A stretch of DNA of 59,227 nt, the filler included. It is 6 parts of 6 records of this genome, joined end to end, with 100 filler letters (N's around TTAATTAATTAA, not from the genome) between each part and the next. Parts side by side here need not be neighbours in the genome. Positions count along the whole stretch, not along the records: positions 43,142 to 59,227 come from SRR31156797_3440; 5 more parts are not named here. One strand, 5' to 3'. The notes beneath the pieces were generated by a model, which worked only from the letters and a program-made list of their open reading frames with translations, searched no databases and was not told the origin of the DNA. The position numbers were made by a program, and so were the translations under genes. Shown one piece after another: positions 1 through 59,227 of the stretch. The first letter of the stretch is position 1. Each line of letters starts with the position of its first letter.

Positions 1-1
1 T

Positions 2-463
2 ATTCATAACCATTATCATGGTAAAAAGGCTGCTATATTCGGCGATCCAGATACAGTAATTGCATTAACTGAGCTAGTCATTTCACTAGGTATGATACCT
101 GTTCATATTTTAACAGGTACACCTGGTAAAGAGTTTGATAAGACTATCAATGAAATTCTAGACGAAGCAGGTATAGAAGGGTCAAACGTTAAGAACTTAG
201 GCGACTTGATGACACTTCATCAATGGATGAAAGAAGAGCCGGTTGATATATTAATTGGCAACACTTACGGCAAATACATTGCACGAGCAGAAGACGTGCC
301 ACTAATCAGAGTAGGTTTCCCAATACTTGACAGGGTAGGACATAGTTTCTTCCCGACAGTAGGGTATCAGGGAACAATCAGACTGATTGAGAAAATCTCC
401 ACAGCTTTCCTTGACAAATATGACAGAGAGTGTGCAGAGGAGGACTTCGAATTGGTCATGTAA
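2..463 (+). CDS. nifK: Nitrogenase MoFe protein beta chain, C-terminal fragment (5' end outside window)
   Basis: Frame is open from base 2 (…GKKAAIFGDPD…). The C-terminus DILIGNTYGKYIARAEDVPLIRVGFPILDR…GYQG…DRECAEEDFELVM closely resembles clostridial NifK. Confidence 0.88.
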   Translation: MHNHYHGKKAAIFGDPDTVIALTELVISLGMIPVHILTGTPGKEFDKTINEILDEAGIEGSNVKNLGDLMTLHQWMKEEPVDILIGNTYGKYIARAEDVPLIRVGFPILDRVGHSFFPTVGYQGTIRLIEKISTAFLDKYDRECAEEDFELVM

Positions 464-479
464 CTTATATGAAAGGAGT

Positions 480-506
480 GGCGGCATCGAAAAAGTGCCG
501 CCTTTT
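480..506 (+). terminator. GC-rich hairpin with short U-tract after nifK (attenuator or mRNA stabiliser)
   Basis: GGCGGCA (480-486) pairs with TGCCGCC (496-502), followed by TTTT. Confidence 0.6.
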
Positions 507-511
507 AAAAA

Positions 512-1627
512 ATGAAGCTTATACGCAGAACTTCAATAACATTATTATTGTTATTAACCGCATTCCTAGTAGGATGCACAGCAGAAGAGGAGCAGATTAA
601 AGAAGTAGTTGAAGAAACTAATGAGGTTGTTGAAGAAATAATCGAAGAGGATATGGATCCAATTGTAGAGATTGAGGATATGTCGGGCAGAACTGTAGAA
701 ATACCTAGTGAGATAAACACAGTATTTGGTTCAAACAACAATTCATCAATAATACTATATACCTTAACATCAGATAAAATGGTTGGATGGAATCTTGATT
801 TTAGTGATAAGGCAAAACAATATCTAAAGCAGGAAACAATTGACTTACCAGTATTAGGTAATTTGTACGGCAATGGTAAACAGGCAAATATTGAGGAAAT
901 CATTGCTTTAAACCCTGATATTGTGCTGCTGACTGATGTAAAAATCAGTGATAAAGTAGTAGAAGCTGCTGACGATTTGCAGAGCAAGCTGGGAATACCG
1001 GTTGTTGTAGTTCATGCGAATTTACACAATTTTGATGAAGCATATGAGTTCTTAGGCGAGGTAATAGGCGCAGAGGAAAAAGCTGATGAATTATCGCAGT
1101 ACTACAAGGCAGTGTATGACAAGGCTGTTGAAATCAGTGTAACTATAGAGGAAAAGACGGAAATATACTATGCTAGAATGGACAATGGATTGACTACTGA
1201 ATTCACAGGCTCGTCCAATGCTGAATTAATTGAATTAGTAGGTGGTATAAATATTGCTCAAGTTGATGGGGGAGGTTCTAGCGGTGAAGTTACTATTGAG
1301 CAGGTACTGGAATGGAACCCAGAGGTAATATTGGTGGGACACAAGGGTGCTGCTATGAGTAAGGCGTATGATTTGATTTTGACTGATGAAATCTGGGCAG
1401 AAATAGATGCGGTCAAAGAAGGTAATGTTATAAGCGTTCCTCGATTCCCATTCAACTGGTTTGACAGACCACCATCAGTTAATAGAATTCTAGGAATCAT
1501 GTGGTTAGGCAATGAGTTGTATCCTGATGAATATGATTATGATATAAATACAGAAGTAAAGGAATTCTTTACACTGTTTTATGGCTGTGAACTTACTGAT
1601 GAAGACGTAGAAAAACTAATAGGATAA
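512..1627 (+). CDS. Type II ABC importer substrate-binding lipoprotein (FecB/BtuF/TroA-like; metal, metal-chelate or oxyanion)
   Basis: Lipobox LVGC; EDMSGRTVEIP; NIEEIIALNPD; PFNWFDRPPSVNRILGIMWL motif. Confidence 0.85.
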   Translation: MKLIRRTSITLLLLLTAFLVGCTAEEEQIKEVVEETNEVVEEIIEEDMDPIVEIEDMSGRTVEIPSEINTVFGSNNNSSIILYTLTSDKMVGWNLDFSDKAKQYLKQETIDLPVLGNLYGNGKQANIEEIIALNPDIVLLTDVKISDKVVEAADDLQSKLGIPVVVVHANLHNFDEAYEFLGEVIGAEEKADELSQYYKAVYDKAVEISVTIEEKTEIYYARMDNGLTTEFTGSSNAELIELVGGINIAQVDGGGSSGEVTIEQVLEWNPEVILVGHKGAAMSKAYDLILTDEIWAEIDAVKEGNVISVPRFPFNWFDRPPSVNRILGIMWLGNELYPDEYDYDINTEVKEFFTLFYGCELTDEDVEKLIG

Positions 1628-1632
1628 TAAAA

Positions 1633-2643
1633 ATGACAGAAAATAAGAGAGACAACAAAATAATAATTCTCTATCTAATAATGATTGTTTTGATTGTTGT
1701 TTCTCTTTACTTAGGGAGATATGAAATACCTATAAAAGATGTGTTTCGTACAGCAATAAATAAGAGCTACGCTAAAGCTAACCTAACTATTGCCCATAAT
1801 ATAATATATAAAGTAAGACTGCCCAGAGTACTGGCTTCAGTGCTATTGGGCAGTGCCCTAGCGGCAGCAGGTGCAAGTTATCAGGGAATATTTAAAAATC
1901 CTATGGTATCTCCGTCTTTGCTAGGTGTTTCCTCAGGTGCTGGCTTTGGGGCAGGAGTTGCAATACTACTTGGCTTTGGAGCAGGAGCAATACAAGGTCT
2001 GGCATTTACCTTTGGCTTAATAGCAGTCGGAATAGTATATTTTTTCAGCAGGTTTGTATCAAAAAAAATGGACAGAACACTGACACTAATTTTGACTGGT
2101 GTAGTTGTAAGCTCAACATTCACATCCCTGATATCACTATTAAAGTACATAGGTGATCCATATGATGATCTCCCGGAAATAACTTTTTGGTTGCTTGGTT
2201 CTGTTGCAGATGTAAGCAGCAAGGATGTAATAATTGTAGCTGTACCTGTTGTGATTGGATTAATAGGATTGTATTTAATACGATGGAAAATAAATCTTAT
2301 GACTTTGGATGATGAGGAGGCAATGTCACTAGGGCTTGAGACTAATAAACTTAGCGGAGTGATAATCCTGCTTTCAACTGTAATTACGGCGTCAGTAGTC
2401 TCAATCAGCGGAATGATATCTTGGGTAGGGCTTATTGTGCCACACATTGCCAGAATGATAGTTGGTACTGATTATAAACGTCTTATTCCTGCGTCAATTG
2501 CAATTGGAGCGATATTTATGCTGATACTTGATAATATATCAAGGGTAAGCTTTGCAGCTGAAATACCTCTTGGAATATTGACTGCACTGGTTGGAACACC
2601 TTTTTTCCTATATTTGATGACAAAGGGAAAAAGAAGCTGGTAG
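1633..2643 (+). CDS. FecCD/BtuC-family ABC permease
   Basis: VRLPRVL, FKNPMVSPSLLGVSSGA, EAMSLG, GMISWVGLIVPHIAR, EIPLGILTALVGTPFF. Confidence 0.92.
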   Translation: MTENKRDNKIIILYLIMIVLIVVSLYLGRYEIPIKDVFRTAINKSYAKANLTIAHNIIYKVRLPRVLASVLLGSALAAAGASYQGIFKNPMVSPSLLGVSSGAGFGAGVAILLGFGAGAIQGLAFTFGLIAVGIVYFFSRFVSKKMDRTLTLILTGVVVSSTFTSLISLLKYIGDPYDDLPEITFWLLGSVADVSSKDVIIVAVPVVIGLIGLYLIRWKINLMTLDDEEAMSLGLETNKLSGVIILLSTVITASVVSISGMISWVGLIVPHIARMIVGTDYKRLIPASIAIGAIFMLILDNISRVSFAAEIPLGILTALVGTPFFLYLMTKGKRSW

Positions 2644-2655
2644 AAAGGGTAGCGT

Positions 2656-3423
2656 ATGTTATTAGAATTAGATAATATAAGTGTTAGCTTTGGCAGTAAA
2701 TCAGTACTTAAAGGTATTGATTTAAGTGTAAATCAAGGCGAGATATATGCAATCTTAGGGAGTAATGGTGCTGGAAAAACCACATTATTTAGAACTATTA
2801 TGGGATTCATGAAACCTGATAGCGGCAAAGTACTGATTAAAGGTAAGGATGTAAACCGCTTAACCAAAAAGCAATTTTCCAGATTGGCTGCTTATGTACC
2901 ACAATGTCATAATTGTACATTTTCCTTTCCTGTAATTGATATAGTTGTGATGGGGTGTAACCCCAATATAGGAGCTTTTTGTGAACCAAACTCAAAGCAT
3001 TATAAGGCAGCGCATAAAGCACTCCAAAAGCTAAATATTGAGCACTTAGCCAATAGAAAGTTCAAGAAATTATCTGGCGGAGAAAAGCAATTGGTACTCA
3101 TAGCCAGAGCATTGGCGCAAAATCCTAGATTAATTATTATGGATGAGCCTACAGCCAGCCTTGATTTCAATAATTCTATTAATGTTCTATCTCAGATAAT
3201 AAAACTGAAAGATGATAATCTGTCCTTATTGGTTACTTGTCATTCTCCAACACAGGCTAGGGCATTTGCAGATAGAGTTCTTATGATAAAAAACGGTACA
3301 GTATATCAAAATGAGGATGTTTCTATACTGGATAATCAGGATGTACTGCATGATTTGTATTGTATAGAAATGGACAATATTGAGGACGAGAGAATACGTG
3401 AATTTATTACAAAGTCAGCGTAG
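2656..3423 (+). CDS. ABC transporter ATP-binding protein (FecE/BtuD type)
   Basis: Walker A GSNGAGKT, signature LSGGE, Walker B IMDEPT, H-loop TCH. Confidence 0.93.
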   Translation: MLLELDNISVSFGSKSVLKGIDLSVNQGEIYAILGSNGAGKTTLFRTIMGFMKPDSGKVLIKGKDVNRLTKKQFSRLAAYVPQCHNCTFSFPVIDIVVMGCNPNIGAFCEPNSKHYKAAHKALQKLNIEHLANRKFKKLSGGEKQLVLIARALAQNPRLIIMDEPTASLDFNNSINVLSQIIKLKDDNLSLLVTCHSPTQARAFADRVLMIKNGTVYQNEDVSILDNQDVLHDLYCIEMDNIEDERIREFITKSA

Positions 3424-3512
3424 AGATAAAGAAAGTATAAAATACAAATTATTAATATTACTGCAATATGAAAGCAGCTATTGAAATTAAATAATACTAT
3501 AAGGAGGACAAC

Positions 3513-3818
3513 ATGGATAAACCCAAATATCATATTTTTGTATGTAGCAGTGCTAGGCTCAATGGACCAGTTCAGGGAGTTTGCCACAAAAAGGAATCAT
3601 ACGAAATATTACAGAATTTTGTTGAGGAAGTAAATGACAGAGACTTAGACAGTGAAGCAATGGTATCCCATATGGGATGTGTTGGTTTATGTTCAATGGG
3701 ACCAGTCGTTATGATATATCCACAACAGACGTGGTATGGAAATGTTACACCAGATGATGTTGAGGATATTATGGATGCTCTGGAAGAGGGCGAAGTGGTA
3801 GAGAGACTGGTAATATAA
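3513..3818 (+). CDS. Thioredoxin-like [2Fe-2S] ferredoxin (Clostridium pasteurianum 2Fe-Fd type, nif-associated)
   Basis: HIFVC…C…GCVGLCSMGPVVMIYP…WYGNVT; AAGGAGG RBS upstream. Confidence 0.9.
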   Translation: MDKPKYHIFVCSSARLNGPVQGVCHKKESYEILQNFVEEVNDRDLDSEAMVSHMGCVGLCSMGPVVMIYPQQTWYGNVTPDDVEDIMDALEEGEVVERLVI

Positions 3819-3863
3819 AAAAATACACCATATAACTATTTCAGCTATATGGTGTATTTTTTT
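3817..3863. terminator. Bidirectional rho-independent terminator
   Basis: AAAAAAATACACCATATA…TATATGGTGTATTTTTTT perfect inverted repeat between convergent genes. Confidence 0.85.
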
Positions 3864-4001
3864 GTTAATTTGATTTTATGACTATATTATGATTTATTAG
3901 ATAATTGTCAACAAATCGATTCCGCAACAGTCTCATATACGAATAAAACAGCATTGACTAACATAAACCAACGTAGTTTATTGTTTGTTATTTACTTTTT
4001 A

Positions 4002-5432
4002 TTATGAAGCATTATTAGTAACAATCTCAGGCAGTGCATCCCATCCCATGATTTCGCAAATCGTTGCTGGTATATCGCAGATATGCTCAACTTCTGCGAA
4101 TTCTTCAGCATATGGACCGGTAACATATAGTGGCACATCCTGGAAAGAGTGGCCTCTGGATGTAGGAGCAATGTCAATGCGATGACCGACTTCAAGAGCA
4201 ATCAGAGCATATATATCACGCCTGTTTTCCTCATCTGTTTCCCATGTTTCACTATTTGCAATATACAGTTTCTTGGATAATTGGCTAGATGAAATGTATA
4301 CATCCCATCGGTTTATTAAGAAATTATATGTTTCCGCAGCCGTGCCATTATATTCAAAGTCATCCTTTGTATAGAATTCTTTTAGCTTATCCTCATCATA
4401 AGAGTATTTTCCCGTTTCATGGTCAGCAGTCAATATTATTAGAGTTTCATCAGGATGTTCATTATAGAAATCTAATACTGCACCAACTGTTCTGTTGAGC
4501 AGTTCTATCTGACATAAAGTGGCATATTCGTTACCATTGTGTACTGTCTTGTCAATAAACGCTTCCTCTATCATCATCACAAATCCCTCGTTATCCTGTG
4601 AAAGGGCATTGATACCAGCGTTTGTCATGTTTACTAGAGTAGGGGTATACTGATGTTCTTCTGCTTTGTAGATGGAGTGCTGTTCTATTTCATAGGGCAT
4701 ACGTTCATATGAGAATATTCCTATGGACTTAGTTGGTATTAAACTGTCATTATCCAACTGCTCAAGTAATAGCTTACCGCCATCCATTGCTAAGAATGAT
4801 GTATAGCCCATATCCTCCAAAGTGTCAATTGTCGGCATACGAGATTGATTTTTTACTGTATTGCCGCTGGAATCCTGATAATTAATTTCTTCAAGTCTGT
4901 TATAGGGTACCATTTTCCATACACCGCCGCCCATAATAAAGTCAACGTTTGATGTAGGAATTTCTTTCATTATTTCTCCGACAGTGCCTCTGTAATTGGT
5001 GTGAGACAAAAATGTAGCTGGTGTGGCATCATATATATATGAATTTGTTATTACACCTGTAGCAAAGTCATTATCACTTGCTCTGTCCATTATAGTATAT
5101 AGGTCTTCATTTTCTGATGTAACAGATATTCTATCTGCTTTTGTAGGCAAATAACCAGTTGCTAATGCAGTTCCGCCGCTGGCAGATTCGTTGCAAGCAT
5201 TAATAATATAGTATTGACTGAATGACTCCCAGTTTGCTCCATTATTCATATCGCCATTTGCAATTCTAGAATATATCGATCCAAGTGCGGCGTGTGAAAC
5301 TCCAAATCCATCACCGATTATAATAAAGATATATTTTGGTTTGCCTGTAGTATCTGTTTTGCCTGCCATAGCAGTATCTGTAAACGAAAACAACAACATT
5401 ACTACAAGAATTAATAGAAGTGTTTTTTTCAT
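4002..5432 (-). CDS. Secreted alkaline phosphatase (PhoA family)
   Basis: Signal peptide; IIGDGFG; ESASGGTALATG (nucleophile Ser); DATPATFLSH; IDKTVH; LTADHETG; GH near the C-terminus. Confidence 0.88.
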   Translation of the reverse strand: MKKTLLLILVVMLLFSFTDTAMAGKTDTTGKPKYIFIIIGDGFGVSHAALGSIYSRIANGDMNNGANWESFSQYYIINACNESASGGTALATGYLPTKADRISVTSENEDLYTIMDRASDNDFATGVITNSYIYDATPATFLSHTNYRGTVGEIMKEIPTSNVDFIMGGGVWKMVPYNRLEEINYQDSSGNTVKNQSRMPTIDTLEDMGYTSFLAMDGGKLLLEQLDNDSLIPTKSIGIFSYERMPYEIEQHSIYKAEEHQYTPTLVNMTNAGINALSQDNEGFVMMIEEAFIDKTVHNGNEYATLCQIELLNRTVGAVLDFYNEHPDETLIILTADHETGKYSYDEDKLKEFYTKDDFEYNGTAAETYNFLINRWDVYISSSQLSKKLYIANSETWETDEENRRDIYALIALEVGHRIDIAPTSRGHSFQDVPLYVTGPYAEEFAEVEHICDIPATICEIMGWDALPEIVTNNAS

Positions 5433-5833
5433 ATTCCCTCCTAGATTTTCATCTCACTCTAACATAATGAAAAGGAAATATCTCAATATGAATAGAAAAA
5501 TAATAGGGATTTTACAGATGTATATTATTCATTAAATGTATTTTACAGCTATTTAATATCTAGTGTTAGCTTTGGGTAATATGAAATATATGCAAGATAT
5601 AATCATGTGCCTTTATGGCACTCTGAGAGAAGAAGTGCATTAAATAGTTTTTTTCTGTTGTGGAGAGATAGTACATGAATCCTAGATAGCTTTAGCTCGA
5701 TACCGGTTTTTTAAGTGATAATTTGATGTTATATTTTGTAGTTTACATCAATCCTTAAAGATAACAATAGATTTGTAATTTACAAATGCTTTATACAGTA
5801 AATTATAATAGTATATAATAACGATAAATGAAA

Positions 5834-7096
5834 CTACTCGGTAAAAATCGTGACTCCCTCAATATCATAACATGTTCCCCAGCTATCTTTGCTGAATGCA
5901 TCCAAGTCAACTGTAACATTCTTAATTCTGTCCATTTTTGTACTAGATACATTTAGCTCAATATATGTTAATGTTGTCGTACCTGATAAGACATCGATAA
6001 ATGAAAGACAGTCTTTACTTTTTTTATTGACTATCATGTTTTCTACACCTAACCAGTAATCGTACTCAGATTTATTTTCCATGGCTAAATATACACAAAC
6101 ACCATAAATGCCATCATTGACTATTCCTAATGAATATATGTCAAATGTTTCGTCTTGATATACCAAATCGCCTGAAATATCAATTTCATCACTTCTTGTT
6201 TCCATCTCCTTAGCAGATAGTATATTTCCCTCACTATCCATATATATCATGTCAGTATCTAGTACAGCTTCCATACTTATACTCTCAAATATGTGAAAAT
6301 ATAGTTCAAAAGCATCTATCCCTGATATACTATCTATTCCCACTGTATTTAGGTCTTTCTCGTTTAATTCAATTCTATCATAAATAACCTTGCCCGATGC
6401 TAAATTGCATGACATAATGCTGTTTATTATATAGTTATTTATAGTTAAAGCCCTATCCTGTATAGTTACTGTATCGTCGCTTCTGTTTTCCATATATAAT
6501 TCTATACACGTACTATCGTAATCATCCACTGCTAATCCCAAAAATAATATAGTAAAATCATCGTCTTCATACATTATACTGCCGCTAGGAGCAACTGGTT
6601 CTTCGTACATATCTATTGCGGATGTTTCTATCGTTATAGGCTCTGATACCGAAATATTATCATAAGTATTCCTTTCACTTATAGATATCTGCACGTCCAG
6701 CTTAGCAATAACGTCCATATCGTACTTTTCCAGTTCATCTATACTGATAAATATTTCATCTGTTTTGGTTGTGTTATTATTAACTCTTGCATATAGTACA
6801 GCATCTATTATAATGCCATTTACAGACACGTACTCTGTCATAATAGTAACATCCTTATCTGTATTATTCTCTATATACGTAATTATTCCAACACCATAAT
6901 CACCATAGTATGTGATGTCAGTTGCCTGGACCAGATATCCCCCCTCATCTATTAACACAGTATCATCTATGGATGCTTGTACTAGGGGCGATTCTGCTTT
7001 GGTATACTGATGCAATAGCTCATATATCATCTGATTACATCCAGTAGTAGTAAATATTAACATAATTATTATTAGTATTAGTATAGTGTTCTTCAT
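5834..7096 (-). CDS. Hypothetical acidic lipoprotein with three internal repeat domains
   Basis: Lipobox TTGC; three units of about 120-130 aa sharing a (Y/A)(I/M)EN(N/R/K)(T/S)…(V/I)N pattern. Confidence 0.75.
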   Translation of the reverse strand: MKNTILILIIIMLIFTTTGCNQMIYELLHQYTKAESPLVQASIDDTVLIDEGGYLVQATDITYYGDYGVGIITYIENNTDKDVTIMTEYVSVNGIIIDAVLYARVNNNTTKTDEIFISIDELEKYDMDVIAKLDVQISISERNTYDNISVSEPITIETSAIDMYEEPVAPSGSIMYEDDDFTILFLGLAVDDYDSTCIELYMENRSDDTVTIQDRALTINNYIINSIMSCNLASGKVIYDRIELNEKDLNTVGIDSISGIDAFELYFHIFESISMEAVLDTDMIYMDSEGNILSAKEMETRSDEIDISGDLVYQDETFDIYSLGIVNDGIYGVCVYLAMENKSEYDYWLGVENMIVNKKSKDCLSFIDVLSGTTTLTYIELNVSSTKMDRIKNVTVDLDAFSKDSWGTCYDIEGVTIFTE

Positions 7097-7319
7097 TAAT
7101 CTCTTCCATCCTATTAATATATTAATATATTAATATTATTTGATGATTACAAATCAAATAATATTTTACCATATTTTAGCTGTATATAGGTAAAATAGAT
7201 AAAAGTTCTATAAAGCATATAAACTGCCTTATAATATTTTGAATTATAAATAGTTGTGTACAAATAGTAAATGAATTGCAGAAAAAGCTTCATTAAGTCG
7301 TTCTTTTCTAAAAGCGTCG

Positions 7320-7356
7320 AAAAACCTCATTATCATAAATAAGATAATGAGGTTTC
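7320..7356 (-). terminator. Rho-independent terminator downstream of leuA
   Basis: AAACCTCATTATC / GATAATGAGGTTT inverted repeat. Confidence 0.7.
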
Positions 7357-7401
7357 TTGATAGATTTAGTACAAGAAAAATTCTTGTGTTTTTATTCTTT
7401 A

Positions 7402-9060
7402 TTATTTCTTTGAATCAATTAGTCTTAAGCTGGATAGAATAGCCTTTATTGATGCACTGTCAATGTTGCTGTCTACTCCTACACCATAGTGCTTGCCATG
7501 GTCACAAGTTACTTCTACATAGGCAATTGCTTCTGCATCAGCGCCCATACCAAGGGTATGCTCACTATAATCCGAAATGCTGCAGCTTTTGAACCCTGAT
7601 TCCTTCAACCCGTGGAAAAATGCCGAAATAGGACCGTTTCCTACTCCAATAACATTCATTATCTTGCCGCTTATCGTTACTTCTGCGTCAATTTTTACGT
7701 TGCCGTCTGCTGTAGAATATACTGCATACTTACCCAATGAATAATCATCGTTTTTTGGAATATAAACATCGTTAAATATTGCGAATATCTCGTTTGGAGA
7801 GAGCTCTGTTCCCTTATCGTCCGTGTTCTTTTGTACAAATTTTGAGAACTCGGGGTGCATTGCTTTTGGCAGCTTATAACCTTTGAAAGTCTCCATAATA
7901 TATGCTACTCCTCCTTTACCGGACTGAGAATTAATCCGTATTATTGGCTTATAATTCCTTCCTATATCCTGAGGATCTATTGGCAGATATGGAACTTCCC
8001 AGATTTCATCATCCTGTTCCTCGTAGGCTATCAGTCCCTTTCGAATTGCATCCTGGTGGGAGCCTGAAAATGCTGTATATACCAATTCACCTACATATGG
8101 ATGACGCTCATGCACGTTCATACCAGTGAACTTTTGATAATTATTAATAAGATTATCAATATTGTTTATATTCACTTCAGGATCGACACCTTGTGAATAT
8201 AAATTCAGCGCAAGTGTCAAAATATCCACATTTCCCGTACGTTCGCCATTACCGAAGAGAGTACCTTCCACTCTGTCAGCACCTGCAAGCATAGCAAGCT
8301 CTGCAGTAGCAACTGCTGTACCTCTGTCATTATGAGGATGAACTGAGATAATAAGACTTTCTCTGTTTTTAATATGTGTACAGAAGTATTCCACCTGATC
8401 AGCAAATACATTTGGTGTAGCTACCTCAACAGTTGTTGGAAGATTTATTATAACCTTATTATCTGGTGTTGGCTGCCAAACATCAATCACAGCTTCGCAG
8501 ATTTCGATTGCATATTCCATCTCTGTACCGTGGAAAGATTCAGGCGAATATTCAAATGTAAAGTCTGTTTCGGTATTCTCTTTTGCTAATTCCTTAACAA
8601 GGGCAGCGCCTTTTACTGCAATATCAATAATCTCCTGTTTACTCATTTTGAACACAACTTCTCTTTGCTTTACAGAAGTAGAATTATATAGATGAACTAC
8701 AGCTTTTTTTGCTCCCTTTAATGCATCAAATGTCTTTCTGATTAGATGTTCTCTGGATTGTGTCAGTACCTGAATATTAACATCATCAGGTACCAGCTTA
8801 TTTTCAATCAGTTCTCTGGCAAAGATGAATTCAGTTTCAGATGCTGATGGGAAACCAATCTCAATATCCTTATATCCGATATCAAGGAGTATATTCCAGA
8901 ATAATAGTTTCTTCTCGACATTCATAGGCACTGGTAATGCCTGATTGCCGTCTCTGAGGTCAACACTACACCAGATTGGTGCTTTTTCTAGTTTCTTACT
9001 AGGCCAGGTTCTATTCTCTAGACTGATGTCGTCATGCGAAATATACTTTTTAAAATTCAT
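7402..9060 (-). CDS. leuA: 2-isopropylmalate synthase (yeast/actinobacterial-type LeuA)
   Basis: WCSVDLRDGNQAL, HPHNDRG, GNGERTGNVD, AFSGSHQDAI, RINSQSGKGG; C-terminal regulatory domain GNGPISAF. Confidence 0.96.
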   Translation of the reverse strand: MNFKKYISHDDISLENRTWPSKKLEKAPIWCSVDLRDGNQALPVPMNVEKKLLFWNILLDIGYKDIEIGFPSASETEFIFARELIENKLVPDDVNIQVLTQSREHLIRKTFDALKGAKKAVVHLYNSTSVKQREVVFKMSKQEIIDIAVKGAALVKELAKENTETDFTFEYSPESFHGTEMEYAIEICEAVIDVWQPTPDNKVIINLPTTVEVATPNVFADQVEYFCTHIKNRESLIISVHPHNDRGTAVATAELAMLAGADRVEGTLFGNGERTGNVDILTLALNLYSQGVDPEVNINNIDNLINNYQKFTGMNVHERHPYVGELVYTAFSGSHQDAIRKGLIAYEEQDDEIWEVPYLPIDPQDIGRNYKPIIRINSQSGKGGVAYIMETFKGYKLPKAMHPEFSKFVQKNTDDKGTELSPNEIFAIFNDVYIPKNDDYSLGKYAVYSTADGNVKIDAEVTISGKIMNVIGVGNGPISAFFHGLKESGFKSCSISDYSEHTLGMGADAEAIAYVEVTCDHGKHYGVGVDSNIDSASIKAILSSLRLIDSKK

Positions 9061-9231
9061 TTTTAACTCCTTTGTTAGTATTGAATATTTTCTTTTTTGT
9101 TGTCGATTTAATTATTACTATGATTCTTATAGTTATATCATCAAAATTAGTGAACTTTTTTGTTAGTATATGTGTACAAACTGATGGGTTTTCACTTAGT
9201 AAGATAAGCATATACATTTATAAATTAATGC

Positions 9232-9488
9232 AAAATAAAAACCCATCATCTCTATCGTAAGAGACGAAAGGTTACTTCCGCGGTACCACTCAAATTTGCA
9301 TTATATGCACGCTCATTTAACAAACTAACATTTGTTTACTTCTATAACGTGAAGATCCGTCTTTAACTACTACTATTTCGAAAAAGCTACTCCAGTGCTA
9401 GTTCATCATATATTGATTTCTGCATTTCACCACAACTGCAGCTCTCTATGAATCAAGTTCTATGACTAGTACTCACTATCATTGTATT
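9232..9488 (-). ncRNA. T-box riboswitch leader of leuA
   Basis: Minus strand: stem I with AGAGA and GGTG motifs and specifier loop GAA-CTA-G; stem II (GAAA/AGTAG); CGTTA motif; T-box GAGTGGTACCGCGG (9278-9291); then a terminator ending GATGGGTTTTTATTTT. Confidence 0.92.
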
Positions 9489-9508
9489 TATCATTTTTTG
9501 TTGTGCAC

Positions 9509-9537
9509 ATAATACACTAATATAATTATTCTGTCAA
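9509..9537 (-). promoter_or_regulatory. SigA promoter of the T-box/leuA transcript
   Basis: TTGACA-N17-TATTAT on the minus strand just upstream of stem I. Confidence 0.75.
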
Positions 9538-9714
9538 TAGTAAATAATTAATTATTGAGATTTTTTATATTAAATAGCAATACTTTTTTGTCTTTTGAAT
9601 ATTTCTGCATCAGAGCTAAATTGATTTAGTATATAAATCACACAGCTTTTACCTATCATGTCTGACTATTGCTAATACTGTTGTAATATCCACTATGCAA
9701 CTAACAAAATATTA

Positions 9715-9723
9715 TGTTATAAT
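9715..9723 (+). promoter_or_regulatory. Extended -10 promoter candidate for the ExbB/ExbD-like operon
   Basis: TG-T-TATAAT about 60 bp upstream of the ATG; -35 is weak and the region is AT-rich. Confidence 0.4.
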
Positions 9724-9784
9724 TATATAAAATAGACTAAGATATAGAAATAATCGATTTAAAATACACTTTTTGGAGATTGAA

Positions 9785-10288
9785 ATGGATTTATTGAAAG
9801 CTATATTCGGAAATGTTTTTGGCATTGACGGATTAATTATTCTTTTAGTTATAGGAAATATCTTTTTTGTAGGATTTATGGTTAGGAAAACGTCTGGTAA
9901 GATTGAAGATACATTAAGGCAGGTTGTCTATAAACCACTAGATGAAATACTAAAAAAAATAGCAGTTAGCAAAGAGGATGTAAAAGAGTCAAAGATAGAT
10001 ATGCATAAGTTAAAGCAGCAGATTGAGCGTCAGCAGCAGTGGTATCAGATATTTATATCTATCACATCTATTCTACCAATGATGGGAATTCTGGGAACTG
10101 TGATATCTCTTCTGAGCGTTACTGCTCTGGATACCGGAATAGTTCAGATGAATTTCATGACAGCACTGTCTTCTACATTTTGGGGAATCATAGGAGCAAT
10201 TATATGCCGTGTTATTGAAGGGGCTTTGACACCTGCTGTAGACAGAAATATGGACAACTTTGATATATTAATCAGTAAGATTAGGTAG
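9785..10288 (+). CDS. MotA/TolQ/ExbB proton-channel family protein
   Basis: Three TM segments with LPMMGILGTV and TALSSTFWGIIGAI. ATG 9785 preferred because GGAG lies at 9775-9778. Confidence 0.85.
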   Translation: MDLLKAIFGNVFGIDGLIILLVIGNIFFVGFMVRKTSGKIEDTLRQVVYKPLDEILKKIAVSKEDVKESKIDMHKLKQQIERQQQWYQIFISITSILPMMGILGTVISLLSVTALDTGIVQMNFMTALSSTFWGIIGAIICRVIEGALTPAVDRNMDNFDILISKIR

Positions 10289-10294
10289 ATAGAT

Positions 10295-11110
10295 ATGAGA
10301 TTATCAAAAAAATCCGAGCTAAACCTAACCCCTTTGTTAGATGTAATACTGATACTATTATTTGTATTTATGATTATGTTGGCACAGCAAAAATCAGATA
10401 TGGCTAGTCAAGCAGAAGAATACGAGAATGAGGCTAAGGAATATCAGGATGAGAATGAGGCTGCAGATAAGCAAATAAGCGATTTAGAAAAGGAGAACGA
10501 GAATCTTAAAGCTGAAATAGCACAACTTCAACAGGATTATACTGAACTGACTGCTGATACAGAGTCAGCTAATGAACAATTATCTCATCTACAATCCCAG
10601 ATTGAGGAAAGAGAAGAGACTATGAATAATGCAGCCGATGCATTAGCTGAATTTATTGGAGTAAGCAGCGAAGACATAGAGGACTTGCTAGGGCGTGATG
10701 AGTCAATATCAGAAGATACTATAGCAAAAATGACTGATAAGGAAACTGTTGCAGAGAGCCTTTTAAAATTTAATGCATTGAGTAAGGAATTCTATTTTGT
10801 TGATGTGGAGTTAAAGGGTAAATTAAATAAGGTTTACATAAATGATGAATTTACATCTGTTGGCATAAGCTTGGATGAACTTAATAGCAAAGACAGCAAA
10901 GAAGAGAAAATAGATGAAATAGCGGGATTGATAGAAGAGGCTTTAGAAGACAGACAGGGCGGCTCAGCAATGACTTTTATTACCTTGGAAGTACATGACA
11001 GTCAGGTATATGAATATGCATGGAAAATTACATGGGAAGCAATAGGCGAAGTACAGGAGAAGTATGGTACAGAAAACATATTTAGAACACATATTACATT
11101 AATTGATTAA
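10295..11110 (+). CDS. ExbD/TolR-like membrane protein with long acidic coiled-coil insert
   Basis: N-terminal ELNLTPLLDVILILLFVFMI (ExbD TM with conserved Asp), about 90 aa heptad-rich region, globular C-terminal domain. Confidence 0.75.
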   Translation: MRLSKKSELNLTPLLDVILILLFVFMIMLAQQKSDMASQAEEYENEAKEYQDENEAADKQISDLEKENENLKAEIAQLQQDYTELTADTESANEQLSHLQSQIEEREETMNNAADALAEFIGVSSEDIEDLLGRDESISEDTIAKMTDKETVAESLLKFNALSKEFYFVDVELKGKLNKVYINDEFTSVGISLDELNSKDSKEEKIDEIAGLIEEALEDRQGGSAMTFITLEVHDSQVYEYAWKITWEAIGEVQEKYGTENIFRTHITLID

Positions 11111-11120
11111 GGAGAGAATT

Positions 11121-11492
11121 ATGGCAGGAAAGAAAAAAGGCGGCACTGCTGTTGGGGCTGGTATTATTGTAGCTTTATTAGCAGCATTAGGCATTGGTGA
11201 ATTTGGAATAGGCGACGTAGGTGGTGGTTTGATTTCTGAAGCATTCGCACCCAAAGATGAAGTTGTAGTTTACGAATCAGATAGTACAGATGAGTATTAT
11301 GCTGAAATAATGATTGTTGAAGATGTAGTAACTTTGGACGGTGAAGAAGTAGATGCAGATGATCTTCCTGTATTGCTGGATAGTCTAAATGGTGAAAAAA
11401 TCATTGTTATAGATGGTGGTGCTACTCATGAGAAGTGGACAGAAGTAGTAGATATTGTTTCGCAATTGGACTGTGTAGTTCAAACAAAGTAA
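11121..11492 (+). CDS. Small membrane-anchored protein, C-terminus resembles the ExbD soluble domain
   Basis: AAGGAG RBS before ATG 11121; basic N-terminus, Gly-rich TM; VTLDGEEVDADDL…IIVIDGGATHEKWTEVVDIV. Confidence 0.6.
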   Translation: MAGKKKGGTAVGAGIIVALLAALGIGEFGIGDVGGGLISEAFAPKDEVVVYESDSTDEYYAEIMIVEDVVTLDGEEVDADDLPVLLDSLNGEKIIVIDGGATHEKWTEVVDIVSQLDCVVQTK

Positions 11493-11511
11493 AATTAATA
11501 CTTAAATTAGA

Positions 11512-11549
11512 TAGAAAGCCCCAAAACATAGTGAATTGGGGTTTTTCTA
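11512..11549. terminator. Bidirectional terminator
   Basis: TAGAAAGCCCCAA…TTGGGGTTTTTCTA between convergent genes. Confidence 0.75.
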
Positions 11550-11553
11550 AATT

Positions 11554-12993
11554 TCAAAGTATAGACTTTAATTCATGAATTTCGTTTGATAATTTTTCTT
11601 CTATTATGTCGCCTTTGCGGGACTTTTCTAGGTATTCCAGCAGAATTGGATGGTTCTTTGGTGTAAGAGCCATATTTTTGCTAACTTTTGCTCCGATTAA
11701 TAATAGTATACCTGGAACAAATGCAATTATTAGTCTGATTGTCCATAACACTGTATCAGATTGCTGAATTATTTCGCCTGAATCTGATTCAATAAATCCT
11801 GAAAGCCCAAGCCCAGCCATTACTAAGCCAGTGGCAATTGCAGAGCTAGTCTTTCTGATAAATGTTTGTGCTCCAGAGAATGTTCCTTCAATCCTCTTGT
11901 TAAAATATAATTCGCCTACATCTGATATATCAGAAAATATTGAATAAACCATAACTACTGGGAACGAAATAGCACATCCCATCAGAACTGCTATTACGAA
12001 TACTGGGATTACGCCCATAGAAGGCGTTAATAATATTAATGAAAATGAGAGTATTGCCCAGGCAATACAGCCATATTTGTAAGCTCTTGCTTTGGATGTC
12101 TTTTTTGCTATTTTTGTTGTCAGAGGGATAGAGATTATTTGAACAAATATCAGTGTCCCCAGTACATAATTAGTCATATTGCTTGCCTGCATATAATATG
12201 TCATCATATACATGAAAAGAATAGTGATTACATCTAATGCTAAAAATGAGCATAAGTACATTAGTATATGAGTTCTAAATGTTTTTATCTTCAAGACATC
12301 AATAAAACTACTAAATATATTTCCTTTGATTTTTGGAGCGTTCATGAATTCCTCTCGCTCCTTTGTAAAAATGAATGTACCGATAAACGGTAATGCAAAG
12401 AATATTCCAAAGAATACCCCCATCATTGCATAGCCTTTGCTTATCTGTTCTGCTGGATACATATTTACGATAATAAGCGGAATCAAAGCGCATATTAATG
12501 ATGAACCCAAAGAAAATGACATTCTAATACCAGATATTGATGAACGTTCATTGTAGTCATCTGACAATTCTGGCATCATAGCTTGATATGGAACCATAAT
12601 CATCGTATTCACTGTACAAAAGATAATATATGAAATAAGTGCATAAATTGCCCGTGCAGTCTGTGATTCGTATCCCGGTGAACGCCACAGAATAAAGAAT
12701 GATACAAAAATCAGGGGTATACCTATTAGAAAATATATTCTCCTTCTTCCGAATTTGGTTCTAGTGTTGTCTGTTATTCTGCCCATGATAGGGTCTGTTA
12801 CTGCATCCCAAACCTTAGAAACAGGTATTATCAATGCTACCCAGAACGGATTAATTCTAAGGATGCTGGTTAGGAAGAATGCGTAGTAAAAATTAATAAT
12901 GTTGAATGCACCGCCGCCATAGATATCCGCTGCTCCATACCAGAACTTGGCAGCAAAGGGTACTTTGTGAGTAGTGTTCCCTGTTGTTGTCAT
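11554..12993 (-). CDS. Glycoside-pentoside-hexuronide (MelB-like) MFS cation symporter
   Basis: WDAVTDPIMGRITDNTRTKFGRRR; VPYQAMMPELSDDYNER; about 12 TM segments. Confidence 0.9.
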   Translation of the reverse strand: MTTTGNTTHKVPFAAKFWYGAADIYGGGAFNIINFYYAFFLTSILRINPFWVALIIPVSKVWDAVTDPIMGRITDNTRTKFGRRRIYFLIGIPLIFVSFFILWRSPGYESQTARAIYALISYIIFCTVNTMIMVPYQAMMPELSDDYNERSSISGIRMSFSLGSSLICALIPLIIVNMYPAEQISKGYAMMGVFFGIFFALPFIGTFIFTKEREEFMNAPKIKGNIFSSFIDVLKIKTFRTHILMYLCSFLALDVITILFMYMMTYYMQASNMTNYVLGTLIFVQIISIPLTTKIAKKTSKARAYKYGCIAWAILSFSLILLTPSMGVIPVFVIAVLMGCAISFPVVMVYSIFSDISDVGELYFNKRIEGTFSGAQTFIRKTSSAIATGLVMAGLGLSGFIESDSGEIIQQSDTVLWTIRLIIAFVPGILLLIGAKVSKNMALTPKNHPILLEYLEKSRKGDIIEEKLSNEIHELKSIL

Positions 12994-13067
12994 CGTTTTC
13001 TCCTTTAGTAGTTATTATTAACTATTTATATTTTTTATCTTAAAGTGAATATGGAAATTAAATAATA

Positions 13068-13511
13068 TTATAGAACAGTATGATCCTTTATCTGCTGTAC
13101 AGCAAGTTTATCGCATATATTATTATATTTATTGTCTGAATGCCCTTTAACTTTTACAAATTTTACTTTGTGCTGATTAGTATATGCCAGAAGCTGTTGC
13201 CATAAATCTTTGTTCAACACAGCTTGTTTTTTGGAATTCTTCCAATTGTTCTTCTGCCAAGTATCAATCCACTTTTGGTTAAATGCATTTACCAAGTAAG
13301 CCGAATCAGAATAAACTGTAACTTTACATGGACGATTTAGTGCTGCTAAACCCTTTATTACTGCGAATAGCTCCATTCTATTGTTTGTAGTATTGTCAAC
13401 GAAACCGCTTATATCCTTTTCATTTCCCTTATAAATCAGCACAGCTGCCCATCCGCCTGGACCTGGATTGCCAGAGCAGGCACCATCAGTATATAAATCT
13501 ACACTTACCAT
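13068..13511 (-). CDS. rnhA: Ribonuclease HI
   Basis: YTDGACSGNPGPGG, TTNNRMEL, SDSAY, NKDLWQ, VKGHS…N…D. Confidence 0.96.
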   Translation of the reverse strand: MVSVDLYTDGACSGNPGPGGWAAVLIYKGNEKDISGFVDNTTNNRMELFAVIKGLAALNRPCKVTVYSDSAYLVNAFNQKWIDTWQKNNWKNSKKQAVLNKDLWQQLLAYTNQHKVKFVKVKGHSDNKYNNICDKLAVQQIKDHTVL

Positions 13512-14312
13512 TTACAGCCTCTTTGCTTTTTCTACGCATTTATCTACAGCATTGATAACTGCACTTCTAAAGCCGTCATTTTCAAGTGATTTAATAGCTT
13601 CAATGGTAGTGCCAGCGGGGGAGGCTACTCTGTCTTTAAGCTCTGCAGGATGTATATTTGACTCCTGAACAGCTTTTGCAGAGCCTATTAAGGTCTGACA
13701 TGCTAGTTTATATGCTAAATCTCTTGGAAGCCCATGAAAAACACCTCCGTCAGCCAATGCTTCAATAAACATAAATACATATGCAGGACCTGAACCCGAA
13801 ATGCCGATTACAGCATCCATCAGGTATTCATCTACCATACTAACCTCGCCTACAGAATTAAAAATTGCCTTTGCAGTATTTAATTCATCCAGAGTAAGAT
13901 TGCTGTTATTACTGAGCACAGTCATACCTTCACCAACTAATGCAGGCATATTCGGCATAGTACGCAGGATATGATTATTATTAGGTAAAGATTCCATCAG
14001 TTGTTTTGCCTCAATACCTGCCATAATTGAAATTACACATTTATCTTTGATTAACGGTGACAGAATATCAGCAAATTTCATGAACACATGAGGCTTTAAG
14101 GCTAGAATAATGTATTCACTGTTGTCAATAGCTTCCTTATTGCTTGCTGTAGTCTTTACATCAAGTGTATCCTTTATATATTCTAAGCGGTCAATACTAA
14201 TATCAGATATTGTAATATTTTCTGCTTTTATTATCTTAGCGTCTAGCATACATTTAGCAATAGCGTATGCCATATTTCCTCCGCCAACGAATGATATCTT
14301 GAAATTCTTCAT
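13512..14312 (-). CDS. proC: Pyrroline-5-carboxylate reductase
   Basis: GGGNMA, RTMPN, SGSGPAYVF, VASPAGTT. Confidence 0.96.
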   Translation of the reverse strand: MKNFKISFVGGGNMAYAIAKCMLDAKIIKAENITISDISIDRLEYIKDTLDVKTTASNKEAIDNSEYIILALKPHVFMKFADILSPLIKDKCVISIMAGIEAKQLMESLPNNNHILRTMPNMPALVGEGMTVLSNNSNLTLDELNTAKAIFNSVGEVSMVDEYLMDAVIGISGSGPAYVFMFIEALADGGVFHGLPRDLAYKLACQTLIGSAKAVQESNIHPAELKDRVASPAGTTIEAIKSLENDGFRSAVINAVDKCVEKAKRL

Positions 14313-14357
14313 CTTTTCCTCCGTAAGTTAATATTGCTAATCTATTGTAACTTGTTA

Positions 14358-14386
14358 TTGACAGATTAACAAGTATAATATATAAT
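14358..14386 (+). promoter_or_regulatory. Consensus SigA promoter of tRNA-Trp
   Basis: Perfect TTGACA (14358-14363), N17, TATAAT (14381-14386). Confidence 0.9.
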
Positions 14387-14405
14387 TCTTTAGGTAACTT
14401 CGCAT

Positions 14406-14478
<73 letters not shown>

Positions 14479-14578
14479 NNNNNNNNNNNNNNNNNNNNNN
14501 NNNNNNNNNNNNNNNNNNNNNNTTAATTAATTAANNNNNNNNNNNNNNNNNNNNNNNNNNNNNNNNNNNNNNNNNNNN
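14479..14578. other. Artificial contig linker
   Basis: 44 N + TTAATTAATTAA (stops in all frames) + 44 N. Confidence 0.99.
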
Positions 14579-16558
14579 GTCATTAAGTGCTAAATCACAA
14601 ACTTGATTTACACAAGGTAATCTTTCAGCATCACATCCATCTAAAGAGCATTGATATTGACCATTTGAGTTTTTACTACAAGTTCCTCTTCCATCTGGAC
14701 AAGTATGAATTTGACTTCTACAAACCGCAGTTTCTTTGTCAAAGCTAGTGCATCCTCCAAAAGTATCATCAAGACAACCTGGATCATTGTTTTCTTTTAG
14801 TAGTTCCCATTCATTTCCAAAACTATTTGTTTCTGTTGGACATTGATATGTATAATAAGAGTATTGATTAAAGCCGATATCTGTTTGTTTCCTACATTGT
14901 GTACTACTACCATATTCACTGTATCCTTCAGGACAAACAGAAACAGTCCTTTCACATTGATTGTTCTTCATTGTATAACCTGAAGGACATTTACTTCCAT
15001 AAGAGTAAACTTTACAAATATAGACATCTTGCCAAACAATGTCACCACCTTTTGCTGAGTTGCTTATATAGCCGTAGCCTCCAATAGCAACATTTTTAGG
15101 TTTTCTTATATCACTTTTTAAATATGAAGTATTACAAGTGCTTGAATTATATTGTATTGCACCAACAAAATTTTTTCCATTCCAGTCATATCTTATTTGA
15201 TGTTCAAACCATCTTGTATTAGTCGTTTTGATTATTGGTTGAATATCTGTATTAGTGATTTTATTTGCATAATTTGATTCAATACACTTGTTATTTATAA
15301 CTGTTCCTCCACATAGCTTTTTATCTATTTTAGTTGCAGTTCCATCACTATATTCATATTCTGAATTACAAGGAATAGGAGTACAAGCACTACCACTTCT
15401 TGTCAAAGCTTCTATAGGATGATAAACATAAGGCATAATTTCAGTATTACTAGTATCTTGTCCATTACAAGTTCCATAGCCACATTCCATTTCATTATTA
15501 CAAGCAAATGGTGAACATTTCCAATCTTCATCTACTTTTGCACAAGGTCTATTATTATCTGAAACACAAGTGAATTTTTCTCTTTTACAATTATCTTTAG
15601 GTGGTGTATTTGAATTACAAGGATTTGCTAAATCAGTATTAGTATTAGTTGAGCTTGGATCAGTTTTATTACAATCTCCACCTGCATTATCTGGATTAAA
15701 ATTATAGTCTTGAGTATTTTTTAAATCTGAGCAAATATAATCATAGAAAGTGTATGTTATTTCTCTTTTACATTGACCTTTACTTGTCTCAGTTCCTGTT
15801 GTTTCAGTGTATCTATTAGGACATTGAATAGTAGTAACAATTTTTCTACATTGAGAATTATTAATTTTTGTATATCCACTTGGACAGTTTGATTCTTTTT
15901 TATAAACATTTACATATCCAGAAGCACTACCTTTACCCTTTTTTGTTAATTGTGCAACAAATTTATAGTTACTGTGATAACCAGTTTTAGAATCCATTTT
16001 TGCTTCAATTATTTTATTTGAACCATAATATAATCCTATTCTTGCACTATTTTGATTTGTTCTAGATGCTGTTAATTTAATACTATATGAACCAAAGATC
16101 GAATAAGTTCTTGAACCATGTCCTTTATATGATTTACTGTATCTTGTTTGATAATTCCATCCATTAGATAAAGGAATATACTCATAACTTTCAGTTAAAG
16201 TTTTATCTGCATAATCAACTACTGTTCCAGTTTGCATTTGACTATATCCATCTTCAATATCCCATTCTTGTGCACATTGAGCAAGTGATTCATTGCAATA
16301 AATATTTCCATAACTATCTTTATCACAAGAGTTTGTTTTAAAGCTTCTTGGAATCAAACCAATGATTTTATCTACCTCAATTCTTATCTTGTCATATTTA
16401 TTAATAATATTGTTTTGAGGTGCATCAATATCACTTTGGTAAGTAAAATCCCAAATTTGTTTTTGTGGACTTAATAATTCTCCATTATTTACTTTAGAAG
16501 CATTAATTTGAGAAATTACAAGTGTAATCAATATAAATAGTTTAATAACCGAATACAT
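14579..16558 (-). CDS. traN: TraN-like mating-pair stabilisation protein (C-terminus truncated)
   Basis: Signal peptide; many Cys and CPxGY repeats; lies downstream of traW-traU-trbC. Confidence 0.7.
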
Positions 16559-18938
16559 ATATGAATCCTTTCTTTCCTACTTCTTCTTTTTTAGGAAATA
16601 TTCTTAAGTAAGCACTTTTTTTGTTAATTGCTCCATAGTGATATACTTTAATATCACTATCTGCATCACCATTGTCAGAAGTTGTAGTTTGTGCATAACT
16701 ACTAGCTGATAAATTGTCATAAATAGCAGTTAATTCATTATTATCAATTGCATCAATTATTTCTTGGTAAGTAGGTAGATAGTTTTTATAAAATGTATAT
16801 ACAGTGAACTTGGAAATAGCTTCTCCTGTTCCATCATATGAGCCAGTGTAAATAGGAAAATCTCTTAATCCAATAGTGTTTACTTTTCTTACAATTCCAG
16901 GAAGTCTATATATTATGTTATTAAGATTGTTTATTACAGGAAATCTAAGTGTTGGTAATTCATCTAATGAAATTTTTTCTGATTTATAGTATTCTGTTAA
17001 ATTTAAACAAGAGTGATTGTGCCATTTGTTATTAACTTGATCAAAAGTTTTACACTCCCAAATTGCAGTTTCATTGTCAGTATGAATATATTGTTGTTGT
17101 CCTTCCTCTTCATTTTCAACAAATAAGTTTCTTCCCCAATTTCTCTTTACCGCAAATGGCTTGAAAACATCATCTGTATCAGAAGTTCTAGTGAAAAGGA
17201 TTCTATCTTTTGTTCTTTCAAGTTTTCCTTCTTCATTGTATACATTTTCCTCTACAATTGCATCTATCACAACAAAAAAATTAAAATCATCTGAGTCAAC
17301 ATCATAAGACCTTGGTTTTACTTCTGCAAACAATGCTCTTACACTGCTAGTACTTTGTCCATAGTTAGCACCATACATACCAATTTGATGTGCTTGAGAT
17401 AATTCTGTATTTTCATCTAAACTAGTAACCGTTTGTGAATATCTTTGTTTACTTAACATATAAATATATGCTTCATCTTTCCATTCTTCAGCATTTCTTT
17501 TTATGTAATCTATATCGTCTCTTAATAATGGTCTAGGTCTTTTTACTCCAGTTTGTTGTGTTGAATTTATAATAGTATGGATAGGATATTCACCTGCTCT
17601 AAATACGTTTTCATTTAAAATTCTATTTCCATTTAGTCTTAATTCTTTACAAGTATCTAGTTCACAATTGGTTTGACCTTCAATGCATCCTTCTTGGAAT
17701 TCTTTCAAGATGTCAGTATTGAATGTTTTAATATCTAATACACAAGCATGGTTAGTTCTACATACTGAATTACAAGAGTCTTCAGATGCAAAAGTACCAT
17801 CTAGGTTTTCTCCAGTTACTCCATAGTCAGCACAAATTTTGTAATTTTTTAGTCCTTTAGTGAACTCTATGATATTTCCAGAAGGACACAAGTGAGCAAA
17901 ATCACCTGGATTTTTTGTTGTCAAGTCTTGGTGTTTTGGACAAATAAATTTATCATTAGATTTAAATACTAGTTTAATATTTTTTAATGTCAGCTCTAAC
18001 TCTTCTTCTTCAGAATATACTTTTAACTCTATATTTTTAACGATATCAGATATTGTTAAATTTAAACTATTATTTTTATCAAGAAGTAGTTTTCTTACAA
18101 TTTGTAGTTTTTGCCCCTTCTTGTTTATATATCTAATATCTAAATAAACTTTTTTTCTTTCATCTTCTTTTGATATATCAAATTGAATTTTGTCTACAAT
18201 AGTTTCATTTGTAATTTCTTCATTAATTAATAATTCATCATTAGTATTATTTTCATCAATTTTAAATATGATGTTATCAATCTCATGAGTTTTTATTTCT
18301 GGATTCTCAACAAGTGATACACATCCAAATTGCTCATAACATTCATTTTCACATTGTCTTCTTGCTTTTTTCCCATCTTCTCCCATTGTTTCACCAAAAG
18401 TTAAAGCTGCACCTGGATATGTACATTTATATCTAATAGGAATATTTCTAGTTATATAACATTTAACTGTACCGTTCTGTGTAAATGTTTTATTACTACT
18501 ATTTAGTGAATCTGATATTAAATCTTCTTGCATATCTTGAGTCCAAGCATTAATTGATTCAATATCATCAAATTTTTCACTTTTTTGTAGTCCTTCTGTA
18601 GTCATTTCATTAGGGTTTCCAGAAATAGCAGTTTGACCTGCGATATCACTGTTAATAAACATTTGAATATTTCCTATATAACCTGTATTACCACCTTGAT
18701 TTTTTTGGAAATCTTTGGTAGTCCATTCTTTTATATCCTCACTATCAGAGGCTTCTCTATAAGTTCTATACTCTTTTGTATTCCATTGGCTTTTGTCAAT
18801 GTTAAGGTTTTTTTTGTTTTGTTTCTCAATTGCACTTAATTCTTTTTCTTCCTCAGTTTCAGTAGACTCAGTAGCATATAAATTTATATTTAATAAGGCT
18901 ATTGCAAACAGTGAATTCTTTATTATTTTTAAAATCAT
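16542..18938 (-). CDS. Large exported Cys-containing protein between trbC and traN (possible second TraN-related subunit)
   Basis: 798 aa, signal peptide, Cys clusters (CENECYEQFGC, CNSVCRTNHAC, CIEGQTNCELDTC); overlaps both neighbours. Confidence 0.6.
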   Translation of the reverse strand: MILKIIKNSLFAIALLNINLYATESTETEEEKELSAIEKQNKKNLNIDKSQWNTKEYRTYREASDSEDIKEWTTKDFQKNQGGNTGYIGNIQMFINSDIAGQTAISGNPNEMTTEGLQKSEKFDDIESINAWTQDMQEDLISDSLNSSNKTFTQNGTVKCYITRNIPIRYKCTYPGAALTFGETMGEDGKKARRQCENECYEQFGCVSLVENPEIKTHEIDNIIFKIDENNTNDELLINEEITNETIVDKIQFDISKEDERKKVYLDIRYINKKGQKLQIVRKLLLDKNNSLNLTISDIVKNIELKVYSEEEELELTLKNIKLVFKSNDKFICPKHQDLTTKNPGDFAHLCPSGNIIEFTKGLKNYKICADYGVTGENLDGTFASEDSCNSVCRTNHACVLDIKTFNTDILKEFQEGCIEGQTNCELDTCKELRLNGNRILNENVFRAGEYPIHTIINSTQQTGVKRPRPLLRDDIDYIKRNAEEWKDEAYIYMLSKQRYSQTVTSLDENTELSQAHQIGMYGANYGQSTSSVRALFAEVKPRSYDVDSDDFNFFVVIDAIVEENVYNEEGKLERTKDRILFTRTSDTDDVFKPFAVKRNWGRNLFVENEEEGQQQYIHTDNETAIWECKTFDQVNNKWHNHSCLNLTEYYKSEKISLDELPTLRFPVINNLNNIIYRLPGIVRKVNTIGLRDFPIYTGSYDGTGEAISKFTVYTFYKNYLPTYQEIIDAIDNNELTAIYDNLSASSYAQTTTSDNGDADSDIKVYHYGAINKKSAYLRIFPKKEEVGKKGFIYVFGY

Positions 18939-19519
18939 TCTTCTTCTCCAAGTGAATTATAAAGCTTTAGATATTCTTTATTTTCAGTAGATACAATCTC
19001 TAAAAATGAAACCAGACTGATATCCCCTTTAACCAAATATTTGTGCTCACATCTTTTAAAATCAAATTCACTATTGCATGATGATAAAGCATAAGCAGGA
19101 ACATACTCTAAGTTAAAATGTTTAAAACTGTGAAAATGGATAGGATAATATTCAATATTTTTTATTTGCTCTTCTTCAGTGATTGTTTTAAAGAAAACTG
19201 CAGTCTCTTTAAAATCATCATTAATTAGACCTCTTGTCATAACTTTTCCCATTAGGTTTGGGTTGAATCTTTTAAGCTTATTTATGTAGTTAGAAAAGTT
19301 CTTTAACATCACATTTGTAACTTTAGAATCAACAAAATAAAAAATAGTTGTATATTTGTTGTTGTCGTAGTTTTCAATATATTTTTTTGTTGCATTTGTT
19401 AGTTTTTCATTTGAATTAGCAGCAGTTAAATTATTTTCAAGTGTATTAATAAAATCATTCATAATATCATTTGAGAACAAAAAAGTATTAAGTAAGATAA
19501 CTATTATAATATTTTTCAA
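18935..19519 (-). CDS. trbC: F-type pilus assembly protein TrbC-like
   Basis: FKHFNLEYVPAYAL…C…C…VKGDISLVSFLE matches the TrbC C-terminal pattern; follows traU. Confidence 0.65.
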   Translation of the reverse strand: MKNIIIVILLNTFLFSNDIMNDFINTLENNLTAANSNEKLTNATKKYIENYDNNKYTTIFYFVDSKVTNVMLKNFSNYINKLKRFNPNLMGKVMTRGLINDDFKETAVFFKTITEEEQIKNIEYYPIHFHSFKHFNLEYVPAYALSSCNSEFDFKRCEHKYLVKGDISLVSFLEIVSTENKEYLKLYNSLGEEE

Positions 19520-19588
19520 GCTTTTTCCTTTTATTGTTGACTATAATCATATTTTTAGTTTAGATAATATGAAAGAAGTCAAAAAAAA

Positions 19589-20587
19589 TTAGTTGTTTAC
19601 ATCTTTTGTGAAGATTGATTTACATTTAGCTGCACCAATACAGAAATCTTTTTTAACCCAAATCCATGAACTTACATCATCTTCACTAGTTGTTTTGTTT
19701 TTAAATTCAGCCCAGAAGGTTCTAAACTTTCCAATAGATTGTGCTCTTCCCGTTGTAGGATATGCTAATTGTATAGCATATTGTGTTTTGATTGCTAAAG
19801 GAAAGTACTTAGGTGTACACATTGAATTAGGTACTCTTGTAGTTGGAGAAAAAGAAAATGTAGCATTTGATAGTTTTGCAAGACCACCTGCATAATGTAA
19901 ATCATCAATTGCACTTAATGAGTATACATGATGTGCAGTAATTGGATCTTCACTTTTACCATTTCCATAAGCTGTATTATTTCCAGTTATTCCAGAACAA
20001 CCTGCACACCAATGAAGATGATTGGTAGGTTCTTGAAATGTAGCTGCTGCACAATCAACTATACAAGCTGCTGCACCAATTGGATTGTTATACCATAGCT
20101 TTCCAACTGGACCTTTTGCAGTTTGTGCAAATATTGCCATAGTATCAGATGTTTGAGTAGGAATAATTTCAGACCAATATAAAAAGTTTGTAGAAGTTAA
20201 TCTTTCAAAACATACCATGTCTTGAACAAAATTTAAGATACCCATTGGAGCAAAAGCAATAAAGTGAGTATATCTTCTAGTTTGTGATTGATTTCTACTG
20301 TTACCTTGTTTTCTAGTTAGAGATTTATCAAATTTTTGACCAATAGATACTACATTCCAAGGAGTATTAGTTGTTTCAATCAATCCTATAGGTTCTGCAA
20401 TTTGTGCTTTAAATCCAACTGCAAGTCCACCACTAGATTCTTCAAGCTCACATCTACATAAGTCAGTAGTAAACTTAGTATTGTCAGCCATATATTCCCA
20501 ATCAATCGTTTCTATGAAGTTTAGCATTACATTTTCAGCTTTTAATATAGAAGAAAATAGTAGAAGACTTAAAAATAAATTTCTCAT
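19589..20587 (-). CDS. traU: F-type conjugal transfer protein TraU
   Basis: CRC…EPIGLIE…PW; YWSEI.PT; ACIVDC; HWCAGC; C.PKYFP…KTQY; 332 aa. Confidence 0.85.
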   Translation of the reverse strand: MRNLFLSLLLFSSILKAENVMLNFIETIDWEYMADNTKFTTDLCRCELEESSGGLAVGFKAQIAEPIGLIETTNTPWNVVSIGQKFDKSLTRKQGNSRNQSQTRRYTHFIAFAPMGILNFVQDMVCFERLTSTNFLYWSEIIPTQTSDTMAIFAQTAKGPVGKLWYNNPIGAAACIVDCAAATFQEPTNHLHWCAGCSGITGNNTAYGNGKSEDPITAHHVYSLSAIDDLHYAGGLAKLSNATFSFSPTTRVPNSMCTPKYFPLAIKTQYAIQLAYPTTGRAQSIGKFRTFWAEFKNKTTSEDDVSSWIWVKKDFCIGAAKCKSIFTKDVNN

Positions 20588-21198
20588 TGTTGCTCTTTTA
20601 TTAGGTCATTAGGGTTATATTCATTTATGATAAATTTATCATTTTGTTGAGTTAAAACAGTGGGAGTACATTTAACATCTAACATTTTTACTTCAATCTT
20701 TTCTCTAGCTTGAAATACGTTTAGATTATCTTTTAGTAGTTTTTTTATATCACCATTTACTACATAAATATTTGAATATTTTCTGTAGGTTCTTGCAAGA
20801 TTAACTTGTGTATTGTCGTTAGAATCAATGAATATCAAATACTTATTAAAAAAGATATTATTTTCAGTTAATATGTTGTATTTATAACCTTTTTTAAAAA
20901 GTATTTCATCTGAATAAGGTAGCTTTATGTCTTCAGATATAGTTAGTTCAGGAATATACTCTCTTTGTTTTGTTTCTTCGCAGTTTTTTAGTGAGCTATT
21001 AATTGTAAAGCTTTTCTCATATGCATTGTTTATTTCTTCTAATATTTTTTCTTTCTTTACTTTTTCATTGTATCTTTCTTCTAGCAGAACATCAAAGCTT
21101 TTTTCATTAATAAGATGTGTATTTCCATACGTTCCTAAATCTTTGTATGCGAATAAAATGGAATTAATTAGAATAACTAAAAGAAAGATATTTTTCAT
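20584..21198 (-). CDS. traW: F-type conjugal transfer protein TraW
   Basis: Signal peptide followed by DLGTYGNTHLINE; LIFIDSND..QV; VKCTPTVLTQ; precedes traU. Confidence 0.75.
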   Translation of the reverse strand: MKNIFLLVILINSILFAYKDLGTYGNTHLINEKSFDVLLEERYNEKVKKEKILEEINNAYEKSFTINSSLKNCEETKQREYIPELTISEDIKLPYSDEILFKKGYKYNILTENNIFFNKYLIFIDSNDNTQVNLARTYRKYSNIYVVNGDIKKLLKDNLNVFQAREKIEVKMLDVKCTPTVLTQQNDKFIINEYNPNDLIKEQQ

Positions 21199-21199
21199 A

Positions 21200-21769
21200 T
21201 TAAAAACTTAATAATTTTGCAGAAATTACTGCTGCATACCAACCAATTTTACAATTTTTTGCACCTTCTTCATAAACTTTTTTAGCTTTTGCTAAATCTA
21301 CTTTTTGGAAATAACCTTTTTGTAGAACTTCTCCATAATCAATATAACCACTACAAAGTTTATTTTTATAGTTAATTTCAGAGTAGTATGCAAAGTCTTC
21401 TAAATGATTTCTCTTTCCAAAAGAAGTTTTGATTAAATGTGCAATTGCAAAAGAACTAATAGGGTTTTGGTACTGCTCATATGATTTTTTGAAATTCTCA
21501 AGAGCTTTTACAAAGTTAGGTACTCTTACTGTTACTTCTTTTACTGAATCAGGTTTATGTGGATCTCCAGACTTAATATCTTGACTTGCCATATAATCTT
21601 TGTTAGTTAATTGTAAAACAGCAAGTTTATACATTTTGTCTTTTTCTGTGATTGCTTTAACATCATCAGGAAGAGTAGTTAAACCCTTTTCCTTGATAAA
21701 TGTTTCTTCATATGCATTTCCTAGAAGAATTGAGCTTGTGATTAATAGTAGTGAAATAATTCTTTTCAT
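21200..21769 (-). CDS. Exported hypothetical protein, possibly Sel1-like helical repeats
   Basis: Signal peptide; VDLAKAKKVYEEGAKNC-like repeat; inside the tra operon. Confidence 0.55.
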   Translation of the reverse strand: MKRIISLLLITSSILLGNAYEETFIKEKGLTTLPDDVKAITEKDKMYKLAVLQLTNKDYMASQDIKSGDPHKPDSVKEVTVRVPNFVKALENFKKSYEQYQNPISSFAIAHLIKTSFGKRNHLEDFAYYSEINYKNKLCSGYIDYGEVLQKGYFQKVDLAKAKKVYEEGAKNCKIGWYAAVISAKLLSF

Positions 21770-21775
21770 GAAGAC

Positions 21776-22507
21776 CTACTTAAATAATCCTGCAGGATTA
21801 ACTTTTTTACCATTAGAGTCAAGAAGTGTAGGAGTTCCATTCACACCTAAATCATTCACAATAGTTAATTGTCTTTCTAAGTGTTCATTATATTTATTTA
21901 AATCTCCTACAGTATGAGTAGCTTTCATAAATGAAGCATCTTTTTTAAGCATAATGTTTTTATATGCAAGATATTTATCTTTGTTAGTTTTTTGAGAAAG
22001 AATGTAGTAACTCATGTTTTTTGCATTTTTGTGAAATGGAAGTGGGAATAAAACTACATGAATTTTAATTTTTTTCAGTTTTTCTTTTGTTAAATGTGAA
22101 TTCATATTTTGTTCAAGTTTTACACAATAAGGACATTCTGGATCTGTAAATAAGAAGTATTCATCTTTTCCTGTTCCAATAGTGAAAGCAGCTTCTTTTT
22201 TAACGTGTTCTAAGCTTTTAGGAATAAATAACTCTTCTCCAGTTTGAGCTTTAAAACCTTTACCAAGGATAACAACATCTAAGTCTTTTGTAACAAAAGC
22301 ATCAAAAGGCATTTTTTTACCATTTTTTAATTTGTTAATTCCACCAACATGATAAATTGATTTATTATCAATAACTTCACTAATTTCAATACTATCTGAT
22401 TTAAATAAACCAATTTTTTTAATTTTCGATTTTAGCTCAGTATTTGCACTTAATGATAAACTTAGTGCAGCAACAAGCCCACTAATTAGTAAAAATTTCT
22501 TCTTCAT
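21776..22507 (-). CDS. dsbC: DsbC/DsbG-family thiol:disulfide isomerase of the conjugation system
   Basis: Signal peptide, N-terminal dimerisation region, FTDPECPYC, LGVNGTPT. Confidence 0.85.
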   Translation of the reverse strand: MKKKFLLISGLVAALSLSLSANTELKSKIKKIGLFKSDSIEISEVIDNKSIYHVGGINKLKNGKKMPFDAFVTKDLDVVILGKGFKAQTGEELFIPKSLEHVKKEAAFTIGTGKDEYFLFTDPECPYCVKLEQNMNSHLTKEKLKKIKIHVVLFPLPFHKNAKNMSYYILSQKTNKDKYLAYKNIMLKKDASFMKATHTVGDLNKYNEHLERQLTIVNDLGVNGTPTLLDSNGKKVNPAGLFK

Positions 22508-22522
22508 CTATATCTCCTCTAG

Positions 22523-22873
22523 TTATTTATTGTTTAAAAAGTTTTTGATTTTTTGCTTATCTTCTTCAGATGCCTTAAATGTTAGCTTTTGTGTTTCAAC
22601 AGCTTCAATTTTAAGTTGTAAATTTTTTACTAACTCATTAGTTTTTTTAAGCTGTTCATTTGTGTTTTGAAGGTTTTGTTTGAGTTGTTTTTTATCAGCA
22701 ATACTTTCTTCGTACTTATCCATTAATTTAAAAACTGAATTTTGTAAATTATATAAATAATTAGAGTTGTTGATGTCTTCAACACTATAGTTGTTGTTAT
22801 TTTCCTTAACTTGTGCTTGTAATCCTGTAGTTAACAAGATACTAGATAAAACTAGTATAAACTTTTTTTTCAT
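22523..22873 (-). CDS. Small exported coiled-coil hypothetical protein
   Basis: Signal peptide and heptad-rich core; coupled to the upstream gene. Confidence 0.6.
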   Translation of the reverse strand: MKKKFILVLSSILLTTGLQAQVKENNNNYSVEDINNSNYLYNLQNSVFKLMDKYEESIADKKQLKQNLQNTNEQLKKTNELVKNLQLKIEAVETQKLTFKASEEDKQKIKNFLNNK

Positions 22874-23367
22874 TATGTTTTATTCTCCTTTTGTTTTTCC
22901 ATAATTAATGCAATATTTTGTTCCATAGTAGAAATCTTATTGTTGTTGTCAATAGTGTTAATTTTTAATTTTTCAATTTCATGTTGATTCTCGATTAACA
23001 TTTTAAACATTGACTTTTTATCATTTAAAGATTGTTTGATATATGAAATTTCTTCATCTTTGCTTATCTTTAATACAACTGTCTCTAATTTATTTTTTTT
23101 AATATGCGTTTCAACTTCTTTCTCAGTAATACCTAAAAGGCTCATATATAAGGCTTTTGGAATCATAATTGATGTTTTATCCTCGATTACTTTTGAAGTA
23201 ATAGAGTCTACAAATTCCATATGATTATAAGTTTGAAAATAAAGTGTTAACGCATCAATTAATATCTCAGTTTTAGAAGTTTTTCTTTTTTCTGCTTCTG
23301 CAATAACTAAACTATGTAGCTTTGTAGGGATATTTGCATTAATTGCTGTTGTTCCATTATCTTTCAT
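22873..23367 (-). CDS. Putative DNA-binding regulator (N-terminal ribbon-helix-helix), first gene of the tra operon
   Basis: INANIPTKLHSLVIAEAEKRKTSKTEILIDAL fits an RHH pattern; C-terminal coiled coil. Confidence 0.55.
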   Translation of the reverse strand: MKDNGTTAINANIPTKLHSLVIAEAEKRKTSKTEILIDALTLYFQTYNHMEFVDSITSKVIEDKTSIMIPKALYMSLLGITEKEVETHIKKNKLETVVLKISKDEEISYIKQSLNDKKSMFKMLIENQHEIEKLKINTIDNNNKISTMEQNIALIMEKQKENKT

Positions 23368-23518
23368 TTTTTTCCTTTGAAATAATATATTATAGATATA
23401 TTATAACACATAACTCTATTATAGAATTTGGAAAAATTATTATATAAATTAACTTAACTTTTAATTAAAATAATATAGAATTGATTTTTTAAGTTTAAAT
23501 AATATTGATTGGAGCTGT

Positions 23519-24303
23519 ATGACTAGTATAAAAAAAATATTGGGTTTTTCACTTATTCCCTTACTTTTATTAGAATTAAATGCAAGTGAAGATACTAAAA
23601 ACAATGGGATAGAAAGAGGTTTTCACTTTGGTGAACTTGAAGTCAAAAAAGAAAAGAAGGACAAAATCAATGAACAAAAATCAATACCTCAACTTTTAGC
23701 TGATATTTTAGATGTTCAGAAAAAACAATTGAAAGAGCAAAAAAGAATAAAAGAAATTCTTGAATCACAATATGATCCACAACCAAAACAATTTATTAAC
23801 AAAGATGGTAAAAAATGTATAGAAAATGAAAGTGGTGAGTGCTATAAATACCCAATACTACCTTCAGCAACTAGAAATCCTGCACTAGCTAATTTCTTAC
23901 AGAATCCTACAAATTTAGAAAAGGCAATCAACTATAAGCAATGGGAAGATAAGCATTTTTCTCATGTTGAAGATATAGGTTATGGAATGAAATATGCTGT
24001 TTTAAACAATAACCAAAAATCAAAAACAATGATAGACAGTGCAAGTATGTTATCTGGTAGACACAATGTGTATATGACTAATGCAAAAGCAGATTTAATT
24101 AAAAAACATTCAAAGGATATAAAAATATTTATATTAATGAGTGATGATGGAAGAGAATTTAAAAGCATTAGAAAAGGGATTACTGAATCAATTGAGACTA
24201 TAAGATATACAAATATAAATCCAGTTCTAGTCTTTTCATCAGATAAAGCAATCAAAAACTTTGAAAAGATAATCACTCAATACGACTCTTATATATTGAG
24301 AGA
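23519..24303 (+). CDS. TraF-like conjugation protein (3' truncated)
   Basis: Signal peptide, ERGFHF and LQNPTNLEKAINY resemble TraF N-terminal motifs; divergent from the tra operon. Confidence 0.5.
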
Positions 24304-24403
24304 NNNNNNNNNNNNNNNNNNNNNNNNNNNNNNNNNNNNNNNNNNNNTTAATTAATTAANNNNNNNNNNNNNNNNNNNNNNNNNNNNNNNNNNNNNNNNN
24401 NNN
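24304..24403. other. Artificial contig linker
   Basis: 44 N + TTAATTAATTAA + 44 N. Confidence 0.99.
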
Positions 24404-24404
24404 T

Positions 24405-25436
24405 CATATTGTTGGAACAAATGGAAAAGGAAGTACGGGAAGATTTTTATCTCATTACTTACATAAAAAAGGCTTTAGAACCTTACATTACTCTTCTCCT
24501 CATATAATGAAATTCAATGAAAGAATATGGATAAATGGAAGAGATAGTAGTGATATAGAACTACAAATGGCTAGTTCAAAACTTCAAGAGATATTGCCTT
24601 TAAATCTTTTAGAAAAACTAACTTATTTTGAATACACAACTCTTTTAGCCTTTGTTTTAAGTTCAAGTTTTGATTATCTAGTTTTAGAAGCAGGACTTGG
24701 TGGTGAGTTTGATGCAACAAATATTGCAAAAAATGACTTATCTCTTATTACTACAATTGGACTTGACCACCAAAGCTTTTTAGGTAACACAATAGAAGAA
24801 ATTGCAAGAACTAAAATGCGTTCAGTGGATACTAAAATGCTAATTGGTTACCAAACTTCAAACAAAGTTTATGAAACTGCTTTAAAAGTTAAAGATGAAC
24901 TAAAAGATGAGTTTGGACGAGATATAGTTATACAAATTGTTAAAGAGTTTGATAAGTATAGCTTAGATGAAAGATTTGCTTCATATTTAAAACTTAATTT
25001 GCATTTAGTAATAGAAGCATTAAAAGAGTTAAACATAGATATTGACCTTGATATTTTTAATGAAGTAAAACTATCAGGAAGATGTGAAAAAATTAAAAAA
25101 AATATAACTATAGATGTGGGTCATAATCCCCTAGCAGCTACATTTTTAGCCAAAGAGTTCAATAATAAAAAAGTACATTTAATATATAATTCTTATGCAG
25201 ACAAAGATTATAAAGAGGTTTTAACTATTTTAAAACCTATTGTTACAAAGATAACAATAATCGACTTAGATGACAAAAGAATCGTAGATAAAAATAATTT
25301 ATTGGAAATTTGCCATAATTTAAATATAATGGTAACTTCTTTAGAAAATATAGAACCAGATGAAGAGTATTTAGTCTTTGGTTCTTTTTTAGTTGTGGAA
25401 AAATTTTTAGAAAATATGAGATTAAATGAAGAATAG
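24405..25436 (+). CDS. folC: Folylpolyglutamate synthase/dihydrofolate synthase (5' truncated)
   Basis: Frame extends upstream to HIVGTNGKGSTG; LEAGLGGEFDATN, GLDHQSFLG, DVGHNP. Confidence 0.93.
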   Translation, partial: HIVGTNGKGSTGRFLSHYLHKKGFRTLHYSSPHIMKFNERIWINGRDSSDIELQMASSKLQEILPLNLLEKLTYFEYTTLLAFVLSSSFDYLVLEAGLGGEFDATNIAKNDLSLITTIGLDHQSFLGNTIEEIARTKMRSVDTKMLIGYQTSNKVYETALKVKDELKDEFGRDIVIQIVKEFDKYSLDERFASYLKLNLHLVIEALKELNIDIDLDIFNEVKLSGRCEKIKKNITIDVGHNPLAATFLAKEFNNKKVHLIYNSYADKDYKEVLTILKPIVTKITIIDLDDKRIVDKNNLLEICHNLNIMVTSLENIEPDEEYLVFGSFLVVEKFLENMRLNEE

Positions 25437-26367
25437 ATTAATTATTACTGTTTCTGATGTACATGGAACAAAAGCCTTTAATGTACATCAAATTGCAAAA
25501 AAACTTATTGTATTTATTGTTCTTTTTGTTTTGCTTGTTATTGGTGGAGGTTCTTGGTTTATCAACAATTTAAGTGATAAAATGGAGACTTTAAAAGAGC
25601 AAAAGCAAAGAGAACTTGCAAAAAAAGAAGTAGAAATAGATAAAAAAGAGAAAGAGATTACAGCTCTAAATGAAAAAGAACAAAAGCTACAGGCTCAAAA
25701 TAAGTTCTATTCATTACAAATTAAAAGTAAAGTAGAAGATATTGATGCTTTAAGTTCAAAACTTGATGAAATAGAGTCAATGATTGGTCTTAAAGATGAA
25801 AAAATAGAACAGCTTACTAAAGAGACTTTAGACTCAATTAGTGATAACACAAAATATTTTACACTTTTAACTATACCCAATGGTAGTCCATTAAAAAATA
25901 CAAGGGTAACCTCTCAATATGGTTATAGAATACACCCAATTACAAAAAGAAAAAAGTTTCATAGGGGTATTGATTTAAGAGCAAGAATGAGAACACCAGT
26001 TAAAGCAACTGCAAATGGTGTTGTTGTTTATGTAAGGTCAAGGGACAGAGGAGACTTTGGTAGAGTTGTAAAACTACAACATAGTTTTGGTTTTATGACT
26101 ATTTATGCACACTTAAATAAAACAGAAGTAAAGCTTGGTGATGTAATTAGAAAAGGTCAAGTTATTGGTTTAAGTGGAAATAGTGGACGAAGTAGTGCTG
26201 CACATTTACACTATGAAGTAAGATATGGTGGAAAAATATTAAATCCAAAAGACTTTATAACATGGAATTTTAAAAATTATGATAAAATCTTTACTAAACA
26301 AAGGAGAGTTAAGTGGGAATCTTTGGTAAGGCTAATAAGCGAACAACACAAAATGGTGCTACAGTAA
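25426..26367 (+). CDS. M23 peptidoglycan endopeptidase (Csd1-like cell-shape determinant)
   Basis: TM segment, coiled coil, HRGID, YAHL and HLHYEV Zn motifs; folC-M23-bactofilin order as in Helicobacter csd loci. Confidence 0.88.
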   Translation: MKNRLIITVSDVHGTKAFNVHQIAKKLIVFIVLFVLLVIGGGSWFINNLSDKMETLKEQKQRELAKKEVEIDKKEKEITALNEKEQKLQAQNKFYSLQIKSKVEDIDALSSKLDEIESMIGLKDEKIEQLTKETLDSISDNTKYFTLLTIPNGSPLKNTRVTSQYGYRIHPITKRKKFHRGIDLRARMRTPVKATANGVVVYVRSRDRGDFGRVVKLQHSFGFMTIYAHLNKTEVKLGDVIRKGQVIGLSGNSGRSSAAHLHYEVRYGGKILNPKDFITWNFKNYDKIFTKQRRVKWESLVRLISEQHKMVLQ

Positions 26368-26750
26368 TTGCCCACGGGACTTGTATAATCGGTGGAATTA
26401 CTACTGAGGGTACAGTTCATATTGATGGAAAATTTGAAGGTGTTATATTAGAAGCCGATGTTATTTCAATTGGTAAAACAGGTGAAGTAATAGGTGATAT
26501 AAAAGCTAATAACTTAATAGTTAGTGGACTTTTAGATGGTAAAATTGATTGTAATGAAGTACAAATTCTTTCAACTGGTAAAGTCATTGGAAATATGAAA
26601 TACAATGAACTTAGTATTGAAGAAGATGGAAAATTTGAAGGTCAAGGTGTTAGAAAAGGTTCTAAACTGAAAAGTAGATATGATGAAATAGAAAATAAAC
26701 TAAATAATATCATTATCACACCGTCTCACCAGATTGAGCATGAATCATAA
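26313..26750 (+). CDS. Bactofilin (CcmA-like polymer-forming cytoskeletal protein)
   Basis: TVIAHGTCIIG…HIDGKFEG…IGKTGEVIGDI beta-helix repeats; GTG start with AGGAG RBS. Confidence 0.9.
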   Translation: MGIFGKANKRTTQNGATVIAHGTCIIGGITTEGTVHIDGKFEGVILEADVISIGKTGEVIGDIKANNLIVSGLLDGKIDCNEVQILSTGKVIGNMKYNELSIEEDGKFEGQGVRKGSKLKSRYDEIENKLNNIIITPSHQIEHES

Positions 26751-28854
26751 AAAAATAGAAGAAAGATTAAAAGAACTTTATGAACAAAAAACTACTATAG
26801 AAAAAGAGATTGAAACTCTTGAAGATATAGTAAATCAAAAAGAAAAAAAGAGTCTATCAAAAGATGAAAAGATAGAACTTTTTAAATCTCTATTTTTTGC
26901 TAGAACAGATATCTTTGCAAAAAAATGGACTAGTAAAGATGGCTCTAAACAAGCCTTTTATCCCTTAACTCAAACATTTAGAGGAAGTGACTACTTACCT
27001 CTAACAAACAATGAAGTTGAGCTTCACCTAAGAGGAAAAGTTCAGCTAGCTTCATACTTAATAAATCAAACAAACAAAAGTAAATATATAGTTTTAGAAA
27101 GTTTAGAAAAAGATATTCCTAAGCTTCTAAAAACTTTTGCAAGCTTAGAAATTGAAGCCTTATTTGAAATAAGCTCTTATAACTCAATTTTAGTTTGGGT
27201 GTTTTTTGAAAAAGAGTTAGAAACAAAGTCTGCTAAAACTTTTGCTCAATATATTTTGAAAAAATCAAATATCTCTGCAAAGATTTTTCCCACAAAAGAG
27301 TTTGTAACAAATGGAAGTTTTGATGAACCAATAGAGTTACCACTTCATTTAAAGTTTAGAGACTCAAATAAAACAGTATTTTTTGAGCCAAATTCTAAAG
27401 AAGTATATAAAGACCAATGGAAACTTTTACAAAATATCTCTAAAGTATCTGAAAAAACAGTTTTAAAATATAATGATTTTGAAAAGATTGATAAAACTGA
27501 TTTAATGTTTGATGATATAGAGTTTCCTTTATTTAAACTAGAGATTAAACTATATGACTATTTATATGTTCCAACACAAAATTTATCAAGAAGTTTTATA
27601 AATAAACTAAAAGCCTTCGCATCTTTTGATAACCCACAAGTAAAAGTTTTATTAAGTCTTCGTAAGCCACTTTATAATACTCCAAGGGTAATAAAAAACT
27701 TTGAAGAAGATGAAAACTACTTAAAACTTCCAAGGGGACTTATTTATCAAATCTCAAAGTATTTAGATGTAAACAAAGTTGACTTTAAAATTGATGATAA
27801 AACATATTGTGAAGAGATAGAAACAAAAAAGGTTTTATTTGAACTAAGAAATGAACAGCAAGAAGCTATAGATAGAATGCTTAAAAAAAGGTTCTCTATT
27901 TGTGTAGCTCCTCCTGGTTTTGGTAAAACATTACTTGGTGCAAAAATGTTTGAACAAAGAGCTTGTTCTACTTTAATTATAGTAAACAAAAATATGCTTC
28001 TAGATCAGTGGCGAGATAGATTTGTTGAGTATTTTGATTATAAAAGAGCAGATATTGGCTTTTTAGGAAAGAGTAAAAATAAATTAAATGGAAAAATTGA
28101 TGTTGCAACTATGCAAAGTCTTAAAAACTCTCCTGAGATTATAAATAACTACTCTTTTGTGATAGTAGATGAATGTCACCATATCCCCGCTGTTACCTTT
28201 GAGCAGATAGTTAAACAGTTCTATGGAAAGTATATTTTAGGTCTTAGTGCAACACCTAAAAGAAAAGATGGATTAGACCCGATTTTATTCCAACAGCTTG
28301 GTGATATCTCCTATGAATATAAAAAGAAAAAAACTTTTAATAATAAATTAGAGATAATACGAACAGACTTTATAAGTGAAGCAGATAATTATGCTACATT
28401 GATTAATGAATTATGTGTAGATGAAACAAGAAATGGGCTAATTATCGAGCAAATAAAGCTTCATCAAGACAGAAAGATTTTAATCTTAACAGATAGAATT
28501 GAACATATTAATGCTTTAGAAAAACTGCTTGAAAATGAACAAATAGATTATGTTTCTATTCATGGAAGTATGAGTAAAAAAGAGCAGAGTGAAAAGATTA
28601 AACTTGTTAAGTCTAAAAGTCTAATTTTAGCAACGACTTCATATTTTGGTGAAGGGATTGATTTCCCTCATTTAAATACGATTATATTTGCTACACCGAT
28701 TTCTTATTATGGAAGATTGATTCAATATTTAGGAAGAATAGGTAGAGGAAATCAAGAGTGTTTAGCTATTGATTTTCTTGATAACAAAAATGCTATGCTT
28801 AATTCAGCTTATAAAAAAAGGCTTGAAGGATACAAGCAAATGCATTATTTATAG
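26740..28854 (+). CDS. SF2 DExH helicase with N-terminal degenerate AEP (TOTE-type) primase-like domain
   Basis: APPGFGKT, DECHH, LSATP, GEGID, QYLGRIGR. N-terminal FKSLFFARTDIFAKKW…HLRGK…ELPLH resembles TOTE-type AEP domains. Confidence 0.85.
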   Translation: MNHKKIEERLKELYEQKTTIEKEIETLEDIVNQKEKKSLSKDEKIELFKSLFFARTDIFAKKWTSKDGSKQAFYPLTQTFRGSDYLPLTNNEVELHLRGKVQLASYLINQTNKSKYIVLESLEKDIPKLLKTFASLEIEALFEISSYNSILVWVFFEKELETKSAKTFAQYILKKSNISAKIFPTKEFVTNGSFDEPIELPLHLKFRDSNKTVFFEPNSKEVYKDQWKLLQNISKVSEKTVLKYNDFEKIDKTDLMFDDIEFPLFKLEIKLYDYLYVPTQNLSRSFINKLKAFASFDNPQVKVLLSLRKPLYNTPRVIKNFEEDENYLKLPRGLIYQISKYLDVNKVDFKIDDKTYCEEIETKKVLFELRNEQQEAIDRMLKKRFSICVAPPGFGKTLLGAKMFEQRACSTLIIVNKNMLLDQWRDRFVEYFDYKRADIGFLGKSKNKLNGKIDVATMQSLKNSPEIINNYSFVIVDECHHIPAVTFEQIVKQFYGKYILGLSATPKRKDGLDPILFQQLGDISYEYKKKKTFNNKLEIIRTDFISEADNYATLINELCVDETRNGLIIEQIKLHQDRKILILTDRIEHINALEKLLENEQIDYVSIHGSMSKKEQSEKIKLVKSKSLILATTSYFGEGIDFPHLNTIIFATPISYYGRLIQYLGRIGRGNQECLAIDFLDNKNAMLNSAYKKRLEGYKQMHYL

Positions 28855-28866
28855 AAGAAGGAAGAG

Positions 28867-29897
28867 ATGTTAGGAATTATCGTTTGGACACTATTGATTG
28901 CAATAGTAGTTAATCTTATTTTAAAAAGATTCCATTTACCAACAATTATTGGTTATATTTTAACAGGTACAATCATTGCATATGTCTTTAATTTACATGC
29001 GGCTGTGAATAATCATGACTTAAAAGAGATTGCAGAGTTTGGTGTTGTATTTTTAATGTTTACAATTGGTTTAGAGTTCTCTTTAGAACATCTAAAAAGA
29101 ATGAGAAAAGAGGTATTCTTTACAGGAACTCTGCAAATAGTAGTTACAACAGCATTTGTAATCTCTATTTGTATGTTGATTTTTGGTTTTGATTTTAGAA
29201 CATCACTTATTATAGGTGCTGCTTTATCTCTATCTTCTACGGCAATTGTTTTAAAAACATATAATGAAAATAATGAAATTAAAAAAAGACATGGGCAAAG
29301 AGTTCTTGGAATTTTAATTATGCAAGATATTGCAGTTATTCCAATCTTACTTATGATTTCACTATTTGCTGCAGGTGATGATAAAAGTATCACATCTTTA
29401 GTATTTGAGACAGTTGTTGCAGCTGGTATTTTACTTGCACTACTATATATAAGTGGTAAGTTTTTATTAGAACCATTCTTTGAACACGTTTCAAAATCAA
29501 AATCAGATGAACTATTTGTAGGTTCTGTTTTACTTGTAGCAATTGGAGCTTCATATTTAGCTCACTACTTTGGGTTTACTTACTCTTTAGGAGCATTTGT
29601 TGCAGGTATGATGATTAGTGAGACTAAGTTTAAACATCAAGTTGAGGCTGACCTTACTCCATTTAGAAACTTATTATTAGGTGTTTTCTTTATTACTGTT
29701 GGTATGCAAATCAACTTTCAAATAATTGCAGACAATATTGTAATTATTTTAATTTTATTACCTATTTTAGTATCTTTAAAATATTTAATTATCTACTTAC
29801 TTGTAAGAATTGATGATACAAAAAGAGTTGCTTTTAAAACGGCTTTATCTTTAGTTCAAATTGGTGAGTTCTCATTGGCTATTTTAGAGCTTGCTAG
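28867..29897 (+). CDS. CPA2 cation:proton antiporter (KefB/KefC-like), 3' truncated
   Basis: AEFGVVFLMFTIGLEFS, LSSTAIV, ILIMQD, LGAFVAG, FFITVGM, QIGEF. Confidence 0.9.
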
Positions 29898-29997
29898 NNN
29901 NNNNNNNNNNNNNNNNNNNNNNNNNNNNNNNNNNNNNNNNNTTAATTAATTAANNNNNNNNNNNNNNNNNNNNNNNNNNNNNNNNNNNNNNNNNNNN
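29898..29997. other. Artificial contig linker
   Basis: 44 N + TTAATTAATTAA + 44 N. Confidence 0.99.
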
Positions 29998-31187
29998 ATA
30001 TGTAATAGAGTTGGTATTCTTACTTTATTAAAATAAAATTCATTCTGAGAGTAGTTTGGATCATATAATATTTCTTTTACTACTTCATCTGATAATTTTA
30101 GAAATTCAATTAATTTATTCGAATCAATACTTTCATCAAAACCAACTATTGATTCTTCAGCACTTTTTCCATATTGAAATATTTTAATTGCTGAATAAGT
30201 ATTTACTTCATTCCAGTAAGAGGAGTTTTTAAGAAAAGTATAATTCTTAAACGTTGACCATCCACCTGTTTGACACCAAACTGTTATTCCCGTTATTGAT
30301 TCATTATCTTTTAATTCATTATAGTATCTCTCATAATCATAACCTGTAAATGATGGATACTCTCCAAATCCCTCATACTCTCTACGTGTTTGGAGTTCAA
30401 TAATTTTCTTTTTATCATCAATAAAAAAATGCCTGTTTAGTCTCAAATATCTGAAATAATCTGTATCTCCAAATTTCATTGATATGATAAAGTTCTCACT
30501 GTTAATTCCCTCAAAGCATCTTTTATAAGTATTCTCATTCCACATCAGATCACCTATTTCATAGGCTCCAACTGTCCATGTTCTAAATATCAGATTTTTA
30601 TTTAATGCTTCAAATGATGGCAAAAGTGATTTAATAAAACTATTCGCTTCGTCAGGAGTTTTCAAAAACAGACTACTTCTAAAATCACCCTTTGTATCAA
30701 GGCCGTCTGACTCGCCTATTCTTGTGATTAAACCTTTTACATTTGGATAATCAATAAATAGTTTTTCAATTGCTTCCTTAAAAATATTAAGCTCTGTTTT
30801 TTCTCCACTTTTTATTATATTATTTATCTCATCATTATAGAACATAATATCTGTTGTCACATAAATATCTAATTCCTCTTGATCTAATATATCAAAGAGC
30901 TGATTATAGAGTTTATTATATGTTTTGAGTTTATTTCTTAATTCCTCACTGTAAAAATCAAAACTTATCATATAACATAATTCATCCATTGAAACTGAGT
31001 TATACCCTATATTCTTTGCACTTTTTATATACTTTGTAAAAGCTTTTACAATTTTATTAATAGTTTTGTCAGTTAGCACGCCCTGTTTTTCAATATGAGA
31101 AAATGGAATTTTTGACCAATTAATTTTTTTCTTCTTACTTTTAATAAAAAACGGACTTATCGTATCAATCATGTAGATCTTTTTCAA
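29998..31187 (-). CDS. Conserved hypothetical protein, possible glycoside-hydrolase-like TIM barrel (3' truncated)
   Basis: TTG start with GGGGG RBS; enzyme-like motifs RIGESDG, RTWTVG, RREYEGFGEYP, WCQTGGW. Confidence 0.55.
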
Positions 31188-31405
31188 TGTTATCCCCCTA
31201 AAATTATTCTAGAATTTTTAGACTTTTGAGTAAATCACCAACGCTTAAATGCTTATTCTGTAAACTCTTACGCCTCAAAATTATAGTAAACTATATTTAA
31301 AATTCTTTTTTATTATAACAACAAATCTACTTTAGATACATTGGTTTTACAGCTCTTTTGCAGGATTAAAACATTGATTTTACAAACATCGTCTCAAATA
31401 AAAAC

Positions 31406-31429
31406 AGGGCGAATACAAGTTCGCCCTAC
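31406..31429 (-). repeat. GTAG-family REP-like palindrome (may act as the gshAB terminator)
   Basis: Minus strand GTAGGGCGAACTTGTATTCGCCCT: 5' GTAG plus an 8-bp stem. Confidence 0.55.
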
Positions 31430-31449
31430 TAACAATATTTTATTCTCTT

Positions 31450-33792
31450 TTAATATCCTAATAAATCTAATACTTTTTTACCTAGTTCTCTATTTTTACC
31501 TTTATATGGATAACAGTGGATATGAATTGCCGGATTAAAATTAAGCTCAATAATTGCATAATTTCCATCTGGATTAGGATTTTTAATATCCTTTATCATC
31601 ATATCAACTCCGCAAATTTTAGCTCCTGCTGCTTTAGCTGATTCAACAGCTATATCTTTATATACCTGTAAGATATCGTCTGTATAATCAATGCTGTCTC
31701 CACCTGTGCTAATATTTGAATTCTCTCTCAAATAAACTGTTTCATCCTCTGCCGGAATATAATCAAAACTTTTGTTCTGATTTTTCAGGAACATCTCTTC
31801 TGCGTCACCTAGGTTTATTTTTTCAAGAGGAGTTTTATAGCCTTTTCCTCTTAATGAATCTTTATTTTTCTCCCTCACTAATTCTCTTATGTTACTTTTT
31901 CCATCACCTGTTACATTTGCAGGCACTCTTCGTAATATCGCAGATACTTCATCGCCCATCACCACAAATCTATACTCTCGCCCGTCTATAAACTCTTCTA
32001 CTAAAATCGACGAGTCTTCGGCAAAAGCCATCTCTATAGCTTTATCATAATCTTCTCTGCTTGCTTTATCAGTAAATATAGATATTCCTAGTCCAAAATT
32101 AGTCGATTTAGGTTTTATTACAATTGCATTATCTTTATATTTTTCATAGTCAAATTTCGCGTCTTCCTGTGTTGTATAATAATCTCCCAATGGTACTTTA
32201 ACTTTTGCTTTTTCCAGAACTTTTTTTGTTACCAGTTTATTTTCCATAACAAGCATTGTACTGTATGAGTCAAGTGATGTCTTTGTTGCTTGTTTAATAT
32301 ACTCAACCTGCTCACCATTATCAAGCATTAAGAAATTCTCCGCTCTATCTAACAGCTCAAATTTTATTCCTCTTTTAATTGCTTCTTTCAAAAGTATCTG
32401 TGTTGATAATTCCAAATCTTCGAATCCTTTAAGTGAATATGAACTATTTTTGCTCTCTTCCAAGTACTGTTCAGCTTTATTTAAGTGAAAATCTATAAAG
32501 TTTGAATCCTTAACTCCTGTAAGTAATTTTTGAATATATTGTTTCTCTTTATTTTCAAGTTTAGATTTTTGATAATTAAGTATCTCAACTCTTTCATCTG
32601 TTTTCAGATCAAAAGCAGTTAATATCTCCTCTATTCCGTTTATTACTTTTTCACCTTTTTCTTCTGCTGTTACAAAAGAACCATCTTCACGCCTAAACAC
32701 TACCTCATCTGCTTTTCCTGAAGTAGCAGCTTTACATTGATTTTTCTCATACATTTTATATTTCTCTTCGTTTATTACGCTGCCATCTTCGAATAAGCAA
32801 AATAATAAAAACATGTGTACAAATTCCAAATCCTTTAAACTCAGGCCTGTTTTCTCAAATGGATTCAAATCTATTGTTCTTATCTCAACATACTCAATTC
32901 CATCTTCTTCCAATTCTACTAATAAATTCTGACTTTTTTTGGATTTTAATCTAATAGGACTATAAAACTCCTTAATACTATCAATTTTTTTATGCTCTAC
33001 TAGTTCTTTGATTGAATTAATATAGTCTTCAACCGAGTCATGAGAAACAAACAAATTCTCTTTATTTCTATATCCACAGACACCATTTCTAAATGAAAGA
33101 GTATTCTCAAAATAATATGAGTCTTCTGATAACTGAATCATCTTATCAAGGCACTCATCTCTATAAGAAACATGCGCAGGAGAACTTGCTCCCAGCAGAT
33201 ACATTAATAACCATCTGTATTTTAAATAATTTCTTGCTGTTTTCAAATATACTTCATTTTTAAATTCTTTAAAGCTTGTCTGATTATTTAATTTCTCATG
33301 TAAAGTTCTCAAAAAATCACCTGAAAAAGAAAAATTAAAGTGAACTCCTGACATTAGTTGTAATTTCTTACCATACTTTTCAGCTAAATGCTCTCTATAA
33401 TCATAGGCTGCTTTTCCTTTTTCACTATTGTCATATTTAGCGATTGGAATTTCAGCTTCATCAGGCAGTATTGCCGGCAAACTTTGAGGCCATAAATATT
33501 CATCTTTTAATTCTAAGCTCACAATATCATGAAGGTTCTCCATGAATTTATAAGCGCTCTCTACCGAGTCACATACCGGAGTTATCATCTCTACCTGACT
33601 CTCAGAGAAATCAACTGTAATATACGGATTTTTTAACTTATTTCCAAATATAGCCGGATGAGCTGTTTGAGCCAGTTTTCCCTCTTTATCTACTCTAAGA
33701 TTCTCTTTTTCAATTCCAAAATTCCCTTTGAAAACATATCTTTGCAAATTATTCTCTTTTATTATATTAAATAAAGTCGATTTATTAAGCAT
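31450..33792 (-). CDS. gshAB: Bifunctional glutamate-cysteine ligase/glutathione synthetase
   Basis: GIEKENLRV, VDFSESQVEMITP, SGVHFNFS, EFYSPIR; ELSTQIL; ATP-grasp KPKSTNFGLGI, NISTGGD, IELNFNP. ATG 33792 has a GGGGG RBS. Confidence 0.95.
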   Translation of the reverse strand: MLNKSTLFNIIKENNLQRYVFKGNFGIEKENLRVDKEGKLAQTAHPAIFGNKLKNPYITVDFSESQVEMITPVCDSVESAYKFMENLHDIVSLELKDEYLWPQSLPAILPDEAEIPIAKYDNSEKGKAAYDYREHLAEKYGKKLQLMSGVHFNFSFSGDFLRTLHEKLNNQTSFKEFKNEVYLKTARNYLKYRWLLMYLLGASSPAHVSYRDECLDKMIQLSEDSYYFENTLSFRNGVCGYRNKENLFVSHDSVEDYINSIKELVEHKKIDSIKEFYSPIRLKSKKSQNLLVELEEDGIEYVEIRTIDLNPFEKTGLSLKDLEFVHMFLLFCLFEDGSVINEEKYKMYEKNQCKAATSGKADEVVFRREDGSFVTAEEKGEKVINGIEEILTAFDLKTDERVEILNYQKSKLENKEKQYIQKLLTGVKDSNFIDFHLNKAEQYLEESKNSSYSLKGFEDLELSTQILLKEAIKRGIKFELLDRAENFLMLDNGEQVEYIKQATKTSLDSYSTMLVMENKLVTKKVLEKAKVKVPLGDYYTTQEDAKFDYEKYKDNAIVIKPKSTNFGLGISIFTDKASREDYDKAIEMAFAEDSSILVEEFIDGREYRFVVMGDEVSAILRRVPANVTGDGKSNIRELVREKNKDSLRGKGYKTPLEKINLGDAEEMFLKNQNKSFDYIPAEDETVYLRENSNISTGGDSIDYTDDILQVYKDIAVESAKAAGAKICGVDMMIKDIKNPNPDGNYAIIELNFNPAIHIHCYPYKGKNRELGKKVLDLLGY

Positions 33793-35137
33793 TTGCTTCC
33801 CCCTTGGCAATTTTTAATTTCATTTCATCTATTTTCCCTTTAAATATTATTGGCGAAATTATTCCTTTTAATATACTTGTTATTGCGATACTAAACCATA
33901 CTCCGTTAAGTCCCAGGAGCTTCTCATGCGATAATATTAATGCTATTGGGATTCTAAGAGAAGTAATTGAGATACTTATCATAGACGGTATCTTTGGTTT
34001 TCCAATTCCACTAAATGCGGCATTTGTTACTATCTCCACACACATGAACAGTTGTGATAATCCAATAAATCTCAGATAATTCACTCCAAGCTTAATTGTA
34101 CTTGGTTCATTTACAAATATCATCACCAAATATTTAGGAAAAACTGTAAATAGAAGTGTCGTCATAGTTCCCCAAGCCATTATCAACATAAAAGCAGTTT
34201 TATACCCTTTAATAATTCTTTCATATTTTTTCGCACCGAAATTTTGTCCCACAAATGCTGAAACAGCTCCGTGCATTCCGGCAGATGTCATATATGATAG
34301 GGCTTCGATTTGAAGTCCGATTTTTTGTGCTGCAATTGCATCTGATCCCCAGTTTGCAATTATTTTCCCCAGTACTATTCCAAATATTGTAAACAGAACT
34401 CTCTGCAAAGCCATTGGTGTACCAAGAAAAACAATATCTTTTACTTTTTCTCTATCAAATTTCAAGTTAAAATCTATTCCATATTTTGAATGCCCAACTT
34501 TAATAAATATAATAATATTTATAATCTGCGCAATTATTGTAGCAATCGCCGCTCCGGCTACTCCCCATTTAAATACAATGATAAATAGAGCATCCAAAAC
34601 TATATTCGTCGTAATTCCAACACTTCCTATTTTAAATGATGTTTTACTATCACCCAAACTGTTGAGAAGCCTTCCATATAACATACTTGTAAAGTTAAGA
34701 ACTAATCCACTACCTATTATTGTTAAATAAAGTTTTGCTGTCTGCTCAACTTCAGGATTTCCCAGATCAAAGAACTCAATCAGTTGATTTTTAAATATTA
34801 ATAACAGCATTGAGTAAAACAGTGTTATTGCTGTATTCAGGAAAAATGCCGAACTAATATATTTCTGTACTTCCTCTTTTTTTCCTTCACCAATCTTCTG
34901 CGCTACTTTTATTCCTGCACCTGTTACAATTATTGAGTTTAGTGCATATCCTAAATTTATAAAGAAACTTGCTGTTCCTATTGCTCCTACAGCGTCACTT
35001 CCTACAAATTTACCTATCCAAATCATATCTACCACATTATATGTCATCTGTAGTATAAATGACCCCATAATAGGGATTGCTAATTTAATCAGTGTACTTG
35101 CTATATTTCCTTGAGTCAAATCTTTTACTTTTTTCAT
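33785..35137 (-). CDS. MATE family efflux transporter
   Basis: DLTQGNI…LAIP, YNVVDMIW, GDSKT, GVAGAAIAT, GQNFGA. Confidence 0.92.
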   Translation of the reverse strand: MKKVKDLTQGNIASTLIKLAIPIMGSFILQMTYNVVDMIWIGKFVGSDAVGAIGTASFFINLGYALNSIIVTGAGIKVAQKIGEGKKEEVQKYISSAFFLNTAITLFYSMLLLIFKNQLIEFFDLGNPEVEQTAKLYLTIIGSGLVLNFTSMLYGRLLNSLGDSKTSFKIGSVGITTNIVLDALFIIVFKWGVAGAAIATIIAQIINIIIFIKVGHSKYGIDFNLKFDREKVKDIVFLGTPMALQRVLFTIFGIVLGKIIANWGSDAIAAQKIGLQIEALSYMTSAGMHGAVSAFVGQNFGAKKYERIIKGYKTAFMLIMAWGTMTTLLFTVFPKYLVMIFVNEPSTIKLGVNYLRFIGLSQLFMCVEIVTNAAFSGIGKPKIPSMISISITSLRIPIALILSHEKLLGLNGVWFSIAITSILKGIISPIIFKGKIDEMKLKIAKGEANA

Positions 35138-35138
35138 C

Positions 35139-35600
35139 TTATCCTTCTTCACTCTCTCTAGTATTTTCGAATGCTTCTGTCAGTATAGTTACTGCTTCAA
35201 ATACTACTTTTCTTTTTTCTTTTGATATTTTACACAGTACTGAACCATAGTGTTTGATAAAAAGTTCTTTTAACTCAATAGCTGTTTCACTTCCTTTTAC
35301 TGTTAAACTAACTATTGAGACTCTTCTATCATTAGGGTCTTTCTCTTTTTTCACTAAATCTTTTTTAACAAGTTTCTCTACATTTCGTGTAGCTGTACTT
35401 TGATCTACTTCCATAAGTTTACTTAGCTCGTTCATAGCTAAATTCCCTGTTCTCTCCAGATTCATTAATAAAAGAGCTTGCGGATTTGTAAACCCTTTCT
35501 CTTTAAATATATTTCTTTCCATTATAAAAGACAGTCTAGCTAATTTCTGCATCTCTTCTGCACAACAAACCTCTTTATCCTCTAACACATTATTTATCAT
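35139..35600 (-). CDS. MarR family transcriptional regulator with N-terminal Cys-Cys
   Basis: wHTH (MNELSKLMEVDQSTATRNVEKLV), wing DPNDRR…LT..G; VCC near the N-terminus. Confidence 0.9.
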   Translation of the reverse strand: MINNVLEDKEVCCAEEMQKLARLSFIMERNIFKEKGFTNPQALLLMNLERTGNLAMNELSKLMEVDQSTATRNVEKLVKKDLVKKEKDPNDRRVSIVSLTVKGSETAIELKELFIKHYGSVLCKISKEKRKVVFEAVTILTEAFENTRESEEG

Positions 35601-35646
35601 CTTTTTTACGCTCCTATTAATTTTAATTTGAAGTATTCAGATAAGT

Positions 35647-35708
35647 TATTTGTATTATACATATTTGTATCATGCAAGTATCTTATCATTAAATTCTGTT
35701 TGAGTCAA
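35647..35708 (-). promoter_or_regulatory. Promoter of the marR operon with tandem palindromic operator candidates
   Basis: TTGACT-N17-TAAGAT with TGn extension. Two imperfect palindromes, TATTTGTA-TTA-TACATAT and TATTTGTA-TCA-TGCAAGTA (35647-35680), cover the predicted start site. Confidence 0.65.
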
Positions 35709-35905
35709 TATAAAAAATTCGACAATACAAAAAAAGAAATCCCTCATTGAATTAATAATAAAAATTACTAACTCAAAGAGGAACTATTTAATTTATCTTT
35801 GGATATTCATGGTTAAATTAATTTTTTAGCATAACTAGTACAAACACATATTCGCAGCCAAATTATTCTTTGTACGCTAATAAGCACAAATTGATCCAAA
35901 TAAAA

Positions 35906-35967
35906 ATCCGTGTTCATCTGTATCTATCTGTGGTTATATTTGATTTTGGCCACGGATGCATAGGATT
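35906..35967. repeat. Short tandem and inverted ATC(C/T)GT repeat at contig end
   Basis: ATCCGTGTTC-ATCTGTATCT-ATCTGTGGTT (10-nt period), then an inverted copy GCCACGGATGC… cut by the contig end. Confidence 0.5.
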
Positions 35968-36067
35968 NNNNNNNNNNNNNNNNNNNNNNNNNNNNNNNNN
36001 NNNNNNNNNNNTTAATTAATTAANNNNNNNNNNNNNNNNNNNNNNNNNNNNNNNNNNNNNNNNNNNN
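35968..36067. other. Artificial contig linker
   Basis: 44 N + TTAATTAATTAA + 44 N. Confidence 0.99.
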
Positions 36068-36093
36068 AATTAAATTCGACCTGCGGAATGTAG

Positions 36094-36540
36094 GATACTA
36101 ACTTACAGATAATTCCAATCCCAATAGCCCGTTCTGAAATTGTTGTATTTTCAAAAATAAAATTTCCGGTAAAAGACTGGGAAAGTTTGCGTCCTTATTC
36201 AATCGGAGTGGAGAGAGGATTTAAACTCGTTGAAACAAACACTCAAGGTATGAAAGTCAATACATGTAATACTATTAAAAAAACTTTTCAATTGCTCGGT
36301 TTTGATAGAGTTGATGTCGTTGTGCAAAGTCGAATTGAAGGCCTTTATGAAATTAAAACTCTGGGGCTTAAAGGAATTCATGTTATGGAACCTCCAATAG
36401 CGAGAGAATCCGTCTATCATCATTTACATAAGAAACATACCTCCCTGGTTCCTGAGATCACAAAAGTTTTACATAGGATGGAGAAAAATGGGGAAATTCT
36501 GAAAATAAAAAATGAAGTCATTGAAAAAATGCTTAAATAA
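36094..36540 (+). CDS. C-terminal fragment of a family-3 (PBP2) substrate-binding domain protein; possibly disrupted
   Basis: WESLRPYSIGVERG, LLGFDRVDVVV, YHHLHKKH…L..M…G. In-frame TAG at 36091 close to the contig end. Confidence 0.6.
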   Translation, partial: DTNLQIIPIPIARSEIVVFSKIKFPVKDWESLRPYSIGVERGFKLVETNTQGMKVNTCNTIKKTFQLLGFDRVDVVVQSRIEGLYEIKTLGLKGIHVMEPPIARESVYHHLHKKHTSLVPEITKVLHRMEKNGEILKIKNEVIEKMLK

Positions 36541-36637
36541 TAACAAACATTTTGAATTATGCGGAACAGAATTAGAATGACTCAAGGTTGAGTTTAACGC
36601 TCCTCTCCAACCGGAAGGAGGGGAGCAGGGATGAATT

Positions 36638-38035
36638 CTATTGTCTGAAGCGGGCCATGTCCATGCCAAGGCGTTTGATGATCTTTTGGATGGACGCGCG
36701 CTCCAGGCCGCTGATCCTTGAGGTCTCTGAGATGTTTCCCCGGGTGAGTTCAAAGAGCGTGGTGAGGTAATCCCTGGAAAAGATGTCCAGGGCCTCTTTT
36801 TTGGCTTCTTTGTAAGGAATGTGGCCGGCGGACCGGACGGGATCGAAATCCCCAGCTTTTCCCTCCACAAGGTTGACGAGGGGCAGGTCGATGGTCCGGC
36901 CGTTGGAGAACACGGCCAGGCGTCGGACATAGTTCAAAAGTTCCCGGATGTTGCCCTGCCATGGCTGGCGGGAAATGTAGGAGAGGGCCGAAGGGTCGAT
37001 GTCCATGGCTGAAATGCCGAGCTCTTCACAGGTTTTGAGAATGAACTGCCGGACCAGGACCGGGATGTCGGCCCGTCGTTTTCTTAAGGGGGGAACCACG
37101 AGGGAGAGCACATTGAGACGGTAGTAGAGATCCTCCCGGAAGGTGCCGTCGGCGATCTTTTGTTGGAGATCCTGGTTGGTCAGGGCGATGATCCTTACAT
37201 CGGCGGTCTTTGAGGTGCTGCTGCCTACGGGCTTGACCTCCTTGTCCTGAAGGAATTTCAGGAGCTTGGCCTGGATGGGCAGGCTGATGTCGCCGATCTC
37301 GTCCAGGATGAGGGTGCCCTTGTCCGCGGACATGAAAAAGCCTTCCCGGTTTCTTTCCGCCCCTGTGAAGGAGCCTTTTACATGGCCGAACAGCTCGCTT
37401 TCCAGGAGCTGCTCCGGTATGGCCGGGCAGTTCAGGGCGTGGCAGGATTTTGCCTTACGTTTTGAAAGCCTGTGGATGATCCGTGCGACATACTCCTTGC
37501 CGCTGCCGGACTCCCCGGTGATGAGCACGGTGTAGTCAGTGGCTGAGATGGCGGTCACCTTTTCCATGAGCTGTTTCATTTCATGGCTTTCAAAGTGGAG
37601 GGTTCGGTCGGCGGTGAAGTTCTTGATCATCTCGGTCAACCGCTTGTTTTCCGTGGCAAGGCTGTAGTGGGCCACGGCTTTTTCAACCGTATGGAACAGG
37701 GCCTCCCGCTCCACGGGTTTGGTGATGAAATCCCAGGCGCCCTCCTTCAGGGCATTGACGGCATTGTCCACCGTGGCATAGCCCGTGAGCATGATCACAC
37801 AGAGATGGGGGGAGATCCCAAGGGCTTTGGGAAGAAGATCGAGGCCTGACAGGCCCGGCATCCTCAGGTCCGACAGCATCACACCGATGGTTTCCTCCCG
37901 GAGCCGCGCCAGGGCCTCTTCCCCGGAGGAGGCCCCGAGGATGCTGATGCCGGTGAATTTTTTTTCAAGATTCCTGATAATACCCTTTAAGAAATCCTTG
38001 TCATCGTCAACGACAAGGATGGAAAAATCACCCAT
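36638..38035 (-). CDS. NtrC-family sigma-54-dependent response regulator
   Basis: Receiver (VDDD, SDLRMP, KP), GESGSGKE, ESELFGHVKGSFTGA, FREDLYYRLNV, C-terminal Fis-type HTH. Confidence 0.95.
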   Translation of the reverse strand: MGDFSILVVDDDKDFLKGIIRNLEKKFTGISILGASSGEEALARLREETIGVMLSDLRMPGLSGLDLLPKALGISPHLCVIMLTGYATVDNAVNALKEGAWDFITKPVEREALFHTVEKAVAHYSLATENKRLTEMIKNFTADRTLHFESHEMKQLMEKVTAISATDYTVLITGESGSGKEYVARIIHRLSKRKAKSCHALNCPAIPEQLLESELFGHVKGSFTGAERNREGFFMSADKGTLILDEIGDISLPIQAKLLKFLQDKEVKPVGSSTSKTADVRIIALTNQDLQQKIADGTFREDLYYRLNVLSLVVPPLRKRRADIPVLVRQFILKTCEELGISAMDIDPSALSYISRQPWQGNIRELLNYVRRLAVFSNGRTIDLPLVNLVEGKAGDFDPVRSAGHIPYKEAKKEALDIFSRDYLTTLFELTRGNISETSRISGLERASIQKIIKRLGMDMARFRQ

Positions 38036-38043
38036 AATAATTG

Positions 38044-40479
38044 CTATTCCCTTGACCGTACTGCCGGAAAATAGAGGCAGAAACGCGTGGTGTCTTCATT
38101 GGCGACTTCGATGCGGCCGCCCAGTTCATTGATAAATCCGTATACGATTGAAAGACCGAGGCCCGTGCCCTTGCCCACCTCTTTTGTGGTGTAAAAGAGG
38201 TCGAACATCTGGTCGACGACATGGTCGGGAATGCCCGGGCCGTTGTCTTCGATACTCAGAAGCACCTCGTGGCTTTCGGGGATGGCCCGGGTGGAGATGA
38301 TTACCTTTCCCCCTGTTTCCTGGAGGGCGTCAAAGGCATTGAGCCAGATGTTGGTCAGGATCTGCTCCAGGATGGCGGCATCGCATTGGATGGGGGGGAG
38401 ATTGTCACCAAGGTGGGGGATCACCCGGATGCTTTTGGAGGCGGCCTGGGCTTTGAAAACATGGATGGCGGCGGCGGCCACCTGGTTGATGCCGCACCGG
38501 CCCGAGATCACCTGTTTGGGCCGGGAGAGGGTGAGGAGATCCTGTACGATCTTCTGTACGTTCCGGGTCTGTTTCACGATCACATCAATATCCTCGTTCA
38601 CTCCCTCATCTTCCACCGCATCTTTGAGAAGATCCGTGTAGCACTGGATCACTCCGAGGGGATTGTTGATCTCATGGGCGATGCCGGCCGCCAGTTTACC
38701 GATGGCGCTCAGGCGTTCCGCCTGCTGCATCCGTGTCATCATCTTTTTTTCCATGGTGATCTCCCGGGCGTAGAGGACCATTCTCAGGTTGGAGTGATCA
38801 TGGCGGGGCAGGGGGTAGAGATAGGTCTTGAAATACCGGCCGTCCTTTGTCCGGATCTCGTCCTGGCCGGGCTTCTCATCTTCGATCACCCGGTGCAGGA
38901 GGTCCTTGCCGGACTGGTTATGCCCGGCGGGCACCATTGCCCTGGCATCCATGCCCAGGAAGGTTTCAAGCTCCCGGTCCTGGTTTGGCCGGGGCCCGAG
39001 GATAGCCGTGCTGCCCTTGTTGGCCATGAGGATGTGTCCCATGGTGTCGATGAGGAGCAGGGGGTCGGAGATCCCTTCAAAGACCGACTGGAGCATGTCG
39101 TTCTGGAACCGGATGTTTGAGATGGCCTGGATGTTCTCGATCAGGATGCCCACCTGCTGGCCCATGGCGATCAATACCGACGAATCCAGGTCGTCATGAT
39201 CCACGGTTTGTGACCATGAGATGCAGAGGATGCCGAAATGGCTTTCATGGGATTTCACCGGTATGTACACCCGGTTGTTCCTGCGCAGGATCTCATCGTT
39301 CCACAGGATCTCCTTGATATCCGGCCCAAGCTCCTGGCGGCGGGTTGCCTGTTTCCAGCAATAGTAATTTTCCGACACAACGGTGCAGTGGTAGACCACC
39401 TGGTCTGCGTCGAACCGCCTGGCAATGCCGTCAAGCACGCCATTGATGAGCTCTCCCGTATCCTCGGATTCCGCGAATATGGATAACAGCCCCAGGAACA
39501 GGTTGACATCGCCATGGTGTTTTTCCGCCGTGTCAATGAGATCTTTTGTCCTGGTTTTTACCTTGTTTTCAAGGTTCAGCGCATAATCCTCCAGTTCGTT
39601 TTTGGCCTTGGAAAGGCACAGGGCCAGCTCGTCCACCCCTTCGATCAACCCCTCGATCTCATCTTTTTTGCCCAGCTTTTCGATGATGCCCTGTTCCTGC
39701 TCCCCGGAAAACCGGGTCTTGAAAATATGGCTCAGGTGGTGGAGGTTCTTCATCACCAGCCGGTCAAAGAAAAGGCTGATCAGGCTTGCAAAGAACAGGA
39801 TGCCCAGGAGATACAGGGATATGTACTGGAAGGTCACCTCCTTGACCGGGTTTTTGATCATCTCCACGGGAAAGCCCGCAATCACCACCCCGCCGATCTC
39901 TCCCACGGTGTAGTGAAAACCGCCGGTGTATCCGTAGATTTCCAGCAATTCCTTGGGGGCGGTTACAGGATCGCCATGGCAATGCATGCAGGATTCCCCA
40001 AATTGGATGGGCCGGGCAATGAGATGGTACTCCTCTCCGTTGACCAGGGTATCATCCTCCCACCGTTTCATGTCCCGGTTGGTGTTGAACATGCGTATGA
40101 GATCCGATTCCACTTTATTGGGAGAGGACTCCTTGTTTCGGGCGTTCTTTGCCACCCGGCGGTAGTGGTAGGTGATATCGTCCTTTACGCTCAGGCGGTT
40201 CATGATCTCCCTTGAAATATAGGAGGAGGACATGGCCTTGATCAGAAAGCTGTCTTCGGGAAGTTCCTTGAACATTTCGGGTCTCAATACGGTCCTTACA
40301 TAATCCTGCACCGCATCCGACTGGGCAAGAAGCATTCTTGAACGCTGGCGTATTTCCGATTTCATGATGCTGTTGAAATGAAAATACATGGTGATACCCA
40401 GGCAGAGGCCCAGGGCCAGGGTAAAAAGCACAAGGCCCGTGATAAATTTCATCCTGATCGTCAAGGTTGTCGAAACCAT
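38044..40479 (-). CDS. Sensor histidine kinase with periplasmic c-type heme (DUF3365/Tll0287-like) domain, HAMP, GAF-like and PAS domains
   Basis: Two TM segments flank CMHCH; H-box AHEINNPL, N-box NIWLNA, DNGPG, GKGTGLGL. Confidence 0.92.
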   Translation of the reverse strand: MVSTTLTIRMKFITGLVLFTLALGLCLGITMYFHFNSIMKSEIRQRSRMLLAQSDAVQDYVRTVLRPEMFKELPEDSFLIKAMSSSYISREIMNRLSVKDDITYHYRRVAKNARNKESSPNKVESDLIRMFNTNRDMKRWEDDTLVNGEEYHLIARPIQFGESCMHCHGDPVTAPKELLEIYGYTGGFHYTVGEIGGVVIAGFPVEMIKNPVKEVTFQYISLYLLGILFFASLISLFFDRLVMKNLHHLSHIFKTRFSGEQEQGIIEKLGKKDEIEGLIEGVDELALCLSKAKNELEDYALNLENKVKTRTKDLIDTAEKHHGDVNLFLGLLSIFAESEDTGELINGVLDGIARRFDADQVVYHCTVVSENYYCWKQATRRQELGPDIKEILWNDEILRRNNRVYIPVKSHESHFGILCISWSQTVDHDDLDSSVLIAMGQQVGILIENIQAISNIRFQNDMLQSVFEGISDPLLLIDTMGHILMANKGSTAILGPRPNQDRELETFLGMDARAMVPAGHNQSGKDLLHRVIEDEKPGQDEIRTKDGRYFKTYLYPLPRHDHSNLRMVLYAREITMEKKMMTRMQQAERLSAIGKLAAGIAHEINNPLGVIQCYTDLLKDAVEDEGVNEDIDVIVKQTRNVQKIVQDLLTLSRPKQVISGRCGINQVAAAAIHVFKAQAASKSIRVIPHLGDNLPPIQCDAAILEQILTNIWLNAFDALQETGGKVIISTRAIPESHEVLLSIEDNGPGIPDHVVDQMFDLFYTTKEVGKGTGLGLSIVYGFINELGGRIEVANEDTTRFCLYFPAVRSRE

Positions 40480-40565
40480 CCGTCTTCTCCCGCTGTCTTA
40501 AGATCCGTGCAACATAGAGGCTTTCCGGTCAAATAGCAAGGCTTGTCCGGAAAAATGGAGCCTTG

Positions 40566-40629
40566 ACGCCACATACCTGCCAACTCGAGTTTCCACCGAC
40601 CGGTTTTTCCATGGGCCAACGCCTTGATT
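40566..40629 (-). promoter_or_regulatory. Candidate sigma-54 promoter with upstream IHF site
   Basis: Minus strand TTGGCAGGTATGTGGC (GG-N10-GC) and AATCAAGGCGTTG (WATCAA-N4-TTR) at 40617-40629. Confidence 0.4.
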
Positions 40630-40728
40630 TGCTGAACATTTTTTATGAATTGTGTTATAAGCAGTTTCTTTGCTGATTTAATGGACCTCAAGAGGCCCGT
40701 CACTTAATGATTTGAAGGAAATTGAACA

Positions 40729-42735
40729 ATGAAGTTTACTTTAAAGACAAAGATGATCCTGGCATTCATGGGCGTGGTGGCAATTTCCATTGCCATTATC
40801 TGTTCCCTCACCGCCATGAGACTCAGCAGCAACTCCCTTGAAACATTCATGGACAACTCCACCCAGCAGCTTTCCCAGATTGATGAAACCATGACCGTCT
40901 TTATCAACGAGGCAAAGATGAATGCAAAGATGGTGGCCAAGAATCCCCTGCTGGTTGAAAATGGTGACAGCATTACCGTCTATAAGCACACCACCCGGAA
41001 GACCGCCATGACCCCCCTTGCAAACGGCGGTAAGGAAGCAGAGATCTTTGATTTTCTCAGGCTGGTGCATGAGGCCCATCCCGCATATGCTTCCGCCTTT
41101 TTTGGCACCCGGGACGGCGGCTACCTGCAGTTTCCCGCGTCGGACAGAAAGGCCGGGTACGATCCAACCGGCCGGGGGTGGTACAAACTTGGTTTATCCG
41201 ACCCGAATAAGGTGGCCCTTTCAGATGCATACCAGGCCAGTAACGGCGTGATTTCAATTTGTCTGCTGAAAGCGGTCAGGGGAAGGGGGGCTGAGGTACT
41301 CGGTGTTGCCGGCATTGATATCAAGCTTGACGGGCTGGCAAAGATGGTCTCAAAGATCAAGCTTGGCAGGACCGGATATCTGATCCTTGCCGACGGCAAC
41401 AACAGGATCATGGTAAATCCAAATAATCCCGTTGAGAACTTCAAGGAGATGAAGGACAGCGGCATGGAAACCTATAAGGACATTGCCAAGGTATCGTCGG
41501 GTTATGTAAAGCAGGAGTATAACGGCGTCCGGTACGATGTGAACGTATATACCTCCCCTGAACTTGGCTGGAAACTCATTGGCGTGATCGAGCATAGTGA
41601 GATCATGGAGGGAGCCTACGCCATGATCCGGGACCTGATCTTGATCGGCGGAATGCTCTTTGTGCTTTCGGCCGTCCTGGCCTTTTTCTTTGCGGGTACC
41701 ATCATCAGGCCCATCAACAGGGTCATTGACGGTCTGAAGGATATTGCCAGGGGGGAAGGGGACCTGACCATGCGCCTGGAGGTGACCGGTAAGGATGAGA
41801 TCGGTGAACTGTCGAGCTGGTTCAACCTTTTCATGGAGAAGATCCATGAGATTCTCAAGGATGTGGCATCCAAATCCCATGTGGTCGGCAATGCTTCCGA
41901 TGAACTGTTGAGTATCTCACAGGAGATGTCGTCCGCGGCCGGTCTTACATCCGCCAAGGCCGATACCGTTGCAAAAGCCGTGGACGAGACAGGTGGAAAC
42001 ATCGCATCCACAGCCGCTGCCATGGAGCAGGCTGCCTCAAATATCTCCATGGTTGCCGCCGCCACCGAGGAGATGACCACCACCATCAATGAAATTGGCC
42101 AAAATTCCGAGAAATCAAGGCTGATCTCGGAAAAAGCGGTTGCCAGCGCCAGGGGGGCCTCGGATAAGATGGGCCGGCTTGAGGCGGCGGCCAAGGATAT
42201 CGGCACGGTCACCGAGACCATCACCGATATCTCCGAACAGACCAATCTGCTGGCTTTGAACGCCACCATCGAGGCTGCAAGGGCGGGTGCGGCCGGAAAG
42301 GGCTTTGCCGTTGTGGCAGGAGAGATCAAGGAGCTTTCACGGCTGACGGCCGAAGCCACCAATGAGATCCGTGAGCGAATAACAGGGGTTCAGGCCGTAA
42401 CCGATGAAGCCATCGCGGAAATCGGGGATGTCTCCGAAATCATCAATGATGTGAATGAGATAACCCTTACCATTGCAACCGCCATCGAGGAGCAGACAGC
42501 GGCCACCACCGAGATCGCAGGCAATGTCTCCCAGGCGTCCGACGGGATTTCCAGTGTGAATGAAAACATGGCCCAGGTGTCTGTGGTAACAGGCGGAATC
42601 ACAGCTGATGTCGCTGATGTCAGCGCCTCTTCCAATGAGATGTCCCAGAACAGTGCCCAGGTGCATGCCAGTGCCGACAACCTTTCCCTTTTGGGAAAAG
42701 AGCTTGATCAACTGGTAGGAAAGTTCAAGCTTTAA
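40729..42735 (+). CDS. Methyl-accepting chemotaxis protein with dCache sensor
   Basis: YDPTGRGWY dCache motif, HAMP (GDLT…DEIGEL), signalling hairpin ISEQTNLLALNATIEAARAG…GFAVVAGEIKEL. Confidence 0.95.
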   Translation: MKFTLKTKMILAFMGVVAISIAIICSLTAMRLSSNSLETFMDNSTQQLSQIDETMTVFINEAKMNAKMVAKNPLLVENGDSITVYKHTTRKTAMTPLANGGKEAEIFDFLRLVHEAHPAYASAFFGTRDGGYLQFPASDRKAGYDPTGRGWYKLGLSDPNKVALSDAYQASNGVISICLLKAVRGRGAEVLGVAGIDIKLDGLAKMVSKIKLGRTGYLILADGNNRIMVNPNNPVENFKEMKDSGMETYKDIAKVSSGYVKQEYNGVRYDVNVYTSPELGWKLIGVIEHSEIMEGAYAMIRDLILIGGMLFVLSAVLAFFFAGTIIRPINRVIDGLKDIARGEGDLTMRLEVTGKDEIGELSSWFNLFMEKIHEILKDVASKSHVVGNASDELLSISQEMSSAAGLTSAKADTVAKAVDETGGNIASTAAAMEQAASNISMVAAATEEMTTTINEIGQNSEKSRLISEKAVASARGASDKMGRLEAAAKDIGTVTETITDISEQTNLLALNATIEAARAGAAGKGFAVVAGEIKELSRLTAEATNEIRERITGVQAVTDEAIAEIGDVSEIINDVNEITLTIATAIEEQTAATTEIAGNVSQASDGISSVNENMAQVSVVTGGITADVADVSASSNEMSQNSAQVHASADNLSLLGKELDQLVGKFKL

Positions 42736-42740
42736 ATTTT

Positions 42741-42856
42741 GTAACTATTCAGCACGTTGAATTCCCCCTGTTTTAACCATGAAGATTATGAAGGTGGAAA
42801 TCAAAAATCCTTTATGGTGAGACCGGCTTCCCCCGGTTGACGTGCTGAATAGTTTC
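42741..42856. repeat. MITE/REP-like element with 15-bp terminal inverted repeats
   Basis: AACTATTCAGCACGT (42743-42757) and ACGTGCTGAATAGTT (42840-42854); internal imperfect ACCATGAAG / CTTTATGGT pair. Confidence 0.6.
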
Positions 42857-43041
42857 TTTACCCCGTTATCAACTAACCGCCTGCCTGCCCCATGGTTAAA
42901 AGACTGTGGAAACTTTTTAGAATAGAATGGATAATCTCCAATAAACTTTGATTTTGATGATCGTACCCTTGCTATTTCTTCGATCAGGGTGTACCGAAAA
43001 TATGTTCGTTTGGGTCCGTTAAAAAATAAACTATGCAAAAG

Positions 43042-43141
43042 NNNNNNNNNNNNNNNNNNNNNNNNNNNNNNNNNNNNNNNNNNNNTTAATTAATTAANNN
43101 NNNNNNNNNNNNNNNNNNNNNNNNNNNNNNNNNNNNNNNNN
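43042..43141. other. Artificial contig linker
   Basis: 44 N + TTAATTAATTAA + 44 N. Confidence 0.99.
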
Positions 43142-43176
43142 GGGATATCCTGATCAGGATATCCCCCCTTTTTTTT
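43142..43176. terminator. Palindromic terminator hairpin
   Basis: GGGATATCCTGATCAGGATATCCC perfect 24-bp palindrome followed by CCC and a T-run. Confidence 0.7.
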
Positions 43177-43200
43177 ACGCCTAAAAGCATTCACCAAATC

Positions 43201-44181
43201 TCATATTTCCTTCAGAAGTTCCGAAATCTTCTCCACTTCCAAAAACCATGGATTTGTATCAGAACCATATGCAAAATTTTCGGGAACCTGTTTGCCGCCA
43301 CAGCCACCGTAGCGGTTTTCACACCCTTCAAAAGCTGGATTAATTACATAGTACTCTGAAAATTCATAACTGTTGCGGGCTTCATCTTCCGGGATCATCA
43401 ATTCATGAAGCTTTTCTCCCGGCCTGATCCCCACAATATCTATTTCGCATTTTGGACAGATTGCTTTGGCTAAATCAATTATGCGAGTACTGGGAATTTT
43501 GGGAATAAAAATCTCCCCGCCGTGCATATCAGCTAAACGATCCAGAACAAAACGCACTCCCTGCTCAAGAGTAATCCAGAAACGGGTCATTCGCTCATCC
43601 GTAACAGGGAGTCTGCCCGTTGATTTTAATTTCCTGAACAGCGGTACAACGCTTCCTCTACTGCCCAGTACGTTCCCATAACGAACCACCGAAAATATAG
43701 TTTCTTCTTCCGGAGCATAAGAATTGGCGGCAACAAAAAGTTTGTCTGAACAAAGTTTGGTTGCCCCATAAAGATTAAGCGGGTTCACAGCCTTATCCGT
43801 AGACAGGGCAATAACCTTATCAACTTTCATATCGATACAGGCATCAATAAGATTCGAAGCACCATTAATATTGGTTTTAATCGCTTCAATGGGATTAAAC
43901 TCCGCAGCCGGAACCTGCTTGATTGCTGCGGCATGAAATACAATATCCACTCCGTTCAATGCCCGATACAACCGTTTCTTATCCCGGACATCACCCAGAA
44001 AAAAACGCATCCTATCGACCAGCGGTTCAAAATCTTCGGCCATCTTGCGTTGTTTCCGCTCATCCCGGCTGAAAACAACCACCGTGCCTGCTTCGTATTC
44101 ACGCAACAAAACTTCAGCACATTTTCTGCCGAATGTCCCAGTACCACCGGTAATCAGAATCCGCTTGCCTTTCAAACTCAT
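43201..44181 (-). CDS. pseB: UDP-N-acetylglucosamine 4,6-dehydratase (inverting)
   Basis: TGGTGTFG, HAAAIKQVP, LSTDKA, YGATK, RYGNVLGSRGSV, GIRPGEKLHE. Confidence 0.92.
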   Translation of the reverse strand: MSLKGKRILITGGTGTFGRKCAEVLLREYEAGTVVVFSRDERKQRKMAEDFEPLVDRMRFFLGDVRDKKRLYRALNGVDIVFHAAAIKQVPAAEFNPIEAIKTNINGASNLIDACIDMKVDKVIALSTDKAVNPLNLYGATKLCSDKLFVAANSYAPEEETIFSVVRYGNVLGSRGSVVPLFRKLKSTGRLPVTDERMTRFWITLEQGVRFVLDRLADMHGGEIFIPKIPSTRIIDLAKAICPKCEIDIVGIRPGEKLHELMIPEDEARNSYEFSEYYVINPAFEGCENRYGGCGGKQVPENFAYGSDTNPWFLEVEKISELLKEI

Positions 44182-45323
44182 TTACCACCCCTGAGTCGCG
44201 CCAAACAGGTTTTCACCCCGTCAATTACCCGTTGTTGGTCTTCTGCTGACAGCCCCGGAAAAATAGGCAGAGAAATAATTTCATTTGCAGCCTGTTCAGC
44301 AACAGGACACATCCCTTCCGAAGTCCCCAGTTCACGCCTGTATAGACTCATGAGATGCACTGGCAAATAATGGACATTCACCATAATTGCACTGGAACGC
44401 ATTGAATAAAAAAGTTCATCTCGCAATGATTCATCCACCCGGACAACATAAAGGTGGTTAGCATGGTCTTTACTCCGATTCAAAGGGGTAACACCAGAAA
44501 AATCACTGAAGGCCTCATCGTAAGTCCGGGCTATCCTTTCACGAGCCTCCAAAAAGAAATCAAGTTTTTGCAGCTGGCTGCAACCTAGAGCGCAGTGGAT
44601 GTCACTCAAGCGATAATTGCTGCCCAACTCTTCAATATCATAGCGGTAAGAATGCCTGTCTTCTCGTTCTTTGAAATCAGTAGTAATTCCGTGATTGCGG
44701 AAAGAGGATGCCTTTGCTGCGATCTCTGCATCATCAGTAACCAGCATGCCGCCCTCCCCGGTGGTAATATGTTTTACCGGGTGAAAACTATAGATCGCGA
44801 TATCGGCCAGTTGAGCCGGAGTAAATCCGTTATGTTCACAACCAAGACCATGGCAGCAGTCGGAGAGCAAAAACAGCCTATTTTGCTCAGCAATGGAACG
44901 CAAAGCAGAATAATCACAAGGCTGACCAGCATAGTCAACCGCAAAGATAGCTTTTGTTGCCGGAGAAATATGGGCTTCTACAGATAGTGGATCAATTAAC
45001 AACGAGTCAGGAAGAACATCGGCAAAAACAGGCTTGGCACCGCAAGCCAGAACACAGTTGGCTGTTGCAGCAAAAGTAAGGGGGGTAGTGATGACTTCAT
45101 CTCCCGGGCCCAACTGTAGGGCAGCAACCGCGCCGAGAAGCGCTGCGCTACCACTACTGAAAGACACCCCGCATCTTCCCCGGACCCTACGCGCAACTCT
45201 TCTTTCAAACTCAGCCACCATAGGCCCGGTAGTGAGCCACCCCGATTCCAGACAATCAGCTACCGCCTGTATATCATCTTTATCGAGAAACTGTCGCCCA
45301 TAAGGAATTGTCTTCTCAGCCAT
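44178..45323 (-). CDS. pseC: DegT/DnrJ-family sugar aminotransferase (PseC-like)
   Basis: IPYGRQ, WLTTGP, SFHPVKHITTGEGG (PLP Lys), NYRLSDI, VHYLPVH. Confidence 0.85.
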   Translation of the reverse strand: MAEKTIPYGRQFLDKDDIQAVADCLESGWLTTGPMVAEFERRVARRVRGRCGVSFSSGSAALLGAVAALQLGPGDEVITTPLTFAATANCVLACGAKPVFADVLPDSLLIDPLSVEAHISPATKAIFAVDYAGQPCDYSALRSIAEQNRLFLLSDCCHGLGCEHNGFTPAQLADIAIYSFHPVKHITTGEGGMLVTDDAEIAAKASSFRNHGITTDFKEREDRHSYRYDIEELGSNYRLSDIHCALGCSQLQKLDFFLEARERIARTYDEAFSDFSGVTPLNRSKDHANHLYVVRVDESLRDELFYSMRSSAIMVNVHYLPVHLMSLYRRELGTSEGMCPVAEQAANEIISLPIFPGLSAEDQQRVIDGVKTCLARLRGGK

Positions 45324-45347
45324 CAAGCTATCTCCAACACCATGTCT

Positions 45348-46340
45348 CTAATTCCTCTTGTCGGTAACACCCGCGAGGGCACGCAACTCATCTTTTGACA
45401 TCCATGAATCATTTTTATTTGAAACATATTCAAAATCAGGAGCAACTTTTTCGCCACAGCATTGTATTTCCCCACGTTCAAAAAAACGGTACGTCGGCTG
45501 AATCAGATAGTGGTCATCATATTCATAAGTATTGGCAGCCTCATTACCGGGGATCATCACACAATGTTTATTTTCACCAAGAGCCGGACCTTCTGCCACA
45601 ACAGTAGATTCCGGGCAAAGAGCTTCGAGCATATCTTCCATCTTCATACTTGGACTCTTAGGAATAAATATTTCTCCTCCCTGCATGGCTCCAAGGCTAT
45701 TCAAAGTAAAATCAACCGCTTGTTGCAGAGAAATCCAAAAACGCGTTATTTCAGGATCATCTATGGAGACTATTCCTTTCTGCGCTGCTTTCAATAATCT
45801 GCTGACCATATCCCCCTGATAGCCAAGCACATTACCAAAACGGGCAACTGAAAAACGCGTGCTTCGGCTTCCAGCATAACTATTACCACTGATAAACAAG
45901 CGCTCTGAACATAATTTGGTAGCCCCAAACAAATTCACTGGATTAGCAGCCTCTTCCGTGGAAACTGCAATCACTCTGGAAACCCCCCTATCGATAGCAG
46001 CTTCTACAATATTTTGTGAACCAAGGATATTGGTCTTCACGGCTTCATAGGGGTTATATTCGCAGGCAGGTACATCACGCAAAGTAGCGGTGTGGATAAC
46101 TACATCAATTTTTGCAAATGCCCGATGCAAACGATCGGTATCGCGGACATCCCCGATAAAATATCGCAAGCAGGGGTGCTCAAAAGGAGAAAATTTGCGC
46201 TGCATTTCATACTGCTTATACTCGTCTCTGCTGAATATTATCAGCCGCTCCGGCCGATATCTTTTTAAGAGTGTTTCCACAATTTTATGCCCGAACGATC
46301 CGGTCCCACCGGTTATCAGTATGGATTTGCCGTTAATCAT
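45348..46340 (-). CDS. PseB paralogue with substituted catalytic residues
   Basis: Full-length, TGGTGSFG intact, but STEEA and FGATK replace STDKA and YGATK; AAGGAG RBS before ATG 46340. Confidence 0.85.
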   Translation of the reverse strand: MINGKSILITGGTGSFGHKIVETLLKRYRPERLIIFSRDEYKQYEMQRKFSPFEHPCLRYFIGDVRDTDRLHRAFAKIDVVIHTATLRDVPACEYNPYEAVKTNILGSQNIVEAAIDRGVSRVIAVSTEEAANPVNLFGATKLCSERLFISGNSYAGSRSTRFSVARFGNVLGYQGDMVSRLLKAAQKGIVSIDDPEITRFWISLQQAVDFTLNSLGAMQGGEIFIPKSPSMKMEDMLEALCPESTVVAEGPALGENKHCVMIPGNEAANTYEYDDHYLIQPTYRFFERGEIQCCGEKVAPDFEYVSNKNDSWMSKDELRALAGVTDKRN

Positions 46341-46393
46341 GCACAATCTCCTTAAAGAAGCTGTTCTTTTCTAGCTTTTTCAGGTGGAACAAT

Positions 46394-46425
46394 AAAAAAA
46401 TCCTCACCTGAAGGCGAGGACTTTT
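46394..46425 (-). terminator. Rho-independent terminator after the methyltransferase gene
   Basis: Minus strand TCCTCGCC-TTCA-GGTGAGGA-TTTTTTT. Confidence 0.75.
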
Positions 46426-46476
46426 AACTTATTATGAAAAAAGAGGCCGTGCAGACACACCCCAAATGGGAATCCC

Positions 46477-47049
46477 TTAAAGTTTCGCCACAAATAACAT
46501 TCGAATAGGATACCCGGGCTTGTTGACCATCTCACTCTGGATAACCCGGTAAACGTGATAGTCGAGTCCAGTGCAGTATTCACGCACAGCGATATCTTCC
46601 TCGTCTCCGCCGGGATGCCCGGCATAAATAGCAATGCAGAGCATGCCGCCCTTGGCGAGAATTTCAAGGGAGGCCTTAATTGCGGCGAGAGTGGTCTCGG
46701 ATTTGGTTATGACGGTCTTGTCACTTCCGGGCAGGAAGCCGAGATTAAACATAACGGCGTTGACCCGTCCGTGAAATTCAGCCGGAATGAGCTCGAGCAT
46801 ATTTTCGTGCCCGGAATGAAAAAGAGTCCAGTTTTCGGGAAGACACTCCTCGTTCAGTCGCTGTTCGGTTTGCTTGACTGCATCTTCCTGAATATCGAAT
46901 CCAAAGATATGACCGTCTATTCCTGCTTTTTTAGATAAAAACACGGTATCGTAGCCATTACCCACAGTGGCATCGACTCCAATACACCCCGGCTCCAGAA
47001 CTTCACACAGTACTGATTTTGCGAAAGAAAGAATATTGTTGGAAATCAT
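46477..47049 (-). CDS. Class I SAM-dependent methyltransferase, YtqB/MnmM-like (probable tRNA modification)
   Basis: DATVGNGYDT, FGFDIQ, HENM, MFNLGFLPGSDK, YAGHPGG..E. Confidence 0.8.
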   Translation of the reverse strand: MISNNILSFAKSVLCEVLEPGCIGVDATVGNGYDTVFLSKKAGIDGHIFGFDIQEDAVKQTEQRLNEECLPENWTLFHSGHENMLELIPAEFHGRVNAVMFNLGFLPGSDKTVITKSETTLAAIKASLEILAKGGMLCIAIYAGHPGGDEEDIAVREYCTGLDYHVYRVIQSEMVNKPGYPIRMLFVAKL

Positions 47050-47130
47050 CTGTTTTCACCCGCACAAAAGGATTACGGTTTATTCATCATCGAGAATAAC
47101 CGAACACATGCTTAAAGGCACGCAGTAAAA

Positions 47131-47877
47131 CTAGAACTTAAGATACTTGTTGAGCTTACCGGACTTAGAAAACTGGCGTTCAGTGGACCCGAAAGTCGTG
47201 GTTCCGCTGATCGTGTAAGAGGAATTTGGAAGTCTCTTCCAATCCAGAGTAGCACTGCCCTTTGCAGTAACCGGGATAGGTTGGCCGCAACTGAAAGAGT
47301 TGAGCTGGAGTTGCTTGCCGGCCAGCACTGCGTTCACGTTAACGTCCTCGGCAATAAGTCCGCCAGGAATCTCGACCGCTTTTGAACGCACTACAAGGCT
47401 GCCTGTTCGCGGTGGAGCACCCCACTCGGTAAAACCCACATCAGAAGTGATACGTACCTTACCGCCTAACCCGTCCATCTGGACGAGCTTAGCAAGATCA
47501 ACACCGCCGCCAAGGGTCAAGGACTTGGTCTGGAACAATTTTGCGGTCAAAGTCGGCCCGGTCTTAACCCGCACTTCAAGAAGCGGAGAAAATCCGAGAG
47601 ACACGCCAAGCTGGGGCACGGTTACGGTCAATCCTTTTTGGGTCGTCACGTAAACGTTGGTCACTTCAAATGAAAATGGTCCGGCACTAACAAAGTCGCC
47701 CCACTGAATTGTGGCCTTGGAAATTTTGGAATCTGCCAGTTTGAAAGCCTGTGACCAGGCAACTTCCCAAGGCATAAACAGGAATGCGCCAAGGATCAGT
47801 CCGGCCAGAAAAAGGAAAAAATTCCTGAAGGCTTTTTTGAAAGAAAACTTAAAAGAAATATTAGGAATGAATTTCAT
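47131..47877 (-). CDS. gspN: Type II secretion protein N-like
   Basis: N-terminal TM ending FMPW, beta-rich remainder; last gene after gspM. Confidence 0.55.
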   Translation of the reverse strand: MKFIPNISFKFSFKKAFRNFFLFLAGLILGAFLFMPWEVAWSQAFKLADSKISKATIQWGDFVSAGPFSFEVTNVYVTTQKGLTVTVPQLGVSLGFSPLLEVRVKTGPTLTAKLFQTKSLTLGGGVDLAKLVQMDGLGGKVRITSDVGFTEWGAPPRTGSLVVRSKAVEIPGGLIAEDVNVNAVLAGKQLQLNSFSCGQPIPVTAKGSATLDWKRLPNSSYTISGTTTFGSTERQFSKSGKLNKYLKF

Positions 47878-47886
47878 CCGGCCGCC

Positions 47887-48384
47887 CTACCTGACAAGAA
47901 TGATCTGCACATCAGCCAACTCAGGGGAGTCCAGCCTGTGGTTGATATTGAAATTTGTAACCTTCAAGGCTCCCCGCACATTGAAATCGCGCAGCAGAGC
48001 GACCAGTTCCGGCAGATTCAAGGACTCAAGCAAAACCTGCACGCCCTGACCGGAATTAGCTCCCCCCTGCAACGGCCTTAGAGAAGTCAACCTGCTGTCC
48101 AACCCAAGGTCACGAATAACCTGTTGGGCAGCAGTCATGGGTTCACGGTCCACCAATGCACCACGCGAAGACTCTCCGGCCTTAAGCTGTTCAACCAATG
48201 GAACCACTTTGGCAAACTTTTGTTTGCTGGAAAGGGTCATCCGCTCAGCCTTGGACTGAGAGTCATCAAGTCCGGACCAGACCATAAAAAGGATCAACGC
48301 CCAGCCCGCAACAAGCGCAGTAAAGAAAAGCTTCTGTTTTTCAGCAGGCCAATCCTGCCAGATGTAAAATCTTTCCAGATCCAT
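47887..48384 (-). CDS. gspM: Type II secretion protein M
   Basis: WQDWPAEKQ then TM, coiled coil, VQVLLESLNLPELVALL ferredoxin-like domain. Confidence 0.75.
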   Translation of the reverse strand: MDLERFYIWQDWPAEKQKLFFTALVAGWALILFMVWSGLDDSQSKAERMTLSSKQKFAKVVPLVEQLKAGESSRGALVDREPMTAAQQVIRDLGLDSRLTSLRPLQGGANSGQGVQVLLESLNLPELVALLRDFNVRGALKVTNFNINHRLDSPELADVQIILVR

Positions 48385-48398
48385 TACACTACCTGAGA

Positions 48399-49511
48399 TT
48401 AGCGGTTATATTCAGCACGCAAGCTGATACTGATGCCGCCTTCAATATTGGTGGCCTGTTCAAGAACAAAATTAAACTGGCTGTTAGCGGCCAGTTTTTC
48501 CATCATGGCATCAAGCTCTTCATAGCTGCTGACCTTACCCCGGATGTTACCGGAATCAGCACCAAGTGAAAAACCTTCAATTTCAATGCCCACGGGGGCA
48601 CTGTCACTAAGCACGGCAAGCAGGCCAAGCACATCAACCCCGCCGCCATCGCCGCCGCTTTTAAGCTGATCAAGCTTGTAAAGAATCTTGCCGTAGGGAT
48701 CAGAGCCCGGATTTGGACCAAGGGCACTGACATAAACTTCCTTGAGCTTAGTGCGCCACTCCTTAGCCTTTACCTGACTCTGCTGCCAGCGATGATACTG
48801 CCCTGAAATAAAGAGTAATCCGATTAAAGAGACCAGAACAGCGGCAACAGCAAAAGGCTTGTAGTCGATGGTCACAGATTTGTCAGATCCGGAACGCATA
48901 CCATTCACAAGATTCAGCCTTGCCCAGCGGACTTTCTTTCTGGAAAAAATTTCGCAGGCTTTATCCAAATCCATGAGCTCGGGTTCGCCATCCAATCCCA
49001 AACGTTCAAATCTGCTTTTGAACTCCTCGTCACTACCACGAAAATAGGTCAATTCCTCTACACAGGCGAGAATACGCATGCCCTGCCCCTTCCAACTCCA
49101 GACAGACAAACCTTCAGCAACCGCAGCCCTCCAGCAAACGGCAAAGGTTGTAGTCAGAACAGTGGCTTTGGCAAGAACTTCACGATGCCGTTCCAAAAAA
49201 CGGTCAAGAAGATCATGCCCGGTATAACCGAGCACAGCTTCTCCGGACGGACGCAGAACTTTGAATTCTCCTTCCTGCACTGGAAAGGAATAATTCATCT
49301 GCATCATCGTCGCAGATTTGGCATGACGGGACTTTATAGCCCCACGGGGCTTGAAAAAAAAGAAAAGAGGGTCAGGCAAAAGGGCAACCACCGGATGTCT
49401 GTTCTTTTCAGCAGGGCCTTCCGATTCGGTAAGGTTCTTGCCGTCAAACATCATCCACTTATGCTCATTTCCCTTGAATGAAAGAATATATACTATTTTT
49501 TTAAAGGCCAT
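48399..49511 (-). CDS. gspL: Type II secretion protein L
   Basis: Cytoplasmic domain, LNL motif, single TM, PilN-like periplasmic domain; lies between gspK and gspM. Confidence 0.7.
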   Translation of the reverse strand: MAFKKIVYILSFKGNEHKWMMFDGKNLTESEGPAEKNRHPVVALLPDPLFFFFKPRGAIKSRHAKSATMMQMNYSFPVQEGEFKVLRPSGEAVLGYTGHDLLDRFLERHREVLAKATVLTTTFAVCWRAAVAEGLSVWSWKGQGMRILACVEELTYFRGSDEEFKSRFERLGLDGEPELMDLDKACEIFSRKKVRWARLNLVNGMRSGSDKSVTIDYKPFAVAAVLVSLIGLLFISGQYHRWQQSQVKAKEWRTKLKEVYVSALGPNPGSDPYGKILYKLDQLKSGGDGGGVDVLGLLAVLSDSAPVGIEIEGFSLGADSGNIRGKVSSYEELDAMMEKLAANSQFNFVLEQATNIEGGISISLRAEYNR

Positions 49512-49553
49512 CTATGGCTTTGTCCTATACCTGTTAGCAGTGTGTTTGTCCAT

Positions 49554-50501
49554 TTACTGATCTTGCGCAAAGGTTACGGAAATATCATTCTGATAGACAA
49601 GTTTCGGTTCTCCGATCTCAAGAGAACTTTCCCTACGAATGATATATCTTTTTACCACCGTACACCCGCCCACAGATGCACTAACCCGAGCTTCGAAAAA
49701 GCCCGATTTTACGTCCAATTCATTGGTCATATTTTTATACAAGCTGGAATCCGACTCTAACCCGGTAACTGAAAGAACCTGACTGATATCGGTAAAACCT
49801 CTGGTTCGCCGCCAATGCATTATCCTGTCAACCCCTTTGCTCAATTCCGGAAAATAGGCCAACAGCACTTCGCGAGATGCAAAATTTATATTGATTTTAC
49901 CTGTGCCCCAAATAGTAAATGTATCATCTATCCACTCCCGGTCAATCTCATCCCAACCACGAACAAGAAGCAACTCTTCAGGAGTTTTCAGTCTACTCCC
50001 GCGTGGAGAATATGAGGGGAATTGCGAGGCATAGAAAAAATTATCCATTTTCTCCAGCTTCGAATTGACGTTCTTACCTGTCCATATTGCAAGGCTTCCG
50101 GCCATATTTTTCACGTCATAGCCTGCACCAAGAATATTGTTTAAAATTTGCAGTGAGGCTTCCCTATCATCAAAGCTGATCAACTCATTAACATTTATCT
50201 TACTATTACAAGGCTTTATCTCAATAGATAACCCATCATCCTCCCACTCTCCGGCCCACTTTTCATCCGGGGTATCGGAAAAGAGAGTTTTGTCATCTTT
50301 AAGCAAATCATAGATCATATATAAAGCTTCTTCAGCCTTGAATCCAGCCTCATACTCACTGCGGACACGGCTAGCTTCAACCGCCCCACGGGAACTGACT
50401 TCAATGGTCATCAGGGTCAGTCCGGACAAAGCCATAAACAAGACCAGAACAATGACCAGAACCACCCCTCGCGAGTTACTATAGTCATTACTCCGTAACA
50501 T
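49554..50501 (-). CDS. gspK: Type II secretion minor pseudopilin K
   Basis: RGVVLVIVL prepilin-like start, KINVN, EELLLVRG, KININFA. Confidence 0.85.
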   Translation of the reverse strand: MLRSNDYSNSRGVVLVIVLVLFMALSGLTLMTIEVSSRGAVEASRVRSEYEAGFKAEEALYMIYDLLKDDKTLFSDTPDEKWAGEWEDDGLSIEIKPCNSKINVNELISFDDREASLQILNNILGAGYDVKNMAGSLAIWTGKNVNSKLEKMDNFFYASQFPSYSPRGSRLKTPEELLLVRGWDEIDREWIDDTFTIWGTGKININFASREVLLAYFPELSKGVDRIMHWRRTRGFTDISQVLSVTGLESDSSLYKNMTNELDVKSGFFEARVSASVGGCTVVKRYIIRRESSLEIGEPKLVYQNDISVTFAQDQ

Positions 50502-51069
50502 ATGGAACCCTCTCCAGAAGCAAAACCTCTTGGCCGTCTTCAAATCTCAACCTGAGCCGAAAAGCCTTTAAGGTCTGTTCATTGCTTATGCCCTTGCTTC
50601 TTTGCTGAGAAAGTGAAATCCAAATATTTTTTTTAATATCAAGAACTTCCAGAGTCCATGACCTGAGTCCACGCATCAAAAGCTGTGAATACTCAAACTC
50701 AAGATCAGAAGATTTTTCAGACCTGCGGACCATGGAAGAAGAAAAATCCCACGATACAATTACCGGTCCGGCATTCTCAACCATAATGGAATTACTTGAC
50801 TCAAAAGCTATTCCGGTTTCACTGACACCAACCATTTTACCAGGCACGACATTCTGCAAATCCCGATGCAGAATACGGCGCAGGGTGAACATACGTGAGG
50901 AAAGGCCAGCACTAGAACGAACGACTTCGTTATTGGTGACCGACTGTCCGAGCACCATGGCAACCATACTCATCAGCAGCCCGGACAGCACCAATCCGAT
51001 AAGCACCTCGATGAGAGAAAAGCCCCCCTGAGATTCAGGAAAGGGATGGCTGCGTCGAAAAATTTCCAT
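50488..51069 (-). CDS. gspJ: Type II secretion minor pseudopilin J
   Basis: GFSLIEVLIGL N-methylation motif; RRILHRDL; gene order. Confidence 0.75.
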   Translation of the reverse strand: MEIFRRSHPFPESQGGFSLIEVLIGLVLSGLLMSMVAMVLGQSVTNNEVVRSSAGLSSRMFTLRRILHRDLQNVVPGKMVGVSETGIAFESSNSIMVENAGPVIVSWDFSSSMVRRSEKSSDLEFEYSQLLMRGLRSWTLEVLDIKKNIWISLSQQRSKGISNEQTLKAFRLRLRFEDGQEVLLLERVPYVTE

Positions 51070-51431
51070 TAAAACTGCTTCTTTTTATGTGATACCCGGT
51101 AGACTCTCCACTCAAGGGTGTAATCATCGCTACGGGTTTCTAGTGTATAATACCCCTTGCCGGCAGAAGAGATTGTCTCCAACCCCACCCTGAAGCTGCC
51201 TTCAGGAGGTCCGGGCCACGAAATCCAACCAGAAGAGACAATCTTCAACCTGTCTGGATATTTATGAGCCAAAATATCCTGCGACAAATTCAAAACATTC
51301 CATGAATCCTTTGAAGACTGGGCCATAAGGGCGCTCTGCCTCTGCACTCCCAAAAAACTTATCGATAGCGTTGCGGCGATGGTCAAAGCCACAATGATCT
51401 CTATCAGGGAAAATCCGTTCTTAAGAGCCAC
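51069..51431 (-). CDS. gspI: Type II secretion minor pseudopilin I
   Basis: GFSLIEIIVALTI; 120 aa; gene order. Confidence 0.75.
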   Translation of the reverse strand: MALKNGFSLIEIIVALTIAATLSISFLGVQRQSALMAQSSKDSWNVLNLSQDILAHKYPDRLKIVSSGWISWPGPPEGSFRVGLETISSAGKGYYTLETRSDDYTLEWRVYRVSHKKKQF

Positions 51432-51433
51432 AA

Positions 51434-51862
51434 CTAAATCTCCACAAAACGGACCGCAAGCGGGTCCAAAATAACGGTCAAACCATCCGAAAAAACCAGA
51501 CGCACCTCATCACTGAATCCTTCAGGGTAAATGGTAAACTCAACCCCGCTGTCATCAATTGGATACTCATTAAAATGTCCGCTGGAAACTTCTGAAGGGA
51601 GAGAAACCTCCTCTCCGTTCCATTTGAGCAGCCCGTTATCAAAATCAATAAACACATGCTGCCGGGAATCTGTTTCCACTGCTTCCGTCCTTGCCTCATA
51701 AATTAGAGCATTGACCAGATTCAAACTGTCATCACCCCGATCACCGGCAAGATCAAGATTGGGCATGAGCGTAAACCAGCCCATGCCCACAATAAACAGA
51801 ACAATTAAAAGCTCTATAAAGGTCAGTCCGCCTGAAAAACGGCGGGCAGCATGCATATTCAT
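51434..51862 (-). CDS. gspH: Type II secretion minor pseudopilin H
   Basis: GLTFIELLIVL; AR.EAV; F…P.G; follows gspG. Confidence 0.75.
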   Translation of the reverse strand: MNMHAARRFSGGLTFIELLIVLFIVGMGWFTLMPNLDLAGDRGDDSLNLVNALIYEARTEAVETDSRQHVFIDFDNGLLKWNGEEVSLPSEVSSGHFNEYPIDDSGVEFTIYPEGFSDEVRLVFSDGLTVILDPLAVRFVEI

Positions 51863-51881
51863 AAGATTTTATAAAACCAGC

Positions 51882-52343
51882 TTATTCCCAACTTTTGATA
51901 TCGGCGTCATAATCCTCACCGCCTTCCATGCCGTCAGCACCGAGAGAAATAAGCTCATACGGACGCCCTTCCTCGCCGGGACTTCTGTAGATGTAATCGT
52001 AACCCCAAGGATCAACAGGTGCAGCGGCGGAATCAAGGTAGCCGCCCTTACGGTAGTTACGGGGAACAGGACGGCTTTCCGGTTTGGTAATCAAAGCCTG
52101 AAGCCCCTGTTCGGTTGTGGGGTAGCGTCCGGTATCCAATTTGTACAATTTCAAAGCCGAATCAAGGGCTTTCATGTCCATCTTTGCCTTTGTCACTCTT
52201 GCTTCGTTAGGACGGTCCATGATTTTGGGAACCAGCATTGAAGCCAAAAGGCCGAGGATAACAATTACAATCATCAACTCGATAAGACTAAAACCACGCT
52301 GACCTTTTTTAAGGTCTGCAATACAAATTCTTTTTTTCTGCAT
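51882..52343 (-). CDS. gspG: Type II secretion major pseudopilin G
   Basis: [46 protein letters not shown]. Confidence 0.95.
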
Positions 52344-52377
52344 AATGTCCTCTACTTATTATTACCCTTTCCTAAGG

Positions 52378-53742
52378 TTAATCCCTGATATCAATGCGCT
52401 TGTTTTCCAGCGGCTCCCACTCAACGGGACTCCCAGCAGCGATTCCCTCGCGACGGGGCAACATCCCCCGGGACTTGAAATAATCATCCGGACGGACAAC
52501 TTTTTCCCACCAAAGGTAATACCCTTTACTTGGTATATACCTGCAATACAACCTCTGAAATTCACGCTGGGCAATGGGCACTGCAAGGTTAAAGTCCCTG
52601 CCACGCTCGGAAAAGCTGTAACCGCGTTCTATCTTTACTGTCTTCCAGTCGGCAAAATCATACTCACCCTTAAGGAGGCGACCATCCAGAGAGGAATAAT
52701 ACCTGACAATCCCGTCAACATCCCTGACACGATAAACTTTACCCGACGGGGAGCGATCAACTGAGAAAGAGACCGGCCTGAATTGGATTTTTTTAGAAAA
52801 CTGCTTACGCGGCGACCGGTAAAACAAAACCCCGTTTTTAAGAAAAAAACCATCTTCCTGCTCAAAAAAAGGAGACTTCACTCTATTACTAACATCCCAC
52901 TGAAATCGCTGTCCTTTCTCAGTAACAACATTAAGATGGGGGCCATAGGCTTTAACTGACTTGAAAGGACCGCCCTTAATCTTCTGATCAAAAATACGAG
53001 TTAGTTTAAGCGGACTCCACATAACCATTTTCCCGGTGGTATCCACACCCATGAGGATTCCTTCCTCATTGGAGAAAGTCAAAGAAAGCGGTTGGTAAGA
53101 GAAACGGTCAATCTTATGGAGTTTCCCGGCAGCAGGGCCAACCCAAAGCCTGCGGGCCTCATCCACCAAAGCAAGCCAACTACCTCTCGGCGAAAGGGCG
53201 AACATGTCCACAGTACTATTCACATCATGAACGCGCACCCGTGCACATTCCTTGACACTAAATACCTCAACACTCTTGTTCTTGCCGGATGTGACAGCCA
53301 GATAAGGGGACTCCGGAAACCATGACACAGAATTGACTGGCTCTGAAACAGCCTGAACAGCACCACATCCCTGACCGCCATACATGCGCACCACGCCATT
53401 TTTGAACCCTGCAGCAAGAACATTCCCATCCTGCACAAAGGTTTTAACATCCTCAGCCAGATTTACGATCTCGTTGCTCTTGCTGAGTTGCACAATATAA
53501 TTTCCGGACATACCTTCCGGAGGACGGTTGTAAATGCTGTCCAATGAGGAATACTGCTGAGAAGCTGAATACTCCACAAAACCGGCAAGGCTGAGCGGTG
53601 CCTTTCCAACAAGTTTGGAGACATCAAGGCTGTCATCAGTAACAAGAGTGGGCTCATCAGTTACAGGAGAAGGCTGCTTGGCACAGCCTGAAACAAAAAC
53701 AACAAAGAATGTCAGAGCTAGAATGATTGACTTTTTATTCAT
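52378..53742 (-). CDS. WD40/beta-propeller lipoprotein
   Basis: Likely start ATG 53742 (AAGGA RBS), lipobox VSGC, WD-like repeats (VNSVSWFPESPYLA, FALSPRGSWLA, LTFSNEE). Confidence 0.75.
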   Translation of the reverse strand: MNKKSIILALTFFVVFVSGCAKQPSPVTDEPTLVTDDSLDVSKLVGKAPLSLAGFVEYSASQQYSSLDSIYNRPPEGMSGNYIVQLSKSNEIVNLAEDVKTFVQDGNVLAAGFKNGVVRMYGGQGCGAVQAVSEPVNSVSWFPESPYLAVTSGKNKSVEVFSVKECARVRVHDVNSTVDMFALSPRGSWLALVDEARRLWVGPAAGKLHKIDRFSYQPLSLTFSNEEGILMGVDTTGKMVMWSPLKLTRIFDQKIKGGPFKSVKAYGPHLNVVTEKGQRFQWDVSNRVKSPFFEQEDGFFLKNGVLFYRSPRKQFSKKIQFRPVSFSVDRSPSGKVYRVRDVDGIVRYYSSLDGRLLKGEYDFADWKTVKIERGYSFSERGRDFNLAVPIAQREFQRLYCRYIPSKGYYLWWEKVVRPDDYFKSRGMLPRREGIAAGSPVEWEPLENKRIDIRD

Positions 53743-53940
53743 AATTCCTTCATTTTCAGGATGAAGATTTGATAGAACCTTAAAACAGTGCTGCAGGCAA
53801 TGCAATCGCACTTTTCAACAGGTTGTGTTAAAGCAGAGCGTGTAAAAGTCAAGCACAGCCTGAAAACTATCCTTGCCCATACCTCGGTATTACGGCACAA
53901 GAAGCGACAGCATATCCCCACTTCTACGGCAAAAAAACAA

Positions 53941-55197
53941 ATGAAAAAGACATATAAAAAGATAATAGACTACCTGTCTGGATATACTGGACGTGAAGGC
54001 AAAAACAACTTGAAAAACACAAGCTGGCGGTTACCTGTACTGGCGAGCTTTTATGTGCTGGCCTATGTAATATTCGACCTCATGGCCGACAGTATTTCCC
54101 GCCATTATATTTTCTGTATTTTTCTGGTAGTATCCAGCCTTTATTTTTCATGGCGCCTTGGCGGTCGGGAAACCATGACCTATGTTGGTTTTTTCAATAT
54201 CTTCTTTGCCTTCATATTTTCCCGTCTTCTGTATATGACCGGCAACTTTTCTTCCAAGCTCTTCCTAAGCCGCTCGTTCATGACCCTCTATGTAGTGGCA
54301 ATCATTTTTATGTTCATCATGACCAAGCGCAAATCACCAGCGGACCGGGAAAAAGTAGACCGGGAAAAGTCTATCCGCGATGAACGCCAGAGACGCAGAC
54401 AACTAGAACTCATGGTCGCCACGGAAAAACTTACCGACGACATGATCACTCAGGCAAATATGGTTAAAGATGAACTTATGGTACTCCAGAATTCATGGAA
54501 GTCTCAAATTCATACCATTGTCAACGACCTGCCAAAGGTCAAAGAAAGGGAACTATACAACCAGATAGTAACCCCTTTTGAAGAAAGCATCATTGAACAC
54601 CTACGCGATCTTGAAAAGAGACTTTCCTTCAAACCGCAGTTGATAGGCCTTGACGAACTGGCGACAAACCTTACTGATAGGCTTGAAAATGACCAAAAAC
54701 ATTCCCGAACACGGCTGGACCTGCAGTTTGATTTTGAAAAATGGATGAGTAGGGAAGAAGAAATCCTTGTGGACCGTCACAAAACATGGGAAATTCTGAT
54801 CAACCTGATCAGAAACAGTCAGACAGCCATGGAACTCAGGCAGATAGAACTGCTCCGCCAAGGCAGCGAAGAATTCAAGACTTTTAAACCCCGGTTATCC
54901 ATCATCGCCGATGTGCAGAACAACTACGCCCGCGTACGAGTCGCTGACACAGGCGGCGGCGTTTCCGATGACAGTTTGCAGGACCTTTTCAAAAGAGCCG
55001 TGCCTTCTGCCAAACGTAAAGGCAAAGCCATGGGACAAGGTACTGTCTTTGTGAAATTTTTCGGAGACAATATGGGCTTTGACATATCAGCAAAAAACAC
55101 AGAAACTTTAGGCTCCAAGGGCCTTGAAGTTACCATACTCATTCCTCTTGGGACCTTCGGTCCCGCAGGGGCTATTCCAGCAGCAGGAGATAAATAA
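53941..55197 (+). CDS. Atypical membrane sensor histidine kinase
   Basis: About four TM segments, coiled coil, divergent H-box QIHTIVNDL, N-box LINLIRNS, DTGGG, G2-like GQG. Start is uncertain. Confidence 0.75.
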   Translation: MKKTYKKIIDYLSGYTGREGKNNLKNTSWRLPVLASFYVLAYVIFDLMADSISRHYIFCIFLVVSSLYFSWRLGGRETMTYVGFFNIFFAFIFSRLLYMTGNFSSKLFLSRSFMTLYVVAIIFMFIMTKRKSPADREKVDREKSIRDERQRRRQLELMVATEKLTDDMITQANMVKDELMVLQNSWKSQIHTIVNDLPKVKERELYNQIVTPFEESIIEHLRDLEKRLSFKPQLIGLDELATNLTDRLENDQKHSRTRLDLQFDFEKWMSREEEILVDRHKTWEILINLIRNSQTAMELRQIELLRQGSEEFKTFKPRLSIIADVQNNYARVRVADTGGGVSDDSLQDLFKRAVPSAKRKGKAMGQGTVFVKFFGDNMGFDISAKNTETLGSKGLEVTILIPLGTFGPAGAIPAAGDK

Positions 55198-56108
55198 TGA
55201 CCCCGGAACAGGATCCGTATTTTTTTGTTTTGGCAGACGATGATCCGCGTTTGCACGAATACACTGTTTCAATCCTCCGCAATGCGGGAATTCTCGAGAA
55301 ACACGAATCTTTTTATGATCCGGTCTCCTTTTTGGCCTTTTTAAAAGAATCCGAAGAAGAGCCGGATGTAATCCTGCTTGATGTTCATTTTGAAGGTTCC
55401 GGACTCAGTGGAGTTGATATCCTCCCTTACATCCGCGAGGAATATCCGTACATCCCGGTCATCCTTTTAACTGGAATGGACGCCGAAGCCACAGACGAAG
55501 CCCAGTCCGACGTCTTCACTTACTTTATCCCCAAACCGGTGACCGAAGACCACTTGCTGCGCATGCTTCATTTTTACCTCGGTAAAAGTAAAAAAACAGC
55601 AGAACAGGTCAATACCCTCATGGCGGAAATGGAAGAAGTCAAAGGGTACCACCAGTTGTTGGAAGAAGAAGTGGAACAGCTTCAGGACGAGCAACGCCGC
55701 CTTGAAGAACAGAGTAAAACAGAGAAGACAACCGGATCCGGTAAAGGATTTGAAAAAGTAACTGAAATTCTTGAATCCCTGCTTACCAAAAGTGAAGCAA
55801 TGCCCAGCTTCATTGCCGACCTTGAAAAAGTATACTCCACCCAGTTCAAGCTGTTCAAAAAGGTAATCGAAACCCTAATCCGCTTTGATGTACAGGATGC
55901 CGGAACACCGGGCATGAACATCCATAAAGTAAAAGGGACCCAGAATGTTTTCAGCGCCCGACTGTCCAGAAAAGTAAGGCTCTTTTATTACAGCTCCGCT
56001 AAGACCGTAAGAAAAAGGCTTTTAAGACTAGACATTTACCACGACACCAAGGGTATGGACAAGTGGATTAAAAACAACTACCATTCTTACGCTGAAATAG
56101 AGGAATAG
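55197..56108 (+). CDS. Response regulator: receiver, coiled coil and C-terminal RelE/YafQ-like domain
   Basis: ADDD, LLDVH, LLTG, KP receiver motifs; C-terminal IHKVKG…FSARLSRKVRLFY…LLRLDIYHD. Confidence 0.8.
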   Translation: MTPEQDPYFFVLADDDPRLHEYTVSILRNAGILEKHESFYDPVSFLAFLKESEEEPDVILLDVHFEGSGLSGVDILPYIREEYPYIPVILLTGMDAEATDEAQSDVFTYFIPKPVTEDHLLRMLHFYLGKSKKTAEQVNTLMAEMEEVKGYHQLLEEEVEQLQDEQRRLEEQSKTEKTTGSGKGFEKVTEILESLLTKSEAMPSFIADLEKVYSTQFKLFKKVIETLIRFDVQDAGTPGMNIHKVKGTQNVFSARLSRKVRLFYYSSAKTVRKRLLRLDIYHDTKGMDKWIKNNYHSYAEIEE

Positions 56109-56171
56109 TAATTTTAAATTTTCTCGGCACTGTACACCGTGTCTGGAAAACTTTTTAGGATATATTTTTAT

Positions 56172-56948
56172 ATGGAGCTGAAAGCCACCAAATTTCCGGC
56201 ATGGCTGTGGCCGCTCGCTTTCGGGCTGGCTACGGCTTATCTTGTGTCGTCCTTTGTCCCGTTGCCTAAACCCACTGCCCCTATTCTCGGGCAATCCTTT
56301 TCCTCAGACGCAACCAGCAAAATGGAAAAAGATTCCAAGCTAATTCTAGAAAAAAATGTTCTTGGGCTAGATAACCCGGCGGAAATCCAGAAAAAAACTA
56401 AAGTAACCCCTTCGACTTGGATGCTGGTCGGCATCCTTACCGGGGAGACTGACATGGCTGTTTTCAGAATAAAAAATGAAACTGTCATCCTACGCGAAGG
56501 TGAAGAATACGAAGGTTGGACTCTTGCTGAAATCAAACCTCAATACGTCATCTGGAAATATGGACGCGAGCAGAAGAAAGTAGCCATGTGGGATCAGGTT
56601 CAGAGCCTGAGACTCGTACGCGGCAAAACCAACAAGATTACTGTCAACAAAGCTGAAGCCAAAGAAATCCTTGATGACCCCAATGCGTTCCTCAAGCAGG
56701 CCCTGTTTAAACCATACAGCAAGGGCGGTAAGACTCAAGGTTTCAGGGTAACCAACATCAGGACCAACTCCCTGCTCAAGAAACTCGGCCTTGAAAACGG
56801 CGATGTGCTCAAACGCATTAACGGCGAAATGATCACCGGACCGACCAAACTGCTACAGGTATATGGTTCTCTTGGCGGAGCTTCCGCCATTGCCATCGAT
56901 GTTGAACGCAAAGGGCAAATGCTCTCCCTGATAGTTGAGCTTAAGTAG
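56172..56948 (+). CDS. gspC: Type II secretion protein C with PDZ domain
   Basis: TM segment, HR domain (LVGIL…EGEEYEGWTL), PDZ (GFRVTNI…LGLENGDVLKRING…VERKG). Confidence 0.85.
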   Translation: MELKATKFPAWLWPLAFGLATAYLVSSFVPLPKPTAPILGQSFSSDATSKMEKDSKLILEKNVLGLDNPAEIQKKTKVTPSTWMLVGILTGETDMAVFRIKNETVILREGEEYEGWTLAEIKPQYVIWKYGREQKKVAMWDQVQSLRLVRGKTNKITVNKAEAKEILDDPNAFLKQALFKPYSKGGKTQGFRVTNIRTNSLLKKLGLENGDVLKRINGEMITGPTKLLQVYGSLGGASAIAIDVERKGQMLSLIVELK

Positions 56949-56957
56949 GAATCAGAA

Positions 56958-58169
56958 ATGCCCACCTATCAATATCGCGCGGTCACCAAGGAAGGTAAAA
57001 AGAAAAAAGGGTTTGTTGAAGCCTCGTCCCAGTCCAAAGCCTTTGCCACTTTGCAGAGCAAAGGACTCATGCCCCTGCGCCTTGAGCAGGTCAAATCAGG
57101 ACAAAAAGAAAAAAGTTCCACCAAGTCTCTGACCTCTTCCATGTCTATGAGCGGAAAGATCAGGCTGGGCGAATCTTTCTACTATCTTGGCATTCTGCTT
57201 CAAAGCGGTACCGCGTTGGCCCAGTCACTGGACATGATGGCCCGCATGAGCGGAGGTAAAGCCAGCCATACCTGGATGGAAATACGCGATGCAGTCCAAT
57301 CCGGTGAAAGCTTCTCATCCTGCCTCGGCAAGTATCCAAAAATTTTCCCGCAGGTTTACGTGGGCATGGTTCAGGTTGCTGAATCAGTAGGTAAACTCGG
57401 CGATGTACTTGAGAACATCGCCAAGTACGAAGAAGAACGCGCCGAAGTAAGCGGGCGACTCATGACCGCCATGGTCTATCCGGTGGTTATTCTGATGATC
57501 GGTATGGGTGCGGTTTATTTTCTGCTTTCTGAAGTTCTGCCCAAAATCACCGGAATATTCAAAGCCGCTAAAGGCGAGCTGCCTACCTCCACCAAAATAG
57601 TTGTAGCACTGGGCAACACTCTTGAAAGTCTCGGCCCCATGGCCCTGCTCATTCCTTTATGTGTAATTTTCGCTTTTATCAGTGCTTATAAATCCGTGCC
57701 CAAATTCCGGGAAAAGATCGACGGGTTGCTCTGGAAAATGCCGTTGGTCCAAAAATCAACTCTGGCTCGCTTTTCGGGCATTCTCGGTTTCCAGATCGAT
57801 GCCGGGATCCCCCTTGTGCAAGGAATGGAAAGCTCAGCCAATGCTGTTAATTCAACATTTTTCAAAAAGAAAATGGCCGAAGCACGTGAAGAAGTTGCCA
57901 CAGGGCGATCTTTAAGTGCAGTACTGGCTGAACAAAAGATTTATCCTGACATCTACATTCTGACCCTTACAGCCGGACAAAAATCCGGTGAACTGGGCAA
58001 ATTTCTACAACGCATGGGCACCATATTCGAAAGAGATGTGGACAACTTCATGAAACGTGTGGTCGCATTGGCTGAACCGATGCTGCTGCTTTTCATCGGC
58101 ATGCTTATCGCATTTATTGTTGTCGCCATCATGGGCCCGATATTCGACCTCACCTCGCTCGTAAAATAG
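56958..58169 (+). CDS. gspF: Type II secretion inner-membrane platform protein F
   Basis: MPTYQYRA…G.VEA.S; ESVGKL; AMVYP; GIPL; SGEL; AEP…P. Confidence 0.92.
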   Translation: MPTYQYRAVTKEGKKKKGFVEASSQSKAFATLQSKGLMPLRLEQVKSGQKEKSSTKSLTSSMSMSGKIRLGESFYYLGILLQSGTALAQSLDMMARMSGGKASHTWMEIRDAVQSGESFSSCLGKYPKIFPQVYVGMVQVAESVGKLGDVLENIAKYEEERAEVSGRLMTAMVYPVVILMIGMGAVYFLLSEVLPKITGIFKAAKGELPTSTKIVVALGNTLESLGPMALLIPLCVIFAFISAYKSVPKFREKIDGLLWKMPLVQKSTLARFSGILGFQIDAGIPLVQGMESSANAVNSTFFKKKMAEAREEVATGRSLSAVLAEQKIYPDIYILTLTAGQKSGELGKFLQRMGTIFERDVDNFMKRVVALAEPMLLLFIGMLIAFIVVAIMGPIFDLTSLVK

Positions 58170-58176
58170 GTAACAA

Positions 58177-59175
58177 ATGACCGATAAACAACTTTCCGAC
58201 TTCATAAAACGGGGCAAGGAAGTTCTTCAAATTGAAGAAAATGGACTTGCCTCCATCCGTGACTCTCTTGATCTCAACTTTGCCAAAGCAGTGGAAATGC
58301 TGGCCGGATGCAAAGGTCGCGTAATAATCACCGGACTGGGTAAATCCGGGCTGGTAGGCCGTAAAATTGCTGCCACCATGTCTTCCACCGGAACACCGTC
58401 TTTTTTCCTGCATCCAGTTGAAGGAGCGCACGGAGACCTTGGCATGGTCCGGGCTGAAGATGTGGTCATCTCCATCTCCAACAGCGGTGAAACTGATGAA
58501 CTCAACGCACTGCTCCCGGCTATCCGCTCCTTTGGCACCAAGATAATTTCCATCACCTCGGAAATTGAATCCACTATGGGCAAACTTTCAGACATTGTAG
58601 TCAGAACCAAGGTTCCCTGTGAAGCCTGCTCCCACGGATTAGCGCCCACGTCATCCACCACCGCAGCCCTTGCCATGGGTGATGCACTGGCAGTCTGCCT
58701 CATGGACCACAAGGCTTTTGACAGTCAGGATTTCAAAAAATTTCATCCCGGTGGATCGCTGGGCCGCAGGCTGACCCTGTGCATCAGCGAACTTATGCAC
58801 ACGGACAACATTCCATCTGCCCCGCTGGATGCCACACTTTCCGAAGCACTCGGCGTGCTCGACAAAGGCGGACTAGGTCTCGTAGCTTTGACCACAGGCC
58901 AAAAGCTCTCAGGCGTAATCACCGACGGCGATGTGCGCCGATTGGTCTGTTCCGGCAGCTTTGACGACAAAATTCCCGCCCGTGAGGTCATGATCGAAAA
59001 TCCCCTGCGCATCACCCCGGACATGTCCGCAGCACAGGCCCTCGACATCATGGAGTCCAAAGAGATCACCGTACTGCCCGTAGTAAACGAAGAGGGCAGA
59101 CTGACAGGCATGATTCATCTGCATGATCTCTTAGGCAAGGGTAGATTGAAGTTCGCAGATAACGTGCGCAACTAA
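58177..59175 (+). CDS. kdsD: Arabinose-5-phosphate isomerase (KpsF/GutQ; SIS + CBS)
   Basis: GLGKSGLVGRKIAAT…STGTP, HGDLG, SNSGET, APTSST, HPGGSLG; CBS pair. Confidence 0.92.
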   Translation: MTDKQLSDFIKRGKEVLQIEENGLASIRDSLDLNFAKAVEMLAGCKGRVIITGLGKSGLVGRKIAATMSSTGTPSFFLHPVEGAHGDLGMVRAEDVVISISNSGETDELNALLPAIRSFGTKIISITSEIESTMGKLSDIVVRTKVPCEACSHGLAPTSSTTAALAMGDALAVCLMDHKAFDSQDFKKFHPGGSLGRRLTLCISELMHTDNIPSAPLDATLSEALGVLDKGGLGLVALTTGQKLSGVITDGDVRRLVCSGSFDDKIPAREVMIENPLRITPDMSAAQALDIMESKEITVLPVVNEEGRLTGMIHLHDLLGKGRLKFADNVRN

Positions 59176-59227
59176 CAGATTTTAAATTAAATCGGCAAAG
59201 CCCTAATAAAAGTTTTTGGGATTCTTA

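Follow-up and report, generated by a model that had tools for sequence, protein, structure and literature searches.

Response regulators are known to work by binding DNA or protein, by RNA antitermination and, in a few cases, as enzymes. The locus described here, from a marine sulfate-reducing bacterium, raises the question of what the C-terminal domain of such a regulator does when it is encoded between a histidine kinase gene and genes for type II secretion (T2SS). A sequence-only reading of the window (the whole stretch of DNA that was analysed, 59,227 nucleotides) had proposed a RelE/YafQ-type mRNA interferase as the output.

The features of the locus are collected in Table 1. The proposed TAATG coupling of the regulator to the kinase was confirmed, in that the TAA stop of the kinase ORF overlaps the regulator ATG at 55197, and a gspC-like gene and gspF were found downstream on the same strand, as had been claimed. 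The gap between the regulator and the gspC-like gene is 30 bp, and no plus-strand terminator-like site lies between 56108 and 56139 among the sites listed. The gspC-like product matches NCBIfam GspC_delta at 1.3e-35 with 123.6 bits, below the curated cut-off of 150 bits, and TIGR01713 at 2.1e-18; its Pfam PDZ matches are weak. Besides gspG and three pseudopilin genes, the divergent operon holds gspK-like, gspL-like, gspM and gspN-like genes, with Pfam matches to T2SSK (weak) and T2SSM (1.1e-7) and matches to GspL (3.1e-10) and GspN (0.0034) that are each under their own cut-off. The one expression run, in which 5% of the sampled words occurred, contributed only two short contig pieces, placed at 55743-55830; they contain mismatches and their flanks differ, so that they give no indication about transcription.

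Table 1. Features of the kinase–regulator locus and its T2SS surroundings (positions in the window; residue numbers refer to the respective protein)
Feature	Position	Strand	Basis
Histidine kinase gene, 418 aa	53941..55197	+	Pfam HATPase_c
Kinase H191	54511-54513		
Response regulator gene, 303 aa	55197..56108	+	ORF call, Pfam, alignment, AF2
Receiver (REC) domain, residues 8-125	55218..55571	+	Pfam PF00072 Response_reg
Candidate phospho-acceptor D62	55380-55382		
Single long helix, residues 117-176	55545..55724	+	DSSP on AF2 model
Amphipathic helix α0, residues 181-195	55737..55781	+	Domain model helix H2-15
Predicted RelE/ParE-superfamily fold domain, residues 197-298	55785..56090	+	AF2, Foldseek, VIA-align
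Candidate active-site residue H243	55923-55925		
Candidate active-site residue R255	55959-55961		
Candidate active-site residue R261	55977-55979		
Candidate active-site residue H282	56040-56042		
gspC-like gene (PDZ-bearing T2SS protein C)	56139..56948	+	NCBIfam GspC_delta, TIGR01713
gspF (T2SS inner-membrane platform protein)	56958..58169	+	Pfam T2SSF 3.3e-48
Divergent T2SS operon	47131..52343	-	Pfam/NCBIfam matches
gspG	51882-52343	-	T2SSG 1.4e-40
Three pseudopilin genes	51434-51862, 51069-51431, 50488-51069	-	N_methyl motif matches

The N-terminal part of the regulator is an intact receiver, as the initial reading had held. Pfam PF00072 spans residues 11-124 (E 3.3e-13), and the protein retains what is expected of a response regulator, namely an acidic pocket, a phospho-acceptor Asp, a Thr/Ser and a Lys: across the 114 aligned family members D15, D62 and K113 never vary, while D14 and T92 are kept in at least 90%. 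In the AF2 model a single helix of 60 residues runs on from receiver helix α5, in agreement with the acidic helical segment that had been predicted to follow the receiver. The net charge is -5 over linker residues 128-180 (family median -4) and -17 for the receiver, and the modelled long acidic helix is likely to be a dimerising coiled coil. The full-length model has a pTM of 0.50 and does not define the interdomain geometry. Between the long helix and the C-terminal domain the domain model places a further helix, α0 (block pLDDT 86-94), with conserved hydrophobic residues in its vicinity (F185 in 91/114 homologues, I191 in 98/114 and L196 in 92/114). This helix lies outside the part that matches stand-alone toxins, VIA alignments mostly starting at model residues 14-19, and is a candidate in-cis masking element.

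The assignment of the C-terminal domain had been based on a sequence pattern said to be typical of RelE, YafQ and HigB toxins. Such a pattern could not be detected statistically, and neither sequence nor profile searches linked the domain significantly to any member family of RelE/ParE. Pfam gave no RelE/ParE family among the 16 families listed for the regulator at E<=1, nor among the 25 listed of 99 families for 36 homologues, and the domain is left without a Pfam family; NCBIfam does not name it either. Searches of the PDB with phmmer and with profiles returned no RelE-type chain at E<=10, and the best matches there, a designed helical bundle and Spindlin, were dismissed as noise. The hhalign probability was 0.2-6% when YoeB, YafQ and RelE of E. 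coli were each used as a single sequence, 2% against 30 ParE_toxin sequences, where only the β1/α1 'DL' motif aligns, and at best 12.9% (E 0.0022) against 18 YoeB sequences. YafQ_toxin (PF15738) was not found in three close genomes, a result of little weight since the E. coli control was likewise negative. For one homologue (P0004) the ESM Atlas pointed to ParE_like and RelE/ParE clusters with a score of 0.83, which is under the tool's trust level and serves as a lead only.

Structure prediction gave a different picture. Since the full-length model retrieved receiver domains only in Foldseek (NtrX, PorX, CheY-like), the C-terminal domain was folded and searched alone. The domain-only AF2 model has a pLDDT of 90.0 and a pTM of 0.85, with the element order β-α-α-β-β-β-β-α; its first strand comprises residues 199-201 and F205 is encoded at 55809, which matches the domain start near 55800 given previously. 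Foldseek returned eight PDB matches at E<=1e-3, and the rows listed are RelE, YoeB, YafQ, HP0894, HigB or ParE toxins or Cami1 and nothing else, with TM scores (target) of 0.49-0.76 for stand-alone toxins. The highest sequence identity among the fold matches is 23-25%, to YafQ-like H. pylori toxins. With VIA-align, run against 48,161 chains, ranks 1-24 all belong to the RelE/ParE superfamily (Z 5.8-9.8), and these matches span model residues from about 16 to 106 or more. The scores were 9.8 for HigB (6af3), 9.5 for YafQ (4q2u), 9.1 for RelE (3bpq), 8.8 for YoeB (2a6q) and 7.8 over 94 residues for the RelE part of Cami1 (8phb), with ParE at 8.3 (8c24), 7.8 (6x0a), 7.6 (6xrw) and 7.4 (5czf); outside the superfamily Txp40 reached 5.5 and all remaining rows were below 5. 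The modelled domain therefore has the RelE/ParE toxin superfamily fold, the two aligners agreeing, and the AlphaFold and Foldseek check set beforehand for residues ~200-303 came out in favour of this fold and not of an HTH. As modelled, the fold by itself cannot tell RNases from ParE gyrase poisons.

Conservation within the domain bears on this distinction. Apart from the receiver, it is the most conserved part of the regulator, and among 114 homologues of 35-96% identity D208, H243, R261, H282 and W290 are invariant, with R255 conserved in 108. In YoeB, E46, R59, R65 and H83 are described as the general base, arginines and acid, and H50 of YafQ has been proposed as the general base, according to PMC3814384; H87 of YafQ is named in the title of PDB entry 4mmg. 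The weak hhalign alignment with the 18 YoeB sequences places R255 on R59, R261 on R65 and H243 two residues from E46. The VIA ranges are near-gapless (YafQ 4-92 on model residues 17-106, 87 aligned; YoeB 1-84 on 17-102, 83 aligned) and put H243 at YafQ H50/YoeB E46 and H282 at most one residue from YafQ H87/YoeB H83. On this mapping, which uses the weak alignment and the alignment ranges and not a residue-level superposition, H243, R261 and H282 together with R255 are candidates for the catalytic set, since they coincide with the base, arginines and acid of YoeB/YafQ or lie no more than 1-2 residues away. The positions of YoeB E46 and Y84 are His and Asp in the regulator.

The domain is also strongly basic, with a net charge of +11 and a pI of 10.1 (family median 9.5). 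In toxin–antitoxin pairs a basic toxin is held by an acidic neutraliser, and the basic domain facing an acidic receiver and linker follows the same pattern. Such a surface suits RNA binding and is compatible with RNA cleavage and with non-catalytic binding alike.

A separate antitoxin, by contrast with type II toxins, was not found. No antitoxin gene adjoins the regulator, whose start is overlapped by the kinase and whose end is followed closely by gspC, and any other ORF of at least 50 aa that overlaps the regulator gene is merely a shadow, either out of frame or antisense. There is no room for an antitoxin because the 30-bp gap and these shadows are all that is left, so that the earlier statement that none is adjacent stands. 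Clustering the neighbours of 44 loci revealed no conserved small neighbour or third gene. The adjacent, co-transcribed small antitoxin gene of type II systems is absent.

The upstream gene product is a membrane sensor histidine kinase. Pfam HATPase_c covers residues 284-403 (E 8.4e-7), and the N-box residues N288 and N292 and the G-box residues D336, G340, G365 and G367 are invariant among 28 aligned homologues. HisKA gave no Pfam match and the DHp region is therefore divergent; H191, located within it, is invariant in the same alignment. The N-terminal third is hydrophobic, with hydropathy windows at about residues 31-52 and 106-128, and the N-terminal 280 residues gave no Pfam domain. The regulator is thus encoded beside a cognate kinase in which both the conserved His and the ATP-binding domain are present. 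A kinase homologue is present in 42 of the 44 loci, and in 36 of the 37 with a called kinase ORF its stop lies between 14 bp inside the regulator match and 318 bp upstream of it. The kinase–regulator pair is the conserved unit of the locus.

The architecture of the regulator is not due to chance, since 126 full-length homologues were recovered at E<=1e-3 among 5.8 billion cluster representatives and the gene was found at 44 species loci. These proteins and loci make up a small and well-defined receiver–RelE family. An exhaustive phmmer search with the C-terminal domain gave seven representatives, of which five are receiver fusions, one is probably a fragment and one is a spurious match. The 128-aa protein P0123 was rejected as a stand-alone form, as it resembles a fragment of a Desulfobacterales subfamily, and P0124, a repeat protein matching over 39 residues only, was rejected as a relative. 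A profile search for short forms yielded seven proteins, which are probably truncated genes because all lie on contigs of at most 3.75 kb. Among the forms found by both searches, the domain thus appears to occur only as a receiver fusion.

One copy is present in 25 of 26 Maridesulfovibrio genomes, and at family level the gene occurs patchily, in 15 of the 201 genomes that were sampled. The embedding in a T2SS cluster, as originally described, is correct for the present locus, with gspC, gspF and the divergent operon, and does not hold as a general rule: T2SS linkage was seen at 14 of the 44 loci. The position inside T2SS operons is fixed in ten loci whose regulators are 85-98% identical (L001-L009 and L042), and the T2SS setting is lineage-specific. 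In other lineages the recurrent neighbours are of envelope or secretion type: a GspA-like ATPase that carries a peptidoglycan-binding domain and is accompanied by a protein resembling GspB/C, further STT3/PglB, and a protein of PEGA-TPR type.

Several known systems resemble parts of this regulator. CheB, with its methylesterase output, and ANTAR regulators such as EutV, which bind RNA, share with it the order of a receiver, a linker of helical structure and an output that is an enzyme or acts on RNA, as does PorX, a T9SS regulator with an enzymatic output that is likewise located with a secretion system. The receiver and linker match PorX, NtrX and EutV structures in Foldseek, and the NCBIfam PorX model matches weakly (3.5e-6). 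These proteins differ in their output, a RelE/ParE output fold not having been found in the response-regulator literature searched. No description of a receiver–RelE fusion was found in the literature searched; the main texts of Makarova et al. 2009 (PMC2701414) and of the 2018 archaeal two-component census (PMC5847659) contain none, and rare architectures might appear in the supplements of both. The YoeB, YafQ, RelE and HigB toxins resemble the C-terminal domain in predicted fold (Z 8.3-9.8) and basic charge. They are, however, stand-alone proteins of 84-95 aa, whereas the regulator's domain is fused to a receiver and has neither significant sequence or profile similarity to them nor an antitoxin gene; the regulator is single-copy and near-core in the genus, while type II toxins are mobile and multi-copy. 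The nearest precedent is Cami1 (CARF-RelE; 8phb, 8phj), a type III CRISPR ancillary effector in which a single chain combines an N-terminal sensor with a RelE fold and a separate antitoxin is lacking, and which is described in PMC11229360 as cleaving A-site mRNA upon ligand binding. The sensor of Cami1 is a CARF domain that binds cA4, whereas the regulator has a receiver that accepts phosphoryl groups from a histidine kinase, and the regulator, unlike Cami1, joins its parts by the 60-residue helix and the extra helix α0. The regulator has no CARF domain or type III CRISPR context, and no CRISPR genes were seen among the neighbouring genes scanned.

We consider it about an even call that the locus encodes a two-gene module, consisting of a membrane kinase and a phosphorylation-gated, antitoxin-free regulator with RelE-type ribonuclease activity. 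We infer the ribonuclease activity, the phosphotransfer, the gating and its direction, the dimerisation and the ribosome dependence, and they could be connected as follows. The kinase would autophosphorylate on H191, from where the phosphoryl group would move to receiver residue D62. In the resting state the RelE-like domain would be masked in cis by the acidic receiver and linker and by α0, which would substitute for an antitoxin; upon phosphorylation the receiver, acting via the long helix (probably a dimeric coiled coil), would move the basic domain or alter how far it is exposed. Once exposed, this domain would bind RNA, most likely ribosomal A-site mRNA, as the RelE-family toxins do, and cleavage would employ H243 as general base, R255 and R261 as transition-state stabilisers and H282 as general acid. 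A sensor kinase may in this way switch translation directly. The absence of a sequence-level link to RelE/ParE families, the weak alignment behind the residue mapping and a fold shared with ParE weigh against this reading, and a dimer of ~35 kDa per chain would still have to reach its target. We are a little more tentative, placing it somewhat short of even, about the proposal that a histidine kinase here directly gates a ribosome-dependent mRNA-cleaving domain via a receiver and that this is a previously undescribed output class.

Distinctly less probable is that the C-terminal domain is a non-catalytic binder of the ribosome, of a specific RNA or of a T2SS or envelope partner, with phosphorylation controlling binding or sequestration. 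The near-core, single-copy distribution in the genus, the fixed operon position in the ten T2SS loci, the recurrence of envelope- or secretion-type neighbours in other lineages and the lack of a significant sequence link to active toxins would all suit such a binder. Yet three of the five invariant residues of the domain are His, Arg and His at catalytic-type positions, and it is rare for a surface that only binds to keep such residues fixed down to 35% identity.

Abortive defence, which the sequence-only reading had entertained, is disfavoured by our data. It is improbable that kinase and regulator serve in abortive infection or defence, with the kinase sensing phage-induced envelope damage and the RelE-like domain being released to shut down translation, even though Cami1 offers an analogy as a sensor-gated RelE in CRISPR defence, the kinase is membrane-embedded with an N-terminal region devoid of Pfam domains and the family-level distribution is patchy. 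The regulator gene is near-universal, single-copy and syntenic in the genus and is surrounded by genes for secretion and for envelope biogenesis, not by those of a defence island, and PADLOC models gave no convincing match to kinase, regulator or domain, the best E values of 0.009 and 0.013 being to unrelated models. More improbable still is a ParE-type gyrase poison or other non-RNase member through which the kinase would gate DNA-topology stress: ParE structures match nearly as well as the RNases (Z 7.4-8.3), the language-model lead points to ParE_like clusters and the 'DL' motif aligns with ParE-type sequences, but invariant H243, R261 and H282 together with R255 correspond, on the weak alignment and the ranges, to YoeB/YafQ RNase positions whose catalytic residues ParE toxins, to our knowledge, lack, the best identities among the fold matches are to YafQ-like toxins, and the hhalign probability is lower with ParE_toxin than with YoeB sequences.

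If the reading of a phosphorylation-gated RelE-type ribonuclease is correct, the outputs of response regulators would come to include cleavage of mRNA, or arrest of translation, under the direct control of a signal. The only comparable case found is the cyclic-nucleotide-gated Cami1. Neutralisation would occur in cis, with release by phosphorylation instead of antitoxin proteolysis, and a RelE-fold domain would have been domesticated as a stable, chromosomal, single-copy regulator. Single-copy occurrence and strong conservation are unusual for a toxin and fit a non-lethal regulatory job; in Maridesulfovibrio the module is likely to act as a regulated brake, or to exert control after transcription, in response to the status of the envelope or the secretion machine, and not as a selfish toxin. 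Placed inside the T2SS operons of this genus, the module would couple the state of the envelope or of secretion to translation within seconds and without transcription.

The firmest result of the analysis, drawn from structure prediction, is the fold assigned to the C-terminal domain of the 303-aa regulator. The full-length AlphaFold2 model, built on a 114-sequence alignment, had a pLDDT of 84.6 and a pTM of 0.50; the domains are well modelled and their mutual arrangement is not. The receiver (residues 8-125) is followed in this model by an uninterrupted helix (117-176), a brief break of low confidence (176-179) and a second helix (181-195), and residues 199-298 are predicted to form a strand, two helices, four strands and a final helix. 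Since Foldseek searches with the full-length model returned receiver domains only, residues 181-303 were aligned with the matching parts from 36 genome loci and folded alone, giving a pLDDT of 90.0 and a pTM of 0.85. Among the PDB matches listed by Foldseek for this domain model, all were RelE-superfamily proteins, namely YoeB from S. aureus and E. coli, HP0894 and HP0892 from H. pylori, archaeal and bacterial RelE, YafQ, HigB, ParE and the RelE part of Cami1 (best E 3.6e-4; TM (target) 0.49-0.76 for the stand-alone toxins). We also compared the domain model with 48,161 chains using VIA-align, which is independent of Foldseek. The top 24 rows all belonged to the RelE/ParE superfamily (Z 9.8 to 5.8, 66-101 residues aligned) and spanned model residues from about 16-106 or more; below them came Txp40 in one row (Z 5.5) and then only Z values below 5. 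The two methods agree, upholding the RelE-type fold proposed in the sequence-only reading, and a helix-turn-helix or other non-RelE fold did not emerge.

At the sequence level, membership of a known toxin family is not established. Pfam detected no RelE/ParE-type family on the regulator, nor among the 25 most shared of the 99 families found on 36 homologues; the only domain assigned was the receiver (residues 11-124, E 3.3e-13), the remaining matches at E<=1 being coiled-coil noise at residues about 115-240. Sequence and profile searches of the PDB at E<=10 found no toxin. When the domain alignment was compared by hhalign with E. coli YoeB, YafQ and RelE, probabilities were 0.2%, 6% and 2%, respectively, and with 18 YoeB proteins 12.9% (pairwise E 0.0022, 72 columns). 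The C-terminal domain is a new sequence family inside a known fold. A word-indexed protein search identified 126 regulator homologues at E<=1e-3. Of these, 120 were listed, with lengths of 277-320 aa, 90-100% query coverage, 37-96% identity and a precomputed receiver domain in every case. They are labelled Maridesulfovibrio, other Desulfovibrionaceae/Desulfovibrionales, Desulfobacterota/Thermodesulfobacteriota, 'Deltaproteobacteria' and, in a few cases, Gammaproteobacteria. One of the 120 carries 'mRNA-degrading endonuclease RelE' in its JGI name, which shows that an automatic pipeline had already flagged the similarity once. When the last 119 residues were searched exhaustively with phmmer against 1.84 billion cluster representatives, only seven proteins were retrieved (five with the same receiver fusion, one probable fragment of 128 aa and one spurious repeat protein), and the seven proteins of 62-231 aa found with the C-domain profile all lie on contigs no longer than 3.75 kb; judged by sequence, the domain therefore occurs only behind a receiver.

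Conservation is strong in both halves of the protein. Across the 114-sequence alignment, D15, D62 and K113 of the receiver are invariant and D14 and T92 at least 90% conserved, while in the C-terminal part D208, H243, R261, H282 and W290 are invariant and L209, D231, P238, G239, K244, V251, R255, K259, R277, D279 and D283 at least 90% conserved. The weak hhalign match to the 18 YoeB proteins follows the register of the fold between strands 1 and 3 and pairs D208 with YoeB D12, R255 with R59 and R261 with R65; H243 falls two positions off E46, across a one-residue gap, and in the global version H282 is one position off H83. Independently, the VIA alignments contain hardly any gaps (YafQ 4-92 on model 17-106, 87 aligned; YoeB 1-84 on model 17-102, 83 aligned), and a simple offset of these ranges places YafQ H50 and YoeB E46 at H243, and YafQ H87 and YoeB H83 at most one residue away from H282. 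According to PMC3814384, YoeB uses E46 as general base and H83 as general acid, with R59 and R65 stabilizing the transition state, and H50 has been proposed as the base of YafQ; YafQ H87 is named in the title of PDB entry 4mmg. As placed by the weak hhalign match and the VIA offsets, it is suggestive that three of the five invariant domain residues, together with R255 (present in 108 of 114 homologues), occupy YoeB/YafQ-type catalytic positions. That the RelE-fold domain serves instead as a non-catalytic binding module seems to us rather unlikely. The domain is basic (charge +11, pI 10.1; family median pI 9.5), and the receiver (-17) and linker (-5) are both acidic. A basic toxin with an acidic neutralizer is the charge pattern of classical pairs.

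The locus was described accurately in the sequence-only reading, with regard to the intact receiver, the TAATG in which the kinase stop codon TAA overlaps the regulator ATG at 55197, and gspC and gspF downstream on the same strand. There is indeed no space for an antitoxin gene, given the overlap with the kinase upstream and 30 bp to gspC.

Features of the regulator locus and other genes in the window
Feature	Position	Strand	Remarks
Sigma-54-dependent response regulator	36638-38035	-	
Tll0287-like/PAS histidine kinase	38044-40479	-	
dCache methyl-accepting chemotaxis protein	40729-42735	+	
Sugar-nucleotide modification genes	43201-46346	-	
Putative rRNA methylase	46477-47049	-	abuts gspN-like gene
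T2SS cluster	47131-52343 and 56139-58169		without gspD and gspE
Three N-methyl pseudopilins; gspK-, L-, M- and N-like genes		-	opposite strand to regulator
gspG		-	opposite strand to regulator; 1.4e-40
Roughly 450-aa protein	52378-53811	-	between gspG operon and kinase; weak WD40/beta-propeller matches
Kinase ORF	53941 (ATG) to 55197	+	Pfam: only HATPase_c, E 8.4e-7
Regulator ORF	55197..56108	+	303 aa
gspC	56139..56948	+	30 bp after regulator; GspC_delta 1.3e-35 (below the model's curated cut-off), TIGR01713 2.1e-18
gspF	56958..58169	+	9 bp after gspC; T2SSF 3.3e-48

In the roughly 450-aa protein, to which NCBIfam assigns no family, an internal Met (residue 24 of the ORF as listed) precedes a hydrophobic segment that closes with Gly-Cys, an arrangement resembling a lipoprotein signal. 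The protein is kept in the same place in Maridesulfovibrio-type loci (58-87% identity), with a match at about 33% in L010 and L013. The local cluster lacks gspD and gspE. In the closest complete genome (G001; contig C1, in the region of 4.25 Mb), gspE (T2SSE ATPase) and a secretin gene are separated from the regulator by about 44 kb; a second ATPase-secretin pair is present elsewhere in that genome.

Although Pfam found no HisKA/DHp domain, the kinase looks active from its alignment with 28 homologues, in which H191 (in a short conserved motif), N288, N292, D336/G340, G365/G367 and a KFF motif are kept. Roughly the first 130 residues are hydrophobic and share few conserved positions among the homologues; Pfam places no domain in the N-terminal 280 residues, and the kinase may be of an undescribed DHp and sensor type. 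We counted 44 genome loci with the full-length regulator, setting aside 11 more that matched the receiver part only. By tblastn the kinase is present in 42 of them; L011 lacks it, and at L034 only 296 bp of contig precede the regulator. At 36 of the 37 loci with a called kinase ORF, the kinase stop falls between 14 bp inside the regulator match and 318 bp before it; at L012 the kinase is downstream.

T2SS genes flank the pair at 14 of the 44 loci (L001-L013 and L042), labelled Maridesulfovibrio, Desulfovibrio, Desulfovibrionaceae, Desulfovibrionales or 'delta proteobacterium', and the other 30 have no match to the window T2SS proteins within up to 10 kb on each side. Downstream of the pair, Desulfobacterales-type loci have a gene for an AAA_22 and peptidoglycan-binding protein (nine loci; 310 bits against the XrtA/PEP-CTERM-associated ATPase model, cut-off 324.5) and a 217-248-aa protein with weak GspC/GspB matches (seven loci), and upstream radical-SAM, spermine-synthase-like (700 aa) and AMMECR1 genes. 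This block is conserved at L021, L026, L029, L031-L034, L036, L037 and L040, the downstream ATPase being GspA-like. An STT3/PglB-type oligosaccharyltransferase adjoins or lies near the regulator at four loci spanning several lineages (L011, L012, L013 and L044), including a Candidatus Thioglobus (gammaproteobacterial) genome, and a PEGA-TPR protein is a neighbour at four loci. The recurring neighbours all have envelope or secretion functions, a theme that is loose but recurs. No small conserved partner able to be an antitoxin was found among the neighbours of the 44 loci.

The elements observed are a kinase and a receiver that are both intact and encoded by overlapping genes, a basic RelE-fold domain with conserved His/Arg/Arg/His, and no antitoxin gene. 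We propose with moderate confidence that the protein is a kinase-gated, antitoxin-free RelE-type RNA-cleaving response regulator. The kinase would phosphorylate D62, and the receiver would then dimerize and move the long helix, exposing, or alternatively hiding, the RelE-like domain, such that the switch could run in either direction. The domain would otherwise be masked by the acidic receiver/linker and helix 181-195, which in VIA-align lies outside the part common to free toxins; once exposed, it would cleave RNA, probably mRNA on the ribosome. Cami1 is described in PMC11229360 as a dimeric CARF-RelE protein that cuts A-site mRNA on binding cA4. It provides a precedent for sensor gating of RelE within one chain. 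The original Cami1 paper is reportedly from 2023. No relevant paper on a receiver-RelE fusion emerged from full-text literature searches, and term searches gave no mention in the main text of the 2009 toxin-antitoxin survey (Makarova et al., PMC2701414) or the 2018 archaeal two-component census (PMC5847659). The toxin fold and the signalling module are each known; their combination and the sequence family are undescribed, though the architecture may be listed in the supplements of those two papers or in the 2006 bacterial response-regulator census.

With the C-domain profile, three close genomes each yield exactly one copy. Within the genus (Maridesulfovibrio), 25 of 26 species genomes have the domain, and within the family 15 of the 201 genomes sampled. 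A role of the kinase-regulator pair in defence, raised in the sequence-only reading as abortive defence, becomes improbable, because the gene is single-copy, near-universal in the genus and syntenic and PADLOC offered no convincing model for it. A ParE-like activity of the domain is highly improbable; hhalign gave a probability of 2% against 30 ParE_toxin proteins from genomes of the same phylum. Canonical ParE_toxin genes lie elsewhere in G001 (three matches). Overall, the regulator gene is strongly constrained, unlike a mobile toxin or defence gene, and its conservation favours a physiological regulator.
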